A stretch of DNA of 51,953 bases from a virus (lineage: Duplodnaviria > Caudoviricetes), in IMG/VR virus record IMGVR_UViG_3300036670_000017, positions 1-51,953 of that record. One strand, written 5' to 3'. A program made the translations under genes and the position numbers. The notes beneath the pieces are model-generated. The model was given only the letters and a program-made list of their open reading frames with translations. It was not told the origin of the DNA and made no database searches. Positions 1 to 51,953 of the stretch are shown here, one piece after another (within the stretch, counting starts at the first letter, position 1; each line of letters starts with the position of its first letter).

Positions 1-92
1 GTCGATGTCATGGCGTAGGGCGGTTTCGCTTTTGGTCATCTCCGCAAGGGAGAAGTTGGCGGTTAGTTTCATATAAACTCTTCTTTAGGTAT
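1..92. repeat. Terminal direct repeat, left copy (assembly circularisation overlap)
   Basis: Bases 1-92 are identical to 51862-51953. The repeat falls inside the endolysin 5' end and the upstream gene, so it marks a circular contig rather than a physical end. Confidence 0.95.
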
Positions 93-263
93 CTGTACGC
101 ATGTAAGCTCAAAAGCGTCAACGCTTAAGTCTGTGGATAGTTTGTGTCTGACCGCGTAATTTTTCTGTTCGCATTGGCTGGCGGTTGCCGTTAAAGTGCC
201 GTTAGCAAACCCGCAGGCACCGTTAGTAAAACAAATAAACGCAACAGGCACCCAGAAAGACAT
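69..263 (-). CDS. Small Cys-containing protein with hydrophobic N-terminus (lysis cassette, function unknown)
   Basis: 64-aa ORF packed between the holin-like gene and the endolysin; its stop overlaps the endolysin ATG (ATGA at 69-72). Confidence 0.65.
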   Translation of the reverse strand: MSFWVPVAFICFTNGACGFANGTLTATASQCEQKNYAVRHKLSTDLSVDAFELTCVQIPKEEFI

Positions 264-277
264 AGCGTACCCCCAAA

Positions 278-775
278 CTATTTTACAACGGACCTCAACT
301 GCTCACCTTTATCTTTACTACCAACGCTAGAGCCGAAGTAGTAGCTTAGGATTTGTGTTACGGCGGCGGATAGCACGCCCAAGATGTAAATCAGGATGTC
401 CTTGGCCTCGGGCTTCACTTCCACAAAGATGAGCACTGCGAACAGCAGAAACGATAAACCCACAACGCCTAGCGCCAAAGCGGGTGTCACAATTTTGTTA
501 AGGAGAGGCGCATTTGCGCTTGAAGCAATGGCCATTTCGCGCTCACGAGCGCTGTTTTTATCTGCAAGAATAGCTTTAAATTTGTCGTGTTCGAGTTGCT
601 TGATTTTGGCTTCCGCTTCGGGGTCTTTGTTAATTGCCTGCATTACAGCGTCTACTTCGTCTTTGACGCCAAGCTGTTTAGAAAGCGCACTAACTGCCAT
701 GCCAGCCAGAGGACCACCAAGTACAGTAGCAATACCGGGCGCGAAGCCTTTAACCATTGAAATAAGTTCATCCAT
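278..775 (-). CDS. Holin-like membrane protein (3TM/GTA-holin type)
   Basis: N-terminal APGIATVLGGPLAG, two C-terminal TM segments and a YYFGSS motif; next to the endolysin. Confidence 0.7.
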   Translation of the reverse strand: MDELISMVKGFAPGIATVLGGPLAGMAVSALSKQLGVKDEVDAVMQAINKDPEAEAKIKQLEHDKFKAILADKNSAREREMAIASSANAPLLNKIVTPALALGVVGLSFLLFAVLIFVEVKPEAKDILIYILGVLSAAVTQILSYYFGSSVGSKDKGEQLRSVVK

Positions 776-1214
776 TTCCGCCCCTTGTGTATATGGCCCA
801 CACCAATACGGCGATAACTATTACACCAGTCACCACCGATATAACAATCAGAAAGCCATTTATCCAAGCCCAAATCGTTTGTTTGCGCTTATATCTAGCT
901 AGCGCTTCAGCCTTGACCGCCGCATCTCGTTTTCGCTTGGCATCAGCTTGAAACTGCAACCAATCGTCCCACAACCCGGCCCGCCCGCAGTAGATCATTA
1001 GCTCTTGCAGCTCTTGTTCGTTTCGTTTGATAGCCTCTAGTGCAAAGAACGCTTCTGAATCAGAGCCTGATTGACTAGCTTTTTTAGCTATCGCGGCTTT
1101 GTTGTCAAAGAAGCTGAACAAGTGCTGCCCCGCTGCCATGATGTCTCCACCATTGGCAACCGTTTCTTTAATAACTGCAAAGGCAGCGTTGGCGATAGCC
1201 AGTTCAGCAAGCAC
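768..1214 (-). CDS. Conserved phage protein with C-terminal TM helix
   Basis: 148-aa ORF, helical body plus hydrophobic C-terminus, overlapping the next gene. Confidence 0.7.
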   Translation of the reverse strand: MLAELAIANAAFAVIKETVANGGDIMAAGQHLFSFFDNKAAIAKKASQSGSDSEAFFALEAIKRNEQELQELMIYCGRAGLWDDWLQFQADAKRKRDAAVKAEALARYKRKQTIWAWINGFLIVISVVTGVIVIAVLVWAIYTRGGNG

Positions 1215-1218
1215 GAGG

Positions 1219-1386
1219 CTACTTCGCTTTCTTGGCTGTCTTGGCTGTCTTGGCGGACTTTTTAAAGTCGTTCGCCGTAGGGGCGGCCTTAGAGCCGGGC
1301 TTGTTCATGCGTTCGCCACTGCCCGCCTTAATGCGGGCCTGCTTGGCATTGATATTGGCGTAGAGGCCTTGTTTCTTAGCGGGCAT
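1219..1386 (-). CDS. Small basic protein, 55 aa, absent from the ORF track (MPAKKQGLYANINAKQARIKAGSGERMNKPGSKAAPTANDFKKSAKTAKTAKKAK)
   Basis: Translated manually; AAGGA RBS upstream; fills the gap exactly; resembles the GLYANI..K...GSGE.M family of aquatic phages (recalled). Confidence 0.8.
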   Translation of the reverse strand: MPAKKQGLYANINAKQARIKAGSGERMNKPGSKAAPTANDFKKSAKTAKTAKKAK

Positions 1387-1395
1387 GGTTTTCCT

Positions 1396-3060
1396 TTAGA
1401 ACGGTACGGGCATGGGAACGTATGAGTTCTCGTCATCGTCCTCTGGCAACGAAGATTCGCCTGCATAGCCGCCCACAAAGAGCTGCCCGTCAGAGGCGAG
1501 TAGCCCGACTGAGCCTTCAGAGGTGTGCCCCCAGCAGGCGATATCAACAATCGTCGCGTTGCCCGTAGGGACAGTGTTAACCGCGCTGAGCAGACGGTTC
1601 GTAGTGTCCCCAGTCAGCAGCTGTCCGTTGCCGTTATAACCCCACGAGCGGCAAGTACCATCGGCGAGTAGCGCCATAGCCCAGTTGTTCGAGCCTGAGC
1701 CCCCATGGACAACCTTTTGCACGGTTTGGCCAAGATCGATCTGTTGGAACGTCGTCCGGTCGCCAATAGGCTCAGAGCCGTTCGCGCCGTAGTCGCCCGC
1801 TCCGCAGGCCCACAGCGTGCCGTCTGTCTTGATAATCATGACAACGGGGTAGTCGTAGCCGCCCGCAAACACCTGCGCAACGTCAGTCGTCGCTTGTGCG
1901 TAAGAAAGGCTGACGGTGGTGTTTCCGATGCCTAGCTGTCCGTCAGAGTTGCGTCCCGCGCTGTGCAGCGTGTTGTCACTGTCCAGCGCATACGACGACC
2001 CGGGGCCGCAAAAGACCTTGACGATGGTCTTGCCACTAATCGAGCCTGTTGTCCGGGCAACGGCCAAGTTAGACTGCGTTGTGCTGCCTGAGCCAAGCTG
2101 CCCCTCGTCGTTCCTGCCCCATGAGTACAGCGTGCCGTTTGCCTTGACAGCAAAGACCGCCATGTGCGTCTCTCGCGTGGCCGCAACGTCGACAATGTCG
2201 GTCACGGCAGGTACGAGGTTAAAGTTGGTGCGCTGGGTGGTGTCGCCTTGGCCGAGCTGCCCATACCCGTTGTATCCGCATGAGTGGACGGTGCCGTCGT
2301 CGCACAGAGCAATAACTGTGTGCGAATTCTGAGTGCCGCCGGGCATGGCTAGATGGGTAACCACTTTGCCGTTGATGGAGTTTAGCGCGTTGGCGCTAGC
2401 GTTATATGGCACGCGTGGGTCTGATAAGTCTCCTGTGCCTATTTGTCCCTGTGGGTTGTCACCCCAGCCCCACAGCTCGCCGTTCTTGTCGATACAGTAC
2501 ATCGAGGCGTTCCACGTTAAGTACAGCTTTTCCGCGCCGGGAAAACCCGCCGGGAACCCCGGACGCTGTGGGTAAGAGCGGTCGTTAGTAGTGCCGTCGC
2601 CGAGCTTGTAGATCGCGTTGTCGCCCCACATCCGAACGCTGTCGTCGTTCATGATAACGCCGAACGTGCGGTACGTATTCACCTGCGAGTGCTTCTCAGT
2701 TACGCTGGCTGGAAACGCTTTGACGCGGGTAGACGAGCGTACGTCAGCGGGGCCCCACACAGGAAGCAGCGTGTCTTTGTCTACCTGTAACACTTCACCC
2801 GCAGCACCTATAGGTAGTGCGACTAGCCCGGTTCCGTTGTTGTATATCAGTTCCCCTGCGGCGGTGGTAACACTACTTGTTCCTTGCGCGAATAGGGCCC
2901 AGTTCGCGCCCACCACTGGCACAACGCCCACTGTACCGTCGAGGAGGCAGATAAAGCTGCTGCCGCCGGACTCGACGACGTCTTGCTTGGCGTAGGTTGT
3001 TGCGGCATTGTAAGGGCCTTTCCAGCTAAAGGCGATCTTGCCTAGATTGATGCTTGCCAT
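1396..3060 (-). CDS. RCC1-repeat beta-propeller protein, putative receptor-binding/tail appendage
   Basis: Repeated WGxNxxGQLGxG / DGTvxxxG RCC1 motifs; N-terminal INLGKIAFSWKGPYN...Y...DVV module typical of phage fibre proteins. Confidence 0.85.
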   Translation of the reverse strand: MASINLGKIAFSWKGPYNAATTYAKQDVVESGGSSFICLLDGTVGVVPVVGANWALFAQGTSSVTTAAGELIYNNGTGLVALPIGAAGEVLQVDKDTLLPVWGPADVRSSTRVKAFPASVTEKHSQVNTYRTFGVIMNDDSVRMWGDNAIYKLGDGTTNDRSYPQRPGFPAGFPGAEKLYLTWNASMYCIDKNGELWGWGDNPQGQIGTGDLSDPRVPYNASANALNSINGKVVTHLAMPGGTQNSHTVIALCDDGTVHSCGYNGYGQLGQGDTTQRTNFNLVPAVTDIVDVAATRETHMAVFAVKANGTLYSWGRNDEGQLGSGSTTQSNLAVARTTGSISGKTIVKVFCGPGSSYALDSDNTLHSAGRNSDGQLGIGNTTVSLSYAQATTDVAQVFAGGYDYPVVMIIKTDGTLWACGAGDYGANGSEPIGDRTTFQQIDLGQTVQKVVHGGSGSNNWAMALLADGTCRSWGYNGNGQLLTGDTTNRLLSAVNTVPTGNATIVDIACWGHTSEGSVGLLASDGQLFVGGYAGESSLPEDDDENSYVPMPVPF

Positions 3061-3072
3061 TGTATGTACCTC

Positions 3073-4722
3073 TTAAAAAATGATTTGGCGGGGGACGTAT
3101 GTGTCTTCGGAATCGTCGTCGCCGTTGATGCCGTAGGCACCATAGCCACAGGAGTAGACCTGTCCGTCCGAAGTTAGGCAGTGCAACGTGCAATCATACG
3201 TAGCGTCATAAACATTACCGGAGACCTGAAAGTCGACAATGGTCTTGTTCAGCAGGACATCGCCGCCTTCTGGTATCTTGTTGTTGTTGTTCCCCACGCC
3301 ATGGGCGCCCCTGCTGTTGCCGCCCCACCCAACCATTGTGCCGTCGGTACGCAGCGCGAACGCCGTACCACCGTACCGTGCGCCGAACGCTTTCATGCGG
3401 GCTACGTTTGTTAGCGCAGACCCGCCTATGGTCGCCCACGTGGTGCGGTTGCCGCCGCCGCCGCCGAGGCCGACGCTGTCGTGGCCAGTGTGCTGCACAG
3501 TGCCATCAGTCATACGAGCCAGCATGCGTTCGTAGCCGCCAGTAATCAGGACTGCTTCTGCAACGCCAGATAGAATTTTCGGCGGGTAGTCCGCGTAGTT
3601 GGTGTACCATAGAGAAACGTTATAGTCGATGCCGAAGCCGTGGCTGACTTGGGCGCCGTTGCTCCCGTACGCGTACAGGTCGCCATTCTCTAGAAGAATA
3701 GTGCCGCCACGGTAGTACTGGGCCGCCGCGTCCCAGTGGCCGTCCGACTCCGCATAGGTAACCTCCTTAACTGCTTTGTCAAACCCCCACGGGTGAAACA
3801 GCTGGTGCGGGTACTCTATGGGCCCGTGCGACATGTTATCCTCACCTGCTGTCCACATCTGCCCTTCGCGGCTGATAAACGCCGAAACCCCGTAGGTGCC
3901 GCCGCCGCAGAAAACCTTGGCGATAGGTGTGTCGATGGTGAACGGGATAATCCGAGGCGTAGGGGACGTGCCCGTGATACCCTGCGAGTTGTTGTTGTTG
4001 CTCCCGATACCATACACGCGGCCTTGGTCATCGATTGCAAACGCCTGTCGTATGCCATACCAGTCCATGGCGCCGACAATATCGACGATCTTGGTGGAAG
4101 ATGCGATGTCGCCGTACCCGTTTATCTTGGTCGGGATATTGTTCTGTGCGCCAGTCCCCGCCATGTTCTGCACGTTAGCGCCGCTGTGCCAAAGACCGCC
4201 TTCAGCATCGACGTAGTACCACATGTCCCACACAATGAGCATCTTGACAACGCGCGGAGTAAACGGGGGAAAAGCGACTCTGGTGGGACTCGTCCGGCCT
4301 ATGTCGCCTGCGTCACCGGCGCCGCCTTGGCCGTTGTCCGCCGCGCCCCAAGAGCGCATAGAGCCATCGTGCATAAACGCGGCCATAGAGTGACGCGACT
4401 GGTAGTACTGGCCGGGGCGGTAGCAGTCAGCTAGGCCGGTTGCTAGCGTGCCATTGCGGGTGTCTTGGAACCGAAACTCGACTCCGCCAGCGCCATTAGA
4501 GTGCAGAGCCATGTTGCCAAAGCCGCCAACGGATACCCCGCCTGTGAGCAGATGCCCCTTCGCTGTAGCTTCCTGCTGACCCAGCGCAAACGCCTCAAGC
4601 ACACCGTTGCGCACGACATACGCGCCGCCGTTCTTGTACACGACGTCATTATCGCTGTACGTTAGGAACTCACTGTAGAGCCCCTTCCAGCGGTACCCGA
4701 TTTGGCTAATGTCTATGTTCAT
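3073..4722 (-). CDS. Second RCC1-repeat protein, putative receptor-binding/tail appendage
   Basis: RCC1-like repeats (DGSMRSWG, DGTMVGWGGNSRG, DGQVYSCGYGAYG); N-terminal RWKGLY...DVVY and C-terminal DDD.E..YVP shared with 1396-3060. Confidence 0.8.
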   Translation of the reverse strand: MNIDISQIGYRWKGLYSEFLTYSDNDVVYKNGGAYVVRNGVLEAFALGQQEATAKGHLLTGGVSVGGFGNMALHSNGAGGVEFRFQDTRNGTLATGLADCYRPGQYYQSRHSMAAFMHDGSMRSWGAADNGQGGAGDAGDIGRTSPTRVAFPPFTPRVVKMLIVWDMWYYVDAEGGLWHSGANVQNMAGTGAQNNIPTKINGYGDIASSTKIVDIVGAMDWYGIRQAFAIDDQGRVYGIGSNNNNSQGITGTSPTPRIIPFTIDTPIAKVFCGGGTYGVSAFISREGQMWTAGEDNMSHGPIEYPHQLFHPWGFDKAVKEVTYAESDGHWDAAAQYYRGGTILLENGDLYAYGSNGAQVSHGFGIDYNVSLWYTNYADYPPKILSGVAEAVLITGGYERMLARMTDGTVQHTGHDSVGLGGGGGNRTTWATIGGSALTNVARMKAFGARYGGTAFALRTDGTMVGWGGNSRGAHGVGNNNNKIPEGGDVLLNKTIVDFQVSGNVYDATYDCTLHCLTSDGQVYSCGYGAYGINGDDDSEDTYVPRQIIF

Positions 4723-5570
4723 AGGTTAATCACCAGATTGTTGTTCACGATACTGTAGGAGACGCCGTCGCCGATAGCCCACGTAGTATACTCCGCCACA
4801 TCGTAGTCGTCGGTACCCACAGTGTGCACTAGCGACGCCTTATCCGCACTCAGCTTGAAGCCGTAAAACGTGGGGCGCGCGACAGAGGAAACAAGTTCGT
4901 ACCCAGTCTCGTCGACCTTGACGCGCAGAAAGTTCGAGCTTTCGCCCGCTAGCGAGTTGGGGATGTTGATAGACGCGGCTGCGGTCTCCGCAGCAGTCTG
5001 AGCGGCGGTTGCAGCTCCTTCTGCAGCTTCTGCGGCGGCCTGTGCTGCCTCGGCCTCATCACGAGCCGCGCGGGCCTCTAGCTCGGCGTTAGTGGCGTCA
5101 CCACCTATGCGGCCCCAACCAGTCAGGTTACTGTAGCCCTCGAACTGCTCTAGGTCGGTGTTGTACCGAAGGTAGCCTGCTGCGGGGGTTAGGCCACGTT
5201 CTGCGGTCGTGCCCTGTGGAATCAGCGCTGAGCCATCTACATCTGCACGACGGACCACTTGGTTGAACATCTGCTCAATCGCAGCGGCGTTCATGCGCAA
5301 AGCAATTGGGTCACCAGCGTTCCACATGCGCGCGTAGGTGCCATCCTGCCCACGAACTACTGTCATGGCATCGTTCAAGCGCGCCGTAACCTTAACGATC
5401 TCGCGGTCTAGGGAGGCGTTTTCCAACGTCAGGTAGAAGAAGTCGCCGACAACGGTCAGCGCAGGGAAACGCGCGCCCTGCCCCGGCTCAACGGCGATAG
5501 TGACCGCCTCGTCGTCAACACCGGCAGCCAGCGTTGACTGGGCAAAGTTTGTAAATTTAATGTCAGCCAT
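4719..5570 (-). CDS. Tail fibre-associated/anchor protein
   Basis: N-terminal FTNFAQSTLA...VVRGQDGT fibre module, GTTAER..GYLRYNT...FEGY fibre motif, Ala/Glu coiled coil. Confidence 0.75.
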   Translation of the reverse strand: MADIKFTNFAQSTLAAGVDDEAVTIAVEPGQGARFPALTVVGDFFYLTLENASLDREIVKVTARLNDAMTVVRGQDGTYARMWNAGDPIALRMNAAAIEQMFNQVVRRADVDGSALIPQGTTAERGLTPAAGYLRYNTDLEQFEGYSNLTGWGRIGGDATNAELEARAARDEAEAAQAAAEAAEGAATAAQTAAETAAASINIPNSLAGESSNFLRVKVDETGYELVSSVARPTFYGFKLSADKASLVHTVGTDDYDVAEYTTWAIGDGVSYSIVNNNLVINL

Positions 5571-5578
5571 AGAGTGCC

Positions 5579-6265
5579 TTATGCGAAAGGTTGCATCTGG
5601 ACGGCTAAGTCGTCCGTGTTGTAGCCGCGTAGTGCGCGGTCACGTGCTGAGGCGAGAAGATGCGTCCAGTGTTTGCCGTGGAGCGCTGCCAGTTTTGGCT
5701 CGGCCCACGCGCGTCCGTTCATCAGCATAAGGTCGTACATCGTGCCGTGAAAGATTACGCGCTGAAACTCGTTGTAGAGGTCCAAGTCCCACCCAGTAGC
5801 CGTAGCAGAGGGGCGGAGATACCCGCGCAAGTTCAGCGTGCCGACTGCGTCCGGTACTGGTGCCAGCAGCACCTCGCCCAGCGTGGCGCTAGTGACGTGG
5901 CGCGGAGAACCACTCGAGCCCTCGGGCCAGTCGGCAAAACGCTGCTTGACGGCGGTCAGCTTTTCCCACGTGAGCACCGTCTTGCGTCCCCCGATAAGCG
6001 TGTACGCCGAGGTAACGTCCGTGCACACGGCGTTCGCCACGGGTGGCAGCAGGGGGTAGGCTACCTGCCCAACCTTAATGTCGACCGGCAGGAAGTCCTC
6101 GTGCCATACCTTGGCGCGTTGGCACATGTCAGAGATGACTTTGTGTGCCGTGCGCGCTATTACAGGGTCGGGGCAAGCTGGGACGTATGGAGCGATATCG
6201 TCCACCATGTCGTCGAACAAAATCGACTGGGTGGTGTTGACGGTGGGAGTTAAGACAATAGCCAT
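5579..6265 (-). CDS. Head-tail adaptor / tail tubular protein A-like
   Basis: Size, position and P.CPDPV / L.PVPD motifs typical of podovirus adaptor proteins. Confidence 0.6.
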   Translation of the reverse strand: MAIVLTPTVNTTQSILFDDMVDDIAPYVPACPDPVIARTAHKVISDMCQRAKVWHEDFLPVDIKVGQVAYPLLPPVANAVCTDVTSAYTLIGGRKTVLTWEKLTAVKQRFADWPEGSSGSPRHVTSATLGEVLLAPVPDAVGTLNLRGYLRPSATATGWDLDLYNEFQRVIFHGTMYDLMLMNGRAWAEPKLAALHGKHWTHLLASARDRALRGYNTDDLAVQMQPFA

Positions 6266-6274
6266 CGTGGTGCC

Positions 6275-7798
6275 TTACTGAATCTGCTGCATGCTTACGC
6301 TTACAGACGGAATTGAGGGGCAGAACGCCTGCGGCGCGGCTGCTTCGAGGATACTCGTAGCGTCGTCAGAAGCCCACACCAACTCGTAGTACGCGCCAGC
6401 CGTAACGGCGAGCGTGTACCCCCAAGCGGCTACAACGTGCCCTTGCCCACCCTTCTCAGTCAGCGTCTTAGTGCTGCCGGGAACGTCTACCCCATTCCTA
6501 CGCAGCCACACCCAGAACTGGGCGGTTGAGCCGCCCGGCTTGTTCAGCTGCGCGCGAAAGTCGAGGCGGTACAGCCCGGGTCGGTTAGGTGTGATGCGCG
6601 ACGCGCTAATCAGTGCGATGCCGCTGGCGATGTCGATAGTGTTGTACGTTATTACGGAGGCCGTGTTATCCGCAGGTAGCGTCTGGCTTACACTGCTGCT
6701 AAATGCGCCGTAGTGGTGGTGGTCTGACAAGTACGGGCGCACAAGCAGCGTGCCCGTCGTGGCGCCGACGCGTAGGACGACGCCTATCAGGATGTGTTGG
6801 TTCGGGACCGCAGGCTCGAGATTCGTGAGTCCGCCCGGCACCGTGGGGCTGGCGTAGACAAGGTCGCCCGCTGCCCACACTTCACCAAACTGAAATCCTG
6901 TGGTGTTGACGCTGCGGACCTTGCCCAGCGTCGTAGCCCGCCCGTAGGAGTTTGGCGCTACATCTTGCGTCACCACGCCGATGGTGTACATCGGCTCGTA
7001 CGTGTCAGTAGCTGTTACCAGCCGCCCATAGGGGATAGAGTTGGTGTTGTCCACGCCGTCAAACGACACCACTTGACCCGAGGTCATTAGCGTGGATGTA
7101 TTATTGGTGAACGCGATAAATGTCTCTTCAAACATCTGGCCCACTACGCCGCCGCTGAGGCCAACGTCAAGCGTTAGCTCGTTGGTGTTTAGGCGAATCT
7201 CACCAAAGCCGATAGTGCCGGTCGCACCAGAGGCAAGCTGCACGGAGGTAAAGCGCCCCCGGTCGGGTGCGCTAATGCCAACAGGGGAGCTATTGACAGT
7301 GCTGCCAGTGACTGCCACCCCGGACGCCGTGCCGCCAGTAATGGCTGACGTAGCTATCGTGGAGCCGCTAATACCCACGCCGCTGACGGTTGTACCTGCC
7401 AGCGTGCCGCCAACAATCGTGTTGGCAGAGAGTGTGGAGCTCTGAACCGCGCTACCGACGACAGTGCCGTTGCTAAACGAACTGTCTATGATGGCTGCGT
7501 TGGAGATGTCTGTTACTACGCTGTCGTCGATGTCTTCTAAGATGACGTCAGCCACGGTTACGGGACTAAACCCCGCCTTTGTAACGACGATGTCGTACCG
7601 ATCATCCGGCGCATAGAACGCCACCGCTCCCGTGGCTGTGCTGGTAAACGGGTTCGACTTCGCAGTAACGCCGTTATCGCTGTACAACGAAGCGCGGGTG
7701 GTTGTGCCCGTGATAAACACGTCTACGGTGGCGTTACCGAGGGGCGTCAGTACACCGCCGTTCCCGGCGGCTGTTGCCGTATCAATAAACTTCTGCAT
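6275..7798 (-). CDS. Tail fibre/spike protein
   Basis: N-terminal virion-attachment module (ASLYSDNG...NPF...FYA..RYDI), G/S/T-rich beta-repeat shaft (ITGGT), C-terminal beta-sandwich resembling C1q/BclA-C. Confidence 0.75.
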   Translation of the reverse strand: MQKFIDTATAAGNGGVLTPLGNATVDVFITGTTTRASLYSDNGVTAKSNPFTSTATGAVAFYAPDDRYDIVVTKAGFSPVTVADVILEDIDDSVVTDISNAAIIDSSFSNGTVVGSAVQSSTLSANTIVGGTLAGTTVSGVGISGSTIATSAITGGTASGVAVTGSTVNSSPVGISAPDRGRFTSVQLASGATGTIGFGEIRLNTNELTLDVGLSGGVVGQMFEETFIAFTNNTSTLMTSGQVVSFDGVDNTNSIPYGRLVTATDTYEPMYTIGVVTQDVAPNSYGRATTLGKVRSVNTTGFQFGEVWAAGDLVYASPTVPGGLTNLEPAVPNQHILIGVVLRVGATTGTLLVRPYLSDHHHYGAFSSSVSQTLPADNTASVITYNTIDIASGIALISASRITPNRPGLYRLDFRAQLNKPGGSTAQFWVWLRRNGVDVPGSTKTLTEKGGQGHVVAAWGYTLAVTAGAYYELVWASDDATSILEAAAPQAFCPSIPSVSVSMQQIQ

Positions 7799-7806
7799 GG
7801 TGCGCC

Positions 7807-8448
7807 TTATTTAGTGGTCTTGCTTGCGCCGCCGTCAGCCGTGTCTGCAACTGCACGAGACAACAAGCCGCTAGCCAGCGAAGTAGTGTAGGACTCTTGG
7901 AACATACGTGCGCGGCCTGACTCGACGTGCTCAGCGTCAAGTGACTCCATCAGCCAGCAAACACCGTCTAGGATGGTTGGCAAGTACGCGTCGCTTAGCT
8001 CAATCGCCTGCGCGAGCGTGTAGTTCGGCAGTGTTTGCGCGTAGGCAACCGTTAGCTGCTCGCCACCCGCCGAAGCTGGATACACGTAGAATCGGTTGGG
8101 GTCGCGCGGCGCGCGCATCCATATGGTCGTTGGGCCAGTATAGCCGTTACGCCACTTGGGGAACATGACGTCCAGCACCTGCTGATCTACTTCTTTGGGC
8201 ACAAGGCCCTGCGAGTTGGCCAGCACGTCCATGAAACGCATGGACTCCGTAGGAGCGCTCTGCAGCGCCCCGGGCACGGTAATTAGTGGTGTGATCTTAA
8301 TAAATAAATCCGGGCGCACAACCAGCATCCGCTTTAGGACTTGGTTTACTTTGCGCACGATGTAGTCGTCGCTGTACCGGTATGGCGTCATCTCGTCGAG
8401 CAGGAGCTCGCGCGCCTCAATTACGATGTCAGCGACGGTAAAGCTCAT
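7807..8448 (-). CDS. Head-tail adaptor protein (DUF6682-like)
   Basis: Downstream of MCP; ARELLLD...RYSD...RPDL and FYVYP motifs. Confidence 0.65.
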   Translation of the reverse strand: MSFTVADIVIEARELLLDEMTPYRYSDDYIVRKVNQVLKRMLVVRPDLFIKITPLITVPGALQSAPTESMRFMDVLANSQGLVPKEVDQQVLDVMFPKWRNGYTGPTTIWMRAPRDPNRFYVYPASAGGEQLTVAYAQTLPNYTLAQAIELSDAYLPTILDGVCWLMESLDAEHVESGRARMFQESYTTSLASGLLSRAVADTADGGASKTTK

Positions 8449-8669
8449 GGCATGCCTCGTGAGGCCTCGGCTAGTAGGTCTTCCTCGGTGTACTGCGACA
8501 CCGTGCCAGTGGCCTTCTTCTTGATAGGCTTGGCGACAGCCTTAGCAGCTACGGGTGCTCGATCAGGATAGGCCTGTGCTTCGGTGACCTCTTCACAGAG
8601 CGTGTCTTTGGCGAGAATGGGGTTCCACTCGTATATCGTGCCGTCTTGTGTATGTCGGAGATACCGCAT
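8445..8669 (-). CDS. Small hypothetical protein downstream of MCP
   Basis: AAGGA RBS; ATGA overlap with the next gene. Confidence 0.7.
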   Translation of the reverse strand: MRYLRHTQDGTIYEWNPILAKDTLCEEVTEAQAYPDRAPVAAKAVAKPIKKKATGTVSQYTEEDLLAEASRGMP

Positions 8670-8687
8670 ATTTTGTCCTTCGTGTGC

Positions 8688-8714
8688 AAAAAAGCACGGC
8701 TGCTATAGCCGTGC
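8688..8714 (-). terminator. Second intrinsic terminator-like hairpin after MCP
   Basis: Minus strand GCACGGCT-ATAGC-AGCCGTGC-TTTTTT. Confidence 0.65.
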
Positions 8715-8757
8715 CTTATTCTACATCTGCGACAGTCGGGCGTATAGCCCCAGTGCC

Positions 8758-8780
8758 AAAAAAGGGGCCGAAGCCCCTTT
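8758..8780 (-). terminator. Rho-independent terminator after major capsid gene
   Basis: Minus strand AAAGGGGC-TTCG-GCCCC-TTTTTT immediately after the MCP stop. Confidence 0.9.
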
Positions 8781-8783
8781 CTC

Positions 8784-9695
8784 TTACAGCGTTACTACAG
8801 CAGTAGCAAGAGCTTCGCCCTTGACGACTTTGTAGCCATACACTTGCAAACCACGGATGATGTTGCCGAATGTAGACTCTGCGCGCAGGCTTTCCATCTC
8901 AGTCATCTGTGATGCGAAAGTCAAGCCCATCTTGTGGCCCGCGATGATGTCGAACTTACCGCTAGACACGTTTAAGTTGTGGCTGGTGTACACGGTAAAG
9001 CGGTCGATCATGCCCAAGCGACCGTTACGGACGATGGAAGCGCCATCACCAGTAATAGACGCGTCTTTCAGGTCAGACTTCTTGATAAGACCTGCCATCT
9101 TGGCGGGAATAACGAGAAAGCGGCCAGACTCGGGTGCGTTGGCTTCGTCCAACACAGTACCCATGTCAACCAACAAGTCGATGACGTTGGTCTTGGTGAC
9201 GGCTACAGGAGCTGCGGTGGTACCCAAGTTGATGTCGCCAGAGATACGGCCAGCGGTTGCGCCTTTGTTGGTGGCGGCAACGCCAGTCAACATACCAGCC
9301 AACACGTTTTGATCGATCTTGATCTTCATCTTCTCAGATGCGTCCTTAGCCCATGTGTCCATCAAGTTGATGTCCGCCTGAACCTTGTCCACGTCGTCTT
9401 CGATGGCAGCGAAGTATTCGCCTTGGTCGATAAGCAACTGGACTTTTGCCTTGTCTGGGCGCTCCAACTGCAGAGTCATACCCTTTTCGTACGAACGGAT
9501 GGTCAAGTCAGGGGTGGTACGGATGTTAACCGTGTCACCCATAGACTTGATGTCACCTTCGTAGTCGGTGTTAGAGATAGCTGCTAAGACGGTGGCGTCG
9601 TAGAAGTTCTCGATCAGCTTAGCTGACCAAATCTCAGGGATAAAATTGCCGGTGTAAGCGGCGGCGCCGTTGGCGGCGTTTACTGGAAAAGCCAT
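8784..9695 (-). CDS. Major capsid protein
   Basis: FIPEIWS...YEG.I...GDTVNI and GLQVYGYKVV motifs of P22-like/podovirus coat proteins; follows scaffold; strong GGAG RBS and terminator. Confidence 0.92.
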   Translation of the reverse strand: MAFPVNAANGAAAYTGNFIPEIWSAKLIENFYDATVLAAISNTDYEGDIKSMGDTVNIRTTPDLTIRSYEKGMTLQLERPDKAKVQLLIDQGEYFAAIEDDVDKVQADINLMDTWAKDASEKMKIKIDQNVLAGMLTGVAATNKGATAGRISGDINLGTTAAPVAVTKTNVIDLLVDMGTVLDEANAPESGRFLVIPAKMAGLIKKSDLKDASITGDGASIVRNGRLGMIDRFTVYTSHNLNVSSGKFDIIAGHKMGLTFASQMTEMESLRAESTFGNIIRGLQVYGYKVVKGEALATAVVTL

Positions 9696-9731
9696 TTTAG
9701 ACTCCTAAAAACAAAAAATGATAAGCGGCGT

Positions 9732-10724
9732 TTAGGACACTCGTCCCTCACGCTGGGCCAAAAAGATGTCGCTCTCCAAGCTGCGTGCTTCGTCCTCGCG
9801 GCCCTTGTACTTGCCATCCAACTTATCTTTGTAGAACGTGGCAATCGCTGCGCGAGACCACTGCTTCTTCTCAGGAGATGAAGGGGGCGTAGTTCCACCG
9901 GTGCGACCCGGTGCAATCTGCCGCTCAAGTTTTGAGGCGTTGTTTGGACGTGCAGCCCCCTGAGGAGCCGGTGCAATGCCGTTCTCGCGCTTCCACGTCG
10001 AAAAGATACTCACTACACGTTGGAGGTCGAGACTGTCGTGCGCGTCGGTCAAGAGCGTCTGGCGTTGAAAACCCGATATCGGGTCTGTAGACAACAACCA
10101 GTTGTGAAAACCTTGGTTCTCGTTGATGCTCTGCCAATCAGGCACACTGTTACCCAGCGCTGCGTAAAACTTCTCGTGCGTCGTTGCAGCCTGCTGTTGT
10201 ACAACCTGTTGTACGGCTGGTGCAAGACCCTGAAGTTGGTCGATTCGACCCATTAGCTGCTGCACTGCCTGAGCCAAAGGCACGACTTCTTCGCGGGTGA
10301 CGCGGCGAGCGAACTCTACCATGTCCTGCCCGTACTCGGAGACGTCTGTGTCTGTGACGTGCGACGGGCGCTGTGCGCTCGCCTGCGGTGCCATCTGCAT
10401 CTGGGAAACCAACTGCTCCATATTCGACAGGCGGCTAGTAGTCTCGTCCAACGTGCGTTTCTGCGCGTTGTAGACACCCTGTAGCGAACGCCAGCGTTGA
10501 GCATACGTGCTGTTATTCTCTTCCTCGCCCGGAGTGGACTCAGATTCGCGGGTTGCAACTGCTTGAGTTTGTGACTCAGCCGAATTGTCCTCTTGTGAGC
10601 CGCCGTCAGCATCGCCAGCATCGCCCGCAGACTCGTCTGCAGTGTCGCTGTCCTTGCCATAAAGCTGCTCCGCGAGTACTTTCGCGTTGTCGACTTGCTC
10701 TTGTAGTTGAGATGGTAATGCCAT
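9732..10724 (-). CDS. Capsid scaffolding protein
   Basis: Acidic N-terminus, coiled coil (WRSLQGVYNA), VPDW..IN...F..WL motif; directly upstream of MCP. Confidence 0.8.
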   Translation of the reverse strand: MALPSQLQEQVDNAKVLAEQLYGKDSDTADESAGDAGDADGGSQEDNSAESQTQAVATRESESTPGEEENNSTYAQRWRSLQGVYNAQKRTLDETTSRLSNMEQLVSQMQMAPQASAQRPSHVTDTDVSEYGQDMVEFARRVTREEVVPLAQAVQQLMGRIDQLQGLAPAVQQVVQQQAATTHEKFYAALGNSVPDWQSINENQGFHNWLLSTDPISGFQRQTLLTDAHDSLDLQRVVSIFSTWKRENGIAPAPQGAARPNNASKLERQIAPGRTGGTTPPSSPEKKQWSRAAIATFYKDKLDGKYKGREDEARSLESDIFLAQREGRVS

Positions 10725-10751
10725 TTTGAACCTTGCTTTCTTGCTAAGGAG

Positions 10752-10949
10752 TTAGGACCGTACGATCTGCCGAATTTCGGTCAGACACTGCACCCGGCCT
10801 TTGTAGGTGCTGAAGTGTTCGTCGGTGCCGGTTGCCATCAGCTCCAGCTCGGCGGTGCGCATAGACTCAAGCATAGGTAGGAAGCGGGGGTATTGCTTCC
10901 CAATCTGCTTGAGCATTACTGCTTCGTCGTCTGAAAGTTTCAGTCTCAC
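10752..10949 (-). CDS. Small conserved protein between portal and scaffold
   Basis: GAGGT RBS, GTG start, C-terminal KGRVQ.L motif; position typical of podoviruses. Confidence 0.7.
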   Translation of the reverse strand: MRLKLSDDEAVMLKQIGKQYPRFLPMLESMRTAELELMATGTDEHFSTYKGRVQCLTEIRQIVRS

Positions 10950-10975
10950 GGTTGAAACACCTCTAAAGTTGGTTA

Positions 10976-11003
10976 ACTATACAACAAAACAGCACTGTGT
11001 CAA
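10976..11003 (-). promoter_or_regulatory. Sigma70-like promoter for scaffold/capsid genes
   Basis: Minus strand TTGACA-16 bp-TATAGT. Confidence 0.6.
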
Positions 11004-13066
11004 GCGCCGCCGTTGCCCGTTATTTGATTTGACACTGTATTGCCCATGTCGCCGCCGCCCTGTGGGTTGCCGTCCGCGCCGACTTCGGCTGGGGCTTTTG
11101 TTGGGGCTTGCGCCTGCATGGCCTGCTGCTGCTCCTGCTGCTTTTGCTGCAGAGCTTGGCGGACCTCCAGTGACTCGTTCGTAGGTACGATGTCGTCCAC
11201 GGGCATTGAGAGGCCCTTGGCAACTTCGCGCAGGATAGCCGCGCGTCCCATGGGGCCCACAATTTGCGAGTCGATTGGGTTGGCTGTTGCCTGCAAGAAC
11301 TCGACTCGGCGTACGTTGAGCTGTTCGCGGTTTGCCAGTGTGACAGCGCCACGTGGAACGACTTCGCAGTCGCCCTTGATCGAGGGGTCGTCGATGTACT
11401 GCATGTTCCAGTTGTATTGGGCGCGCACGATGGGGCCGATTACGTCGAAGTCGATGTGCATAATGGTCTGGCGGATGCCTTTACCGGCGGAGCCCATAAG
11501 CATGGACAGCCCTGAAGCCGTGCGGCCTGCGCCACCCACTGCTCCGTCGCCGTACACGTATGCGGGTATACCCGACTGCTCATCGGCCATCCGCGCGAAC
11601 TGCCCGTAGACACCTAGCAGCGCACCGCTACGGTCGTCAGGCTGGTTAAAGCGAACCGCCGCTTGGCCAGAACCAAGGGGGTCAGACACAGTCTGCCATA
11701 TCTTCCAAGGGTATACCTTAGTGACTTTCTCGCCTTCAGCTAGACGGTCGACGCTGACCTCGACCTGCGGGCCAGAGGCCAGACCCATGTTGTTCGCCAG
11801 CGCACGAGCCGCTGCGTTACACATGGCCTGTACGTCCTCGATCAACTCAGGGTAGCTAACGCCCCACAAAGCGCCGGGGCGCTTGACGGCTGACGTCATG
11901 TGGTACGGGTTTTGTCCTAGCGGGTCGTAGTTCAGTGTCGCTTTGATAACCCAGCGACCGACGAGCCACACACATGCGTCGTACATCTTAGCGGTGTCTG
12001 GCACTTCGTCGGCATCAAGGCCGAAGTCTATCAAGTCTTGGCCGCTTACAGCGCCCCAGAACTCTAGCGCGTCGAACTTGTTGCTGTCTTCGCGCCAGAT
12101 ACTGAACTTGTTCTCAAGGTCAGACTTGGTATACTCTGCGCTCCACAGCCACTCGTTGTTGCTGCCCTCGGACAATACTGCGCGAATGGCTCCATCATCA
12201 TACCCGGGCACGCCCAAGAGGTCTGACAGATCGGCTTTGGTGAGGCGGTGGTGTTCGAGGCAGTAGCCGTCTTTCAGGCGTGTGACGCCCGGCTCAGGGT
12301 AGAAGCGAAACGGGTCAACGCGACCATAGGTCGGAATCAACTTCTCGGTGACCTTGGGCTGGTAGCTGCCGTCTGGGTCCTGCGCCCAATCAAGTTGGCG
12401 TGCGCGACGAACCGTTGGGCCTTTGAGAATAGCCGCAGGGTATGTAGCCAGATCGCTGATAAAGGCGTTAAAGCCATCTACCATGCCACCCTCAACGAAC
12501 TGGTCCGTGATCTGACGCTTCATGCGCTCCATGCGGTCTGCTGCGTCTTCCATCAGCTTGACGCGCACGTCTTCTTCCGCCTGCTCGCGGAACGTATCCA
12601 TCAGGACCTCGTCCAGCGGCTGGTTGCTCTGGATGGCCTCGATCACGTTCTTCGACACCAGTTCTGTCACCTTCTTAGTGAAGTCTGGTGGCATATCCGG
12701 CAGAGGTGTTGCCTTGACGTCAAACGGTACCATGCCTTCGTCAAGCAAGATGTCGCGCAGCCAAGACTCAGCCCCGCGACACTTGGTCTCGGTCAGCATC
12801 ATGAAAATTTCAGAGCCGCCCGTCTTGCGAATCTCGTTAAGTTTGTCCGGCTCGTACTCACCCGTGCGCTGGCGTAGCGCGCGCAACATGGCTCGCTCAA
12901 TGGGCTGCTTCGCGTCCCGCGCTGACTCCCAGCACCGGCGCACGTGCCCGGCTAAACCCGACAATACTGGAATCTGCTGGCGCGCGGCGGCCTGTGTCGC
13001 GGACACCTTAGCAGCGTCCTCCGAGTCAAGCTGGCTGTTTGATTTTACTACGATGAGTCCGGCCAT
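11000..13066 (-). CDS. Portal protein
   Basis: 688 aa, downstream of terL; VDPFRFYPEP, ADEQSGIP, RTASGLSMLM motifs typical of podovirus portals. Confidence 0.9.
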   Translation of the reverse strand: MAGLIVVKSNSQLDSEDAAKVSATQAAARQQIPVLSGLAGHVRRCWESARDAKQPIERAMLRALRQRTGEYEPDKLNEIRKTGGSEIFMMLTETKCRGAESWLRDILLDEGMVPFDVKATPLPDMPPDFTKKVTELVSKNVIEAIQSNQPLDEVLMDTFREQAEEDVRVKLMEDAADRMERMKRQITDQFVEGGMVDGFNAFISDLATYPAAILKGPTVRRARQLDWAQDPDGSYQPKVTEKLIPTYGRVDPFRFYPEPGVTRLKDGYCLEHHRLTKADLSDLLGVPGYDDGAIRAVLSEGSNNEWLWSAEYTKSDLENKFSIWREDSNKFDALEFWGAVSGQDLIDFGLDADEVPDTAKMYDACVWLVGRWVIKATLNYDPLGQNPYHMTSAVKRPGALWGVSYPELIEDVQAMCNAAARALANNMGLASGPQVEVSVDRLAEGEKVTKVYPWKIWQTVSDPLGSGQAAVRFNQPDDRSGALLGVYGQFARMADEQSGIPAYVYGDGAVGGAGRTASGLSMLMGSAGKGIRQTIMHIDFDVIGPIVRAQYNWNMQYIDDPSIKGDCEVVPRGAVTLANREQLNVRRVEFLQATANPIDSQIVGPMGRAAILREVAKGLSMPVDDIVPTNESLEVRQALQQKQQEQQQAMQAQAPTKAPAEVGADGNPQGGGDMGNTVSNQITGNGGA

Positions 13067-13068
13067 AA

Positions 13069-13365
13069 TCAGTCGGCTCTGTCGTAGTGGCGACTGCCCG
13101 TGACGGCCTCGACGGCGCTAGAGCTCCCAAAACCTTCACCAACAAGTTTGGCTGCTTCTTTTAGCTTGGCTGGGCTGGAGGCTGCGCCGACTTTGCCGCC
13201 TGCGTCCTTAATGGCTTCCATGTACAGTTTACCGCCAGTCACAACAGTCGGCGCTGCTGGCTTGCCAAAAAAGGCGTAAGAGGGACGGGATGCACGGATT
13301 CCAGACGTATCCATCTTTGGATTTTCGGAATACACGGTGCTAGATTTTGTGATCTTAGTAGCCAT
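13069..13365 (-). CDS. Hypothetical protein (start revised to ATG 13365)
   Basis: GGAGG RBS precedes MATKITK. Confidence 0.7.
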   Translation of the reverse strand: MATKITKSSTVYSENPKMDTSGIRASRPSYAFFGKPAAPTVVTGGKLYMEAIKDAGGKVGAASSPAKLKEAAKLVGEGFGSSSAVEAVTGSRHYDRAD

Positions 13366-13397
13366 ACGGCCTCCACAGTTGGGGTGTACCTCGCTAG

Positions 13398-13426
13398 ATT
13401 CTACACCCACAACCCCTTTTGTCCAA
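13398..13426 (-). promoter_or_regulatory. Putative late promoter
   Basis: Minus strand TGGACA-16 bp-TAGAAT (or TTGGAC-17) in the terL-downstream gap. Confidence 0.45.
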
Positions 13427-13428
13427 CT

Positions 13429-14871
13429 TTATATCCAGCCGTTCATGCTAGCTTCCTCAACAACATGTGCCTTGCGCTTGGAAAACTTCCCGCCTTGTTG
13501 CGCATCGGCGTGCAGGGCTAGGTACTGCATAGCGTCAGCGATGTGCGACGCGTCGTTCTTCTCGGGCTTGTCTTCCAGCTCGCCGTTGGTCTTTAGCTTA
13601 TAGCGGTACTGGCCACGAAACGCGTTAATGAGCGGTCTGCAGGACGGGTCTACCAGAAAGCCAGCGCGGGTATCAACCTGCCTGTTGAGGAACTGCTCCA
13701 CCGCTGTAATACGCGCAATGATGCTGTTGGTGTATGCCGGTTGCGCTTGGAGGCCTTCTTGGTCTAAGATGTCATACACGGTTTTCTCGTCTGTCTGCGA
13801 ACGTGCGGTGCCAGCCGGGTCCCCGATAACTAGGATGGGCGCGCCCGGAAATGTCATCGACAGCTCGGGCTTCAGTATCGTGCGCAAGAAGCGCAGCAGC
13901 CCCATACCGTCTGCCGTTAGTGAGCGGTATATCAGCAGCCTACCCAGCGCGTCTATCTGCCCGACTACTGCCGACGGGTTCAGGCCGAAGTCCATGCCGA
14001 TAAGCACAGGCCGTAGGCCGTTTAGTATGGGTATTAGCGGCTTCTTGGCGACGTGGAAGTCCGCGTCAAAGCTACGGAACACGGGCTGTCCGGCAAGTGA
14101 CTTGCCGAACTTCGAGTGGATGTAGACGTCGACGTAGTCCTGCGTCTTGCCTTTGGCCAAGTTGTCGTAGTAGTTGCTGGGGAGAAGGTGAATCCAGTCC
14201 GCCTCTGGGCTCATACCCGACGGCTGAATCGTTACGTGGCAGTTATCTGGCGGGTCAATCAACAGCTTTTCCCAGAACGTGTCCATGTCTGGCGGGTTGC
14301 TCATCCCCCACAAGTGGCTGTTGGGTTTGCCGTCGTCAGTCACGCAGCCCTGTATGGGGTTGCCCTTTGCGTCATTACCCCACCCGGGCTTATGCGGCAC
14401 CATCATACCGTCAGGATAACGTCCCAGACGACCTTGGAGCGCCTCAAACACGTCCTTGTTAATCTCTCGAAACTCGTCAAGCACGGCAAAACTGGCCTGC
14501 AAAGACAACAGTCGGCGCACGTCGTTGGAGTCGTCCAAACCTCGAAACAATATCTCGCACTCTACGTCGTCTAGCTTCAGGAAGAACTTGTACTCGGTCT
14601 TGAGGAACGAGCCTGCCATACCATCCGGGAACCACTTGAGCACGTCGGGGATGCTCGTGTCTCGCAGCTGCTCGCGTGTGTTACGAACCCACACACAGCG
14701 AGAACGCCTGACACCATCCTTACACGGCGCCATGCGCTTAGCGTGGTACAGAATCTTAACGATACCGGCTGTCGTCTTGGTGGAGCCTACTGGTCCACAT
14801 ACCAGAGACAAGAAGTCTTCAGCCAAGAAAAACGGCACGAGAGTTTCGACCGGTGCGTATTGTGTGCTCAT
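13429..14871 (-). CDS. terL: Terminase large subunit
   Basis: Walker A GPVGSTKT, Walker B AVLDE, coupling motif SNPP, nuclease GMDFG and SHIADAMQY. Confidence 0.95.
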   Translation of the reverse strand: MSTQYAPVETLVPFFLAEDFLSLVCGPVGSTKTTAGIVKILYHAKRMAPCKDGVRRSRCVWVRNTREQLRDTSIPDVLKWFPDGMAGSFLKTEYKFFLKLDDVECEILFRGLDDSNDVRRLLSLQASFAVLDEFREINKDVFEALQGRLGRYPDGMMVPHKPGWGNDAKGNPIQGCVTDDGKPNSHLWGMSNPPDMDTFWEKLLIDPPDNCHVTIQPSGMSPEADWIHLLPSNYYDNLAKGKTQDYVDVYIHSKFGKSLAGQPVFRSFDADFHVAKKPLIPILNGLRPVLIGMDFGLNPSAVVGQIDALGRLLIYRSLTADGMGLLRFLRTILKPELSMTFPGAPILVIGDPAGTARSQTDEKTVYDILDQEGLQAQPAYTNSIIARITAVEQFLNRQVDTRAGFLVDPSCRPLINAFRGQYRYKLKTNGELEDKPEKNDASHIADAMQYLALHADAQQGGKFSKRKAHVVEEASMNGWI

Positions 14872-15425
14872 AGGTGGTCTTCCCCAGCGTACTGGTAGTC
14901 CTCTGGCTCATCTAAAAAGATATTGCTCAGAGCTTTCTTCTTTGCGCTGGGTAGCGTGATCGTGGGTACGTCTACAACATCTGCCTTGGCTATGTGCATG
15001 CCTTTGGCGGTTGTCGGCGCGGAACCGGGTATGTTGATGGTGATGCTGTACCCTGCACCAGTCTGTGTCTCCACAGTCTTGCGCGGCTCTAGGTCGCCCC
15101 ACTTGACCAAGTTCTCGACGATCTTAGCCCGCACTGCTGCAGGTATGTCGACATCTTTAGCCATCTGGTAGCTGTCTTTGAGCAGGTCTTCAGCAAGTAG
15201 TCGACACTTCGCGGCAAACGAAAAGCCGGAGTCGGTCAGCTCATTGACGTACGTCGTCACATACCCTGTGAACGTGGGGTTGGTTTTTATGGCGTCGTAT
15301 TCTTGCTGGGATATACCCTCAGCAGCTAGCACTTCATGCACCGGGGCATTGGCCCCGACCTGATTTCTTGCGACAGCTAAAGCTAAATCCCTAAGAAATA
15401 CGTCCGCGCTAATGGAGCGGTTCAT
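14868..15425 (-). CDS. Putative terminase small subunit (start likely ATG 15425)
   Basis: Immediately upstream of and overlapping terL; helical body with YSITINI beta-strand typical of TerS. Confidence 0.65.
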   Translation of the reverse strand: MNRSISADVFLRDLALAVARNQVGANAPVHEVLAAEGISQQEYDAIKTNPTFTGYVTTYVNELTDSGFSFAAKCRLLAEDLLKDSYQMAKDVDIPAAVRAKIVENLVKWGDLEPRKTVETQTGAGYSITINIPGSAPTTAKGMHIAKADVVDVPTITLPSAKKKALSNIFLDEPEDYQYAGEDHL

Positions 15426-15432
15426 GGCTGCC

Positions 15433-15460
15433 AATGTACCACATGTTCGTGGTGTGTCAA
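15433..15460 (-). promoter_or_regulatory. Late-arm promoter in front of terS
   Basis: Minus strand TTGACA-16 bp-TACATT with TGn extended -10. Confidence 0.6.
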
Positions 15461-15608
15461 TGGGGGCGTGGCTGGATAAACAATTTATGTGGCTGGGATG
15501 TTGTGGAAAAGATAGACTTGTAAAAATTAGGGGTCGCGTTACGCGGAACAGATCATATACCCCGGGGGGTACCCCCTATGGACGGGTGGAGGGGGTGGGG
15601 GTACCACC

Positions 15609-15662
15609 AACTACTGTCATGATGTCCGCGCCTCGCGACCGCGCCGCTGAACTACTGTCATA
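15609..15662 (+). repeat. Two copies of the 13-bp AACTACTGTCATR repeat
   Basis: Copies at 15609-15621 and 15650-15662. Confidence 0.9.
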
Positions 15663-15670
15663 AACTCCAG

Positions 15671-15686
15671 TAATTCCACGGGATTA
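15671..15686. repeat. Palindrome copy 1 (TAATTCC-AC-GGGATTA, one mismatch)
   Basis: Read directly; just upstream of the first early promoter. Confidence 0.85.
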
Positions 15687-15699
15687 CGATAATATTATG

Positions 15700-15729
15700 T
15701 TGCACACGTGGCGCGTTTGGCGTTATAAT
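15700..15729 (+). promoter_or_regulatory. Early promoter P1
   Basis: TTGCAC(A)...TATAAT (17-18 bp spacer) followed by a 5' stem-loop. Confidence 0.65.
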
Positions 15730-15804
15730 AACTCATGCCAACGAAAAGAGAACCTTTGTTGGCATGCGGCGCTTTCGCCAATACTTGTTTAAGGAAAATT
15801 TATC

Positions 15805-16446
15805 ATGACATCCGTTATCAACGCTAAAGTCACGCCCGCTGCTGCGGTCAAAGTCACGCCCGTTTTGCCAGCGGTGGCACGCGCCATAAACAGTGCAGTG
15901 ACCGCGAGCGCGTCTATGTTGTCCAAGACGCGCGAAGCTGCGCGCATGGCCAGCGAACAATTAGACGCCACGCTACCCTTGCGCGAGCGCATCGGCGCTA
16001 TCATGAGCGCGTACAGCTCAGAATTGTCTAAAGACCATAACGTCAAGGCTATATTCAGTGACACGTTGACCCTGTTGGCATGCGGACAAACTGAAGTTGT
16101 CGTTACCGTAGTAGGCAAAGAGGGCAAGATGGAAACCAGCACAACCGCAGCGCAAGCCGTAGACATGAGCAAGCACAACTTAAAAGCTGCTGCGCGTCAA
16201 GTTCGCGAAGCCCATGACATCGGGCGCACGGTCAAACCTCGCGAAGCCAAACCCGCCAGCGAAGCCAAACCAAAAGCGCAAAGCGCGCCTGACATGTTAT
16301 CCGTTGACGCGTTTTCTGAGTGGCTTGACATGTTGCCAGAATATTTAGGCGATAGCGTATTTCACCCGCGCATCGTGGCGGCGCTTATTGGCAAAGGCTA
16401 TACCCTCAACAAAGCCCTCAAGGGTCGCGCCATAACTGGAGTCTAA
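15805..16446 (+). CDS. First early gene, hypothetical protein (monocistronic)
   Basis: TAAGGA RBS, own promoter and terminator. Confidence 0.85.
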   Translation: MTSVINAKVTPAAAVKVTPVLPAVARAINSAVTASASMLSKTREAARMASEQLDATLPLRERIGAIMSAYSSELSKDHNVKAIFSDTLTLLACGQTEVVVTVVGKEGKMETSTTAAQAVDMSKHNLKAAARQVREAHDIGRTVKPREAKPASEAKPKAQSAPDMLSVDAFSEWLDMLPEYLGDSVFHPRIVAALIGKGYTLNKALKGRAITGV

Positions 16447-16451
16447 ACCCA

Positions 16452-16478
16452 AGACCGCCCGCAAGGGCGGTCTCTTTT
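16452..16478 (+). terminator. Rho-independent terminator
   Basis: AGACCGCCC-GCAA-GGGCGGTCT-CTTTT. Confidence 0.85.
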
Positions 16479-16503
16479 CGCTCAAAATTTTTGAGCCTAA
16501 CCA

Positions 16504-16594
16504 AACTACTGTCATGCTGCGCAGGCACTAACTACTGTCATGGTTGGGACGCATGAACTACTGTCATGGTTGGGACGCATGAACTACTGTCATG
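16504..16594 (+). repeat. Four AACTACTGTCATG repeats with 26-bp period (iteron-like)
   Basis: Copies start at 16504, 16530, 16556 and 16582. Confidence 0.95.
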
Positions 16595-16606
16595 GTGTCG
16601 AGGCAC

Positions 16607-16622
16607 TAATCCCACGGGATTA
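16607..16622. repeat. Palindrome copy 2 (TAATCCC-AC-GGGATTA)
   Basis: Read directly. Confidence 0.95.
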
Positions 16623-16739
16623 CGCAGCCCACTTGATGCATGAGGCCACGTCGAAAACAAGTTCGATACATGAGCCCGATGCATGCGCTGGATACTCCCC
16701 CCAGTATGCGAAAGCGGCAGTGAGAAGCGTGCAAGAAAA

Positions 16740-17160
16740 ATTTAGACGGGAAAAAAAATAGACAGCGTAACCCGCATGAAACCTAGGTTCTTGTTTTCTG
16801 TCTATGGATTTTCAGCAACTATTTTCCGAAAACGTGCACTGACCAACATACCCACAACTTATAAAACTGTCTAATCCTTTAAAATCAACGATGTATCGGG
16901 GGTGGGGGGTATGCAAAAAGCAACTGACTCTTATATATATATTTTTAATAGTTAAATAGATAGATAGATGGCTATTTTAGAACTCGGATTTCTCAAAATC
17001 CCCCAATCTCAAAATAGTTCAGACCCCAGATTTCCGAACTTCTCTCTTCTCCAAAAAACAATCTATTTGTCTATTCCTAGCAAAATCAACGGTCTATTTT
17101 TTCAATTCTGTCTATTTTGCCGCCAGCCCCGCTACCAAGCCATCTATCCACCCTCACTCG
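16740..17160. other. AT-rich non-coding region, candidate replication origin
   Basis: Most AT-rich stretch seen (TTATATATATATTTTTAATAGTTAAATAGATAGATAGA), repeated TGTCTA/TAGACA, adjacent to iteron-like repeats. Confidence 0.45.
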
Positions 17161-17162
17161 AC

Positions 17163-17191
17163 TTGACACGTGGCCAATATAATGCTACAAT
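17163..17191 (+). promoter_or_regulatory. Early promoter P2
   Basis: TTGACA-17 bp-TACAAT with TGn extension. Confidence 0.8.
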
Positions 17192-17243
17192 GTACTCATA
17201 CATCGAGAAACCCTTAGCGGCCACCTCGGTGTGTGCAGGTGCT

Positions 17244-17259
17244 TAATCCCACGGGATTA
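17244..17259. repeat. Palindrome copy 3 (AC core)
   Basis: In the P2 leader. Confidence 0.95.
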
Positions 17260-17302
17260 ACTGCCTACTAACTTGTTCACTTGTTCACTTAGGAAAATCA
17301 CT

Positions 17303-17929
17303 ATGACTATAGCAAACCACGCTGTTGCGCAGGGCTTCGTTCGCGGTCGCACCGCCAAAGGCTCTAACTTCAAGAGCGTAATCGCCAGCTCCACGGCCTC
17401 GCTTTCCAGCAGCGCATACGACACGTTCGAGGCGTGCCGCACCATATACAGCTACAGCACCGCAATTGCGCACATTGTGCTAAACAAAGTGTCAGACTGC
17501 ACCGAGCTGTGGCTAAGCCCCGAGGACTACAGCATGACAACACGCCAACACAAAGCGCACATCAGGTCTGCGTGGCGCGAGCTGTGCCACAAGCAAGGGC
17601 GAGACCCTGCAAACTACTTGTACCCCACACTTAACCGCAACCGCCCGCTCGACCTGATACCACCAGCTATAAAGCTACAGGGCGTGAACCACCCGCGCAT
17701 CAGGGAGAACACACGGCGTTGTGTCGTGAAGTCGTACCTGCACACCCTTAACGAGAACATAACCATAGCGACGCGAGACCTGCCCGAAGATAAGTGGGGC
17801 ACACCTGCCCGCGCGCAGTGGGGCAATGCCGTGGAGCTACGCACCAGTCTTATGAGCTGGCTCGAGTTGCCAGTGGACGATATGCGCGCTACCGTGACGG
17901 GGTATCTGGCACTTGAGGCCACGGCCTAA
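17303..17929 (+). CDS. Hypothetical early protein (start revised to ATG 17303)
   Basis: AGGA RBS; IYSYSTAIA...YSMTTRQH motif recalled from phage early proteins. Confidence 0.8.
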   Translation: MTIANHAVAQGFVRGRTAKGSNFKSVIASSTASLSSSAYDTFEACRTIYSYSTAIAHIVLNKVSDCTELWLSPEDYSMTTRQHKAHIRSAWRELCHKQGRDPANYLYPTLNRNRPLDLIPPAIKLQGVNHPRIRENTRRCVVKSYLHTLNENITIATRDLPEDKWGTPARAQWGNAVELRTSLMSWLELPVDDMRATVTGYLALEATA

Positions 17930-17942
17930 TCCCGTGGGATTA
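17927..17942. repeat. Palindrome copy 4 (GT core); supplies stop codon
   Basis: TAA 17927-17929 ends the upstream gene. Confidence 0.95.
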
Positions 17943-17968
17943 ACCACACAACACACTGGAGAGATGAC

Positions 17969-18106
17969 ATGACACAGCACAAACTAACAACACGCCAAGA
18001 CCAGCAAGACAGCGACAACAAGCTGTTCGCACTGCTGACCTACGTCGTACTAATAGTATCCGGCGTTGTTGCGCTGGCAACATACTTCGACGTGTTAACC
18101 AAATAA
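17969..18106 (+). CDS. Small single-TM membrane protein, 45 aa, absent from the ORF track
   Basis: Manual translation MTQHKLTTRQDQQDSDNKLFALLTYVVLIVSGVVALATYFDVLTK; GGAG RBS. Confidence 0.7.
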   Translation: MTQHKLTTRQDQQDSDNKLFALLTYVVLIVSGVVALATYFDVLTK

Positions 18107-18117
18107 GGAGAAACGAC

Positions 18118-18297
18118 ATGACACAAGTAGTAGTTAGCAAAGAACTATTGGAGCGGGTAATCAACTACCTGCAGGACGCCGAAGAAACCCACTACGAGGA
18201 GACCATAGACACCTACGGCGTTGACTCGGACGAAGTCAACTGGCACATATACGAGACCTGCCGCATCCTACGGTGCGAGATGGGAGAAATGGCATGA
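18118..18297 (+). CDS. Small acidic protein, 59 aa, absent from the ORF track
   Basis: Manual translation MTQVVVSKELLERVINYLQDAEETHYEE...; TAAGGAG RBS; ATGA overlap with the next gene. Confidence 0.75.
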   Translation: MTQVVVSKELLERVINYLQDAEETHYEETIDTYGVDSDEVNWHIYETCRILRCEMGEMA

Positions 18298-18461
18298 AGA
18301 AGTACACAGCCACGCTTGTCGTTACACACAAGCAAAACGTAGAAGTAGAAGTAGCCGACGACTGCACCCCAAAACAGTTACTCGCTCAGATAGGGGGCGA
18401 GTTCGACCTGTTCGCCTCAGAAGCAACCATAGCCATCGAAGATGTAGAGGAGTTGACATGA
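18294..18461 (+). CDS. Small acidic protein (MKKYTATLVV...)
   Basis: ATGA coupling at both ends; GGAG RBS. Confidence 0.7.
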   Translation: MKKYTATLVVTHKQNVEVEVADDCTPKQLLAQIGGEFDLFASEATIAIEDVEELT

Positions 18462-18631
18462 AAACCTACGCAGTAGAACTTAAGAGAACATCGTACGTCA
18501 CGCTAACCGTAGAGGCCGACACCCATGGAGAAGCCGAAGATTTGGCATGGGAGGAACTAGAGTCAGGCGAATCCTATGGCATTTCAGACGACGCCGACTG
18601 GGAAGTAAACGCTATTGACATAACCGACTAA
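18458..18631 (+). CDS. Small acidic protein, DpnD/PcfM-like (MKTYAVELKRTSYVTLTVEAD..EAE..A)
   Basis: GAGGAG RBS; pattern MKxYxV....V.VEA...EA. Confidence 0.7.
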   Translation: MKTYAVELKRTSYVTLTVEADTHGEAEDLAWEELESGESYGISDDADWEVNAIDITD

Positions 18632-18648
18632 CCGACGGGAGAACAAGT

Positions 18649-18864
18649 ATGACTGAGACCAACCAACGATACATAGAGGCGCAGCTCTTTGGGGCGGCCC
18701 CGCTGCCAGTGGACGAGATGAAAACCCTGCGCATCAAGCTCAGAACCGAGAAAGGCGAGACCAACTGGCTCAGCGTCAGCGCCACTGCGTACCGCGAGAT
18801 AGAGTCCAAGCTGATTCTGGACGCGCTGGCTAAAGACGGGGAGGCTAAGCATGACCGCGACTAA
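18649..18864 (+). CDS. Hypothetical protein
   Basis: GGAG RBS; ends in the palindrome TAA. Confidence 0.75.
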   Translation: MTETNQRYIEAQLFGAAPLPVDEMKTLRIKLRTEKGETNWLSVSATAYREIESKLILDALAKDGEAKHDRD

Positions 18865-19072
18865 TCCCATGGGATTACCGCAAGGCGTAGCCGAGCTAGA
18901 GCTTGCAGCGACGGCGCAAATGGCTAAGATAGCAGACACGTTAGCCCTGCTGCAGCAGGTGGACGTGAGCAGCGGCGTGGTGGAGGACTTGTGCGACATG
19001 TACGCCCACGTCGCCGTTGTCAGAGCGCGCTGTAGTTCGACACTATATATAAGGAGTAAACGAGATGTATGA
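18851..19072 (+). CDS. Hypothetical protein
   Basis: GGAGG RBS 6 nt before ATG; overlaps both neighbours. Confidence 0.6.
   Translation: MTATNPMGLPQGVAELELAATAQMAKIADTLALLQQVDVSSGVVEDLCDMYAHVAVVRARCSSTLYIRSKRDV
18862..18877. repeat. Palindrome copy 5 (AT core); supplies stop codon
   Basis: TAA 18862-18864. Confidence 0.95.
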
Positions 19073-19664
19073 CGACACCATCAAAACGTACGACGTGGCA
19101 GGCGCGGACGGCTTGCAGTACCGCGTGCGCGTATCACCTGACGACGACAGGCATCCGCTAGAGGACGCAGGTGACGACGCACTACCCATCATGGACACCG
19201 ACACGGACTGGGACACAAGCGACGCAGAAGAGTTCGAGGAGCACTGCACCGAGTACGAGCCCTCACTGGAGGAGGTCGCACGCTTGCGCATGCTGGAGCC
19301 AGTCGGGCGGTGGGCACGACACGCGCCGCGTCAGTATGTCGACGTAATGCGCACAGCGCACGCACTAGAGCGCGAGGGTGTGGAGCCTGCCTACGCGCTG
19401 GAGATTGCACGGGGCATGACCAAGTGGCTACAGGGCTGGTACAACGACGACTGGCACTACGTCGGCATCACTGTGACTGCACTGGACGAGCGTGGGGACG
19501 AGACAGACGACGAGCAAAGCCTGTGCGGCATCGAGTGGGACGAGTCCGCCGACGACCACGAGAAGGACGTCGCCGAATACGTCACTGACTTAGTGTACGA
19601 GTGCAGCCACGCAAGGCGCAGGGCTGCACACCCAAACCAGATGGAACTGAACTTTTACGCCTAA
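19065..19664 (+). CDS. Acidic hypothetical early protein
   Basis: TAAGGAG RBS; WYNDDWHYVG...SLCGIE motif recalled from phage early proteins. Confidence 0.85.
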   Translation: MYDDTIKTYDVAGADGLQYRVRVSPDDDRHPLEDAGDDALPIMDTDTDWDTSDAEEFEEHCTEYEPSLEEVARLRMLEPVGRWARHAPRQYVDVMRTAHALEREGVEPAYALEIARGMTKWLQGWYNDDWHYVGITVTALDERGDETDDEQSLCGIEWDESADDHEKDVAEYVTDLVYECSHARRRAAHPNQMELNFYA

Positions 19665-19677
19665 TCCCATGGGATTA
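19662..19677. repeat. Palindrome copy 6 (AT core); supplies stop codon
   Basis: TAA 19662-19664. Confidence 0.95.
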
Positions 19678-19695
19678 ACACACAGGAGAAACAAC

Positions 19696-19929
19696 ATGCT
19701 TCCAGCAGAACACAACCGCCGTACGCCCTACAACACAGGCAAAGTCCTGATTGGGCGCGACTACACCCCCGTAACGCGCCCAGCGCCAGCGTCTCAGGAT
19801 ATGGAGAACCTGCAGCTCGCACTGCTAAACAAGCCTAAGCTGCGCACCATAGAGCGCATCGCCTTGGGATTACTGTCATGCCTCGCGCTGGTCGTGCTCG
19901 CGCTCGACTTGTTCGTGTGGCGGCCATAA
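19696..19929 (+). CDS. Small protein with C-terminal TM helix (start revised to ATG 19696)
   Basis: AGGAG RBS; PYNTGKVLIG...DLFVWRP. Confidence 0.75.
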   Translation: MLPAEHNRRTPYNTGKVLIGRDYTPVTRPAPASQDMENLQLALLNKPKLRTIERIALGLLSCLALVVLALDLFVWRP

Positions 19930-19940
19930 TAGCCAAGAGC

Positions 19941-19969
19941 TTGACAGTGTAAGCCATTTAGGTTATAAT
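19941..19969 (+). promoter_or_regulatory. Early promoter P3, perfect sigma70 consensus
   Basis: TTGACA-17 bp-TATAAT. Confidence 0.9.
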
Positions 19970-20021
19970 AATACCTGTAGCGACACAAAACGCCGCTACG
20001 TTACTCGTTCACTTCAATACT

Positions 20022-20037
20022 TAATCCCACGGGATTA
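20022..20037. repeat. Palindrome copy 7 (AC core)
   Basis: In the P3 leader, before the RBS. Confidence 0.95.
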
Positions 20038-20054
20038 GCAACCAAGGAAATCAT

Positions 20055-20936
20055 ATGTCTATCAAAGACCACGCATTGCTTGTGTCACTCACTGTGTCCA
20101 AGCCTCAGATGACTGCCAAAGACGGCAAGGCGACTCGCGACGCAGAAAACGCCAACAACGCCTCAGGCGCTGGGCACTACCGCAAAGACTTGTACCCCAA
20201 GACGCTAGTTGCACCCATCATGGCTGTAGAGTCCGCAACCCGCGCCTACATCGACAGCCAGACCTACATGTGGGTTCGCGGCGAGTACTTACTGCCGACC
20301 ACGCGCTTTATGGTGTTCGCAGAGCGCATCGGCAAGTTCGAGGTCGAGTTTAGCCAAGCCGTCACAGCGTTTCTTAACAACTGGGCGCAGGTGATGCAGA
20401 TGGCACAGAGTCACCAAGGTGACTTGTTCGACGCCTCAGCGTACCCCGACCTTGAAGACCTCAAGAGCGACTTCCGCTTCCGTGTGCACTACCGCCCAGT
20501 CACTGACCAGCACGACTTCCGTGTCGAGTTGCAAGAGGCTGAGCTTGACTTGCTGCGTACGCAGGTCGAGGCGGCCACCAAAGACAGCATGGAGTCCATG
20601 TTGCGCCATCCGCTCGAGCGACTGCGCGACGTAGTAACCCGTCTAAACGAGGTCGCCAAGAAGCAAGACCGCACTGTTGTCAACAAACGCACGGGCGTCG
20701 CTGACATCAAGGCGCCGATATTTCGTGACTCGGTGGTCGACAACATCGTAGAGGAGATTGGGTTGTTGCACGACTTCGCGGCCATTCTGCCAGACAACAT
20801 ACTGGCCATGGCTCAAGATGTCGCGGCTGCGACACCAAACGCAAACCATTTACGTGATGACCCCACCGCGCGCACTGCTGTCGGCATCAAGACTGACGCG
20901 TTGCTCGAATCCATTAACAGCATGCTGGAGAACTAA
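20055..20936 (+). CDS. DUF3150-like protein
   Basis: Pattern ALLVSLTVS...K.L...T..W..GEYLLP...F...F...Y P....L...F.F...FRDS recalled for this family; co-occurs with AAA and VWA genes. Confidence 0.6.
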   Translation: MSIKDHALLVSLTVSKPQMTAKDGKATRDAENANNASGAGHYRKDLYPKTLVAPIMAVESATRAYIDSQTYMWVRGEYLLPTTRFMVFAERIGKFEVEFSQAVTAFLNNWAQVMQMAQSHQGDLFDASAYPDLEDLKSDFRFRVHYRPVTDQHDFRVELQEAELDLLRTQVEAATKDSMESMLRHPLERLRDVVTRLNEVAKKQDRTVVNKRTGVADIKAPIFRDSVVDNIVEEIGLLHDFAAILPDNILAMAQDVAAATPNANHLRDDPTARTAVGIKTDALLESINSMLEN

Positions 20937-20938
20937 CC

Positions 20939-21163
20939 ATGGCCAACACACTCGCAGTACTCAGCTTTAACTCGGTAGAGTACTTGCTCGACGCCGATGA
21001 CGCATGCGCCGCATTTGCTCTGATTAGCAAGGGCCGCCGCGTCGATTATTCGTATGGCAAAGAGGGATACGTGTACAAGGAGTCGACGCGGCATGACACT
21101 CTTACAGTCCGCATGTTTTCTGAGGTCGAGCTGGGTAAGCTAAACCTCGAAGCCCCAGAGTAA
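20939..21163 (+). CDS. Hypothetical protein
   Basis: GGAG RBS; ends in the palindrome TAA. Confidence 0.75.
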   Translation: MANTLAVLSFNSVEYLLDADDACAAFALISKGRRVDYSYGKEGYVYKESTRHDTLTVRMFSEVELGKLNLEAPE

Positions 21164-21192
21164 TCCCACGGGATTAACACACCACTAACTAA
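21159..21192 (+). repeat. 34-bp direct repeat A, containing palindrome copy 8 (21161-21176)
   Basis: AGTAATCCCACGGGATTAACACACCACTAACTAA, identical to 21560-21593. Confidence 0.95.
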
Positions 21193-21201
21193 GGAACTAC
21201 C

Positions 21202-21564
21202 ATGTCAATTATCGGAACCACTGTGTCACTTAAAAAAGCAACCATTAAAAAGTACGCCCGACACCTCGCCGCGCTAGGCTGCACGTTCAAGGTCATCGAA
21301 GATGATGGCACTGAGCACGGCACACTCGTCGCGACTGCGCCAACCAAAGGTCGCGCCGATGTTATCGGTCGCATTGACTACAAGACAGCCCTCGCTAAAC
21401 TAGCAGTGGGCGAGCTTATAGAGCTACCCATACCGGAAGGCCTCACAGGCGTAACGGTGCAGTCGACAGTCTCAGCGTGCGCAAACGCCATGTACGGCGC
21501 TGGCGCAATCACGTCGTCCGTAAACAGAAAGACAAACCGCCTCGAAGTGCTACGCCTTCAGTAA
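21202..21564 (+). CDS. Hypothetical protein, possible small DNA-binding domain
   Basis: TAAGGA RBS; C-terminal LAVGE.IELP...helix...LEVLR resembles small winged DNA-binding domains (weak). Confidence 0.75.
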   Translation: MSIIGTTVSLKKATIKKYARHLAALGCTFKVIEDDGTEHGTLVATAPTKGRADVIGRIDYKTALAKLAVGELIELPIPEGLTGVTVQSTVSACANAMYGAGAITSSVNRKTNRLEVLRLQ

Positions 21565-21593
21565 TCCCACGGGATTAACACACCACTAACTAA
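21560..21593 (+). repeat. 34-bp direct repeat B, containing palindrome copy 9 (21562-21577)
   Basis: Identical to 21159-21192. Confidence 0.95.
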
Positions 21594-21617
21594 CTTGTTC
21601 ACTACTAAGGAATCATC

Positions 21618-22625
21618 ATGCGTATCAAAAACATCACCCCAGTATTAGCCAAGCGCTACCTCAACGACAGCGTGCGTGCCCGCACAGTGTTCTTGCGTGG
21701 CCCATCAGGCATCGGCAAATCACAGGTCGTCTTTCAAGCCAGCGACTTGCTCCGCGAGCACGTCAAAGACTGGCAGGGCGTCGTCGACTTGCGCCTTGCG
21801 CAGATGGAGCCCACCGACTTGCGCGGCGTGCCATACATCGAGAAAGGTCGCACTGTGTGGGGTCGTCCAGACTTCCTGCCCCAGACCGGCGCCGGTATTT
21901 TGTTCTTAGACGAGCTTACATCAGCCCCGCCGTCAGTACAGGCAGCTGCGTACCAGCTGTGCCTGACGCCAGAAGACTTCGGCATCCCATCGACGTGGAT
22001 GGTGGTAGCCGCAGGTAACCGCAAGACAGACCGAGGCGTGACGTTTAACCTAGCTGCGCCACTGCAGAACCGCATGTGTGATGTCGAGGTGTCCACATCG
22101 CTCGACGACTTCACAGACCACGCCATCACCAAGGGTGTGCGTCCAGAGGTGCTGTCGTTCTTGCGTGACCGCCCCGACTTGCTGCACAAGTTTGAGCCTG
22201 CTGGTGAGATTCGTGCGTTCCCTAGCCCACGCTCGTGGTTTGCTGTATCCGACTTGCTGGCTTGTGACATGCCCAGCGCCGAGCGGCTGGAGCAGGTGTG
22301 CGGTGACATTGGCGAGGAAGCTGGCAAAGTGTTCGAGACGCACTTGCGAGTGTGGGAGACCATGCCACGCATAGACGACATACTGGCAGGCAAAGACTTG
22401 CCAGTCCCCAAGGAGCTAAACGTGCGGTACTGTGTCGCTATGGGCTTGGCCGCACGCATTGATTCTAAGAACTTTGACAACGCGTGGAAGTTCTTATCTC
22501 AGATGCCCGGCGACATTCAGACGCTAGTCATGCGACTGGCTTACAAGCGAGACCGAAAAATCGCAGTGAGCCCAGCGTTCGCGAAGTGGTGCACGGCTAA
22601 CGCCGATGCGTTCCGACGTGATTAA
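21618..22625 (+). CDS. MoxR/dynein-related AAA+ ATPase
   Basis: Walker A GPSGIGKS, DLRG.P, Walker B ILFLDE, AAGN sensor, PL.NR arginine finger, PSPRSW. Confidence 0.92.
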   Translation: MRIKNITPVLAKRYLNDSVRARTVFLRGPSGIGKSQVVFQASDLLREHVKDWQGVVDLRLAQMEPTDLRGVPYIEKGRTVWGRPDFLPQTGAGILFLDELTSAPPSVQAAAYQLCLTPEDFGIPSTWMVVAAGNRKTDRGVTFNLAAPLQNRMCDVEVSTSLDDFTDHAITKGVRPEVLSFLRDRPDLLHKFEPAGEIRAFPSPRSWFAVSDLLACDMPSAERLEQVCGDIGEEAGKVFETHLRVWETMPRIDDILAGKDLPVPKELNVRYCVAMGLAARIDSKNFDNAWKFLSQMPGDIQTLVMRLAYKRDRKIAVSPAFAKWCTANADAFRRD

Positions 22626-22881
22626 GGACTTGCACCCCGACTTGCGCGTGTCTAAGACGTCGAGCGGGTACGACATACGCCGCGTAGTGAAGCAACACAC
22701 CACAGCCAACCAGCTGTGGATGACAAACTTTGCAACAGTGCGGTACGGGCGCAGCGCTATGCACGACAGCGGGTCGGGGTGGGTACTTAGTGTCGGTGTG
22801 TTCGACGACATTACTATGCACGACACGCTTGACGCGGCGCTGCTGCACGCAGTTGCGCTATATAATTTACAGCACGGCTAA
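22606..22881 (+). CDS. Hypothetical protein between AAA and VWA genes
   Basis: Overlaps the AAA stop and ends in the palindrome TAA; start uncertain (22606 or GTG 22618). Confidence 0.6.
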   Translation: MRSDVIKDLHPDLRVSKTSSGYDIRRVVKQHTTANQLWMTNFATVRYGRSAMHDSGSGWVLSVGVFDDITMHDTLDAALLHAVALYNLQHG

Positions 22882-22894
22882 TCCCACGGGATTA
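22879..22894. repeat. Palindrome copy 10 (AC core); supplies stop codon
   Basis: TAA 22879-22881. Confidence 0.95.
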
Positions 22895-22918
22895 GCAACT
22901 TGTTTACTGGAGAATACG

Positions 22919-24082
22919 ATGACAACTTTAGAGAGCCGCCTAGATACTGCGTACAGCAAGCTAGGCCTACGCGAGCCGTTTATTGCGGCAGTCATGACCA
23001 AAGTTAAGCGCGAGGTCAGCGACAAGATACCCACGGCTGGAACCAACGGCACATGGGCGAAGTTCAACCCAACTTTCTGCGAGCCCTTGAGCGCAGAGCA
23101 GTTGTTTGGCCTCGTGCTCCACGAGTCCTGCCACGTCATACTTCAGCATATGTGGAGGCGGGATGGGCGCGACGCCAAGCTATGGAACATCGCCAACGAC
23201 GCCATCATCAACCGCTACATAGCCAACCGAGGGTACGTGTTGCCTGACGGCGGTGTAGACCTGCGCTGGGTCACAGAAGAGCACAGCTCAGACTACGTGT
23301 ACAACAAACTAAAGCAGCAGCAGCCGCAGCAGCAGCAGCAGCAGCAGGGTAACGGTAACGGTAACGGTGACGGTGACGGTGACGACGAGGGTACTGGTGA
23401 CGCAGGTGGCTTTGACGGCACCGGCGACTTGTACGAGCCAGACGGCGCTGTGAGCGAGGCGGACATGCAGGTGACCATCGCCGCCGCAGCGCAGATGGCG
23501 AAGGACTGCGGGCACGGCACATCGATGACTGCGCGCGTACTGGGTGCACTAGGTGTGCCCAACGTACCGTGGTCTGACGTGCTGCGCTCCATGCTCACCG
23601 ACAGCTCAGCAGCCGACTATTCGTACAGGCGACCATCGCGTCGGTTCATAGGACAAGGGTTGTACCTACCTTCACTGCGCACAGACGCACTAGGCGGGTT
23701 AGCCATTGGCTTTGACACGTCAGGCTCGGTCAGTCCCAGCGACTGCGACAAGATGGCCACAGAGATTCGTGCCATTGTGTCTGACTTGCGCCCAGCGTTT
23801 GTCGAGGTCATATACTGCGACTCTAGTGTGTCGTCAGTGGAGCGCTTTGAGCAAGACGACGACGTAGTGCTGCACCCCACTGGCGGTGGCGGCACTAGGT
23901 TCAAGCCGGTGTTTGACCACGTTGCGCAGTCAGATGACTTCTACGCAGGCATGGTGTTCTTTACAGACATGGAGGGCAACCTCGCAGAGTGCGAGGAGCC
24001 GGAGTTTCCAGTGATATGGGCTAACGTCGGATACGCCGACTACGCGCCGCCATTTGGCACAGTGACAAAAGTAACTTTATAG
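22919..24082 (+). CDS. DUF2201-type metallopeptidase + VWA domain protein (start revised to ATG 22919)
   Basis: PTAGTNG, HESCH (HExxH), WNIAND, low-complexity linker, RPSRR, MIDAS DTSGS, GGGGTRF, FFTD. Confidence 0.9.
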   Translation: MTTLESRLDTAYSKLGLREPFIAAVMTKVKREVSDKIPTAGTNGTWAKFNPTFCEPLSAEQLFGLVLHESCHVILQHMWRRDGRDAKLWNIANDAIINRYIANRGYVLPDGGVDLRWVTEEHSSDYVYNKLKQQQPQQQQQQQGNGNGNGDGDGDDEGTGDAGGFDGTGDLYEPDGAVSEADMQVTIAAAAQMAKDCGHGTSMTARVLGALGVPNVPWSDVLRSMLTDSSAADYSYRRPSRRFIGQGLYLPSLRTDALGGLAIGFDTSGSVSPSDCDKMATEIRAIVSDLRPAFVEVIYCDSSVSSVERFEQDDDVVLHPTGGGGTRFKPVFDHVAQSDDFYAGMVFFTDMEGNLAECEEPEFPVIWANVGYADYAPPFGTVTKVTL

Positions 24083-24090
24083 AGACCGAC

Positions 24091-24372
24091 ATGAGCAACA
24101 CATTTGACAAAGACCTTTACAACCGCATGGCCCGCATCGAGAGCAAACTGGTGCGCGGCTTCGAAGAGCTGGGCGTAAACATCGCCACAGCGCCTGACTG
24201 GCTCACAGTGGACGACACATCACGCGTGGTGTACATATCGTCAATGGGCCGGTCCCTCATGGTCATCATGAGCGACATGGCGCGGCGCGGCGCATCGCAG
24301 TACGGCAACGAGTACACGCTGGTGCACCAAGGTGACGAGGTGGGCACACTCGTTTTCGCCAAAGCACGATAG
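24091..24372 (+). CDS. Hypothetical protein
   Basis: Tightly packed in the operon; RMARIESKLVR motif. Confidence 0.75.
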   Translation: MSNTFDKDLYNRMARIESKLVRGFEELGVNIATAPDWLTVDDTSRVVYISSMGRSLMVIMSDMARRGASQYGNEYTLVHQGDEVGTLVFAKAR

Positions 24373-24383
24373 GAAATACTATC

Positions 24384-24893
24384 ATGAGCAAGCTAATCGA
24401 CAAGATACAAGGCCTAGCCGTAGAAGATGACGGCTGCTGGGTTTGGCAAGGCGCCGTGCAAAGCAGCGGTGCGCCAGTCATGAAATTTAATGGCTCAGTA
24501 AGCACTGTGCGCCGACTTATCGTGCTGGCCAGAGGCCTTGCCTTACCTGCTAGCAAAGTAGCGACATACACGTGCCACAACAAGTTGTGTGTGCACCCAA
24601 ACCACACAGCAATGCGCGACAAAGGGGCCGTAATCAAGCGCGGGCACAAAGAGAAGGACGAAGGCCACCGGCTTGCGCTAAACCATAAGCGCGCGCTGTC
24701 AAAACGCAAGGGCGCCAAGCTAGACATGGACAAAGCACGCGAAATACGTGCGTCGAGTGAGAGCACAGCGGAACTGGCGCGGAAGTACGGCGTTACAAAG
24801 TACTGCGTGTGGCAAGTACGGCGCGGGGAGTCTTGGAAAGAGTACGGCGCGGCCAACCCATTCGCAGCGCTGGTCCAGTGCGCACACAAATAG
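24384..24893 (+). CDS. HNH endonuclease-like protein with C-terminal HTH
   Basis: DGCWVWQG...TCHNKLCVHPNH; C-terminal AELARKYGVT....QVRRG..W. Confidence 0.75.
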   Translation: MSKLIDKIQGLAVEDDGCWVWQGAVQSSGAPVMKFNGSVSTVRRLIVLARGLALPASKVATYTCHNKLCVHPNHTAMRDKGAVIKRGHKEKDEGHRLALNHKRALSKRKGAKLDMDKAREIRASSESTAELARKYGVTKYCVWQVRRGESWKEYGAANPFAALVQCAHK

Positions 24894-24908
24894 CCCGACA
24901 GGCAACAT

Positions 24909-25394
24909 ATGAGAAAACGAAGCAAATACCGCCCCAAACACGTACTGCAGAACCCGTTGGAGTATGTGCGCGAGAACATGGCACCGATTGCCCAGCACGG
25001 GAGCTACTTGGTGACACTAAAGATACGCAACAGCGACGCGATGGTTAAGCTGTTGCGTGGTCAAGCTAGCGTGCCCGACATGAACACGTTGGTGGCGATG
25101 AGCAACATCACAGAGGCCCTATGCTTTATGAACTTCGGCAAGGAGCACGTAGACATCGCTGAGCGCGGACGGCACGCCATTATCGCGATTGTGGAGCGCG
25201 CTAAGACAACGAACCGATTTACGCCAACAGGGTTAGAGGTGCAAGCACTGAACGAGCTAATGGAGTTGCACGACGCCCAGATGGATGTGCTGACAGTGAA
25301 AGACATGGACGCAGCGATACATTACGCGAGGCGTGCGCAGAACCGACCCAATGTGGTCAGGCTGCCCGTCGTCAACGTAACCCCTGTAACTTAG
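24909..25394 (+). CDS. Conserved hypothetical phage protein (MRKRSKYRPK)
   Basis: Long ORF in operon context. Confidence 0.8.
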   Translation: MRKRSKYRPKHVLQNPLEYVRENMAPIAQHGSYLVTLKIRNSDAMVKLLRGQASVPDMNTLVAMSNITEALCFMNFGKEHVDIAERGRHAIIAIVERAKTTNRFTPTGLEVQALNELMELHDAQMDVLTVKDMDAAIHYARRAQNRPNVVRLPVVNVTPVT

Positions 25395-25402
25395 GAACCA
25401 AC

Positions 25403-25852
25403 ATGAGTATCGACACAATTAACTTGTGGCACAAACGTGCCCGCCCCGAGCCAACTTACGCAGACTTTAACGTGCAGCTGGGCTGCCACTTCGAGGAGAT
25501 AGCAGAGATGCTTGTTGCCTTAGAGGGTGACAACGCGCCGACACGCAACCAGCTAAGCAACGCGCGCATGACCATCATGACGCTGGCCGAAGGATTTAAG
25601 TCGGGCCGGTTTGAGGCGTTCGCGAGTCCCCGTGCCGAGTTCTTGGACTCGCTCGCCGACCAAGTGGTGACGGCTATTGGCACAGGACATTGTGATGGGT
25701 TCGACATGGTGGAGGCGCTGCGCATTGTTGACGAGAGCAACTGGTCGAAGTTCGACTTCAATGGCTTGCCGACGTTTAACGAAGCGGGCAAGATAACAAA
25801 AGGGCCAAGATACAAAGCGCCTGACTTAACCGACGTCGTAGGCGTCAAGTAA
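25403..25852 (+). CDS. MazG-like / PRA-PH NTP pyrophosphohydrolase
   Basis: EEIAE, EFLDSLADQVV, SNWSK, GKITKGPRYKAPDL. Confidence 0.85.
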   Translation: MSIDTINLWHKRARPEPTYADFNVQLGCHFEEIAEMLVALEGDNAPTRNQLSNARMTIMTLAEGFKSGRFEAFASPRAEFLDSLADQVVTAIGTGHCDGFDMVEALRIVDESNWSKFDFNGLPTFNEAGKITKGPRYKAPDLTDVVGVK

Positions 25853-25853
25853 C

Positions 25854-25869
25854 TAATCCCATGGGATTA
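25854..25869. repeat. Palindrome copy 11 (AT core)
   Basis: 1 nt after the MazG-like stop codon. Confidence 0.95.
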
Positions 25870-25886
25870 GACCGAGGAGAAATGGA

Positions 25887-26228
25887 ATGAGCACTGAAGC
25901 CGAACAAGGAGAAGAACACATGACCATCGACAACACCACAGGTAAAGATAAAGAGTTTTACGAACTTGGCCAAAGAATGTTTGATAGGTTAAAACCACTC
26001 AAGCCCAGCAAACCGCAAGAAGATATTGACTTGCTGTACCAAGTAAGCAGTGCAGACATTGAAGCGTTGGAAGACGCAAAGATTACGCTGAATGTCATCA
26101 AAGAAGTAGAACCCGGCGTTTACGACGAAATCATTGATTCGTCTTTGTCGTTGATAGACAAAGCATTAGGTATGAGCTACGGCGACGCGATGGAACGAGT
26201 TGCAATCAGAGCAGGGAGTAAGTCATGA
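25887..26228 (+). CDS. Hypothetical protein (alternative start 25920)
   Basis: Both ATGs have an SD sequence. Confidence 0.7.
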   Translation: MSTEAEQGEEHMTIDNTTGKDKEFYELGQRMFDRLKPLKPSKPQEDIDLLYQVSSADIEALEDAKITLNVIKEVEPGVYDEIIDSSLSLIDKALGMSYGDAMERVAIRAGSKS

Positions 26229-26536
26229 CACGAGAAGAATTGATGGCAGACGACACGCAGTATTGCTGCTACTGCGGGTGCGAGGTAAATGCACGGTTCC
26301 AATGCTGTGGTGAGAACCACTTCCATACCTTTGCTCAAATGTCTGCCGAGGAGCAGGACGAGTTCTTGGACAACGAGGAGTGCGCCCCGCTTTACACATC
26401 AACACAACCACACAAGCCTTGGGTTGGACTGACGGATGATGAGATATGGAGTGTTTACAAGCAAGTGGACTCAATGCAATATGTAGAATTTGCACACGCC
26501 GTTGAAGCCAAACTCAAGGAGAAGAACAATGGCTAA
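26225..26536 (+). CDS. Hypothetical protein with Cys cluster and PWVGLTDDEI module
   Basis: YCCYCG...CCGENHF; C-terminal WVGLT..E...EAKLKEKN typical of small phage genes. Confidence 0.75.
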   Translation: MTREELMADDTQYCCYCGCEVNARFQCCGENHFHTFAQMSAEEQDEFLDNEECAPLYTSTQPHKPWVGLTDDEIWSVYKQVDSMQYVEFAHAVEAKLKEKNNG

Positions 26537-26768
26537 GCTAATCGACTTCCCCCTTGGCCTCGATGCAGGCGAGACGCGCCTTGAACTTGACCCCGACGAG
26601 GTGCTCACTGGAGCAGTGGGCAAGCTAACGGAAGTGGTCATTGTTGGCTACGAGGCCGACGGCTCATTGTATTTTGCGTCTACTGGAACACATGGGCCGG
26701 ATGTGCTGTGGCTACTGAAACAGGCTGAGCAGAGCCTCTTGGCTATTGAAAGGGAGATGAGGACATGA
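26529..26768 (+). CDS. Hypothetical protein (start revised to ATG 26529)
   Basis: AAGGAG RBS; DPDEVL..A...VVIVGY..DG..YFAS motif. Confidence 0.75.
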   Translation: MAKLIDFPLGLDAGETRLELDPDEVLTGAVGKLTEVVIVGYEADGSLYFASTGTHGPDVLWLLKQAEQSLLAIEREMRT

Positions 26769-26989
26769 GCGCAAACAACGCGCTACGCAGCCGGATTAGC
26801 AGCGACGGGTCTACGTGTATAGACCCAGACTACTACTGGCAAGAGCTGGACAACGCACCCCACGGCGTTAAAGTACAACTGCTGTCTATCTACGGCGTGG
26901 CGGTGTACGGCACGCTTAGCGGGGCAGCGATTAAGACGGGGTTTTGGCAGTACTGGGCCCCACTACCTAAAGTAAAGAAGGAGCAGTGA
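26765..26989 (+). CDS. Hypothetical protein (DUF551-like C-terminus WAPLP)
   Basis: ATGA overlap; P.GVKVQLL...GVAVYG...WAPLP. Confidence 0.7.
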   Translation: MSANNALRSRISSDGSTCIDPDYYWQELDNAPHGVKVQLLSIYGVAVYGTLSGAAIKTGFWQYWAPLPKVKKEQ

Positions 26990-27102
26990 TATGTTGATAT
27001 GGACAGGCGAAGTCGTGCTTGGGCAGCGGCGATACGGAGTGAGCTTTCGCAGTGGGTGGTTTATAGGCGTCACCCGCACAACCTTCATCTAAAGGAGCAG
27101 AC

Positions 27103-27366
27103 ATGGCAATCGATTTATTAGAGCACGGCGCTAGCGCGGACGATATTCAGTTCGGCGGTTCGCACTACAAAGACATGGCAGTGCAGCCATGGACCGTTAT
27201 GGAGGCGGTGCTGACACACGAAGAGTTTGTAGGCTATCTCAAGGGCAACTGCATCAAGTACGCAATGCGCAACGGCAAGAAAGACGAGCACGACACAAAC
27301 AAGTTCTTTCACTACTCACAAAAACTAGAGGAGATATTACATGGACACGATAACGATAGACTTTGA
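27103..27366 (+). CDS. DUF3310 (SaV-like) protein
   Basis: GGSHY...QPW...F.GYLKGN.IKY..R.GKK. Confidence 0.85.
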   Translation: MAIDLLEHGASADDIQFGGSHYKDMAVQPWTVMEAVLTHEEFVGYLKGNCIKYAMRNGKKDEHDTNKFFHYSQKLEEILHGHDNDRL

Positions 27367-29179
27367 GACGTACTACGACAAAGACTTCTCACTGAGCAAG
27401 ATGCAAACGGACGCGTACATAAAAGACGCCCGCTTTGAGGTTATTGGCGTATCGACTAGCGTGAACGGCGCAGAGGCACAGTGGTGTAGTGGCGATATGT
27501 TGGAGGTGTCTGCATGGCTGCACGTCCACCACGACTGGGACAACAGCGCAGTACGCTGCCACAACACGCTGTTTGATGGATTTATTCTGACGCAGGTGTT
27601 CGGCATAAAGCCCCGGTTGTGGAAGGACACGTTGTCACAGGCGCGCATGCTACACCCATACTGGACGTCGCACTCGCTTGCCAACACTGCGAAGAACCTT
27701 AGCCTGCCTGCGAAGGGCACTGCCGTCCACAACGCTATTGGCAAGCGCCGCTGTGACTTCTCACATGCGGAGTTGGCTGAGTACGCGTCGTACTGCAAGC
27801 ACGACACATGGCTATGTAGCCAGATGGGAGAGGAGTTTGACGCGTTTACCCCGCCTCTCGAGACGCTGCTGATCGACATGACGGTGCGCATGTTTACTGA
27901 GCCTGCGCTTGTGGGTGACGTGGACGAGATGCAGCGCCTGTACGACGACGAGGTAGTTCGCAAAGAGCGCCTAATGGCGTTGGCTGAGACCAACCGCGAA
28001 GTGATTATGTCCAACGACAAGTTCGCCGAGGCACTAGAAAAACTGGGTGTGACTCCGCCGCGCAAGGTAAGCAAGACCACGGGCAAGGAGACATACGCGT
28101 TCGCGAAGTCCGACAAGCAGTTCACTGAGCTTCTTGACCACGAGGATTCGGAGGTTCAAGCTCTCGTGGCTGCACGCCTAGGTGTGAAGACCACGATTGC
28201 TGAGACGCGTGCGTTGCGGTTCGTGGACGCTGCCAAGCGTGGACCTCTACCTGTGTACCTGAACTTCTGGGGCGCGAAGACGACTGGGCGGTATTCCGGC
28301 GGCAACCAAGTGAACTGGCAGAACCTGCCTGCCCGTGGCCCGTCCGCTGGTTTGCGTAAAGCACTGATGGCTCCACCCGGGCACACAGTGCTTGTGGGTG
28401 ACTCGTCCAACATCGAGCTGCGTGTCATCATGGCGGCAGCTGGGCAGACAGACGTGCTGGAAAAGCTCCGCAAGGGTGTCGACCTGTACTGCGACTTCGC
28501 GACAAAGCTGTTCGGACGAACTATCACGAAGGCCGACGTATCAGAGCGTATGCTTGGTAAGGTCGCTATGTTGTCACTGCAGTACGGCGCAGGTGCTGAA
28601 CGGTTTCAAGAGATGGTGCGCATCACCGCGCGTACGCTCCCCGCCCTTACGCCGATCTCACTAGAGCGGGCTAAAGAAATTGTGCACCTGTACCGTGCGA
28701 CATACAGCCAAGTCGTTAAGCTGTGGAGATACTGCAATGACGTGGTGCTACCAGCTATTGCCAATAAGCAAGACATGGTGGCTGTGGACATAAATGGTTG
28801 GTGTGTGACGCAGGGCGAAGGCTTTGGAAAGTTGGGCGAGCCGGGCGTGGTGTATCACGACCTACGCAACGACGAGGGCGACTGGTCTTACTTGATGGGC
28901 AAGATGCGAGTGCGCATCCACGGACCGAAGATGGTAGAGAATCTGTGTCAGCACCTTGCGATGAAGATTGTTATGTGGCAAACTGCACGCATCCACACAA
29001 AACACCCAGTCGCACTTTCCGTGCATGACGAAGCGGTTTGTGTGGTACCTGATAAATTACTTAATGACGCACGTAGTTACATGGAAGAGTGTCTGTCGCT
29101 GGCCCCGAAGTGGTGCCGCGAGCAGCTCCCCGTAGCATGTGAAACTGGTATAGGAGCCTCGTATGGCGACGCAAAGTGA
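27341..29179 (+). CDS. polA: Family A DNA polymerase with 3'-5' exonuclease
   Basis: Exo I DFET, Exo II HN..FD, TGRYS, motif A DSSNIELR, motif B R..GK...L.LQYG, motif C VHDE. Confidence 0.95.
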   Translation: MDTITIDFETYYDKDFSLSKMQTDAYIKDARFEVIGVSTSVNGAEAQWCSGDMLEVSAWLHVHHDWDNSAVRCHNTLFDGFILTQVFGIKPRLWKDTLSQARMLHPYWTSHSLANTAKNLSLPAKGTAVHNAIGKRRCDFSHAELAEYASYCKHDTWLCSQMGEEFDAFTPPLETLLIDMTVRMFTEPALVGDVDEMQRLYDDEVVRKERLMALAETNREVIMSNDKFAEALEKLGVTPPRKVSKTTGKETYAFAKSDKQFTELLDHEDSEVQALVAARLGVKTTIAETRALRFVDAAKRGPLPVYLNFWGAKTTGRYSGGNQVNWQNLPARGPSAGLRKALMAPPGHTVLVGDSSNIELRVIMAAAGQTDVLEKLRKGVDLYCDFATKLFGRTITKADVSERMLGKVAMLSLQYGAGAERFQEMVRITARTLPALTPISLERAKEIVHLYRATYSQVVKLWRYCNDVVLPAIANKQDMVAVDINGWCVTQGEGFGKLGEPGVVYHDLRNDEGDWSYLMGKMRVRIHGPKMVENLCQHLAMKIVMWQTARIHTKHPVALSVHDEAVCVVPDKLLNDARSYMEECLSLAPKWCREQLPVACETGIGASYGDAK

Positions 29180-29438
29180 AACAGTTGTCTTGTACGACAA
29201 CGAGATACCTGTCTGGCTAGACATCTCTGCTGTTAAAGCAGCAGGCGAGGCAACGACGATGTTGTCAGTACGACTGCACTGCAAAGACGCCGACGTACAA
29301 GCGGTATATATCCCAGTTGAGGTGCTGCACCAGCCGGGCAGGTCTGAGCGCATAGCGATGACAAAGCGTGACGTCCTTGAGATGATTCAGAGCAACATAA
29401 CCCATCAACTGGCCGTCATAGCCTTGGAAGGTAAATAA
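29163..29438 (+). CDS. Hypothetical protein
   Basis: AGGAG RBS; overlaps both neighbours. Confidence 0.65.
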   Translation: MATQSETVVLYDNEIPVWLDISAVKAAGEATTMLSVRLHCKDADVQAVYIPVEVLHQPGRSERIAMTKRDVLEMIQSNITHQLAVIALEGK

Positions 29439-30130
29439 TGAGTAGTGTGATGCCCCTGTCGTTTAGTCGGCTGTCGACGTTCGAGCAGTGCCCTGCGCAG
29501 TTTGACTATCAGTACGTTTCTAAGCGGGTAAAGAACTCGTCCAACGAGGCGTCTGAGTATGGCGACCGCGTGCACAAACTGCTTGAGGCCTATGGTGACG
29601 GCTCCCTCGACCAGTCGGCGCTAAGCCTTGAAGGCCAGCAAACGCTGGACAAGTGGGGCAGCGTTGTGGACCGCATCATGGCGCGCAGCGGCGACAAGCT
29701 GTTCGAGTACCAGATGGCGGTCAACGCTGACCTGCAGCCAGTCGACTGGTTCGCAGCAGACGTGTGGATTCGGTCTATCGCTGACGTGCTGATTGTGGAC
29801 GGCGACACAGCCTACTGCCTCGACTACAAGACTGGCAAAGTAAAAGACAACCCGACACAGTTGCAGCTCTTCGCCGCGATGGTGATGTGGCAGTTTCCGC
29901 AGGTGAACACGGTCAAGACCTCGTTCATCTGGCTTAGGTTCGACGAGGTGACCAACTCTAAGTACGAGCGCCGGTTCTTAGCCCCTTTGTGGGCGGCGCT
30001 GGCACCGCGCTTTCACGCGGTGCAGGAAACGGTTGACTTAGGCGTATTCAAGACCAAACCCTCGGGCCTATGCCCGTGGTGCCCAGCAAAAGATATTTGC
30101 CCAGATGCAAGACTAAAAGGACGGCGATAG
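29438..30130 (+). CDS. Cas4/RecB-like PD-(D/E)XK exonuclease
   Basis: SFSRL..FEQCP, G..VH, AD...LDYKTGK, QL.L.A, C-terminal CPWCP....C. Confidence 0.88.
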   Translation: MSSVMPLSFSRLSTFEQCPAQFDYQYVSKRVKNSSNEASEYGDRVHKLLEAYGDGSLDQSALSLEGQQTLDKWGSVVDRIMARSGDKLFEYQMAVNADLQPVDWFAADVWIRSIADVLIVDGDTAYCLDYKTGKVKDNPTQLQLFAAMVMWQFPQVNTVKTSFIWLRFDEVTNSKYERRFLAPLWAALAPRFHAVQETVDLGVFKTKPSGLCPWCPAKDICPDARLKGRR

Positions 30131-30432
30131 TGAAAAACGAAGGCGATGTAAAAAAGGTAGTGTCCAAGACCCTAGCGACCCAACCCGGCTGTTGGTTCTT
30201 CATGCCGCCAGCCAACGGCTACGGGCGTGCAGGCATTCCAGACTTTCTTGGCTGTGTTAACGGGCACATGTTTGCAGTTGAGACCAAGTTCGGCAAAGGT
30301 ACGACGACAGCCAACCAAGAGCGAGAGATTGCGGGCCTAATGCGCAACGGCGCCAGAGTGTGGATTGTCAGAGAGACCACGCTAAGCAGCTGGGACGTGG
30401 AGTTCAAAGGGTGGGCGGCGCTATGCTCGTAA
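30130..30432 (+). CDS. VRR-NUC domain nuclease (start GTG 30130)
   Basis: E..VK...GIPDF...FAVETK...T..Q. Confidence 0.85.
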   Translation: MKNEGDVKKVVSKTLATQPGCWFFMPPANGYGRAGIPDFLGCVNGHMFAVETKFGKGTTTANQEREIAGLMRNGARVWIVRETTLSSWDVEFKGWAALCS

Positions 30433-31970
30433 TACCGGAGAAGCGGCGCATCGTGCTAAGCAGCACAGAGAACGCGGCTGTTACGCAGTACATACCGCAC
30501 GCCAAGGCGTTTGTGCACGAAGGGCAAGACCTCGTCGCACTAAACTACGGCGTAGAGGAGTCACTGGTGTTGCGCAACTTAGGATTCAGCGTTCCGCCGC
30601 CGATTCTGCAGTACTACAACTGGCCAGCTAGATTCGAGCCAATGTTTCACCAGAAAGAAACAGCGGCGTTTCTTACAACACACAAGCGTGCCTTGTGCCT
30701 TAACGCACCGGGCACTGGAAAGTCGATTAGCGCTTTGTGGGCGGCTGACTTCTTGATAGATGAAGGAGTCGCAAAGAAGGTGCTTATCATCGCACCGCTG
30801 TCTACGCTAAAAGTTGTGTGGGCGCGAGAAATACGCCAGCACTTGTCGCACCGCTCGTTTGTAATCTGCACAGGGTCGCGCGAAAAGCGCCAGCAGCTAT
30901 TGGATACGCCCGGAGTGCAGTACGTCATCATTAACCACGACGGCTTTACAAATATGCAGAGCAAGCTGGCAGGGTTCGACGTGGTTATCTACGACGAAGC
31001 GACTGCACTGAAGTCGGCCAGCTCGCAACGGTACAAGATATTTTCTAAGTGGATGCAGCAGCACCAGCCATGGTTGTGGCTGCTAACGGGTACGCCGATC
31101 TCGCAGACTCCCGCTGACGCGTGGACGCTTGCTAGGTTAGTGGACTCGTCCGCTTGCCCCAAGAGCTTCACCACGTTCAAGGACTTGGTGATGCAGAAGG
31201 TTACGCAGTTCAAGTGGTCCCCAAGACCCAACGCGCTGGAGACATGCAAGAAGGTACTTCAGCCGTCAATTCGGTTTTCGCTAGACGAGTGCAAGGACTT
31301 GCCACAGACAAACTTTGTCGGGCGCAAGACTGAGCTAACCGCGCAGCAACAGAAAGCGTTTAAGGAGATGAAGGACAAGGCGGTGACAACCTTTGCCGCT
31401 GGAGAGGTAACCGCTGCTAACGCGGCGGTGGTGTTGAGTAAGCTACTGCAGATATCGTGTGGCGTGGTGTATTCGGAGTCCGGTACGCTTGCCATCGATG
31501 CCTCAGAGCGATACAATACACTCACTGACTTACTTAAAGAGATTGGCGACAAAGCAATCATCTTTGTACCACTGCGTGGTGTGCAAGACTGGCTTGAACA
31601 GAAGCTAGTTGCAGACGGCTTTAGTGTTGCATCGGTGCATGGCAGTGTCAGCAAGACTGCACGCGATCAGATATTTAATGACTTCCAGCACACAGACAGC
31701 CCGACTATTTTGCTTGCTCACCCCAAGGTGGCGGCACACGGGTTGACGCTGACTAGAGCTAAAGACATTATATGGTTCGCCCCCATTTACTCACTGGAGC
31801 AGTACGAGCAAGCCAATGCACGCATACGCCGACTGACGACGACAGGCAAGACTAGCGTGTGGCACATCTGGGCCACACCATTCGAGGCTGAGTTGTATAG
31901 GCGACTGCGCGCTAAGCAGAACACGCTGGTTGAGTTTTTAAACTTGGTAAATGGCATAAACGAAGAGTAG
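30423..31970 (+). CDS. SNF2-like SF2 helicase (start revised to ATG 30423)
   Basis: PGTGKS, YDEA, LTGTP, KLLQIS, HGLTLT, QANARIRR. Confidence 0.92.
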   Translation: MLVIPEKRRIVLSSTENAAVTQYIPHAKAFVHEGQDLVALNYGVEESLVLRNLGFSVPPPILQYYNWPARFEPMFHQKETAAFLTTHKRALCLNAPGTGKSISALWAADFLIDEGVAKKVLIIAPLSTLKVVWAREIRQHLSHRSFVICTGSREKRQQLLDTPGVQYVIINHDGFTNMQSKLAGFDVVIYDEATALKSASSQRYKIFSKWMQQHQPWLWLLTGTPISQTPADAWTLARLVDSSACPKSFTTFKDLVMQKVTQFKWSPRPNALETCKKVLQPSIRFSLDECKDLPQTNFVGRKTELTAQQQKAFKEMKDKAVTTFAAGEVTAANAAVVLSKLLQISCGVVYSESGTLAIDASERYNTLTDLLKEIGDKAIIFVPLRGVQDWLEQKLVADGFSVASVHGSVSKTARDQIFNDFQHTDSPTILLAHPKVAAHGLTLTRAKDIIWFAPIYSLEQYEQANARIRRLTTTGKTSVWHIWATPFEAELYRRLRAKQNTLVEFLNLVNGINEE

Positions 31971-31978
31971 GAGTAGAG

Positions 31979-32368
31979 ATGAATTACGAAGAAGCAGGTC
32001 AGAAATACACGCAGGTGCGCGACGAGATAGACGCGCTGGAGCGAGCACACAAAGCAACGAAGGCGGCGATGACTGAGAAGTTACGCGCGCTTGAGAGCTG
32101 GTTCACAGCCAAGGCACAAGAAGACGGTCTCGAGACCATCAAGACCACTGCTGGCACTGGCTACTGGTCAACACATAACTCGGCGACAGTGTCGTCTCGC
32201 GCTGACTTCTTTGACTTCTGCGTGGCCAACGGGCAACTAGACATGCTTGAGTCGCGGGCCTCGAAGGTCGCCGTGAAGAGCTACATTGACGCAAACGGTG
32301 CGCCGCCCCCGGGCGTCGACTTCAAGTCCGTGAGCGTGTTTAATTTCAGACGAAACACAGCGTCTTAG
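31979..32368 (+). CDS. Conserved replication-module protein (coiled coil)
   Basis: AGGAG RBS; KT.AGT...PPGV motif typical of the gene preceding the SSB. Confidence 0.8.
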   Translation: MNYEEAGQKYTQVRDEIDALERAHKATKAAMTEKLRALESWFTAKAQEDGLETIKTTAGTGYWSTHNSATVSSRADFFDFCVANGQLDMLESRASKVAVKSYIDANGAPPPGVDFKSVSVFNFRRNTAS

Positions 32369-32440
32369 TCACCACACACGGTGGCTGGCACCGGGCATAT
32401 CGCCAAACACCAGCACCTTTTTAACCCTCAGGAGTTTCAC

Positions 32441-33340
32441 ATGAGCAACGCTCTTACCACCGTCCCAGCACACATCGCCGCTCGAATCGCTGCGCGTCAG
32501 CAATCAGGCACCAAGTCAGCCGTAACATCTGCCGTTGTCGGCGAAGGCGGCGGCGGTATCCCCCGCATTAGCATCAAGGCTGCACGATACCGATTGGTAG
32601 AAGACGGCGTGGAAACCACAGTCGGCACCACGCTAGACACCATCATCATCGGCGCCAATCCACGTGTGTCTAAGATATTCTACGGCCGTGCATACGACTC
32701 TGCTGCAGACGGCGTGCGCCCAGCCTGCTTCTCCAACGACGGCCTGAAGCCTGACAGCAGTGTCGAAGACCCAGTGCACGCAGCGTGCGCCACCTGCCCG
32801 AACAACGTCCTCGGCTCAAAGATTCTGCCGTCTGGTGCCCGTTCTAAGCTGTGCGCAGACCAACGTCACTTGGCTGTCGTGGCTGCTGCAGACCCCACCA
32901 AGGTGTACAGCCTCACTGTCCCTGTGTCTGGCATGAAAGGTATGCGCGAGTACTTTAAAGAGCTGGACAACTACGGCATCATCCCCGAAGAGGCGATTAC
33001 GCAGCTCGGCTTTGACGAACAGACTAGCTACCCCAAGATCACATTCAAGCAGAATGGCTACGTGGGTGAGAAGGCTGCCGCGCGCATCGACGAGATGGCA
33101 CAGGGCGATGCGGCCAAGATCGCTACTCGCCAGATGGCACCAACGGGTGGCTCGGTAGCGCTAGCCGCGCCACCAGCGCAGGCTAAGATTACCGCTCCCG
33201 CAGTAGACGATGCCTACGAAGATGAGGGGGCTGCCGCCCCCGTTGCCGCTACGCCAGCCAAGCCAGCCAAGCCAGCGGTCGCACAAGTGAAGGCTTCCAG
33301 CGAGTTGGCAGATAAGATCGACAACCTGTTTGACGAGTAG
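32441..33340 (+). CDS. Putative ssDNA-binding/annealing protein (start revised to ATG 32441)
   Basis: PRISIK, P.CFS.DG..P, CxxCP.N..GS, C...R; Ala/Pro linker and acidic C-terminal tail (DNLFDE); strong RBS and terminator. Confidence 0.65.
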   Translation: MSNALTTVPAHIAARIAARQQSGTKSAVTSAVVGEGGGGIPRISIKAARYRLVEDGVETTVGTTLDTIIIGANPRVSKIFYGRAYDSAADGVRPACFSNDGLKPDSSVEDPVHAACATCPNNVLGSKILPSGARSKLCADQRHLAVVAAADPTKVYSLTVPVSGMKGMREYFKELDNYGIIPEEAITQLGFDEQTSYPKITFKQNGYVGEKAAARIDEMAQGDAAKIATRQMAPTGGSVALAAPPAQAKITAPAVDDAYEDEGAAAPVAATPAKPAKPAVAQVKASSELADKIDNLFDE

Positions 33341-33364
33341 TAAACTGGTTAGCTAAAAACGACG

Positions 33365-33388
33365 CCCCCGGCTCGACCGGGGGTTTTT
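33365..33388 (+). terminator. Rho-independent terminator
   Basis: CCCCCGG-CTCGA-CCGGGGG-TTTTT. Confidence 0.85.
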
Positions 33389-33406
33389 ATTTAAGGGGCA
33401 CCGGCA

Positions 33407-36403
33407 TTGGACACTAAAACATTTTTAACCCGCGTCACTGCTAGGCAGGACGAGTTGGTTATCTGCATACATAGACCTGACGCATCAGGCAAAAACCCCC
33501 GAGGCATCTTTTGGAATCGCGGCTCGTTCGCAGACATAGATGACGCTGTCGCAGCAGTACAGGCATGGGACGCAGAACCCAAATCCACGGTTTACTTCTC
33601 AGTTGGTACGTTCGCCAACCACCACGAAGTAGACGAGAGCGGCAAGACAAAGTACAAACGAACACAAGCAAACGCCACGCTCTTCAAAGCGTTGGCACTA
33701 GATTTAGATATTGGCGATGACAAGCCCTACGCCACGCAACGCGAAGGCTGGGGAGCGCTGCAGAGCGCGATTAAAGCGGTAGGCCTACCTGCCCCCATGG
33801 TCATATCGTCTGGCAAAGGCATACACTGCTATTGGCCACTCACAGAGGCTGTTAAGTCGGAGCACTGGGTCAAGGCATCTATTGCCCTGCGCTTGGCGCT
33901 AGAAGAGAAGGGCGTGGAGATCGATACCAGCAAGATTCATGACCCGTCCATGGTCCTGCGCCCAGTTGGCTCGCACCACAAGAAGCAGCAGCCATGGAAG
34001 CTGGTTGAGTGCAAGGCTGATTGTCCTGACTACGAGCCGATCTCGCTGTTTGGCATCCTGCGCCCATGGTTTCACAAGGCTGTGCAGGCCGCGCCGTCCA
34101 AACGCTTAGGCGCTCCGGTGCGCAAGTCGGCAGTCATGGACGCGCTGCTAGGTTCAGGCGATATAGTGCTGGAGAGCGTTATCGCAAAGTGCAACCAGCT
34201 TCACGCTATTGCGGAGAGCGGCGGCATGGAAGACGCCATGGGTAACCGCGTGGAAGAGCCAATGTGGCGCGCTACCATGGGCTTGGCGAAGTACTGCCAA
34301 GACGTGCCTGTCGCCATTGTGCGTTTAGCTGGCGCGCACCCAGACTTTGACCTAGACCACAGCATGGAAAAGATCAGCCGCTGGGGCGGCACTGGCCCAA
34401 CGACGTGCGCCAAGTTCGAGCAGTTCTGCGGCACTGGCTGTGATGGCTGCCCGTACCGTGGGAATATTCGTAGTCCGGCACAGTTGTCAGGCGAGGAAGT
34501 TGTGTCGGTGCCGGTACCGCCCGCAGCTGCACGGCTGTCGGACGAAGTTGCAGAGATGACATTCTCTGTGCCTAAGCCATACCTGATACGCGACCACAAA
34601 GTCGTCCAAGAGGTGACTACGGAAAGCACGGTGGTAGACGCCTCTGGTGCCGAGATTGCTGTAACAAGCACTGACCTGCAGGTTGTCTGCAACTACGAGG
34701 TTCATGTCACAGGCATCTACACAGATAGCAAGGCCACATCTGCGACAGCCACGCTGGCCGTGCGGTACGACCATGACGGGTGGAAGTTCTTTGACATGCC
34801 TATGACCACCATATCGCTGGCTGGGCGCGACTTCGCCGACTATTTAATGGGTAAGCTGATTCTGGTGGGTAGCCCCCAGCAGCAGGAGAAACTGAGGCAA
34901 TACATAATGAGATACCTAGAGCAAGTGCAGCGCGAGGCGCCAAGCGGTGCCGAGTTTGTGTCGTTTGGTTGGCAGGATGATGGCTCGTTCCTTTGTGGCT
35001 CGACGCTAATAAACTCACCAACTGGCAACAACAACCGCCGCCTGAAGGGCCCAGCCGAGCGGTACACCAACATCCTGTGCCCGCATGGTGAACGTGATAA
35101 GTGGGTAGAGGCCATGGCCATGCTAGACACCGAAGGGGCGGACAACATCCGCGCGGCAGTGCTCATCGCCACGACAGGTTTGCTCGGTCGTGTGTCGGGC
35201 AACTCGTCGCTAATCATGTCTATCTACTCGACCAAGACGACTACGGGCAAGTCATTGGCGCTGGCTGCGGCCAACAGCCTTATCGGTGTGCCCAAGCTGC
35301 TTATGATGGGCGACCGGGACACAGCCAACGCGATGTACAAGCTGCGCGGCACGCTGAACAATCTGCCTGCGACCATGGACGAGCTGACTATGCAGGACGG
35401 CGAAGCGGCGACCTCGCTCGCGTACAACCTGAGCATGGGCCGAGAGAAATTGGCCATGACACCCGGGCGTGAGATTCGTGACCCGGTTACTTGGGAGGGG
35501 CCGACACTAATTACAACCAACCAGTCTTTGCACGGCAAGTATGACGAGTTCATGTCACAGAACGAAGCGGTCAAGGCGCGGTGTTTAGAGGTTGAGCAGA
35601 GTGACCGCATCTTTATCGGTGGTGAGCGCAGCGAGCGTGGCACAGCGTTCTACAACCTGCTGGACGAGCACAACGGCTGGGCCATGCCCGAGTTAGCCGA
35701 AGCTATTGTGGCAATGGGCGGTGCCAAGGTTGTGTGGGAAAAAGGGCTTGCGTCGTTTGAGAAGAAGATCGGCTTTAGCTTCGCTCCACCTGAGCGCTTC
35801 TACAAAGCGGCGATCATTAGCGGCTGGATTCTGGGCAGCATCGGCAAACGTCTGGGCTTGTTCCCGTTCGACATAGAGGCAACCACCAACTACTTGTGTG
35901 CGTGCGTAACCAAGTACCGCAAGGCTGCAGAGGATAGCAAGCAAGACGCGTTCGACATTCTGGGCCAGTTCTTGCAGGAGCACAACGACCAGCTGATTGA
36001 GTGCAAAGAGGAGTACTGCGCCAGCCCTACCAAGAACCCGGAGACTGTAGTGTTCCCCGTACCAGACCGCGCAGTCGCGCGGATAAAGGTGGTTTACGAC
36101 GCTAGCAACGCGGTGCTTCCGGGCAGCGCGCTCTCGATCAACCACTCGGCCCTGAAGCGATGGTTGGCGAAGACTAAGGACAGTATTGGGCGCGTGCTTG
36201 ACGAGTTAGAAGATGCAGGTGCGCTCATCCACGCCAGAGAGCGCGTAACGTTGTTCAAGGGCTGCCAGAAAGGCAATCCGGGTCAGGCGTTCTGTACGGT
36301 CGTGAACCTGAACCACCCACGCTTTATCGAGGCGATTACATCCCCTCGTGCACGAACACAGAGCCAAGTGACTCTGGCCGTGCTACACAACACTGGTTCT
36401 TAG
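33407..36403 (+). CDS. AEP primase fused to DUF927/P-loop helicase (TTG start)
   Basis: LDLD, SSGKGIHCYW, D..VLR; Cys cluster; FGWQ (DUF927); TTTGKS and MDE. Confidence 0.88.
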   Translation: MDTKTFLTRVTARQDELVICIHRPDASGKNPRGIFWNRGSFADIDDAVAAVQAWDAEPKSTVYFSVGTFANHHEVDESGKTKYKRTQANATLFKALALDLDIGDDKPYATQREGWGALQSAIKAVGLPAPMVISSGKGIHCYWPLTEAVKSEHWVKASIALRLALEEKGVEIDTSKIHDPSMVLRPVGSHHKKQQPWKLVECKADCPDYEPISLFGILRPWFHKAVQAAPSKRLGAPVRKSAVMDALLGSGDIVLESVIAKCNQLHAIAESGGMEDAMGNRVEEPMWRATMGLAKYCQDVPVAIVRLAGAHPDFDLDHSMEKISRWGGTGPTTCAKFEQFCGTGCDGCPYRGNIRSPAQLSGEEVVSVPVPPAAARLSDEVAEMTFSVPKPYLIRDHKVVQEVTTESTVVDASGAEIAVTSTDLQVVCNYEVHVTGIYTDSKATSATATLAVRYDHDGWKFFDMPMTTISLAGRDFADYLMGKLILVGSPQQQEKLRQYIMRYLEQVQREAPSGAEFVSFGWQDDGSFLCGSTLINSPTGNNNRRLKGPAERYTNILCPHGERDKWVEAMAMLDTEGADNIRAAVLIATTGLLGRVSGNSSLIMSIYSTKTTTGKSLALAAANSLIGVPKLLMMGDRDTANAMYKLRGTLNNLPATMDELTMQDGEAATSLAYNLSMGREKLAMTPGREIRDPVTWEGPTLITTNQSLHGKYDEFMSQNEAVKARCLEVEQSDRIFIGGERSERGTAFYNLLDEHNGWAMPELAEAIVAMGGAKVVWEKGLASFEKKIGFSFAPPERFYKAAIISGWILGSIGKRLGLFPFDIEATTNYLCACVTKYRKAAEDSKQDAFDILGQFLQEHNDQLIECKEEYCASPTKNPETVVFPVPDRAVARIKVVYDASNAVLPGSALSINHSALKRWLAKTKDSIGRVLDELEDAGALIHARERVTLFKGCQKGNPGQAFCTVVNLNHPRFIEAITSPRARTQSQVTLAVLHNTGS

Positions 36404-36654
36404 CGCATACCAGCGGTCTTCGTCCTAGCGAACGACCGATTTTTTGAGGCGGGAACTACGCGCAGGTTCCCGCTAGAGTTAGTGCCCCCCTTGGCTAGTG
36501 GCTTTTTATGGTCGACATCTTTTCCGTCGCCCTTGGTCACTAGCCCTTTTTTCGTGGCCTCGGCTCTTGCAGCGTTACGCATCGCACGCTTCTTCTTCTG
36601 CTCTTCCGAGCCTTGGTAGTTCGCGTACTCGCTTTTGTAGTTTCGGGTAGCCAT
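36400..36654 (-). CDS. Small HNH endonuclease
   Basis: GDGKDVDHKKPLAKGGTN...NLRV.....NRS. Confidence 0.85.
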   Translation of the reverse strand: MATRNYKSEYANYQGSEEQKKKRAMRNAARAEATKKGLVTKGDGKDVDHKKPLAKGGTNSSGNLRVVPASKNRSFARTKTAGMR

Positions 36655-39600
36655 CACTCTTCTCCTTTAAGTTTTTTTAGTTCCTCGCGCATGCGCACCA
36701 ACAGTTCATCTTGCTTCGTGCGGAACGCTTCCCAGTCTGGGTTCTCAAACCTTGCCTCAGCGCGGCGCAGAGTTCCGATCTCGCGCTGGTACTCGCCCAT
36801 GATTGCTTTGTACGCGCGCCCCTGCGCGACGACTGCCTGATCGACATTGTAGTCATACATCTTGAGGCCTGCGTAGCGCGCCATCTGCAACGCACCGTAG
36901 TTTTCACTGCGGTCACTTCGCCCCTTGACGATCTCGTCTACCTTGGACCATGTGGTCGGGTTAACCAGCGGGATGTTGGGCGTGAACTGCCCGCCCATAT
37001 ACTTGGCGCGGTCTACGAACTTCTCCCATGCCGTGTCGGTCGGCGGACTCAGCGGCTTACCCATGAACGGGTCGACGCCACCAACCAGCGCTAGGATGGT
37101 AGACACGAACGGGCCAGTAGGTGATGCAAACGACGGCCACCAGTCGATACCCATAAAGGCGTTTGGCCCCTGCCCACGAGCCAGTGAGGCCATTGGAATG
37201 TAGTCACCCAAGCGGTAGTAGACAGGGTTCTTGTCGTCACCCAAGAAAGGTAGCCGCACGTGCATGAAAGGACCAAAGCCACCAAACATGCGCTCTCGGA
37301 TGTACTCTGGCGCAACACTGCGCAAGCGCTCGTCTTCGTCGTCTCCGCCGCCTATCTCTTGGAGGATGTGCTCCATGACAGTATATGCAAGCAAGACATT
37401 GGCGATCTTCCAAGGCTGGTGCACAGCCATGCGGCCAATCAGGGGGGTGACCGCGTACGCCCAAGACACAAACGGCAGTACCGTTTGGCGTGCAATTCGC
37501 ACGGCCTTGGCGTCGATGTCGTAGTCGAGGAACGCCGCACGGGCGATGTTACCTGCCTGCTCCAAGTCCGCCTGAGTTGGTGCCTTGCCAGTCTGCGCAG
37601 AGATATCCGCCGCCGTCTTCAAGAACATAGCTAGACGGAAGATGTTGTCTTCTGCGGAGTATATTTCTGTGACGATGTTGTCAGCGTGCCCGGCAAACTT
37701 CTTGGTTTTCGAGAGCGCGCTTATGGCCTGCGCCTTGTTTTTCTCCATCTGCATGAACGCGGACACACGGCCCATGGTGCTGTTGGGGTCTACAGCTTTG
37801 CCGTCCTTGTCGTTAAGCGACAGCAGCATCGCGTTAGAGATGGCTTCTTTGACCTCCGTGCTCGAGAAGTCACCCAGCATCGCGTTAGAGTTCATGAACG
37901 CACGAACAAGCGCCCGGTCCTGCGCAGACATCGCGTTGGGGGAGGTTTCGTACCGCACAAACATCTTGCCCGCAGCCAGCACGGTTCCGAACGGTATGTC
38001 GTGCATCATGGCCAGCGTCACGTTAGTCGCGACGTTGGTCAGGTGGGTGCCGGGGTTGTAGATAGTCTTAGACTTCTTAAACCAGCGCATTGCAGTGTTG
38101 GCAGGGAGCAGCTCGATAACTGGCTTGCGGTCACTCATGTCCGTCATGGCCGACCACACAGACGCCTTTACAATCTTGCCTGCCATGGCGCCGTACGTGC
38201 CGCCCTTAGGCACCCGAATCCACTGCCTAGCATTGCGGTACGCGTGGCCGATGGCCTTGGAGCGAGCGTCGTCGGAGTCGCCGGTTATGACGGTGTCCGA
38301 GTTGATCTTGATGCCCAACACCTTGTTTGCCTGCTCAATGCTGTCAAACACCACTGAGGTAGCGTCCCGCACGCCGTCTTCCCCAGCACCATAGTTGGCG
38401 ATGCTGTCCGAGAAGTGTTTCGCCGCATATGTGCTGGAAAGCGCTGACATGGTGTTGCGTAGCGCGTTGGCCAAGTCCTCCGCTTTGTTTTCGGCGAGTG
38501 CCTGCTTCGCTGTCATGTTGGCGACAAAGCGGTGTCCACCCTTACCCTTGCTGGTGTGGTACCAGAGGTACGTCGGGTCAACTGTAAACCCTGCGGGGTC
38601 GCCGTCAGCGGCAAACTTGGACTCCGCAATAAAACCAGCGGGGACTTGCACGCCGTTAACGAGCTGCAGGACTTGCAGGAAGCGCTGGTCGTCTAGAACC
38701 GGGTCGCCGTTGTTATCTAGGTTTAGCCAGCCCTCTTCAAGTGTCTCCTCTGTGCGGCTCTTCTGCCCTAGCAGCGTGCTTAGCTTGCGCACGCCGAAGC
38801 CAGAGCCAGCTACTTGGCTGCGTTTCGTGACAAACAGCATCGTCTCAGAAAACTTGCCGCGTGAAAAGAACTCTTTGGCTTTGGTGTCGCCCAACTCTTG
38901 CACGTAGAAGTCGCGCCACGCCTTAACGTCGTCGGCCAGCTCACGCATAGCTACGTCGTCTTTTAGGGCACTCTTGTTGCCGTCTAGGTAGGCAAACAGA
39001 CCTGTAACTTTGTCAGCTGGCTGGTACTGGATAAAGTTTGCCAGACGCTCAGCCACTTTATAGCCAGCTTGCTTGTCGTTCTTAAACCGCTGGAACGTGT
39101 TGCGTAGTTCGTGTGGGACGTTGAACTGCGCGTGCAGGTATGTGACCCACTTGGCCACGCCGGGGAAGTCCTCACGCACGAAGTTGGCCAGCTTCTCCGT
39201 CTGCTTTGTGAGAGCACCCGATAAACGACCCCAGCCTAGCAAGTCGAACAGAACTTTGCTGCTGACCATGGTGGGCAGGACACGCTTGTTAAAGCGAGCA
39301 ACATCCGCACCGCTAGGCAAAGAAGCACCGGGGCGCTGCAGTAGGTCAGCCTGCGGAGCGGTTACGGGGTTCATGCCGCCCATAACTTCGACGTTCAAGA
39401 CGTTGCCTACGCGGGCACGCTTGCCGCCTACAGGGGCTTCGCCAGACTTGGCGAGCAACTCCCACGTGCGGTTAATGACGTTCGCCGCCTCGGTGTTGTT
39501 CTTGGCGCCGGTCAGTCGGCGGATAAGCGCCATGGTGTAGGTCCACACGTCTTTGACGGCAGTGTAGAACGTCTTGGGTGTGCCCTTGGTCGGGATGCCG

Positions 39601-42600
39601 TCCAATGCTTTGCGGAACTCGTTTAGCGTGTTGCCGTAAGACATCAGCTCTAGCACTGCGTCTAGCTCGTTGCCCTCTTGCACAAGGTTCTTGAGTAGCT
39701 GCTGCACTTGGTTGGCTTTGTCGCCCAAGCCGCCCTTGTACCCAATGATTGCTTTTACAGACTTCTTTAGCTCGACGACGATAGGGTCGTTAGGGTTGGC
39801 GTACACGAAGTGCTGAAGCGCCGCGTGCAGTGCCTCGTGCAGCACAACGGATGGGCTATCCGTCTCGCGGATGTACACGGTGTTTGTCTTGGGGTCAAAG
39901 CGCGATTTGCCGCCCTGAGAGAACTTGACCTTGGGTAAGTTTACGTTCTTCTTAGCTTCGACGCGCGCTTCTTTGCTCTCTGGACTGCCCAGCATAGACT
40001 CGCGAATGGCGCGGGCCAAGGCTTTGTCGTAGCCAGTGCCGTGGTGGCGGATGTACTGCAATACACCCAAGAAGCCCTTGTAGATATCCGCAGGGCCCGC
40101 CGTCTCGTTTGGGTTGCCGTAGCCGTCGGTAGCAGCGCGGACAAGCTGAGGGGCCAGACCTTGCTCAGCGGCCTCTCTTGATGGGCGTGTATCAGTCGCG
40201 CGGGACACGAACAAGTCTGTGGCCCCCAAAAACTGGTCCTGCTTGGCAGCAGTCCAGCCACGGCCAAACGCTGTGTCGAGGCGCTTGTACGCGTCGTACA
40301 TCTGCTTGTCGGCAGGGGAAAGCGCGGACACATTGACACCCGCAACCATTGGCTGCACAGCGTCTTTAATTAGTTTTACCAGTGCCTGCACGTCCTGCGG
40401 GCTGTTGCCAGCGGCAGCACCCAAATCCGCTAGCGCTTGACGCGTTGTTGCGGCAGCGGTCTCGGCACGGGTCACCGTGCGGTTCGCGCGCTCGGCGGCG
40501 GCGCTGGTAGCCTCACCCTTTAGGGGGTCTGCGAATCGCTGGATGTTGCTGAACGCGTTCTCGAACTCGCTATATGCTTTGGCGTAAGCACGGGCGGCAC
40601 GGGCAATGTTTGTAGCCACGGCATCGCCCTCGACCTGTGCGTTTGCATCAGGGTTCAGGAGCAGGTCGCGAGCGCCCTTTAGCGTTCTCTGGGTCGCTGC
40701 AATTTTGCCGGTTACTGCGCCGGGCTGCGACGCAACGCGCGACTCTAGCTCGTTCAGGCCAAGGTCGTCAGCTACTTGTTGGGCAGAAAAAACACCCCCA
40801 GCAGCCTGAGCTGCGGGGGATGAAAGGGTGGCAGGAGAGGGACCACCCGAGGAGAGCTGTCGACCAAACGCTGCCTGCTCAACGGCTGCGCTGGGTGTAG
40901 GAAGAACTAGGGCTGGCGGCACGATGGCGTCCATCTCAGCAGCTAGCGCGCCGAAATCCAGCCCGCCAATAGCGGGGGAAGCGGCTGGCGCAGGACGTGC
41001 AGGGGGCTGCAGCGCGCCGCGCTGTAAGGGGGTTAGCGCTCCTGTAACACCGCCCACCTGAACAGGGTTTGTTGGTAAAGCACCCAGACCAGACAGCTGG
41101 TCGTTTAGGTTTGCGGCCTGTACTGCAAAACGTGCCTGCGGCGTATCCAGCGTAGGGCCTTGGAACGACGCATCGGCTTCGCCCTGCGTCATTGTGAAGC
41201 TGGGGTCAGCGGAGTATGTTGGTGTACCGGTCTCGTCGAACAAACTGCCTTGGTTGGGGTCTGTCTGCTGTATTGGCACGCCAGTTTCTTCAGGGGCTGC
41301 CTCCGGCACAGATTCTGTGACACGGTTGAACATATCTCCTTGCGGGGCGGTGTCCATCAGGTTGACAGGCGTGCCGTCGGCAAGTGCTTGCTGTGTTGCG
41401 AGACGCGTTATCTCTGTGTCGATGAACCCCAGCTTTTGGCGGAACTCGCCAAGCTGCTGGTTAAACTGCGGGTCTTCAGAAGAGCCACGCAGCACATCTT
41501 GCACGCGTCTGGCCGACTGCAGGCGGACTGCACTGGGCACTGTAGTGTCAGCGGCCAAAGCCATGTCGGCTTGCAGGCTCTCTACGAAGTTCTTTGCGTC
41601 GCGGAACTCGGCGTACGATGCAAGCGGGCTAGCGGCTGCGCCACCGATGCCGCCTTTTACGCCAGCAATCGCAAACTCGTCTAGTGCATCAGCAGATGTC
41701 AGGTCGTCGAACGCGCCAAGACGCTCCATGCCGGTTTGCACGACCTCTGTACCACCTTCGATGCCGAAGTCGCGGGCTGCCCTTGTAGCTCCGCGCTTAA
41801 ACTGCCCTTGGGTCAGCAAGTCGCGAGCGCTTTTGGCGGCACCTTTTTCTAAAAACTCTTTGCCAGCTAGCTGGGCAGTTTTCTTTGCGACAGCCGTGCC
41901 TAGGCGGGCCTCTGGACCAAACAGCGCCTCAAGAGCGGCGGAACCAGTACCTGCTGCGAGCGCTGCGCCTTTGGCGTCGATGCCCTTGGCACGCTGCTCG
42001 GTTCGCACACTACCATAGGTCTCGAACAACGTAGGCAGAAAACGAGCGGTAAGGCCGCCCAACACGGCGCCAAGTGGAATACTCAGGCCGCCCGTGACTG
42101 GGGCAAACGCGGCGCCTACCTTAGCGCCTGCTGCTGCGCCGAGGGCCGTGGTGCCGATTGCGACCGGGATGTCATACCCCAGCTCACCAACGGCTTCGGA
42201 TATCGTAGTACCGGGCTTGTCGATAATGTCTGCAGCAGTGTTAATCTTGCTTGGATTGCGCGCCGCTTGCGCGTTACCAGCGCTCTGTAAAAAAGCACCG
42301 GCAGATTCCGCACCTATGTCTTGTAGTGTGCTTCCGTAGTTGGCGGCTGCTTGCCCCACACGACGCTGCATCGAGTCGACCATGCCGAGGTTGTCATACT
42401 CCCGCTGCAGGTAGCCCTTTATGTCAGAGCTAGCAACACGGCGAAATCCTGCGGGCAGCTCGTCGTTGTTCTGGTCAAGCAACGAGGCGTTCTTGACGCC
42501 TTCGTTCAGGTCGAGCGCAAAGACTTTGCCTGCGCTAAATACCTGTTTTGTGTCGGGGTTAAAGCCGACATACGAGCCCGCTGATTCGGCAGGGGCTGTG

Positions 42601-42791
42601 CGCTGCTGCGCCATAGCGTCGGTCTGCGCTTGGTACTGCTCGAGTAGGGCGCGTCCGGTATCATTGGAGCCACCCGGCGCGAGCGTGCCCGGCAAAGGTT
42701 GCGCAGTAGGCAGGCCCACAGCGCGTGCCGCAGGCTCACCACCAAACACAGCCTCGTCCGCAGTCGAGTTCGTGTCGAATATGTTCTTCAT
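36654..42791 (-). CDS. Large (2045 aa) internal virion/ejection protein with HExxH motif (polyvalent-protein-like)
   Basis: Last large gene of the ejection cluster; FDPKTNTVYI....VVLHEALH; C-terminal region NPGTH..N...ED..FRLA...FLDY...PFVSW typical of such proteins. Confidence 0.75.
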   Translation of the reverse strand: MKNIFDTNSTADEAVFGGEPAARAVGLPTAQPLPGTLAPGGSNDTGRALLEQYQAQTDAMAQQRTAPAESAGSYVGFNPDTKQVFSAGKVFALDLNEGVKNASLLDQNNDELPAGFRRVASSDIKGYLQREYDNLGMVDSMQRRVGQAAANYGSTLQDIGAESAGAFLQSAGNAQAARNPSKINTAADIIDKPGTTISEAVGELGYDIPVAIGTTALGAAAGAKVGAAFAPVTGGLSIPLGAVLGGLTARFLPTLFETYGSVRTEQRAKGIDAKGAALAAGTGSAALEALFGPEARLGTAVAKKTAQLAGKEFLEKGAAKSARDLLTQGQFKRGATRAARDFGIEGGTEVVQTGMERLGAFDDLTSADALDEFAIAGVKGGIGGAAASPLASYAEFRDAKNFVESLQADMALAADTTVPSAVRLQSARRVQDVLRGSSEDPQFNQQLGEFRQKLGFIDTEITRLATQQALADGTPVNLMDTAPQGDMFNRVTESVPEAAPEETGVPIQQTDPNQGSLFDETGTPTYSADPSFTMTQGEADASFQGPTLDTPQARFAVQAANLNDQLSGLGALPTNPVQVGGVTGALTPLQRGALQPPARPAPAASPAIGGLDFGALAAEMDAIVPPALVLPTPSAAVEQAAFGRQLSSGGPSPATLSSPAAQAAGGVFSAQQVADDLGLNELESRVASQPGAVTGKIAATQRTLKGARDLLLNPDANAQVEGDAVATNIARAARAYAKAYSEFENAFSNIQRFADPLKGEATSAAAERANRTVTRAETAAATTRQALADLGAAAGNSPQDVQALVKLIKDAVQPMVAGVNVSALSPADKQMYDAYKRLDTAFGRGWTAAKQDQFLGATDLFVSRATDTRPSREAAEQGLAPQLVRAATDGYGNPNETAGPADIYKGFLGVLQYIRHHGTGYDKALARAIRESMLGSPESKEARVEAKKNVNLPKVKFSQGGKSRFDPKTNTVYIRETDSPSVVLHEALHAALQHFVYANPNDPIVVELKKSVKAIIGYKGGLGDKANQVQQLLKNLVQEGNELDAVLELMSYGNTLNEFRKALDGIPTKGTPKTFYTAVKDVWTYTMALIRRLTGAKNNTEAANVINRTWELLAKSGEAPVGGKRARVGNVLNVEVMGGMNPVTAPQADLLQRPGASLPSGADVARFNKRVLPTMVSSKVLFDLLGWGRLSGALTKQTEKLANFVREDFPGVAKWVTYLHAQFNVPHELRNTFQRFKNDKQAGYKVAERLANFIQYQPADKVTGLFAYLDGNKSALKDDVAMRELADDVKAWRDFYVQELGDTKAKEFFSRGKFSETMLFVTKRSQVAGSGFGVRKLSTLLGQKSRTEETLEEGWLNLDNNGDPVLDDQRFLQVLQLVNGVQVPAGFIAESKFAADGDPAGFTVDPTYLWYHTSKGKGGHRFVANMTAKQALAENKAEDLANALRNTMSALSSTYAAKHFSDSIANYGAGEDGVRDATSVVFDSIEQANKVLGIKINSDTVITGDSDDARSKAIGHAYRNARQWIRVPKGGTYGAMAGKIVKASVWSAMTDMSDRKPVIELLPANTAMRWFKKSKTIYNPGTHLTNVATNVTLAMMHDIPFGTVLAAGKMFVRYETSPNAMSAQDRALVRAFMNSNAMLGDFSSTEVKEAISNAMLLSLNDKDGKAVDPNSTMGRVSAFMQMEKNKAQAISALSKTKKFAGHADNIVTEIYSAEDNIFRLAMFLKTAADISAQTGKAPTQADLEQAGNIARAAFLDYDIDAKAVRIARQTVLPFVSWAYAVTPLIGRMAVHQPWKIANVLLAYTVMEHILQEIGGGDDEDERLRSVAPEYIRERMFGGFGPFMHVRLPFLGDDKNPVYYRLGDYIPMASLARGQGPNAFMGIDWWPSFASPTGPFVSTILALVGGVDPFMGKPLSPPTDTAWEKFVDRAKYMGGQFTPNIPLVNPTTWSKVDEIVKGRSDRSENYGALQMARYAGLKMYDYNVDQAVVAQGRAYKAIMGEYQREIGTLRRAEARFENPDWEAFRTKQDELLVRMREELKKLKGEE

Positions 42792-42850
42792 AGAATAGCC
42801 CCAATTTAATCTAAGACTATTCTACCTCGCAGACCCGTTGTTTACTAGAC

Positions 42851-44725
<1,875 letters not shown>

Positions 44726-44738
44726 CGCTTAGTCCTTG

Positions 44739-46064
44739 TTAGGGGTAGTAGTACGCTGCCTGCTGCGCTCGGCGGTACGCATCGGCGCTGGTCTGGTACA
44801 CCGGGTTGCCTAAGTAGCTGTTAAGCATACCTGTCAGTTGCTGCGCAGTTTGCTGCCCGGCTTGCGCCACCCGATCTGCGCCAGAGTAGTCGGCGTTTGC
44901 ATTGTAGCTGGATGTTAGGTTTTTGGCGCTGGTAAGAGCGCTTTGTTGCGCTGCGCGCCCCCTGTCCAGACCAGTCATGTAGGCGGTAGTTGCGCCAGTA
45001 GTGCCGCCCAGCTTGGCGCGGCGCATCTCAGCGTCGATAGTCCCCACGCTCTTGCCAGCCCTCTGCATCTGGGTCCGCGCGTCGACCATGTTGCGCTGCT
45101 GCGCCATTTGCTGCTGCGCCATGCTGCGTATAGCCATCTCTTGGGGGTTATACAGGCTACGAGCTTCGTTAAACGACTGGTCTGCAATAGCGTTCATCTT
45201 GTCCGCTTGGGCAAAGTTGCGCTGCTGCGCCTGTTGCTGCATCGCCATCTGTCGGCTAGCCATAGCGCCAGCTTCTTTCTGGCTCTGACGCGCAAGTAAA
45301 AGTCCGCCAAGGTCTAGACCCAAGCGAGCTGTCTGCGCGTTCCTGCCCACCCAGTCTTGCACGCCGCCTATTTTTTGCTCTATCGGGCCCGACGGAGGGC
45401 GTGCAGGAGGTGTACCTGCTGAGCCCTGTCCGCCCAACAGGCTGTACTGGGATTGGCCGCCCTGTCGGTCTGGCGTAACGCCGAGGCCGCCGGTTGTGCC
45501 AACGCCCCCGCCTGTGGAGGTGTTAGCGTTCACCTGCGTGGTAAACGAGCCAGAGCCAAACGCGCCGTCAGGGATTGAGACGCCCTGCCCAGCTTGGAAC
45601 GCTGGGCTGCTTTGCCCCGCACCCAGTGGAGTGTTTAGGCCGCCGCTGCCTTGGCTGTTAAACGAGAGGTTGAGGCCACCACCGAACGGCGCCGAGCCAC
45701 CGCCACCGCCACCGCCACCGCCACCGCCACCAAAGTCCATGGTGCTATAGGGGGACTGATACGCGCCGTTGTCGTAAGAGGAGCCGGTGAGCGCGGAGCC
45801 AGAGCCAAACGCGCTAGTGTAGTCGTTCGTCGGCGCCGAGTACTCGTAAGAGTTTGGGGCTTGAAGCCCGTCACCAGCGCTGCCAGAGCCAAAGCCGTAG
45901 CTCGAGCCACTTTGCGTAGGCGCACTCAGGCTGGGGCCCGAGCTAGCCGGAGCGGCATAGAGGGCAGGGCTCGACAAGCCATAGTCAGCCCCAGCGCTGT
46001 AGCTGGCTGACGGCGTGTATGACGGCGTGTAGTTGCTCGTTGGTAACCACCAATCCATAATCAT
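44739..46064 (-). CDS. Gly/Ser-rich internal virion (DNA ejection) protein
   Basis: Low-complexity N-half, hydrophobic segment, Gln/Ala helical C-half; position in the ejection cluster. Confidence 0.65.
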   Translation of the reverse strand: MIMDWWLPTSNYTPSYTPSASYSAGADYGLSSPALYAAPASSGPSLSAPTQSGSSYGFGSGSAGDGLQAPNSYEYSAPTNDYTSAFGSGSALTGSSYDNGAYQSPYSTMDFGGGGGGGGGGGGSAPFGGGLNLSFNSQGSGGLNTPLGAGQSSPAFQAGQGVSIPDGAFGSGSFTTQVNANTSTGGGVGTTGGLGVTPDRQGGQSQYSLLGGQGSAGTPPARPPSGPIEQKIGGVQDWVGRNAQTARLGLDLGGLLLARQSQKEAGAMASRQMAMQQQAQQRNFAQADKMNAIADQSFNEARSLYNPQEMAIRSMAQQQMAQQRNMVDARTQMQRAGKSVGTIDAEMRRAKLGGTTGATTAYMTGLDRGRAAQQSALTSAKNLTSSYNANADYSGADRVAQAGQQTAQQLTGMLNSYLGNPVYQTSADAYRRAQQAAYYYP

Positions 46065-47860
46065 TCTCCCTTTGGCATTGACGTGTACTTGCGGAGCAAG
46101 CTGTCGAAGAAGTCTCGGCCCTTAGCACGAACCACATGCTCGGGGATAACGTACTCACCGTTTGCAACTTTAACAGGTGCAGCGGTGCTTGTGTTAAGCG
46201 TCCCGATGGAATCTGATCGACCGGTGCCGGGGCCACGCAAGTATCCGCCGTTCGCCATACCAACCGGATTCTCCATCTGCGCTTGGGCCATCAAGGGTAT
46301 TTGACCCGGCTGGGTATCACCCATCTGGCCTTGGCCCTGACCTTGCATCTGTTGTAGGCCGCGAGCGATTACGATAATATTCAATATTACAGAGGGGTCA
46401 AAGCTGGCTGGCAGGGGCGTCATGCCCTGCGCAGCGACGAACTGGCGCAGCTGGGGGTACAACGAGGGGTTGTAGATGGCCGCCTCGGCAACTCGACCCA
46501 TGGTTACGACTTCGTCTGGCGTTAGCTCTCCAGACTGCATGAGCTGCACTGGACGGGTTAGCAAGCGCTGCAACGTCTGCGGGTCACGCATCATCTGGCC
46601 AATTTGCGCCTGCATCATCTGAGCGTTTGGTTGCCCACCCATTGGCATCTGCATGTTGCTCTGGCCCATGACAGGGCCGCCGTCGGCGTAGCGCATTGTT
46701 AAGCCGGGCATGTCTGCACCGATCAAGCCGCCGTCTTTCATACCGCCGGGGGCGTCAGGGCCGAAGCCGCCGCCGTCAGGGCCGCCGCCGCCGCCGTCAG
46801 GGCCGCCGCCGCCGCCGTCAGGGCCGCCGCCGCCAAGCCCCAAGCCGCCAGACGAGGTGAAGCCAAAGCTGTCGCTGGTTTGTGCCGGGGCTGAGATGCC
46901 GCCGCCTGCGTTATCTGGGCCTGTGTTGGCTGAGACAGTGCCGCTATCCGGCGATGAGAAACCCATGCCGCCGCCGTCGGGGCTACTGAGGCCGTAGCCG
47001 CCGCTATTGGCGCCGTACCCCATGTTGCCGTTGGTGTTGTTGGTGTTGACCATCGACTGCGCAACTTCAGGCGTGACGTTTAGGCCAAACCCAAGCGCTT
47101 GCGCACCTGCTTGCGCTGCTGCGGGGTTGGCGGACACGTTGATACCCTGCGTGGCCGCAAACGCGCCTAGTGGGTCAGGGCTGTTGTTTATAGCCATACC
47201 CGCCTGCGCGGTATCGACCATTCCTTGGTTGCCGACTGCTGCAGTGCCTATCGAAGAGTTCATTGCGATATCGCCGAGCGTCGTTGGCGTGTCACCAAAC
47301 AAGCCAGTGCCTAAGCCCAGAGCCGCGTTAGCAATGGCCATGCTAGGGTTCGCCATGCCGATTACGCCGTTAATCGCGGACGCAGGTGACCCACCCGCCA
47401 ACGCTCCACCGGCAACTGCCCCCGCTGGGCCTGCCACCAAGCCTCCGAGAACAGAGCCGAGCGGGCCGTAGTTACCGTTTGCGGCAGCGAGGCCTGTGCC
47501 AGCCAAGTTGCCAGCCTGAGCCATTTGCTGCAGTGCGGTGTTGCCTGTAAGCGCGCCAGCCAGACCGACAGCCTGCGTACCTAGACCCAGCGCCTGCGCC
47601 TCGGCTGCTGACATGCCGATGGGCGACGCGCCCGGCGTGCCGCCGGAACTAATCGGCTGGCTAAAGCCCGACTCGCCACCACTCGGGTTTATGCTAATGC
47701 CCGTGCCCTGTGGCGCTGTCGCATCGACCTTCTTAATGCTCTCTACGCCCGGATTGACCCCGCCTTTAGCGCCTCTACCACCTTTGCGGAAGTAGTCGAC
47801 ACCTGCTGTCAGGCCAACGCCAGAGCCGGGTTGGAGGGCACGGTTAAGTAGTGATGCCAT
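46061..47860 (-). CDS. Gly-rich internal virion protein
   Basis: Glycine-zipper hydrophobic segments; C-terminal GPGTGRSDSI...NGEYVIP..VV motif. Confidence 0.65.
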   Translation of the reverse strand: MASLLNRALQPGSGVGLTAGVDYFRKGGRGAKGGVNPGVESIKKVDATAPQGTGISINPSGGESGFSQPISSGGTPGASPIGMSAAEAQALGLGTQAVGLAGALTGNTALQQMAQAGNLAGTGLAAANGNYGPLGSVLGGLVAGPAGAVAGGALAGGSPASAINGVIGMANPSMAIANAALGLGTGLFGDTPTTLGDIAMNSSIGTAAVGNQGMVDTAQAGMAINNSPDPLGAFAATQGINVSANPAAAQAGAQALGFGLNVTPEVAQSMVNTNNTNGNMGYGANSGGYGLSSPDGGGMGFSSPDSGTVSANTGPDNAGGGISAPAQTSDSFGFTSSGGLGLGGGGPDGGGGGPDGGGGGPDGGGFGPDAPGGMKDGGLIGADMPGLTMRYADGGPVMGQSNMQMPMGGQPNAQMMQAQIGQMMRDPQTLQRLLTRPVQLMQSGELTPDEVVTMGRVAEAAIYNPSLYPQLRQFVAAQGMTPLPASFDPSVILNIIVIARGLQQMQGQGQGQMGDTQPGQIPLMAQAQMENPVGMANGGYLRGPGTGRSDSIGTLNTSTAAPVKVANGEYVIPEHVVRAKGRDFFDSLLRKYTSMPKGE

Positions 47861-47862
47861 GA

Positions 47863-48198
47863 TTACGCCTTCATGTTGGTTAGGAGCGCGTTAAGCGCCG
47901 ATTGAATGTTACTTACGTCGATAGCCAACTGCTGCACATCGTTCAACAAGTTAATATAGTCGTCGATTGTCGGCACTTCGACACCAGATATTACGTAGTA
48001 GTTTCCACGCGCAGATATCTGCTTCATGGTTTGCCTGTCGGCAGCCTCTACACCCAGAGAGTCGTTCGTCACGACCCGCCCGGGGCCGCGCTGGCCGAGC
48101 ATAATCTCTACGTTCTCTTTCAGCGCCGACATAACGTCGTATTGCCACTGCTCGATTTTCTCTGGTGGTATCGCGGGTATACCCTGAAATTTAGGCAT
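47863..48198 (-). CDS. Small structural protein downstream of the nozzle
   Basis: IPAIP...ALKENVE.L.G motif; coupled to the upstream gene. Confidence 0.7.
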   Translation of the reverse strand: MPKFQGIPAIPPEKIEQWQYDVMSALKENVEIMLGQRGPGRVVTNDSLGVEAADRQTMKQISARGNYYVISGVEVPTIDDYINLLNDVQQLAIDVSNIQSALNALLTNMKA

Positions 48199-50714
48199 TA
48201 CGCACCTCTCAGTCCGGCCATAGATTCAGCCATGATAATAGCACGCACCCTGACGTTAGTCGAGACACGCACCTCGAAGGTGTCCGCGCGGTACCCACCG
48301 GGCAGGCGAAACGCCGTGGCGTCATTCCGGGAGTTGCTGTATATCAGCTTCTTGTTCACAAAGAACTGAAAAGTTACAGACCCGGTGCTTACACGCAGGT
48401 CGCGCAGGTTGCTGCCCGCGACTTGTAGTTCATTCGCGGTTACCGTGCCTAGCGCGCCCAGCACATCGTTATTCGCGATAATAGCGGCGTTGTACGCCCT
48501 AATGTTCGTGTTCTCGAGTACAAGAGCGGCAGCGTCGTCTTCACTGTTGAAGTCTCCGACAATCTGCGCCGCGCCCAAGTTGAGGGGTGACTTGGTCGTG
48601 AAAACCTTAGACTTCCAGTCCAGAACCGCGTTACCGACCTGCAGGGAGTTCCACAGCCAGACTTGGTCGCCCGCAGCGTAAAAGAACCGATCAGTCTTAG
48701 CGTCGTAGTACGCAGCGGTAAAGCGAATGTCAGACTGCACCAAATGTCCGCCAACTTCCTCGTTGCGCTCGAACAAGAACGTGTTCAGGCCGTCCGAGCC
48801 AAAGTAGCGACCCCGGTAGTACGCTCCGTACAGATTTGTAGGGTCGTAATCTTGCGGCCAAGTCGCCCAACTGTGTACGTTCTTAGTGAGGTAGTCTGTG
48901 CCGATGGTGGTAGAGTAAACCGCCAGACCGCCAGCAGACGCCCAAACCACACCGAAACCGATGTTGATAACGGAGCGCTTTGACACACACGGCAAGATGT
49001 AGTCCGTGCGGGTGATGGACATCGCCGCAGGGTTGTTGCCGTCCAGCTTCCATGGTGTGCGGTCAGTCAGCGCTAGCAACGTGGTGCCGTAAGCACCCAG
49101 CGCCACAATCTTAGAGTCCACCTGTAGGCGGTACTTGATCGGCCAAGCGTGCGGAACACCCGGTTCAGCAAAGCAGATGGTGTTATCAAAAAAGCCGACC
49201 ATCATACTGTTGTGGATTGCCAGCAGCCCCTGCATGCGCTCGTCAGGTTGGTCGTAGTCCAGCGACTCCAAGATGTTGTCTAGCGTGCTCACATCCTGCT
49301 CGTCGACGAAGGACAGCGCCGCGCGGAACTCCAGCGCGCCAGTCAGAGCCTCGGCCTTAAGTGGGTCTTCGACGGATGTGTCCACAAAGCGAAATGTATT
49401 GTTGTCGATCTTCGTGATCTCGAACACCCCGGCGACCAGTCCTGAGTCGTCAGTGGGGCGGATGGCCAGCAGGTCACCGCTAATAAAGCCGTGTGCTGTG
49501 CGCGTAACGGTTACCACGTCGGTAGCTACGAGGCGCTCAAACGTGCCGGACACTGCGTCCACGGTGTAGCTGAGCTCGCCCGCCAGTGCCAAACCTTCGG
49601 TGGGGACGGCCAGCGAGGCGTCGATAAATGTGAAGCTGTCGTCGCTCACGCGAGTAACGGTAAACGTGCCTTCTACGAGGCCGCTCTCGTCTGTAACCGT
49701 GGTGCGGATGACGTACCCAGTCTGCAGATCGTGTGCGGTTTTGGTGACGGTTACCAGCGCGACTCCCGCGAGGCGCGCGTAGTCTGCCGCGATGCTGGGC
49801 ACCATGTCCAGCTCTGCAACGCGGAAGTAGTCAGAACCAGACACACCAGCCACTGTGCGATAGACACGCACCTGCAAGCCGGGCTCTTGGTAGCCTTCGC
49901 CGTGAGTCCACAGGCTCGGAATACTCGAGATCGTAGTGGTCTGGCCTTCTTTTAAGAAGATTGTGGGCGACGGCTCGGAAGGCACGGACTCTTCGCCCCA
50001 AGCGGTTAGATACGTGTATATGTAGCTGCGGGGCTTAGTGATGCCAGATAAGTCGACTTTGCCGTCTGTGTTAGCGGCGCTTACCTCAGCTGGTCCAAAG
50101 TTAAAGTAGCTAAACGATGTATCGTCGATAACAGTGACCTGCACGTTGGAAAGGTTGTACGCGACGTTCGCCCCGGTGAACCCAGTAACAGTGGCGAAGT
50201 CGCCAGTCGTCAGGCCGTGCGGCTCGCTGGTCACCAGTGTCGCGTTGTTGCCGGAGTCGCGCAGGCGTGACACAGTAGTCTTCTGCGTAAACGGGGTAGC
50301 CTCGGCCACGGGCACGACTGTTGGCAGGGGTAAACCCATGCGGTAACTGGCGCTGGGGAACTGGGTTCCGCTGGTCGCCAAGTCAAAGTCGGTAACACGA
50401 GGGTAATCTTGGCCAGTGTAGTAGACTCGCTGCGACTGGTCGCCTTCGACCTGCGCGGTTGCCACGTCGACATCGGTAGTCCAGTGCAACCAGTTCAGCT
50501 CGCCCGTCTCGGGGTCCTCCATCGGGTAGATGGTGCGGATGGTGCCCTCTTTATCCAGCGTAGACGTGCGCTCAGGGCGTCGGTATGGCAGCAGGTCACC
50601 AGACGAGAGGTCAAGGTTAAACGCATACTGCGCTACGGTGTCCGGCAGGAGTTCGCCAGAAATCTTTGGAGCTTCACCAAAGAATCTCTGGATTTTAAGG
50701 GCTACACCGGGCAT
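48198..50714 (-). CDS. Tail tubular protein B / nozzle-like protein with FCCH-like insertions
   Basis: F.GEAP..., YIYTY...GEES.PS, PHAWP, CVSKRS, WKSKVF; three H-G-L/F-x-x-G-D repeats. Confidence 0.75.
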   Translation of the reverse strand: MPGVALKIQRFFGEAPKISGELLPDTVAQYAFNLDLSSGDLLPYRRPERTSTLDKEGTIRTIYPMEDPETGELNWLHWTTDVDVATAQVEGDQSQRVYYTGQDYPRVTDFDLATSGTQFPSASYRMGLPLPTVVPVAEATPFTQKTTVSRLRDSGNNATLVTSEPHGLTTGDFATVTGFTGANVAYNLSNVQVTVIDDTSFSYFNFGPAEVSAANTDGKVDLSGITKPRSYIYTYLTAWGEESVPSEPSPTIFLKEGQTTTISSIPSLWTHGEGYQEPGLQVRVYRTVAGVSGSDYFRVAELDMVPSIAADYARLAGVALVTVTKTAHDLQTGYVIRTTVTDESGLVEGTFTVTRVSDDSFTFIDASLAVPTEGLALAGELSYTVDAVSGTFERLVATDVVTVTRTAHGFISGDLLAIRPTDDSGLVAGVFEITKIDNNTFRFVDTSVEDPLKAEALTGALEFRAALSFVDEQDVSTLDNILESLDYDQPDERMQGLLAIHNSMMVGFFDNTICFAEPGVPHAWPIKYRLQVDSKIVALGAYGTTLLALTDRTPWKLDGNNPAAMSITRTDYILPCVSKRSVINIGFGVVWASAGGLAVYSTTIGTDYLTKNVHSWATWPQDYDPTNLYGAYYRGRYFGSDGLNTFLFERNEEVGGHLVQSDIRFTAAYYDAKTDRFFYAAGDQVWLWNSLQVGNAVLDWKSKVFTTKSPLNLGAAQIVGDFNSEDDAAALVLENTNIRAYNAAIIANNDVLGALGTVTANELQVAGSNLRDLRVSTGSVTFQFFVNKKLIYSNSRNDATAFRLPGGYRADTFEVRVSTNVRVRAIIMAESMAGLRGA

Positions 50715-50725
50715 GGTTTACCTAA

Positions 50726-50911
50726 CTAGGAAGGGTCTCGCGGCTTGCGTGAGACAATGGACTGAACGGTCTCGGTTTCCCAGATGCGAATAAGCGTCCA
50801 CACAATGGTAAAACAGGCGGCCACGGCGGGTAAGAAATCCACAAGTGTTCCTAACACAGTAAAAACAGACGCGAAATCCACCACGGTTTTGGTTGAGTCG
50901 GATATGTTCAT
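50726..50911 (-). CDS. Small membrane protein (holin/antiholin-like)
   Basis: Hydrophobic 61 aa, LP..AA..TIVW..IRIWET.TV. Confidence 0.65.
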   Translation of the reverse strand: MNISDSTKTVVDFASVFTVLGTLVDFLPAVAACFTIVWTLIRIWETETVQSIVSRKPRDPS

Positions 50912-50912
50912 G

Positions 50913-51167
50913 TTAGCAATTCCAAGCCTTAAGGCTCTTGTTTATACGACTGTTCGGGTCTTTCGCGGTCTTCTCGCTAGTGAGCTTCTTCTTCATGCCT
51001 TCCATGCGAGCGCAGAACGAGTCTTTACGCTTGCCGCCCTCTGGCTGGGGAGCCTTGAGGCCGGGCTTGCCGGGGTTGGCTTTGTTGTAAGAAGCACGGC
51101 CTTTAGCGTTCAAGCCGCCAGCCTCACTTTTACCCTCTTTACGCTGCCATGCAGCAGTCTTAGCCAC
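50913..51167 (-). CDS. DUF6321-like basic protein
   Basis: AWQRKEGK...GGLNAKGRASY...RKDSFCARM...SL..WNC. Confidence 0.8.
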   Translation of the reverse strand: MAKTAAWQRKEGKSEAGGLNAKGRASYNKANPGKPGLKAPQPEGGKRKDSFCARMEGMKKKLTSEKTAKDPNSRINKSLKAWNC

Positions 51168-51410
51168 TTACTTACCTACTTTGTACGGCGTACACTTGAC
51201 TGTGCGTGCAGGAGCACCCACCATGCCGCCGTGCTTGTACGTGGTGACAGCTGCGTCGTAGGCCGCTGCGGTCTTCTTACGAGTTTCGGACTCATCCTTC
51301 TGGGCCTGCATTTTTTTGCGGTCGGCAGAAGAGACGTACAAGTCGCCATCAGCTTCAGGATTGCGGGACTTGTAGGCACCCATGGTGCCGGGTTTGGTAG
51401 ACGAAGGCAT
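51168..51410 (-). CDS. Small basic hypothetical protein
   Basis: AGGAG RBS; YKHGGMV motif. Confidence 0.7.
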   Translation of the reverse strand: MPSSTKPGTMGAYKSRNPEADGDLYVSSADRKKMQAQKDESETRKKTAAAYDAAVTTYKHGGMVGAPARTVKCTPYKVGK

Positions 51411-51468
51411 ATACGCTCCTAAGATGGTGTCTGATTGTAATCTATAGGCCCCAAAGGGCGCAACGCTT

Positions 51469-51933
51469 TTATGCCACTAGGCCGCTCAAGTAAACCGTCT
51501 TGCCGTTCTGTTTTGTGGCGGTAAGCGCCTGCTTCTTGTTATCCGCAGGGTTGTAGCTTACGTGCACCCAACCTGAATCTGGGACGCCGGGAGTGTAGAA
51601 CTCAAGAATGACTTGGCGGAAGTTCAGGTTATCTACGAGCCACTGTGCCAGCTCAGCGTTAGCCACCCCGGGAATCTCGATGTCCGCAGCCATACCCTTA
51701 CAGTGATCTGACGTTTTAGAGCCGCCCACTTTAGTGTTTACCTCAACACTGCGAAAGCCGGAGTTGACTTTAACGGGCATGCCGAAGCGCTCACGCACAG
51801 GCTGTAACACGCATTCACACAGGATGGTCAGGTTCTCTAGCTGGTCGGCATCGGGGGTATTGTCGATGTCATGGCGTAGGGCGGTTTCGCTTTTGGTCAT
51901 CTCCGCAAGGGAGAAGTTGGCGGTTAGTTTCAT
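51469..51933 (-). CDS. Endolysin, peptidase M15 family
   Basis: LTANFSLAEM, NSGFRS..VN..VGG...SDH..G.AADI, WVHVSY. Confidence 0.92.
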   Translation of the reverse strand: MKLTANFSLAEMTKSETALRHDIDNTPDADQLENLTILCECVLQPVRERFGMPVKVNSGFRSVEVNTKVGGSKTSDHCKGMAADIEIPGVANAELAQWLVDNLNFRQVILEFYTPGVPDSGWVHVSYNPADNKKQALTATKQNGKTVYLSGLVA

Positions 51934-51953
51934 ATAAACTCTTCTTTAGGTAT
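51862..51953. repeat. Terminal direct repeat, right copy
   Basis: Identical to 1-92. Confidence 0.95.

Follow-up and report, generated by a model that had tools for sequence, protein, structure and literature searches.

Why does the early region of this phage carry the same 16-bp palindrome over and over again? The window, which is the whole stretch of DNA analysed here, is the complete genome, 51,953 bp long, of an uncultured phage. Scanning both of its strands with up to 2 mismatches, we found eleven copies of TAATCCC-RY-GGGATTA, all inside 15671-25869 and none elsewhere in the 51,953 bases (Table 1). Shuffled sequences gave a chance expectation of 0.02 copies, and 0 of 100 shuffles attained 11; at 3 mismatches one extra match appeared, at 17514, which is chance level (expectation 0.66). 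The rescan returned every start listed in a first-pass annotation of this DNA and bore out its core counts (AC seven times, AT three times and GT once), the single mismatch in the first copy (TAATTCC...) and the confinement of the copies. Also as that annotation had described, the first TAA of six copies is the stop codon of the upstream ORF (17273-17929, 18649-18864, 19065-19664, 20939-21163, 21202-21564 and 22606-22881), one copy lies 1 nt past a stop, two lie in the leaders of P2 and P3 and one lies just upstream of P1. A seventh stop-codon copy, which it had not counted, closes ORF 16968-17246; this ORF may not be a gene, because 41 related loci lack a homologue of it and a promoter-like site lies within it. 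The last copy is followed by the replication module.

Table 1. Features of the early region, in window coordinates.
Feature	Position	Strand	Remarks
Direct repeat AACTACTGTCAT, two copies (15609, 15650)	15609..15661	+	just upstream of palindrome 1
Palindrome 1 (O1), TAATTCCACGGGATTA, one mismatch	15671..15686	.	14 nt upstream of the -35-like hexamer of P1
P1, sigma70-like, TGCACA-17-TATAAT, 10/12	15701..15729	+	serves first early gene; consensus match only
First early gene, 213 aa, P0001, pI 9.5	15805..16446	+	candidate palindrome-binding protein
His78 codon of first early gene	16036-16038	+	residue 78 tracks motif type
Intrinsic-terminator-like hairpin, 9 pairs (7 G-C), then T run	16452..16483	+	directly after first early gene
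Direct repeat AACTACTGTCAT, four copies, 26-nt spacing (16504, 16530, 16556, 16582)	16504..16593	+	just upstream of palindrome 2
Palindrome 2, core AC	16607..16622	.	after terminator and direct repeats
P2, sigma70-like, TTGACA-17-TACAAT, 11/12, with TG	17163..17191	+	
Palindrome 3, core AC	17244..17259	.	P2 leader, 52 nt past -10; ahead of gene 17303-17929
Palindrome 4, core GT	17927..17942	.	TAA is stop of gene 17303-17929
Palindrome 5, core AT	18862..18877	.	TAA is stop of ORF 18649-18864
Palindrome 6, core AT	19662..19677	.	TAA is stop of gene 19065-19664
P3, sigma70-like, TTGACA-17-TATAAT, 12/12	19941..19969	+	
Palindrome 7, core AC	20022..20037	.	P3 leader, 52 nt past -10; ahead of gene 20055-20936
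Palindrome 8, core AC	21161..21176	.	TAA is stop of ORF 20939-21163; in left 34-nt repeat
Palindrome 9, core AC	21562..21577	.	TAA is stop of gene 21202-21564; in right 34-nt repeat
Palindrome 10, core AC	22879..22894	.	TAA is stop of ORF 22606-22881; ahead of gene 22919-24082
DUF2201/VWA-like gene	22919-24082		downstream of palindrome 10
Palindrome 11, core AT	25854..25869	.	1 nt past stop of MazG-like gene 25403-25852

The first-pass annotation had asked whether relatives lack the motif; we found that a large phage clade shares it: at least 118 IMG/VR stretches carry it, 41 of these in 3 or more copies, and it is clustered in the early region every time. All five related whole records held 6-11 copies grouped in one region, and a reversed-pattern control gave 0. 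At three junctions, which were picked via the downstream protein so that motif conservation is independent of locus retrieval, the motif lay no more than 110 nt from the start codon in 20/25 (the junction at palindrome 7), 23/26 and 22/28 (the junction at palindrome 10) distinct relatives. The flanks and proteins at these motif-keeping junctions have diverged (30-79% identity). Relatives of differing base composition share the exact motif, and in one sub-clade a site is embedded inside the DNA polymerase gene. The sites exist, are conserved clade-wide, sit at the positions given and are under mirror-image constraints: position -1 is C or T in 92% of sites and +1 is A or G in 90%, the centre is R-Y, and R8 and Y9 mirror each other across the half-sites. 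The true site is 18 bp long, Y-TAATCCC-R|Y-GGGATTA-R.

This symmetry could be read in duplex DNA or in RNA. The RNA reading takes the palindrome as a short mRNA hairpin (6-bp stem, CRYG loop) bound by an RNA-binding protein of phage or host origin, acting in processive antitermination as lambda N/boxB does, as a 5' or 3' stabilizer or as a processing site at which cistrons are separated. We counted 50 site-promoter pairs among the 248 unique sites in which a strong sigma70-like promoter ends 40-69 nt upstream, with 1 in an opposite-strand control, and the regular position at +35 to +60 of about one-fifth of the sites would suit such an element. Leader sites also follow a variable 5' stem-loop and precede a Shine-Dalgarno sequence across a G-poor spacer; the palindrome-to-Shine-Dalgarno spacers of relatives (G makes up 12% of 2,339 bases) agree with the A/C-rich spacers described earlier. 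The concerted change from TAAT to TATT alters both arms, so RNA pairing is kept, and the product of the first early gene is basic, has a Gly/Arg/Lys-rich linker and is made first, as is lambda N. The coding-strand core is mildly biased (AC 71 versus GT 41) and mixed A/G cores are in excess, which could reflect an RNA-level or historical effect. However, values of -5.6 to -8.7 kcal/mol (z -0.7 to -3.0) make this a weak hairpin, and its arms are invariant: we found no compensatory stem changes among 22 one-mismatch variants. By contrast, relatives do show covariation in a second hairpin nearby, which lies ahead of the ATPase gene and has a GCGGTTC loop. Sense-oriented variants are mostly G12>A, which puts a C.A mismatch into the RNA stem. 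Positions -1 and +1, though constrained, pair at no more than expectation (69 observed versus 77 expected, of 170), and hybrid sites (TAATCCC..GGGAATA) and the non-self-complementary sites of locus L274 occur at the same junctions. In 31 of the 33 loci with a scorable site and promoter, the first site precedes -35 by 2-14 nt and is hence outside the transcript; among the 248 unique sites, 12 lie just upstream of -35 and 10 begin 5-10 nt past -10, which, like the leader positions, are places usual for operators. An Rfam search returned no family match. We therefore consider the RNA-hairpin option of the first-pass annotation unlikely. Given the mirrored constraints, the lack of stem covariation and the copies outside transcripts, the palindrome appears to be recognised as duplex DNA, by a symmetric protein.

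A candidate for this protein is encoded where the array begins. In relatives the array starts at the homologue of gene 15805-16446, with one site abutting the promoter -35 and the others downstream. Among loci retrieved purely by homology to the 15805-16446 protein, 33 extended at least 3 kb downstream, and 29 of these had at least 4 TAATCCC-type sites, 3 had the TATTCCC variant and 1 (L274) had a third variant. A site lay within 400 nt of the first early gene in 45 of the 57 loci with at least 400 nt upstream, and further upstream there were 0 sites in 295,923 nt (47 loci). Loci L400 and L274 likewise have a terminator-like hairpin after this gene. The window has the direct repeat AACTACTGTCAT in 7 exact copies, where 0.15 would be expected, and relatives have ACTACTATCA at the matching position upstream of palindrome 1. 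Profile searches of the first early protein against Pfam, PHROGs and the PDB were all blank. No DNA-binding fold could be recognised in its structure model (pLDDT 82); Foldseek gave no match below E 0.79, and a wide structural search gave just generic helical-bundle matches (Z ≤7.1). The best reading is that it may be a new, fold-orphan early regulator.

We found that the type of motif varies with residue 78 of the protein. Some sub-clades have changed all their sites together to TATTCCC..GGGAATA, and these are exactly the ones with Ala78 instead of the conserved His78. The 80 loci with His78 held 355 TAATCCC sites and 0 TATTCCC sites; the 9 with Ala78 held 0 TAATCCC, 21 TATTCCC and 4 hybrid sites; L274, with the third motif, has Ser78. 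The 3 loci with Asn78 retained TAATCCC (22 sites), so residue 78 is no simple one-to-one code. Two phages with 86% identical DNA over 4 kb differ at matching sites in the same way, L037 having TAATCCC and His78 and L298 having TATTCCC and Ala78. Of 38 columns conserved at 85% or more, H78 and one phylogenetically explained Leu are the only two changed in every one of the 5 variant proteins. This co-variation rests on two, perhaps three, evolutionary events. The best tree places two origins of Ala78, each next to a His sister (support 98/95 and 100/99), although a single origin was not rejected by the AU test (p 0.092), and the sign test, at 2/2 independent pairs, has too few pairs to attain significance. 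Clade-specific changes at conserved columns also occur in the ATPase (4/186), the VWA protein (7/167), g20055 (1/90) and g24091 (1/29), counts that were made without a sister contrast, so a different trans factor may still be responsible. The first-pass annotation had named three candidate binders, and the switch with residue 78 favours the 15805-16446 product among them.

Other kinds of binder were also considered: a regulator or nucleoid protein of the host, or a ParB/Noc/KorB-type clamp that is CTP-dependent and loads at parS-like 16-bp palindromes. The 7-2-7 geometry and the TATTCCC..GGGAATA variant resemble the Noc-binding site in the form quoted by the first-pass annotation, and the sites of KorB and N15 SopB are typically several and dispersed, as the copies are here. 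However, 119 of the 120 genome-contig stretches among the matches listed hold one copy, as chance predicts, and the one multi-copy stretch among them (3 copies) is a related phage contig. Among the early and large proteins that were scanned, Pfam and PHROGs gave no ParB-like domain, leaving the proposed parS likeness without backing. That the exact motif is shared across base compositions, yet differs between the two 86%-identical phages, fits better with a phage-borne specificity factor. The site does not appear to be supplied by the host, and we regard a host protein or clamp as distinctly improbable.

Next to these binding proteins stands the proposal that the palindromes are primarily recombination junctions, that is, identical repeats at gene borders for the gain, loss and exchange of single-gene cassettes with co-infecting relatives, a role also proposed for the PeSL elements in T4-type phages. 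Gene 21202-21564 is flanked by a 34-nt exact repeat (21159-21192 and 21560-21593), and one metagenomic contig (run X4) joins 21158 to 21560, skipping exactly 401 nt, with 34 letters fitting both sides. The missing unit is one palindrome-to-palindrome unit, from copy 21161 to copy 21562, and is a deletion junction of the kind that the first-pass annotation had suggested looking for. Accessory genes vary among relatives at palindrome-keeping junctions. Of 1,032 ends of sequence similarity between relatives, 240 fall no more than 25 nt from a palindrome, versus 6% for random positions; this enrichment is biased by a conserved island, which anchors alignment ends, and is measured against random positions rather than palindrome-free gene borders. 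However, gene order is syntenic, the 21202 homologue lying between the same two core genes in all cases, and other joints in the same runs (18122/18449 and 18631>18113) are away from palindromes. Homology has no need of mirror-image constraints or an R-Y core, and recombination fails to explain the site abutting -35, the site inside the DNA polymerase gene or the concerted switch of all sites. As the first-pass annotation had noted, no recombinase was recognisable among the proteins scanned (a subset of ORFs). As a primary role, recombination seems improbable; being identical repeats of 16-34 nt, the copies likely act as recombination points for single genes as a side effect, and to that extent the cassette idea stands.

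We also weighed a signal for a phage RNA polymerase: the palindrome might be a hairpin promoter like those of the N4 virion polymerase, or it might serve another phage polymerase as promoter or terminator. The ATPase (21618-22625) and the DUF2201/VWA-like protein have N4-like phage relatives at about 30% identity, and a 2,045-aa ORF of no assigned family lies among the virion genes. Against this, strong sigma70-type promoters lie upstream of the early units, the proteins scanned gave no RNA-polymerase family match, and the site lacks the strand asymmetry that a template-strand hairpin promoter needs. At 32 of 170 sites in relatives the Shine-Dalgarno sequence begins 0-5 nt past the palindrome, so transcription starting a few bases past the hairpin, as in N4, would cut it off. 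We consider this explanation very improbable indeed.

Together, the symmetric constraints, the lack of stem covariation, the copies outside transcripts and the residue-linked switch favour the single dimeric protein, one of three options between which the first-pass annotation had made no choice. We give roughly an even chance to the proposal that the palindromes are duplex-DNA operators for one phage-encoded, symmetric and probably dimeric protein, most likely the 15805-16446 product. From sequence comparisons we infer binding, a dimer, and repression rather than activation. Host sigma70 RNA polymerase would start the early units at P1, P2 and P3, and the regulator would be produced first, as a one-gene unit ended by its own terminator. 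It may then bind three classes of site: the one abutting the -35 of its own promoter, giving autoregulation; leader sites of the other early units, at about +35 to +60; and the remaining sites at gene junctions further along. Bound regulator would block or stop transcription over the whole early region (15.7-25.9 kb), and the replication and late modules, which have no sites, would stay free. The analogy drawn earlier with the stoperators of phage L5 holds for array location and likely logic, but not for asymmetry and orientation, in which the L5 sites are unlike this array. The array is most likely a switch system common to a large group of environmental phages.

The palindrome TAATCCC-RY-GGGATTA is present in eleven copies in the window, at the positions reported by the first-pass annotation, and no others were found at up to two mismatches (chance expectation 0.02). 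A three-mismatch scan of the window returned one extra match, at chance level. That annotation had also described the variable two-base cores, the copies whose first TAA is the stop codon of the upstream gene, and the copies next to or in the leaders of the sigma70-like promoters P1, P2 and P3. These descriptions held throughout, with one further stop overlap at the copy starting at 17244. It had proposed three readings of the copies, as sites for a dimeric protein, as recombination junctions or as RNA hairpins. We consider it likely that the palindrome is a DNA site for a protein.

The window record is 51,953 bp long with 92-bp direct terminal repeats, and its completeness is rated 100%. A megablast of 15000-26500 against cultured phages gave no match, and protein searches found only distant cultured relatives (Pseudomonas phage Rollin at 24%, Rhizobium phages at 26% and cyanophages at 28%). 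For the pair formed by the ATPase and the VWA-like protein, the nearest cultured relatives are N4-like phages, at ~30% identity. The DNA runs that contain the region are labelled as salt-lake metagenomes, and Rfam and tRNA scans were blank. The 2,045-aa ORF sits among virion genes and had no match in Pfam, PHROG and PDB sequence searches; given the N4-like early genes of the phage, possible identities are a polymerase or a giant protein that is ejected. In metagenome contigs, word depth rises to hundreds to 1,700 over 17919-18752 and 25842-27092, compared with ~10 elsewhere, and replacement or reordering joints occur at 18122/18449 and 18631>18113. Far more abundant phages of the same lakes seem to carry these small-gene modules too. 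The early protein encoded by 19065-19664 is acidic (pI 4.3, 25% Asp plus Glu) and conserved, with homologues in 15 of 41 related loci; that it is a DNA mimic or an anti-restriction protein is a guess only.

Features of the window, with positions and strands
Feature	Position	Strand	Remarks
Leftward block	1-15434	-	tail fibre proteins, major head protein, SU10-like portal, large terminase
Palindrome array	15671-25869		eleven copies, named by start coordinate
P1	15701-15729		sigma70-like promoter
P2	17163-17191		sigma70-like promoter
P3	19941-19969		sigma70-like promoter
Rightward block	15805-36403	+	small early genes first; replication genes at the end (DNA polymerase, exonuclease, helicase, primase-helicase)
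First early gene	15805-16446	+	213-aa basic protein
AAA ATPase	21618-22625	+	within the rightward block, after the small early genes
DUF2201/VWA-like protein	22919-24082	+	then HNH endonuclease, MazG-like protein
Second leftward block	36654-50714	-	includes the 2,045-aa ORF and a transglycosylase protein
2,045-aa ORF	36654-42791	-	

An exact-pattern scan of IMG/VR found at least 118 stretches with the motif, and at least 41 loci, leaving out the window's own, hold three or more copies. By comparison, a control pattern of equal specificity (TATTCCCNNGGGAATA) occurred in 97 stretches, as a single copy in nearly all. In all five related whole records, 6-11 copies were clustered in one ~6-16 kb stretch; the reversed pattern gave 0. 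Bacterial and archaeal genomes had one copy each in 119 of 120 of the matches listed, the sole multi-copy stretch among these being a related phage contig inside a MAG. A host factor that reads the site is unlikely, and we rejected a host regulon on the single-copy pattern among the bacterial and archaeal matches listed.

We also picked junctions solely by the protein encoded downstream and counted the motif within 110 nt of the start codon. The homologue of the gene at 20055 is preceded by the motif in 20 of 25 distinct sequences, the ATPase gene in 23 of 26 and the VWA-like gene in 22 of 28. The flanking coding ends and leaders at these junctions were different throughout, and the proteins of the related loci have 30-79% identity to those of the window. 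At one and the same junction the core drifts between AC, GT, AT and GC from relative to relative; the arms stay fixed. Neither 16-mers nor 14-mers of the motif were found in a literature search of CC-licensed PMC articles and bioRxiv. In a sub-clade, the motif or a one-mismatch form is embedded in the DNA polymerase coding sequence (as FNPMEL, FNPMGL or FNPTGL; loci L040, L061, L028, L034, L030/L057, L115, L042, L026, L084, L113 and L129). Synonymous positions are fixed there, and some of these phages change amino acids to give the perfect motif; the window reads FSHAEL at the homologous place (~27.7 kb) and the motif is absent.

Sixty-five loci were fetched by homology to the first early protein (alignment A1), ignoring the motif. 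Downstream, where at least 3 kb was available (33 loci), 29 had at least four TAATCCC-type sites, three carried a TATTCCC variant and one, L274, a third variant. Upstream, 45 of the 57 loci with at least 400 nt available had one site within 400 nt of the first early gene, and beyond 400 nt there were 0 sites in 295,923 nt from the 47 loci with at least 3 kb. The first early gene therefore stands at the head of the array, with one of the first two sites on either side. In the window, two AACTACTGTCAT repeats come first, followed by site 1, P1 and the gene itself, and then by a strong terminator-like hairpin, four more repeats and site 2; the related loci L400 and L274 have the same order. The direct repeat AACTACTGTCAT, which contains the word CTGTCAT, has 7 exact copies in the window compared with 0.15 expected, at 15609-15661, at 16504-16593 (four at 26-nt spacing) and at 5355-5366. 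Six copies flank the first early gene, each just upstream of a palindrome, and relatives have ACTACTATCA(C/T) at the same place. The repeat is probably another site for protein binding in the early control region, besides the palindrome.

We compared 248 unique sites, from loci oriented by their proteins, with same-strand sigma70-like promoters scoring 10-12 of 12. Fifty site-promoter pairs were in leader positions, with 40-69 nt between the end of the -10 and the site, as for P2 and P3 of the window (both 52 nt); a further 10 sites start 5-10 nt past the -10 and 12 lie just upstream of the -35. The opposite-strand control gave 1. Most sites, including 7 of the 11 in the window, have no promoter 40-69 nt upstream. 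For the site ahead of the first early gene we examined 55 unique upstream regions with a promoter cut-off score of at least 9. Promoter and site were both present in 33, with the site 2-14 nt upstream of the -35 in 31, overlapping the promoter in 2 and downstream of it in 0; the remaining regions comprised 12 with a site and no promoter call and 10 with no site. This copy, lying upstream of the -35, thus does not form part of the transcript that it would control. Sites at the -35, over the start site, in leaders and at gene junctions are in keeping with repression and a roadblock, which would shut off the early region.

Other elements accompany these leaders. Early leaders of relatives contain a recurrent box (GAGTCGGAAAGCG, GAGTGGGAAAGCG or GGACTAGGGGATCGCCC) 10-30 nt past the -10, apparently part of a 5' stem-loop before the palindrome, and the P3 leader of the window has a hairpin (GTAGCG...CGCTAC) at 19977-19999. 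Many relatives (among them L121, L102, L084, L104, L064, L081 and L032) have a hairpin between the palindrome and the ATPase ribosome-binding site that the window lacks; its stem varies in sequence yet stays paired, and its loop (GCGGTTC/GCGGTCC) is conserved. Here the covariation is truly structural, in contrast to the palindrome.

The cores of 177 unique exact sites, oriented by gene, were AC in 71, AT in 51, GT in 41 and GC in 14, that is, always purine-pyrimidine. The preceding base is C or T (0.57 + 0.35) and the following base A or G (0.67 + 0.23); because these flanking bases are constrained, the true unit is 18 bp, with the half-site Y-TAATCCC-R. The two flanking bases could pair in 69 of 170 sites, compared with 77.1 predicted by independence, and the commonest combination is C...A. 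One-mismatch variants numbered 22, compared with 0 in the shuffle, and were changed at position 1, 5 (C>T) or 12 (G>A); among two-mismatch variants one of four was compensatory. Once oriented, the variants were mostly G12>A on the coding strand, which gives a C.A mismatch in RNA. The RNA form of the site would be a 6-bp stem with a 4-nt loop (-5.6 to -8.7 kcal/mol). In 108 of 170 sites the first TAA ends a frame without an earlier stop in the upstream context, and in 120 of 170 a Shine-Dalgarno sequence follows within 0-50 nt. The spacer after the site is 12% G and contains CTTRTTYAY in 49 of 170. A terminator-like scan found no T run after the sites, with only copy 22879 passing (5 T in the tail), and across the region it found 15 terminator-like structures compared with 14 expected from shuffles.

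The hairpin reading, in which the palindrome works as RNA, is improbable; we keep it in play given the regular placement in leaders and the mild strand bias of the core. In the lambda N/nut system, boxB is an RNA hairpin with a conserved loop and a stem that may covary, active only when transcribed. The palindrome differs from boxB in that its loop, the core, is the sole variable part and its arms are invariant, and in that 31 of the 33 scorable loci have their first copy upstream of the -35. Hairpins also serve as promoters in N4-type phages; there an RNA polymerase of the virion or the phage uses them and initiates a few bases downstream. That the palindromes are such a phage RNA polymerase signal is unlikely; RNA polymerase families had no match among the proteins scanned.

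Some relatives have switched the motif. Loci L290, L292, L298, L299 and L308 carry TATTCCC-RY-GGGAATA at the same kinds of junction, along with a few hybrid sites. Over 4 kb, L037 and L298 share 85.7% identity, but the orthologous sites of L037 read TAATCCC. The first early proteins of these two loci have several differences, one of which changes the otherwise nearly invariant His78 to Ala. Among 94 loci in all, the 80 with His78 hold 355 TAATCCC and 0 TATTCCC sites, three with Asn78 hold 22 TAATCCC sites, and nine with Ala78 (five contigs) hold 0 TAATCCC, 21 TATTCCC and 4 hybrid sites. Ser78 is found in L274 only, which has neither TAATCCC nor TATTCCC; its sites, at the same junctions, are TATT-AYY-RY-RRT-AATA-like and non-self-complementary. 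L274 also contains a long tandem array at 9630-9860, built of the 12-nt unit CGCTGCACGGGA and variants.

We read the palindrome as a duplex-DNA site for a symmetric phage protein because its constraints are mirrored, pairing covariation is absent, and hybrid and imperfect sites occur, and because one copy lies outside the transcript and all sites switch at once. In the 44 TAATCCC-type proteins of the first early gene, 38 columns reach at least 85% conservation, and of these only H78 and L174 differ in all five variant proteins; residue 174 is already Ile in the His-bearing sister L037. In the IQ-TREE tree, L308 (Ala) pairs with L014 (His) at 98/95, and L037 (His) is the partner of the L313 group (Ala) at 100/99. 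A single origin of Ala appeared in none of the bootstrap trees; the AU test did not reject one origin (p 0.092), and L308, L014 and L274 are on long branches. A sign test on residue 78 falls short of significance because the independent pairs number only 2 of 2. Other proteins likewise show clade-specific columns, in a comparison made without sister contrasts. Four family members (P0024, P0028, P0018 and P0019) have Ala, Val or Ile at residue 78, and sequence scans with P0028 and P0019 returned only a known Asn78 contig and the His78 relative L400, which has 3 TAATCCC sites; one of these scans was empty.

In an AlphaFold model (pLDDT 82), His78 opens a helix (78-92) bearing the most conserved motif of the family, HNVKAxFxDALTL. 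Foldseek with this model against the PDB gave nothing below E 0.79, and a wide VIA structural search gave generic helical matches only (Z up to 7.1). The candidate and the other early proteins had no Pfam, PHROG or PDB match. PDB profile searches with alignments A1, A2 and A3 gave nothing or chance-level matches, and when every member of A1 and A3 was scanned with Pfam, only scattered single-member matches resulted (best E 0.0017). Protein atlas leads were DUF3102 and Phage_Repressor_c, at 0.79-0.80, and DUF8033 for 17303-17929; the Phage_Repressor_c lead for the first early protein is a weak one, at 0.79, a score range that is often chance. The best candidate for the binder is the product of the first early gene, given the gene's place at the head of the array and the co-varying residue that it encodes; we put this identification just short of an even chance.

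Recombination at the palindromes does occur. One contig in run X4 skips 21158>21560, an exact loss of the unit 21159-21559 (401 nt, 34 letters shared), and is a single case. An exact 34-nt duplication (the palindrome plus ACACACCACTAACTAA) at 21159-21192 and 21560-21593 brackets the gene 21202-21564, and the population thus includes a variant without the unit of this gene. A strict mobile cassette, with one gene in different contexts, was rejected for gene 21202. The proposal that the palindromes exist as recombination junctions gains support from the loss of one unit and is very improbable as a primary role: relatives are syntenic, and because of this synteny and the symmetric-site features we regard recombination as a consequence rather than the purpose. 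Enrichment of breakpoints near palindromes is weak evidence because conserved islands bias alignment ends. The attC sites of integrons are longer, imperfect palindromes with extrahelical bases, recombined by a tyrosine-recombinase integrase, whereas the sites here are perfect palindromes of 16-18 bp; no integrase was found among the scanned proteins. Reports on the promoter-early stem-loop (PeSL) of T4-type phages describe a strong sigma70-like promoter plus a stem-loop at the borders of small early genes (PMC2839356), where neighbouring copies recombine and single genes are deleted or circularised as a result (PMC2839356, PMC4122927). The stem-loops are described as stable terminators built on G/C tracts; their sequence varies, and they sit at several different positions with respect to the promoter (PMC2839356). 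The palindromes resemble PeSL in part: a promoter lies 40-69 nt upstream of 50 of 248 sites, and one natural variant lacks a unit. They differ in forming a weak hairpin without a T run rather than a stable terminator, in being sequence-invariant across the clade and often without a promoter, and in being tied to a residue of one protein.

The nearest logic to the palindrome array is that of the stoperators of mycobacteriophage L5 and its Cluster A relatives. Cluster A phages are temperate, and their repressor, gp71 in L5, maintains lysogeny. Both systems have many short sites in transcribed regions, mostly in short intergenic gaps and including one at the promoter of the region that encodes the regulator, and in both a stop of elongating host polymerase is proposed. 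Motif and protein specificity also diverge together, as the Cluster A reports describe between lineages (PMC6550527, PMC9283540). L5-type sites are described in the same texts as asymmetric, transcription-oriented and bound by a monomer (PMC9283540), and as genome-wide in up to about 30 copies (PMC6550527); here the site is a perfect palindrome with mirror constraints, in 6-11 copies confined to the early region. The candidate protein is further set apart by having no detectable similarity to any family, and no integrase, partition or lysogeny genes were seen among ~45 proteins scanned.

The repressor c of the temperate Streptomyces phage phiC31 binds an inverted repeat of ~17 bp that recurs in many gaps between early genes, and the arrangement here is alike in that respect; no sequence or fold similarity of the candidate to repressor c emerged beyond the atlas lead at 0.79. 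ParB-parS, Noc-NBS and KorB-OB use palindromes of 13-16 bp in several dispersed copies, bound by a dimeric protein, and KorB represses at a distance. In contrast to these, the sites here are fixed relative to the promoters and gene borders of a phage early operon, not a partition locus, and a ParB N-terminal (CTPase) domain with a helix-turn-helix did not turn up among the ~45 early or large proteins scanned. The virulent T1-like phage TLS likewise has repeats between genes, intergenic direct repeats along transcription that its authors liken to stoperators (PMC11447400); those are direct AT-rich repeats of other sequence, and the available text of that report proposes no cognate protein (PMC11447400).

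The element is thus of a known kind, a multi-operator regulator circuit, and what is new is the palindromic site and a protein family without match. We regard the complete statement, an operator array for the first early protein that shuts off the early region, as evenly balanced. That the regulation is repression, a sign we infer, is plausible at somewhat less than that. A broader reading, which we consider doubtful, is that the first early protein founds a new family of master regulators with a new DNA-binding fold, that His78 reads base pair 3 of each half-site, and that lineages have re-tuned protein and operators (TAATCCC, TATTCCC, TATTAYY) into mutually blind groups. Under this doubtful reading, immunity-type divergence like that of temperate phages would occur in apparently virulent, N4-related environmental phages, and during co-infection by relatives the specificity could determine whose early genes are shut down, and by which phage.

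If the operator reading is true, one liftable, reusable circuit of a small protein and an 18-bp operator would run the early programme of an uncultured clade comprising at least 41 multi-copy IMG/VR loci and 54 protein clusters. The natural pairs of His/Ala with TAAT/TATT would be a ready-made specificity switch and a source of orthogonal repressor-operator pairs with an undescribed fold. Regulatory repeats would double as recombination points, giving gene turnover in early regions, and a protein family listed as hypothetical in all databases searched would gain a candidate role.
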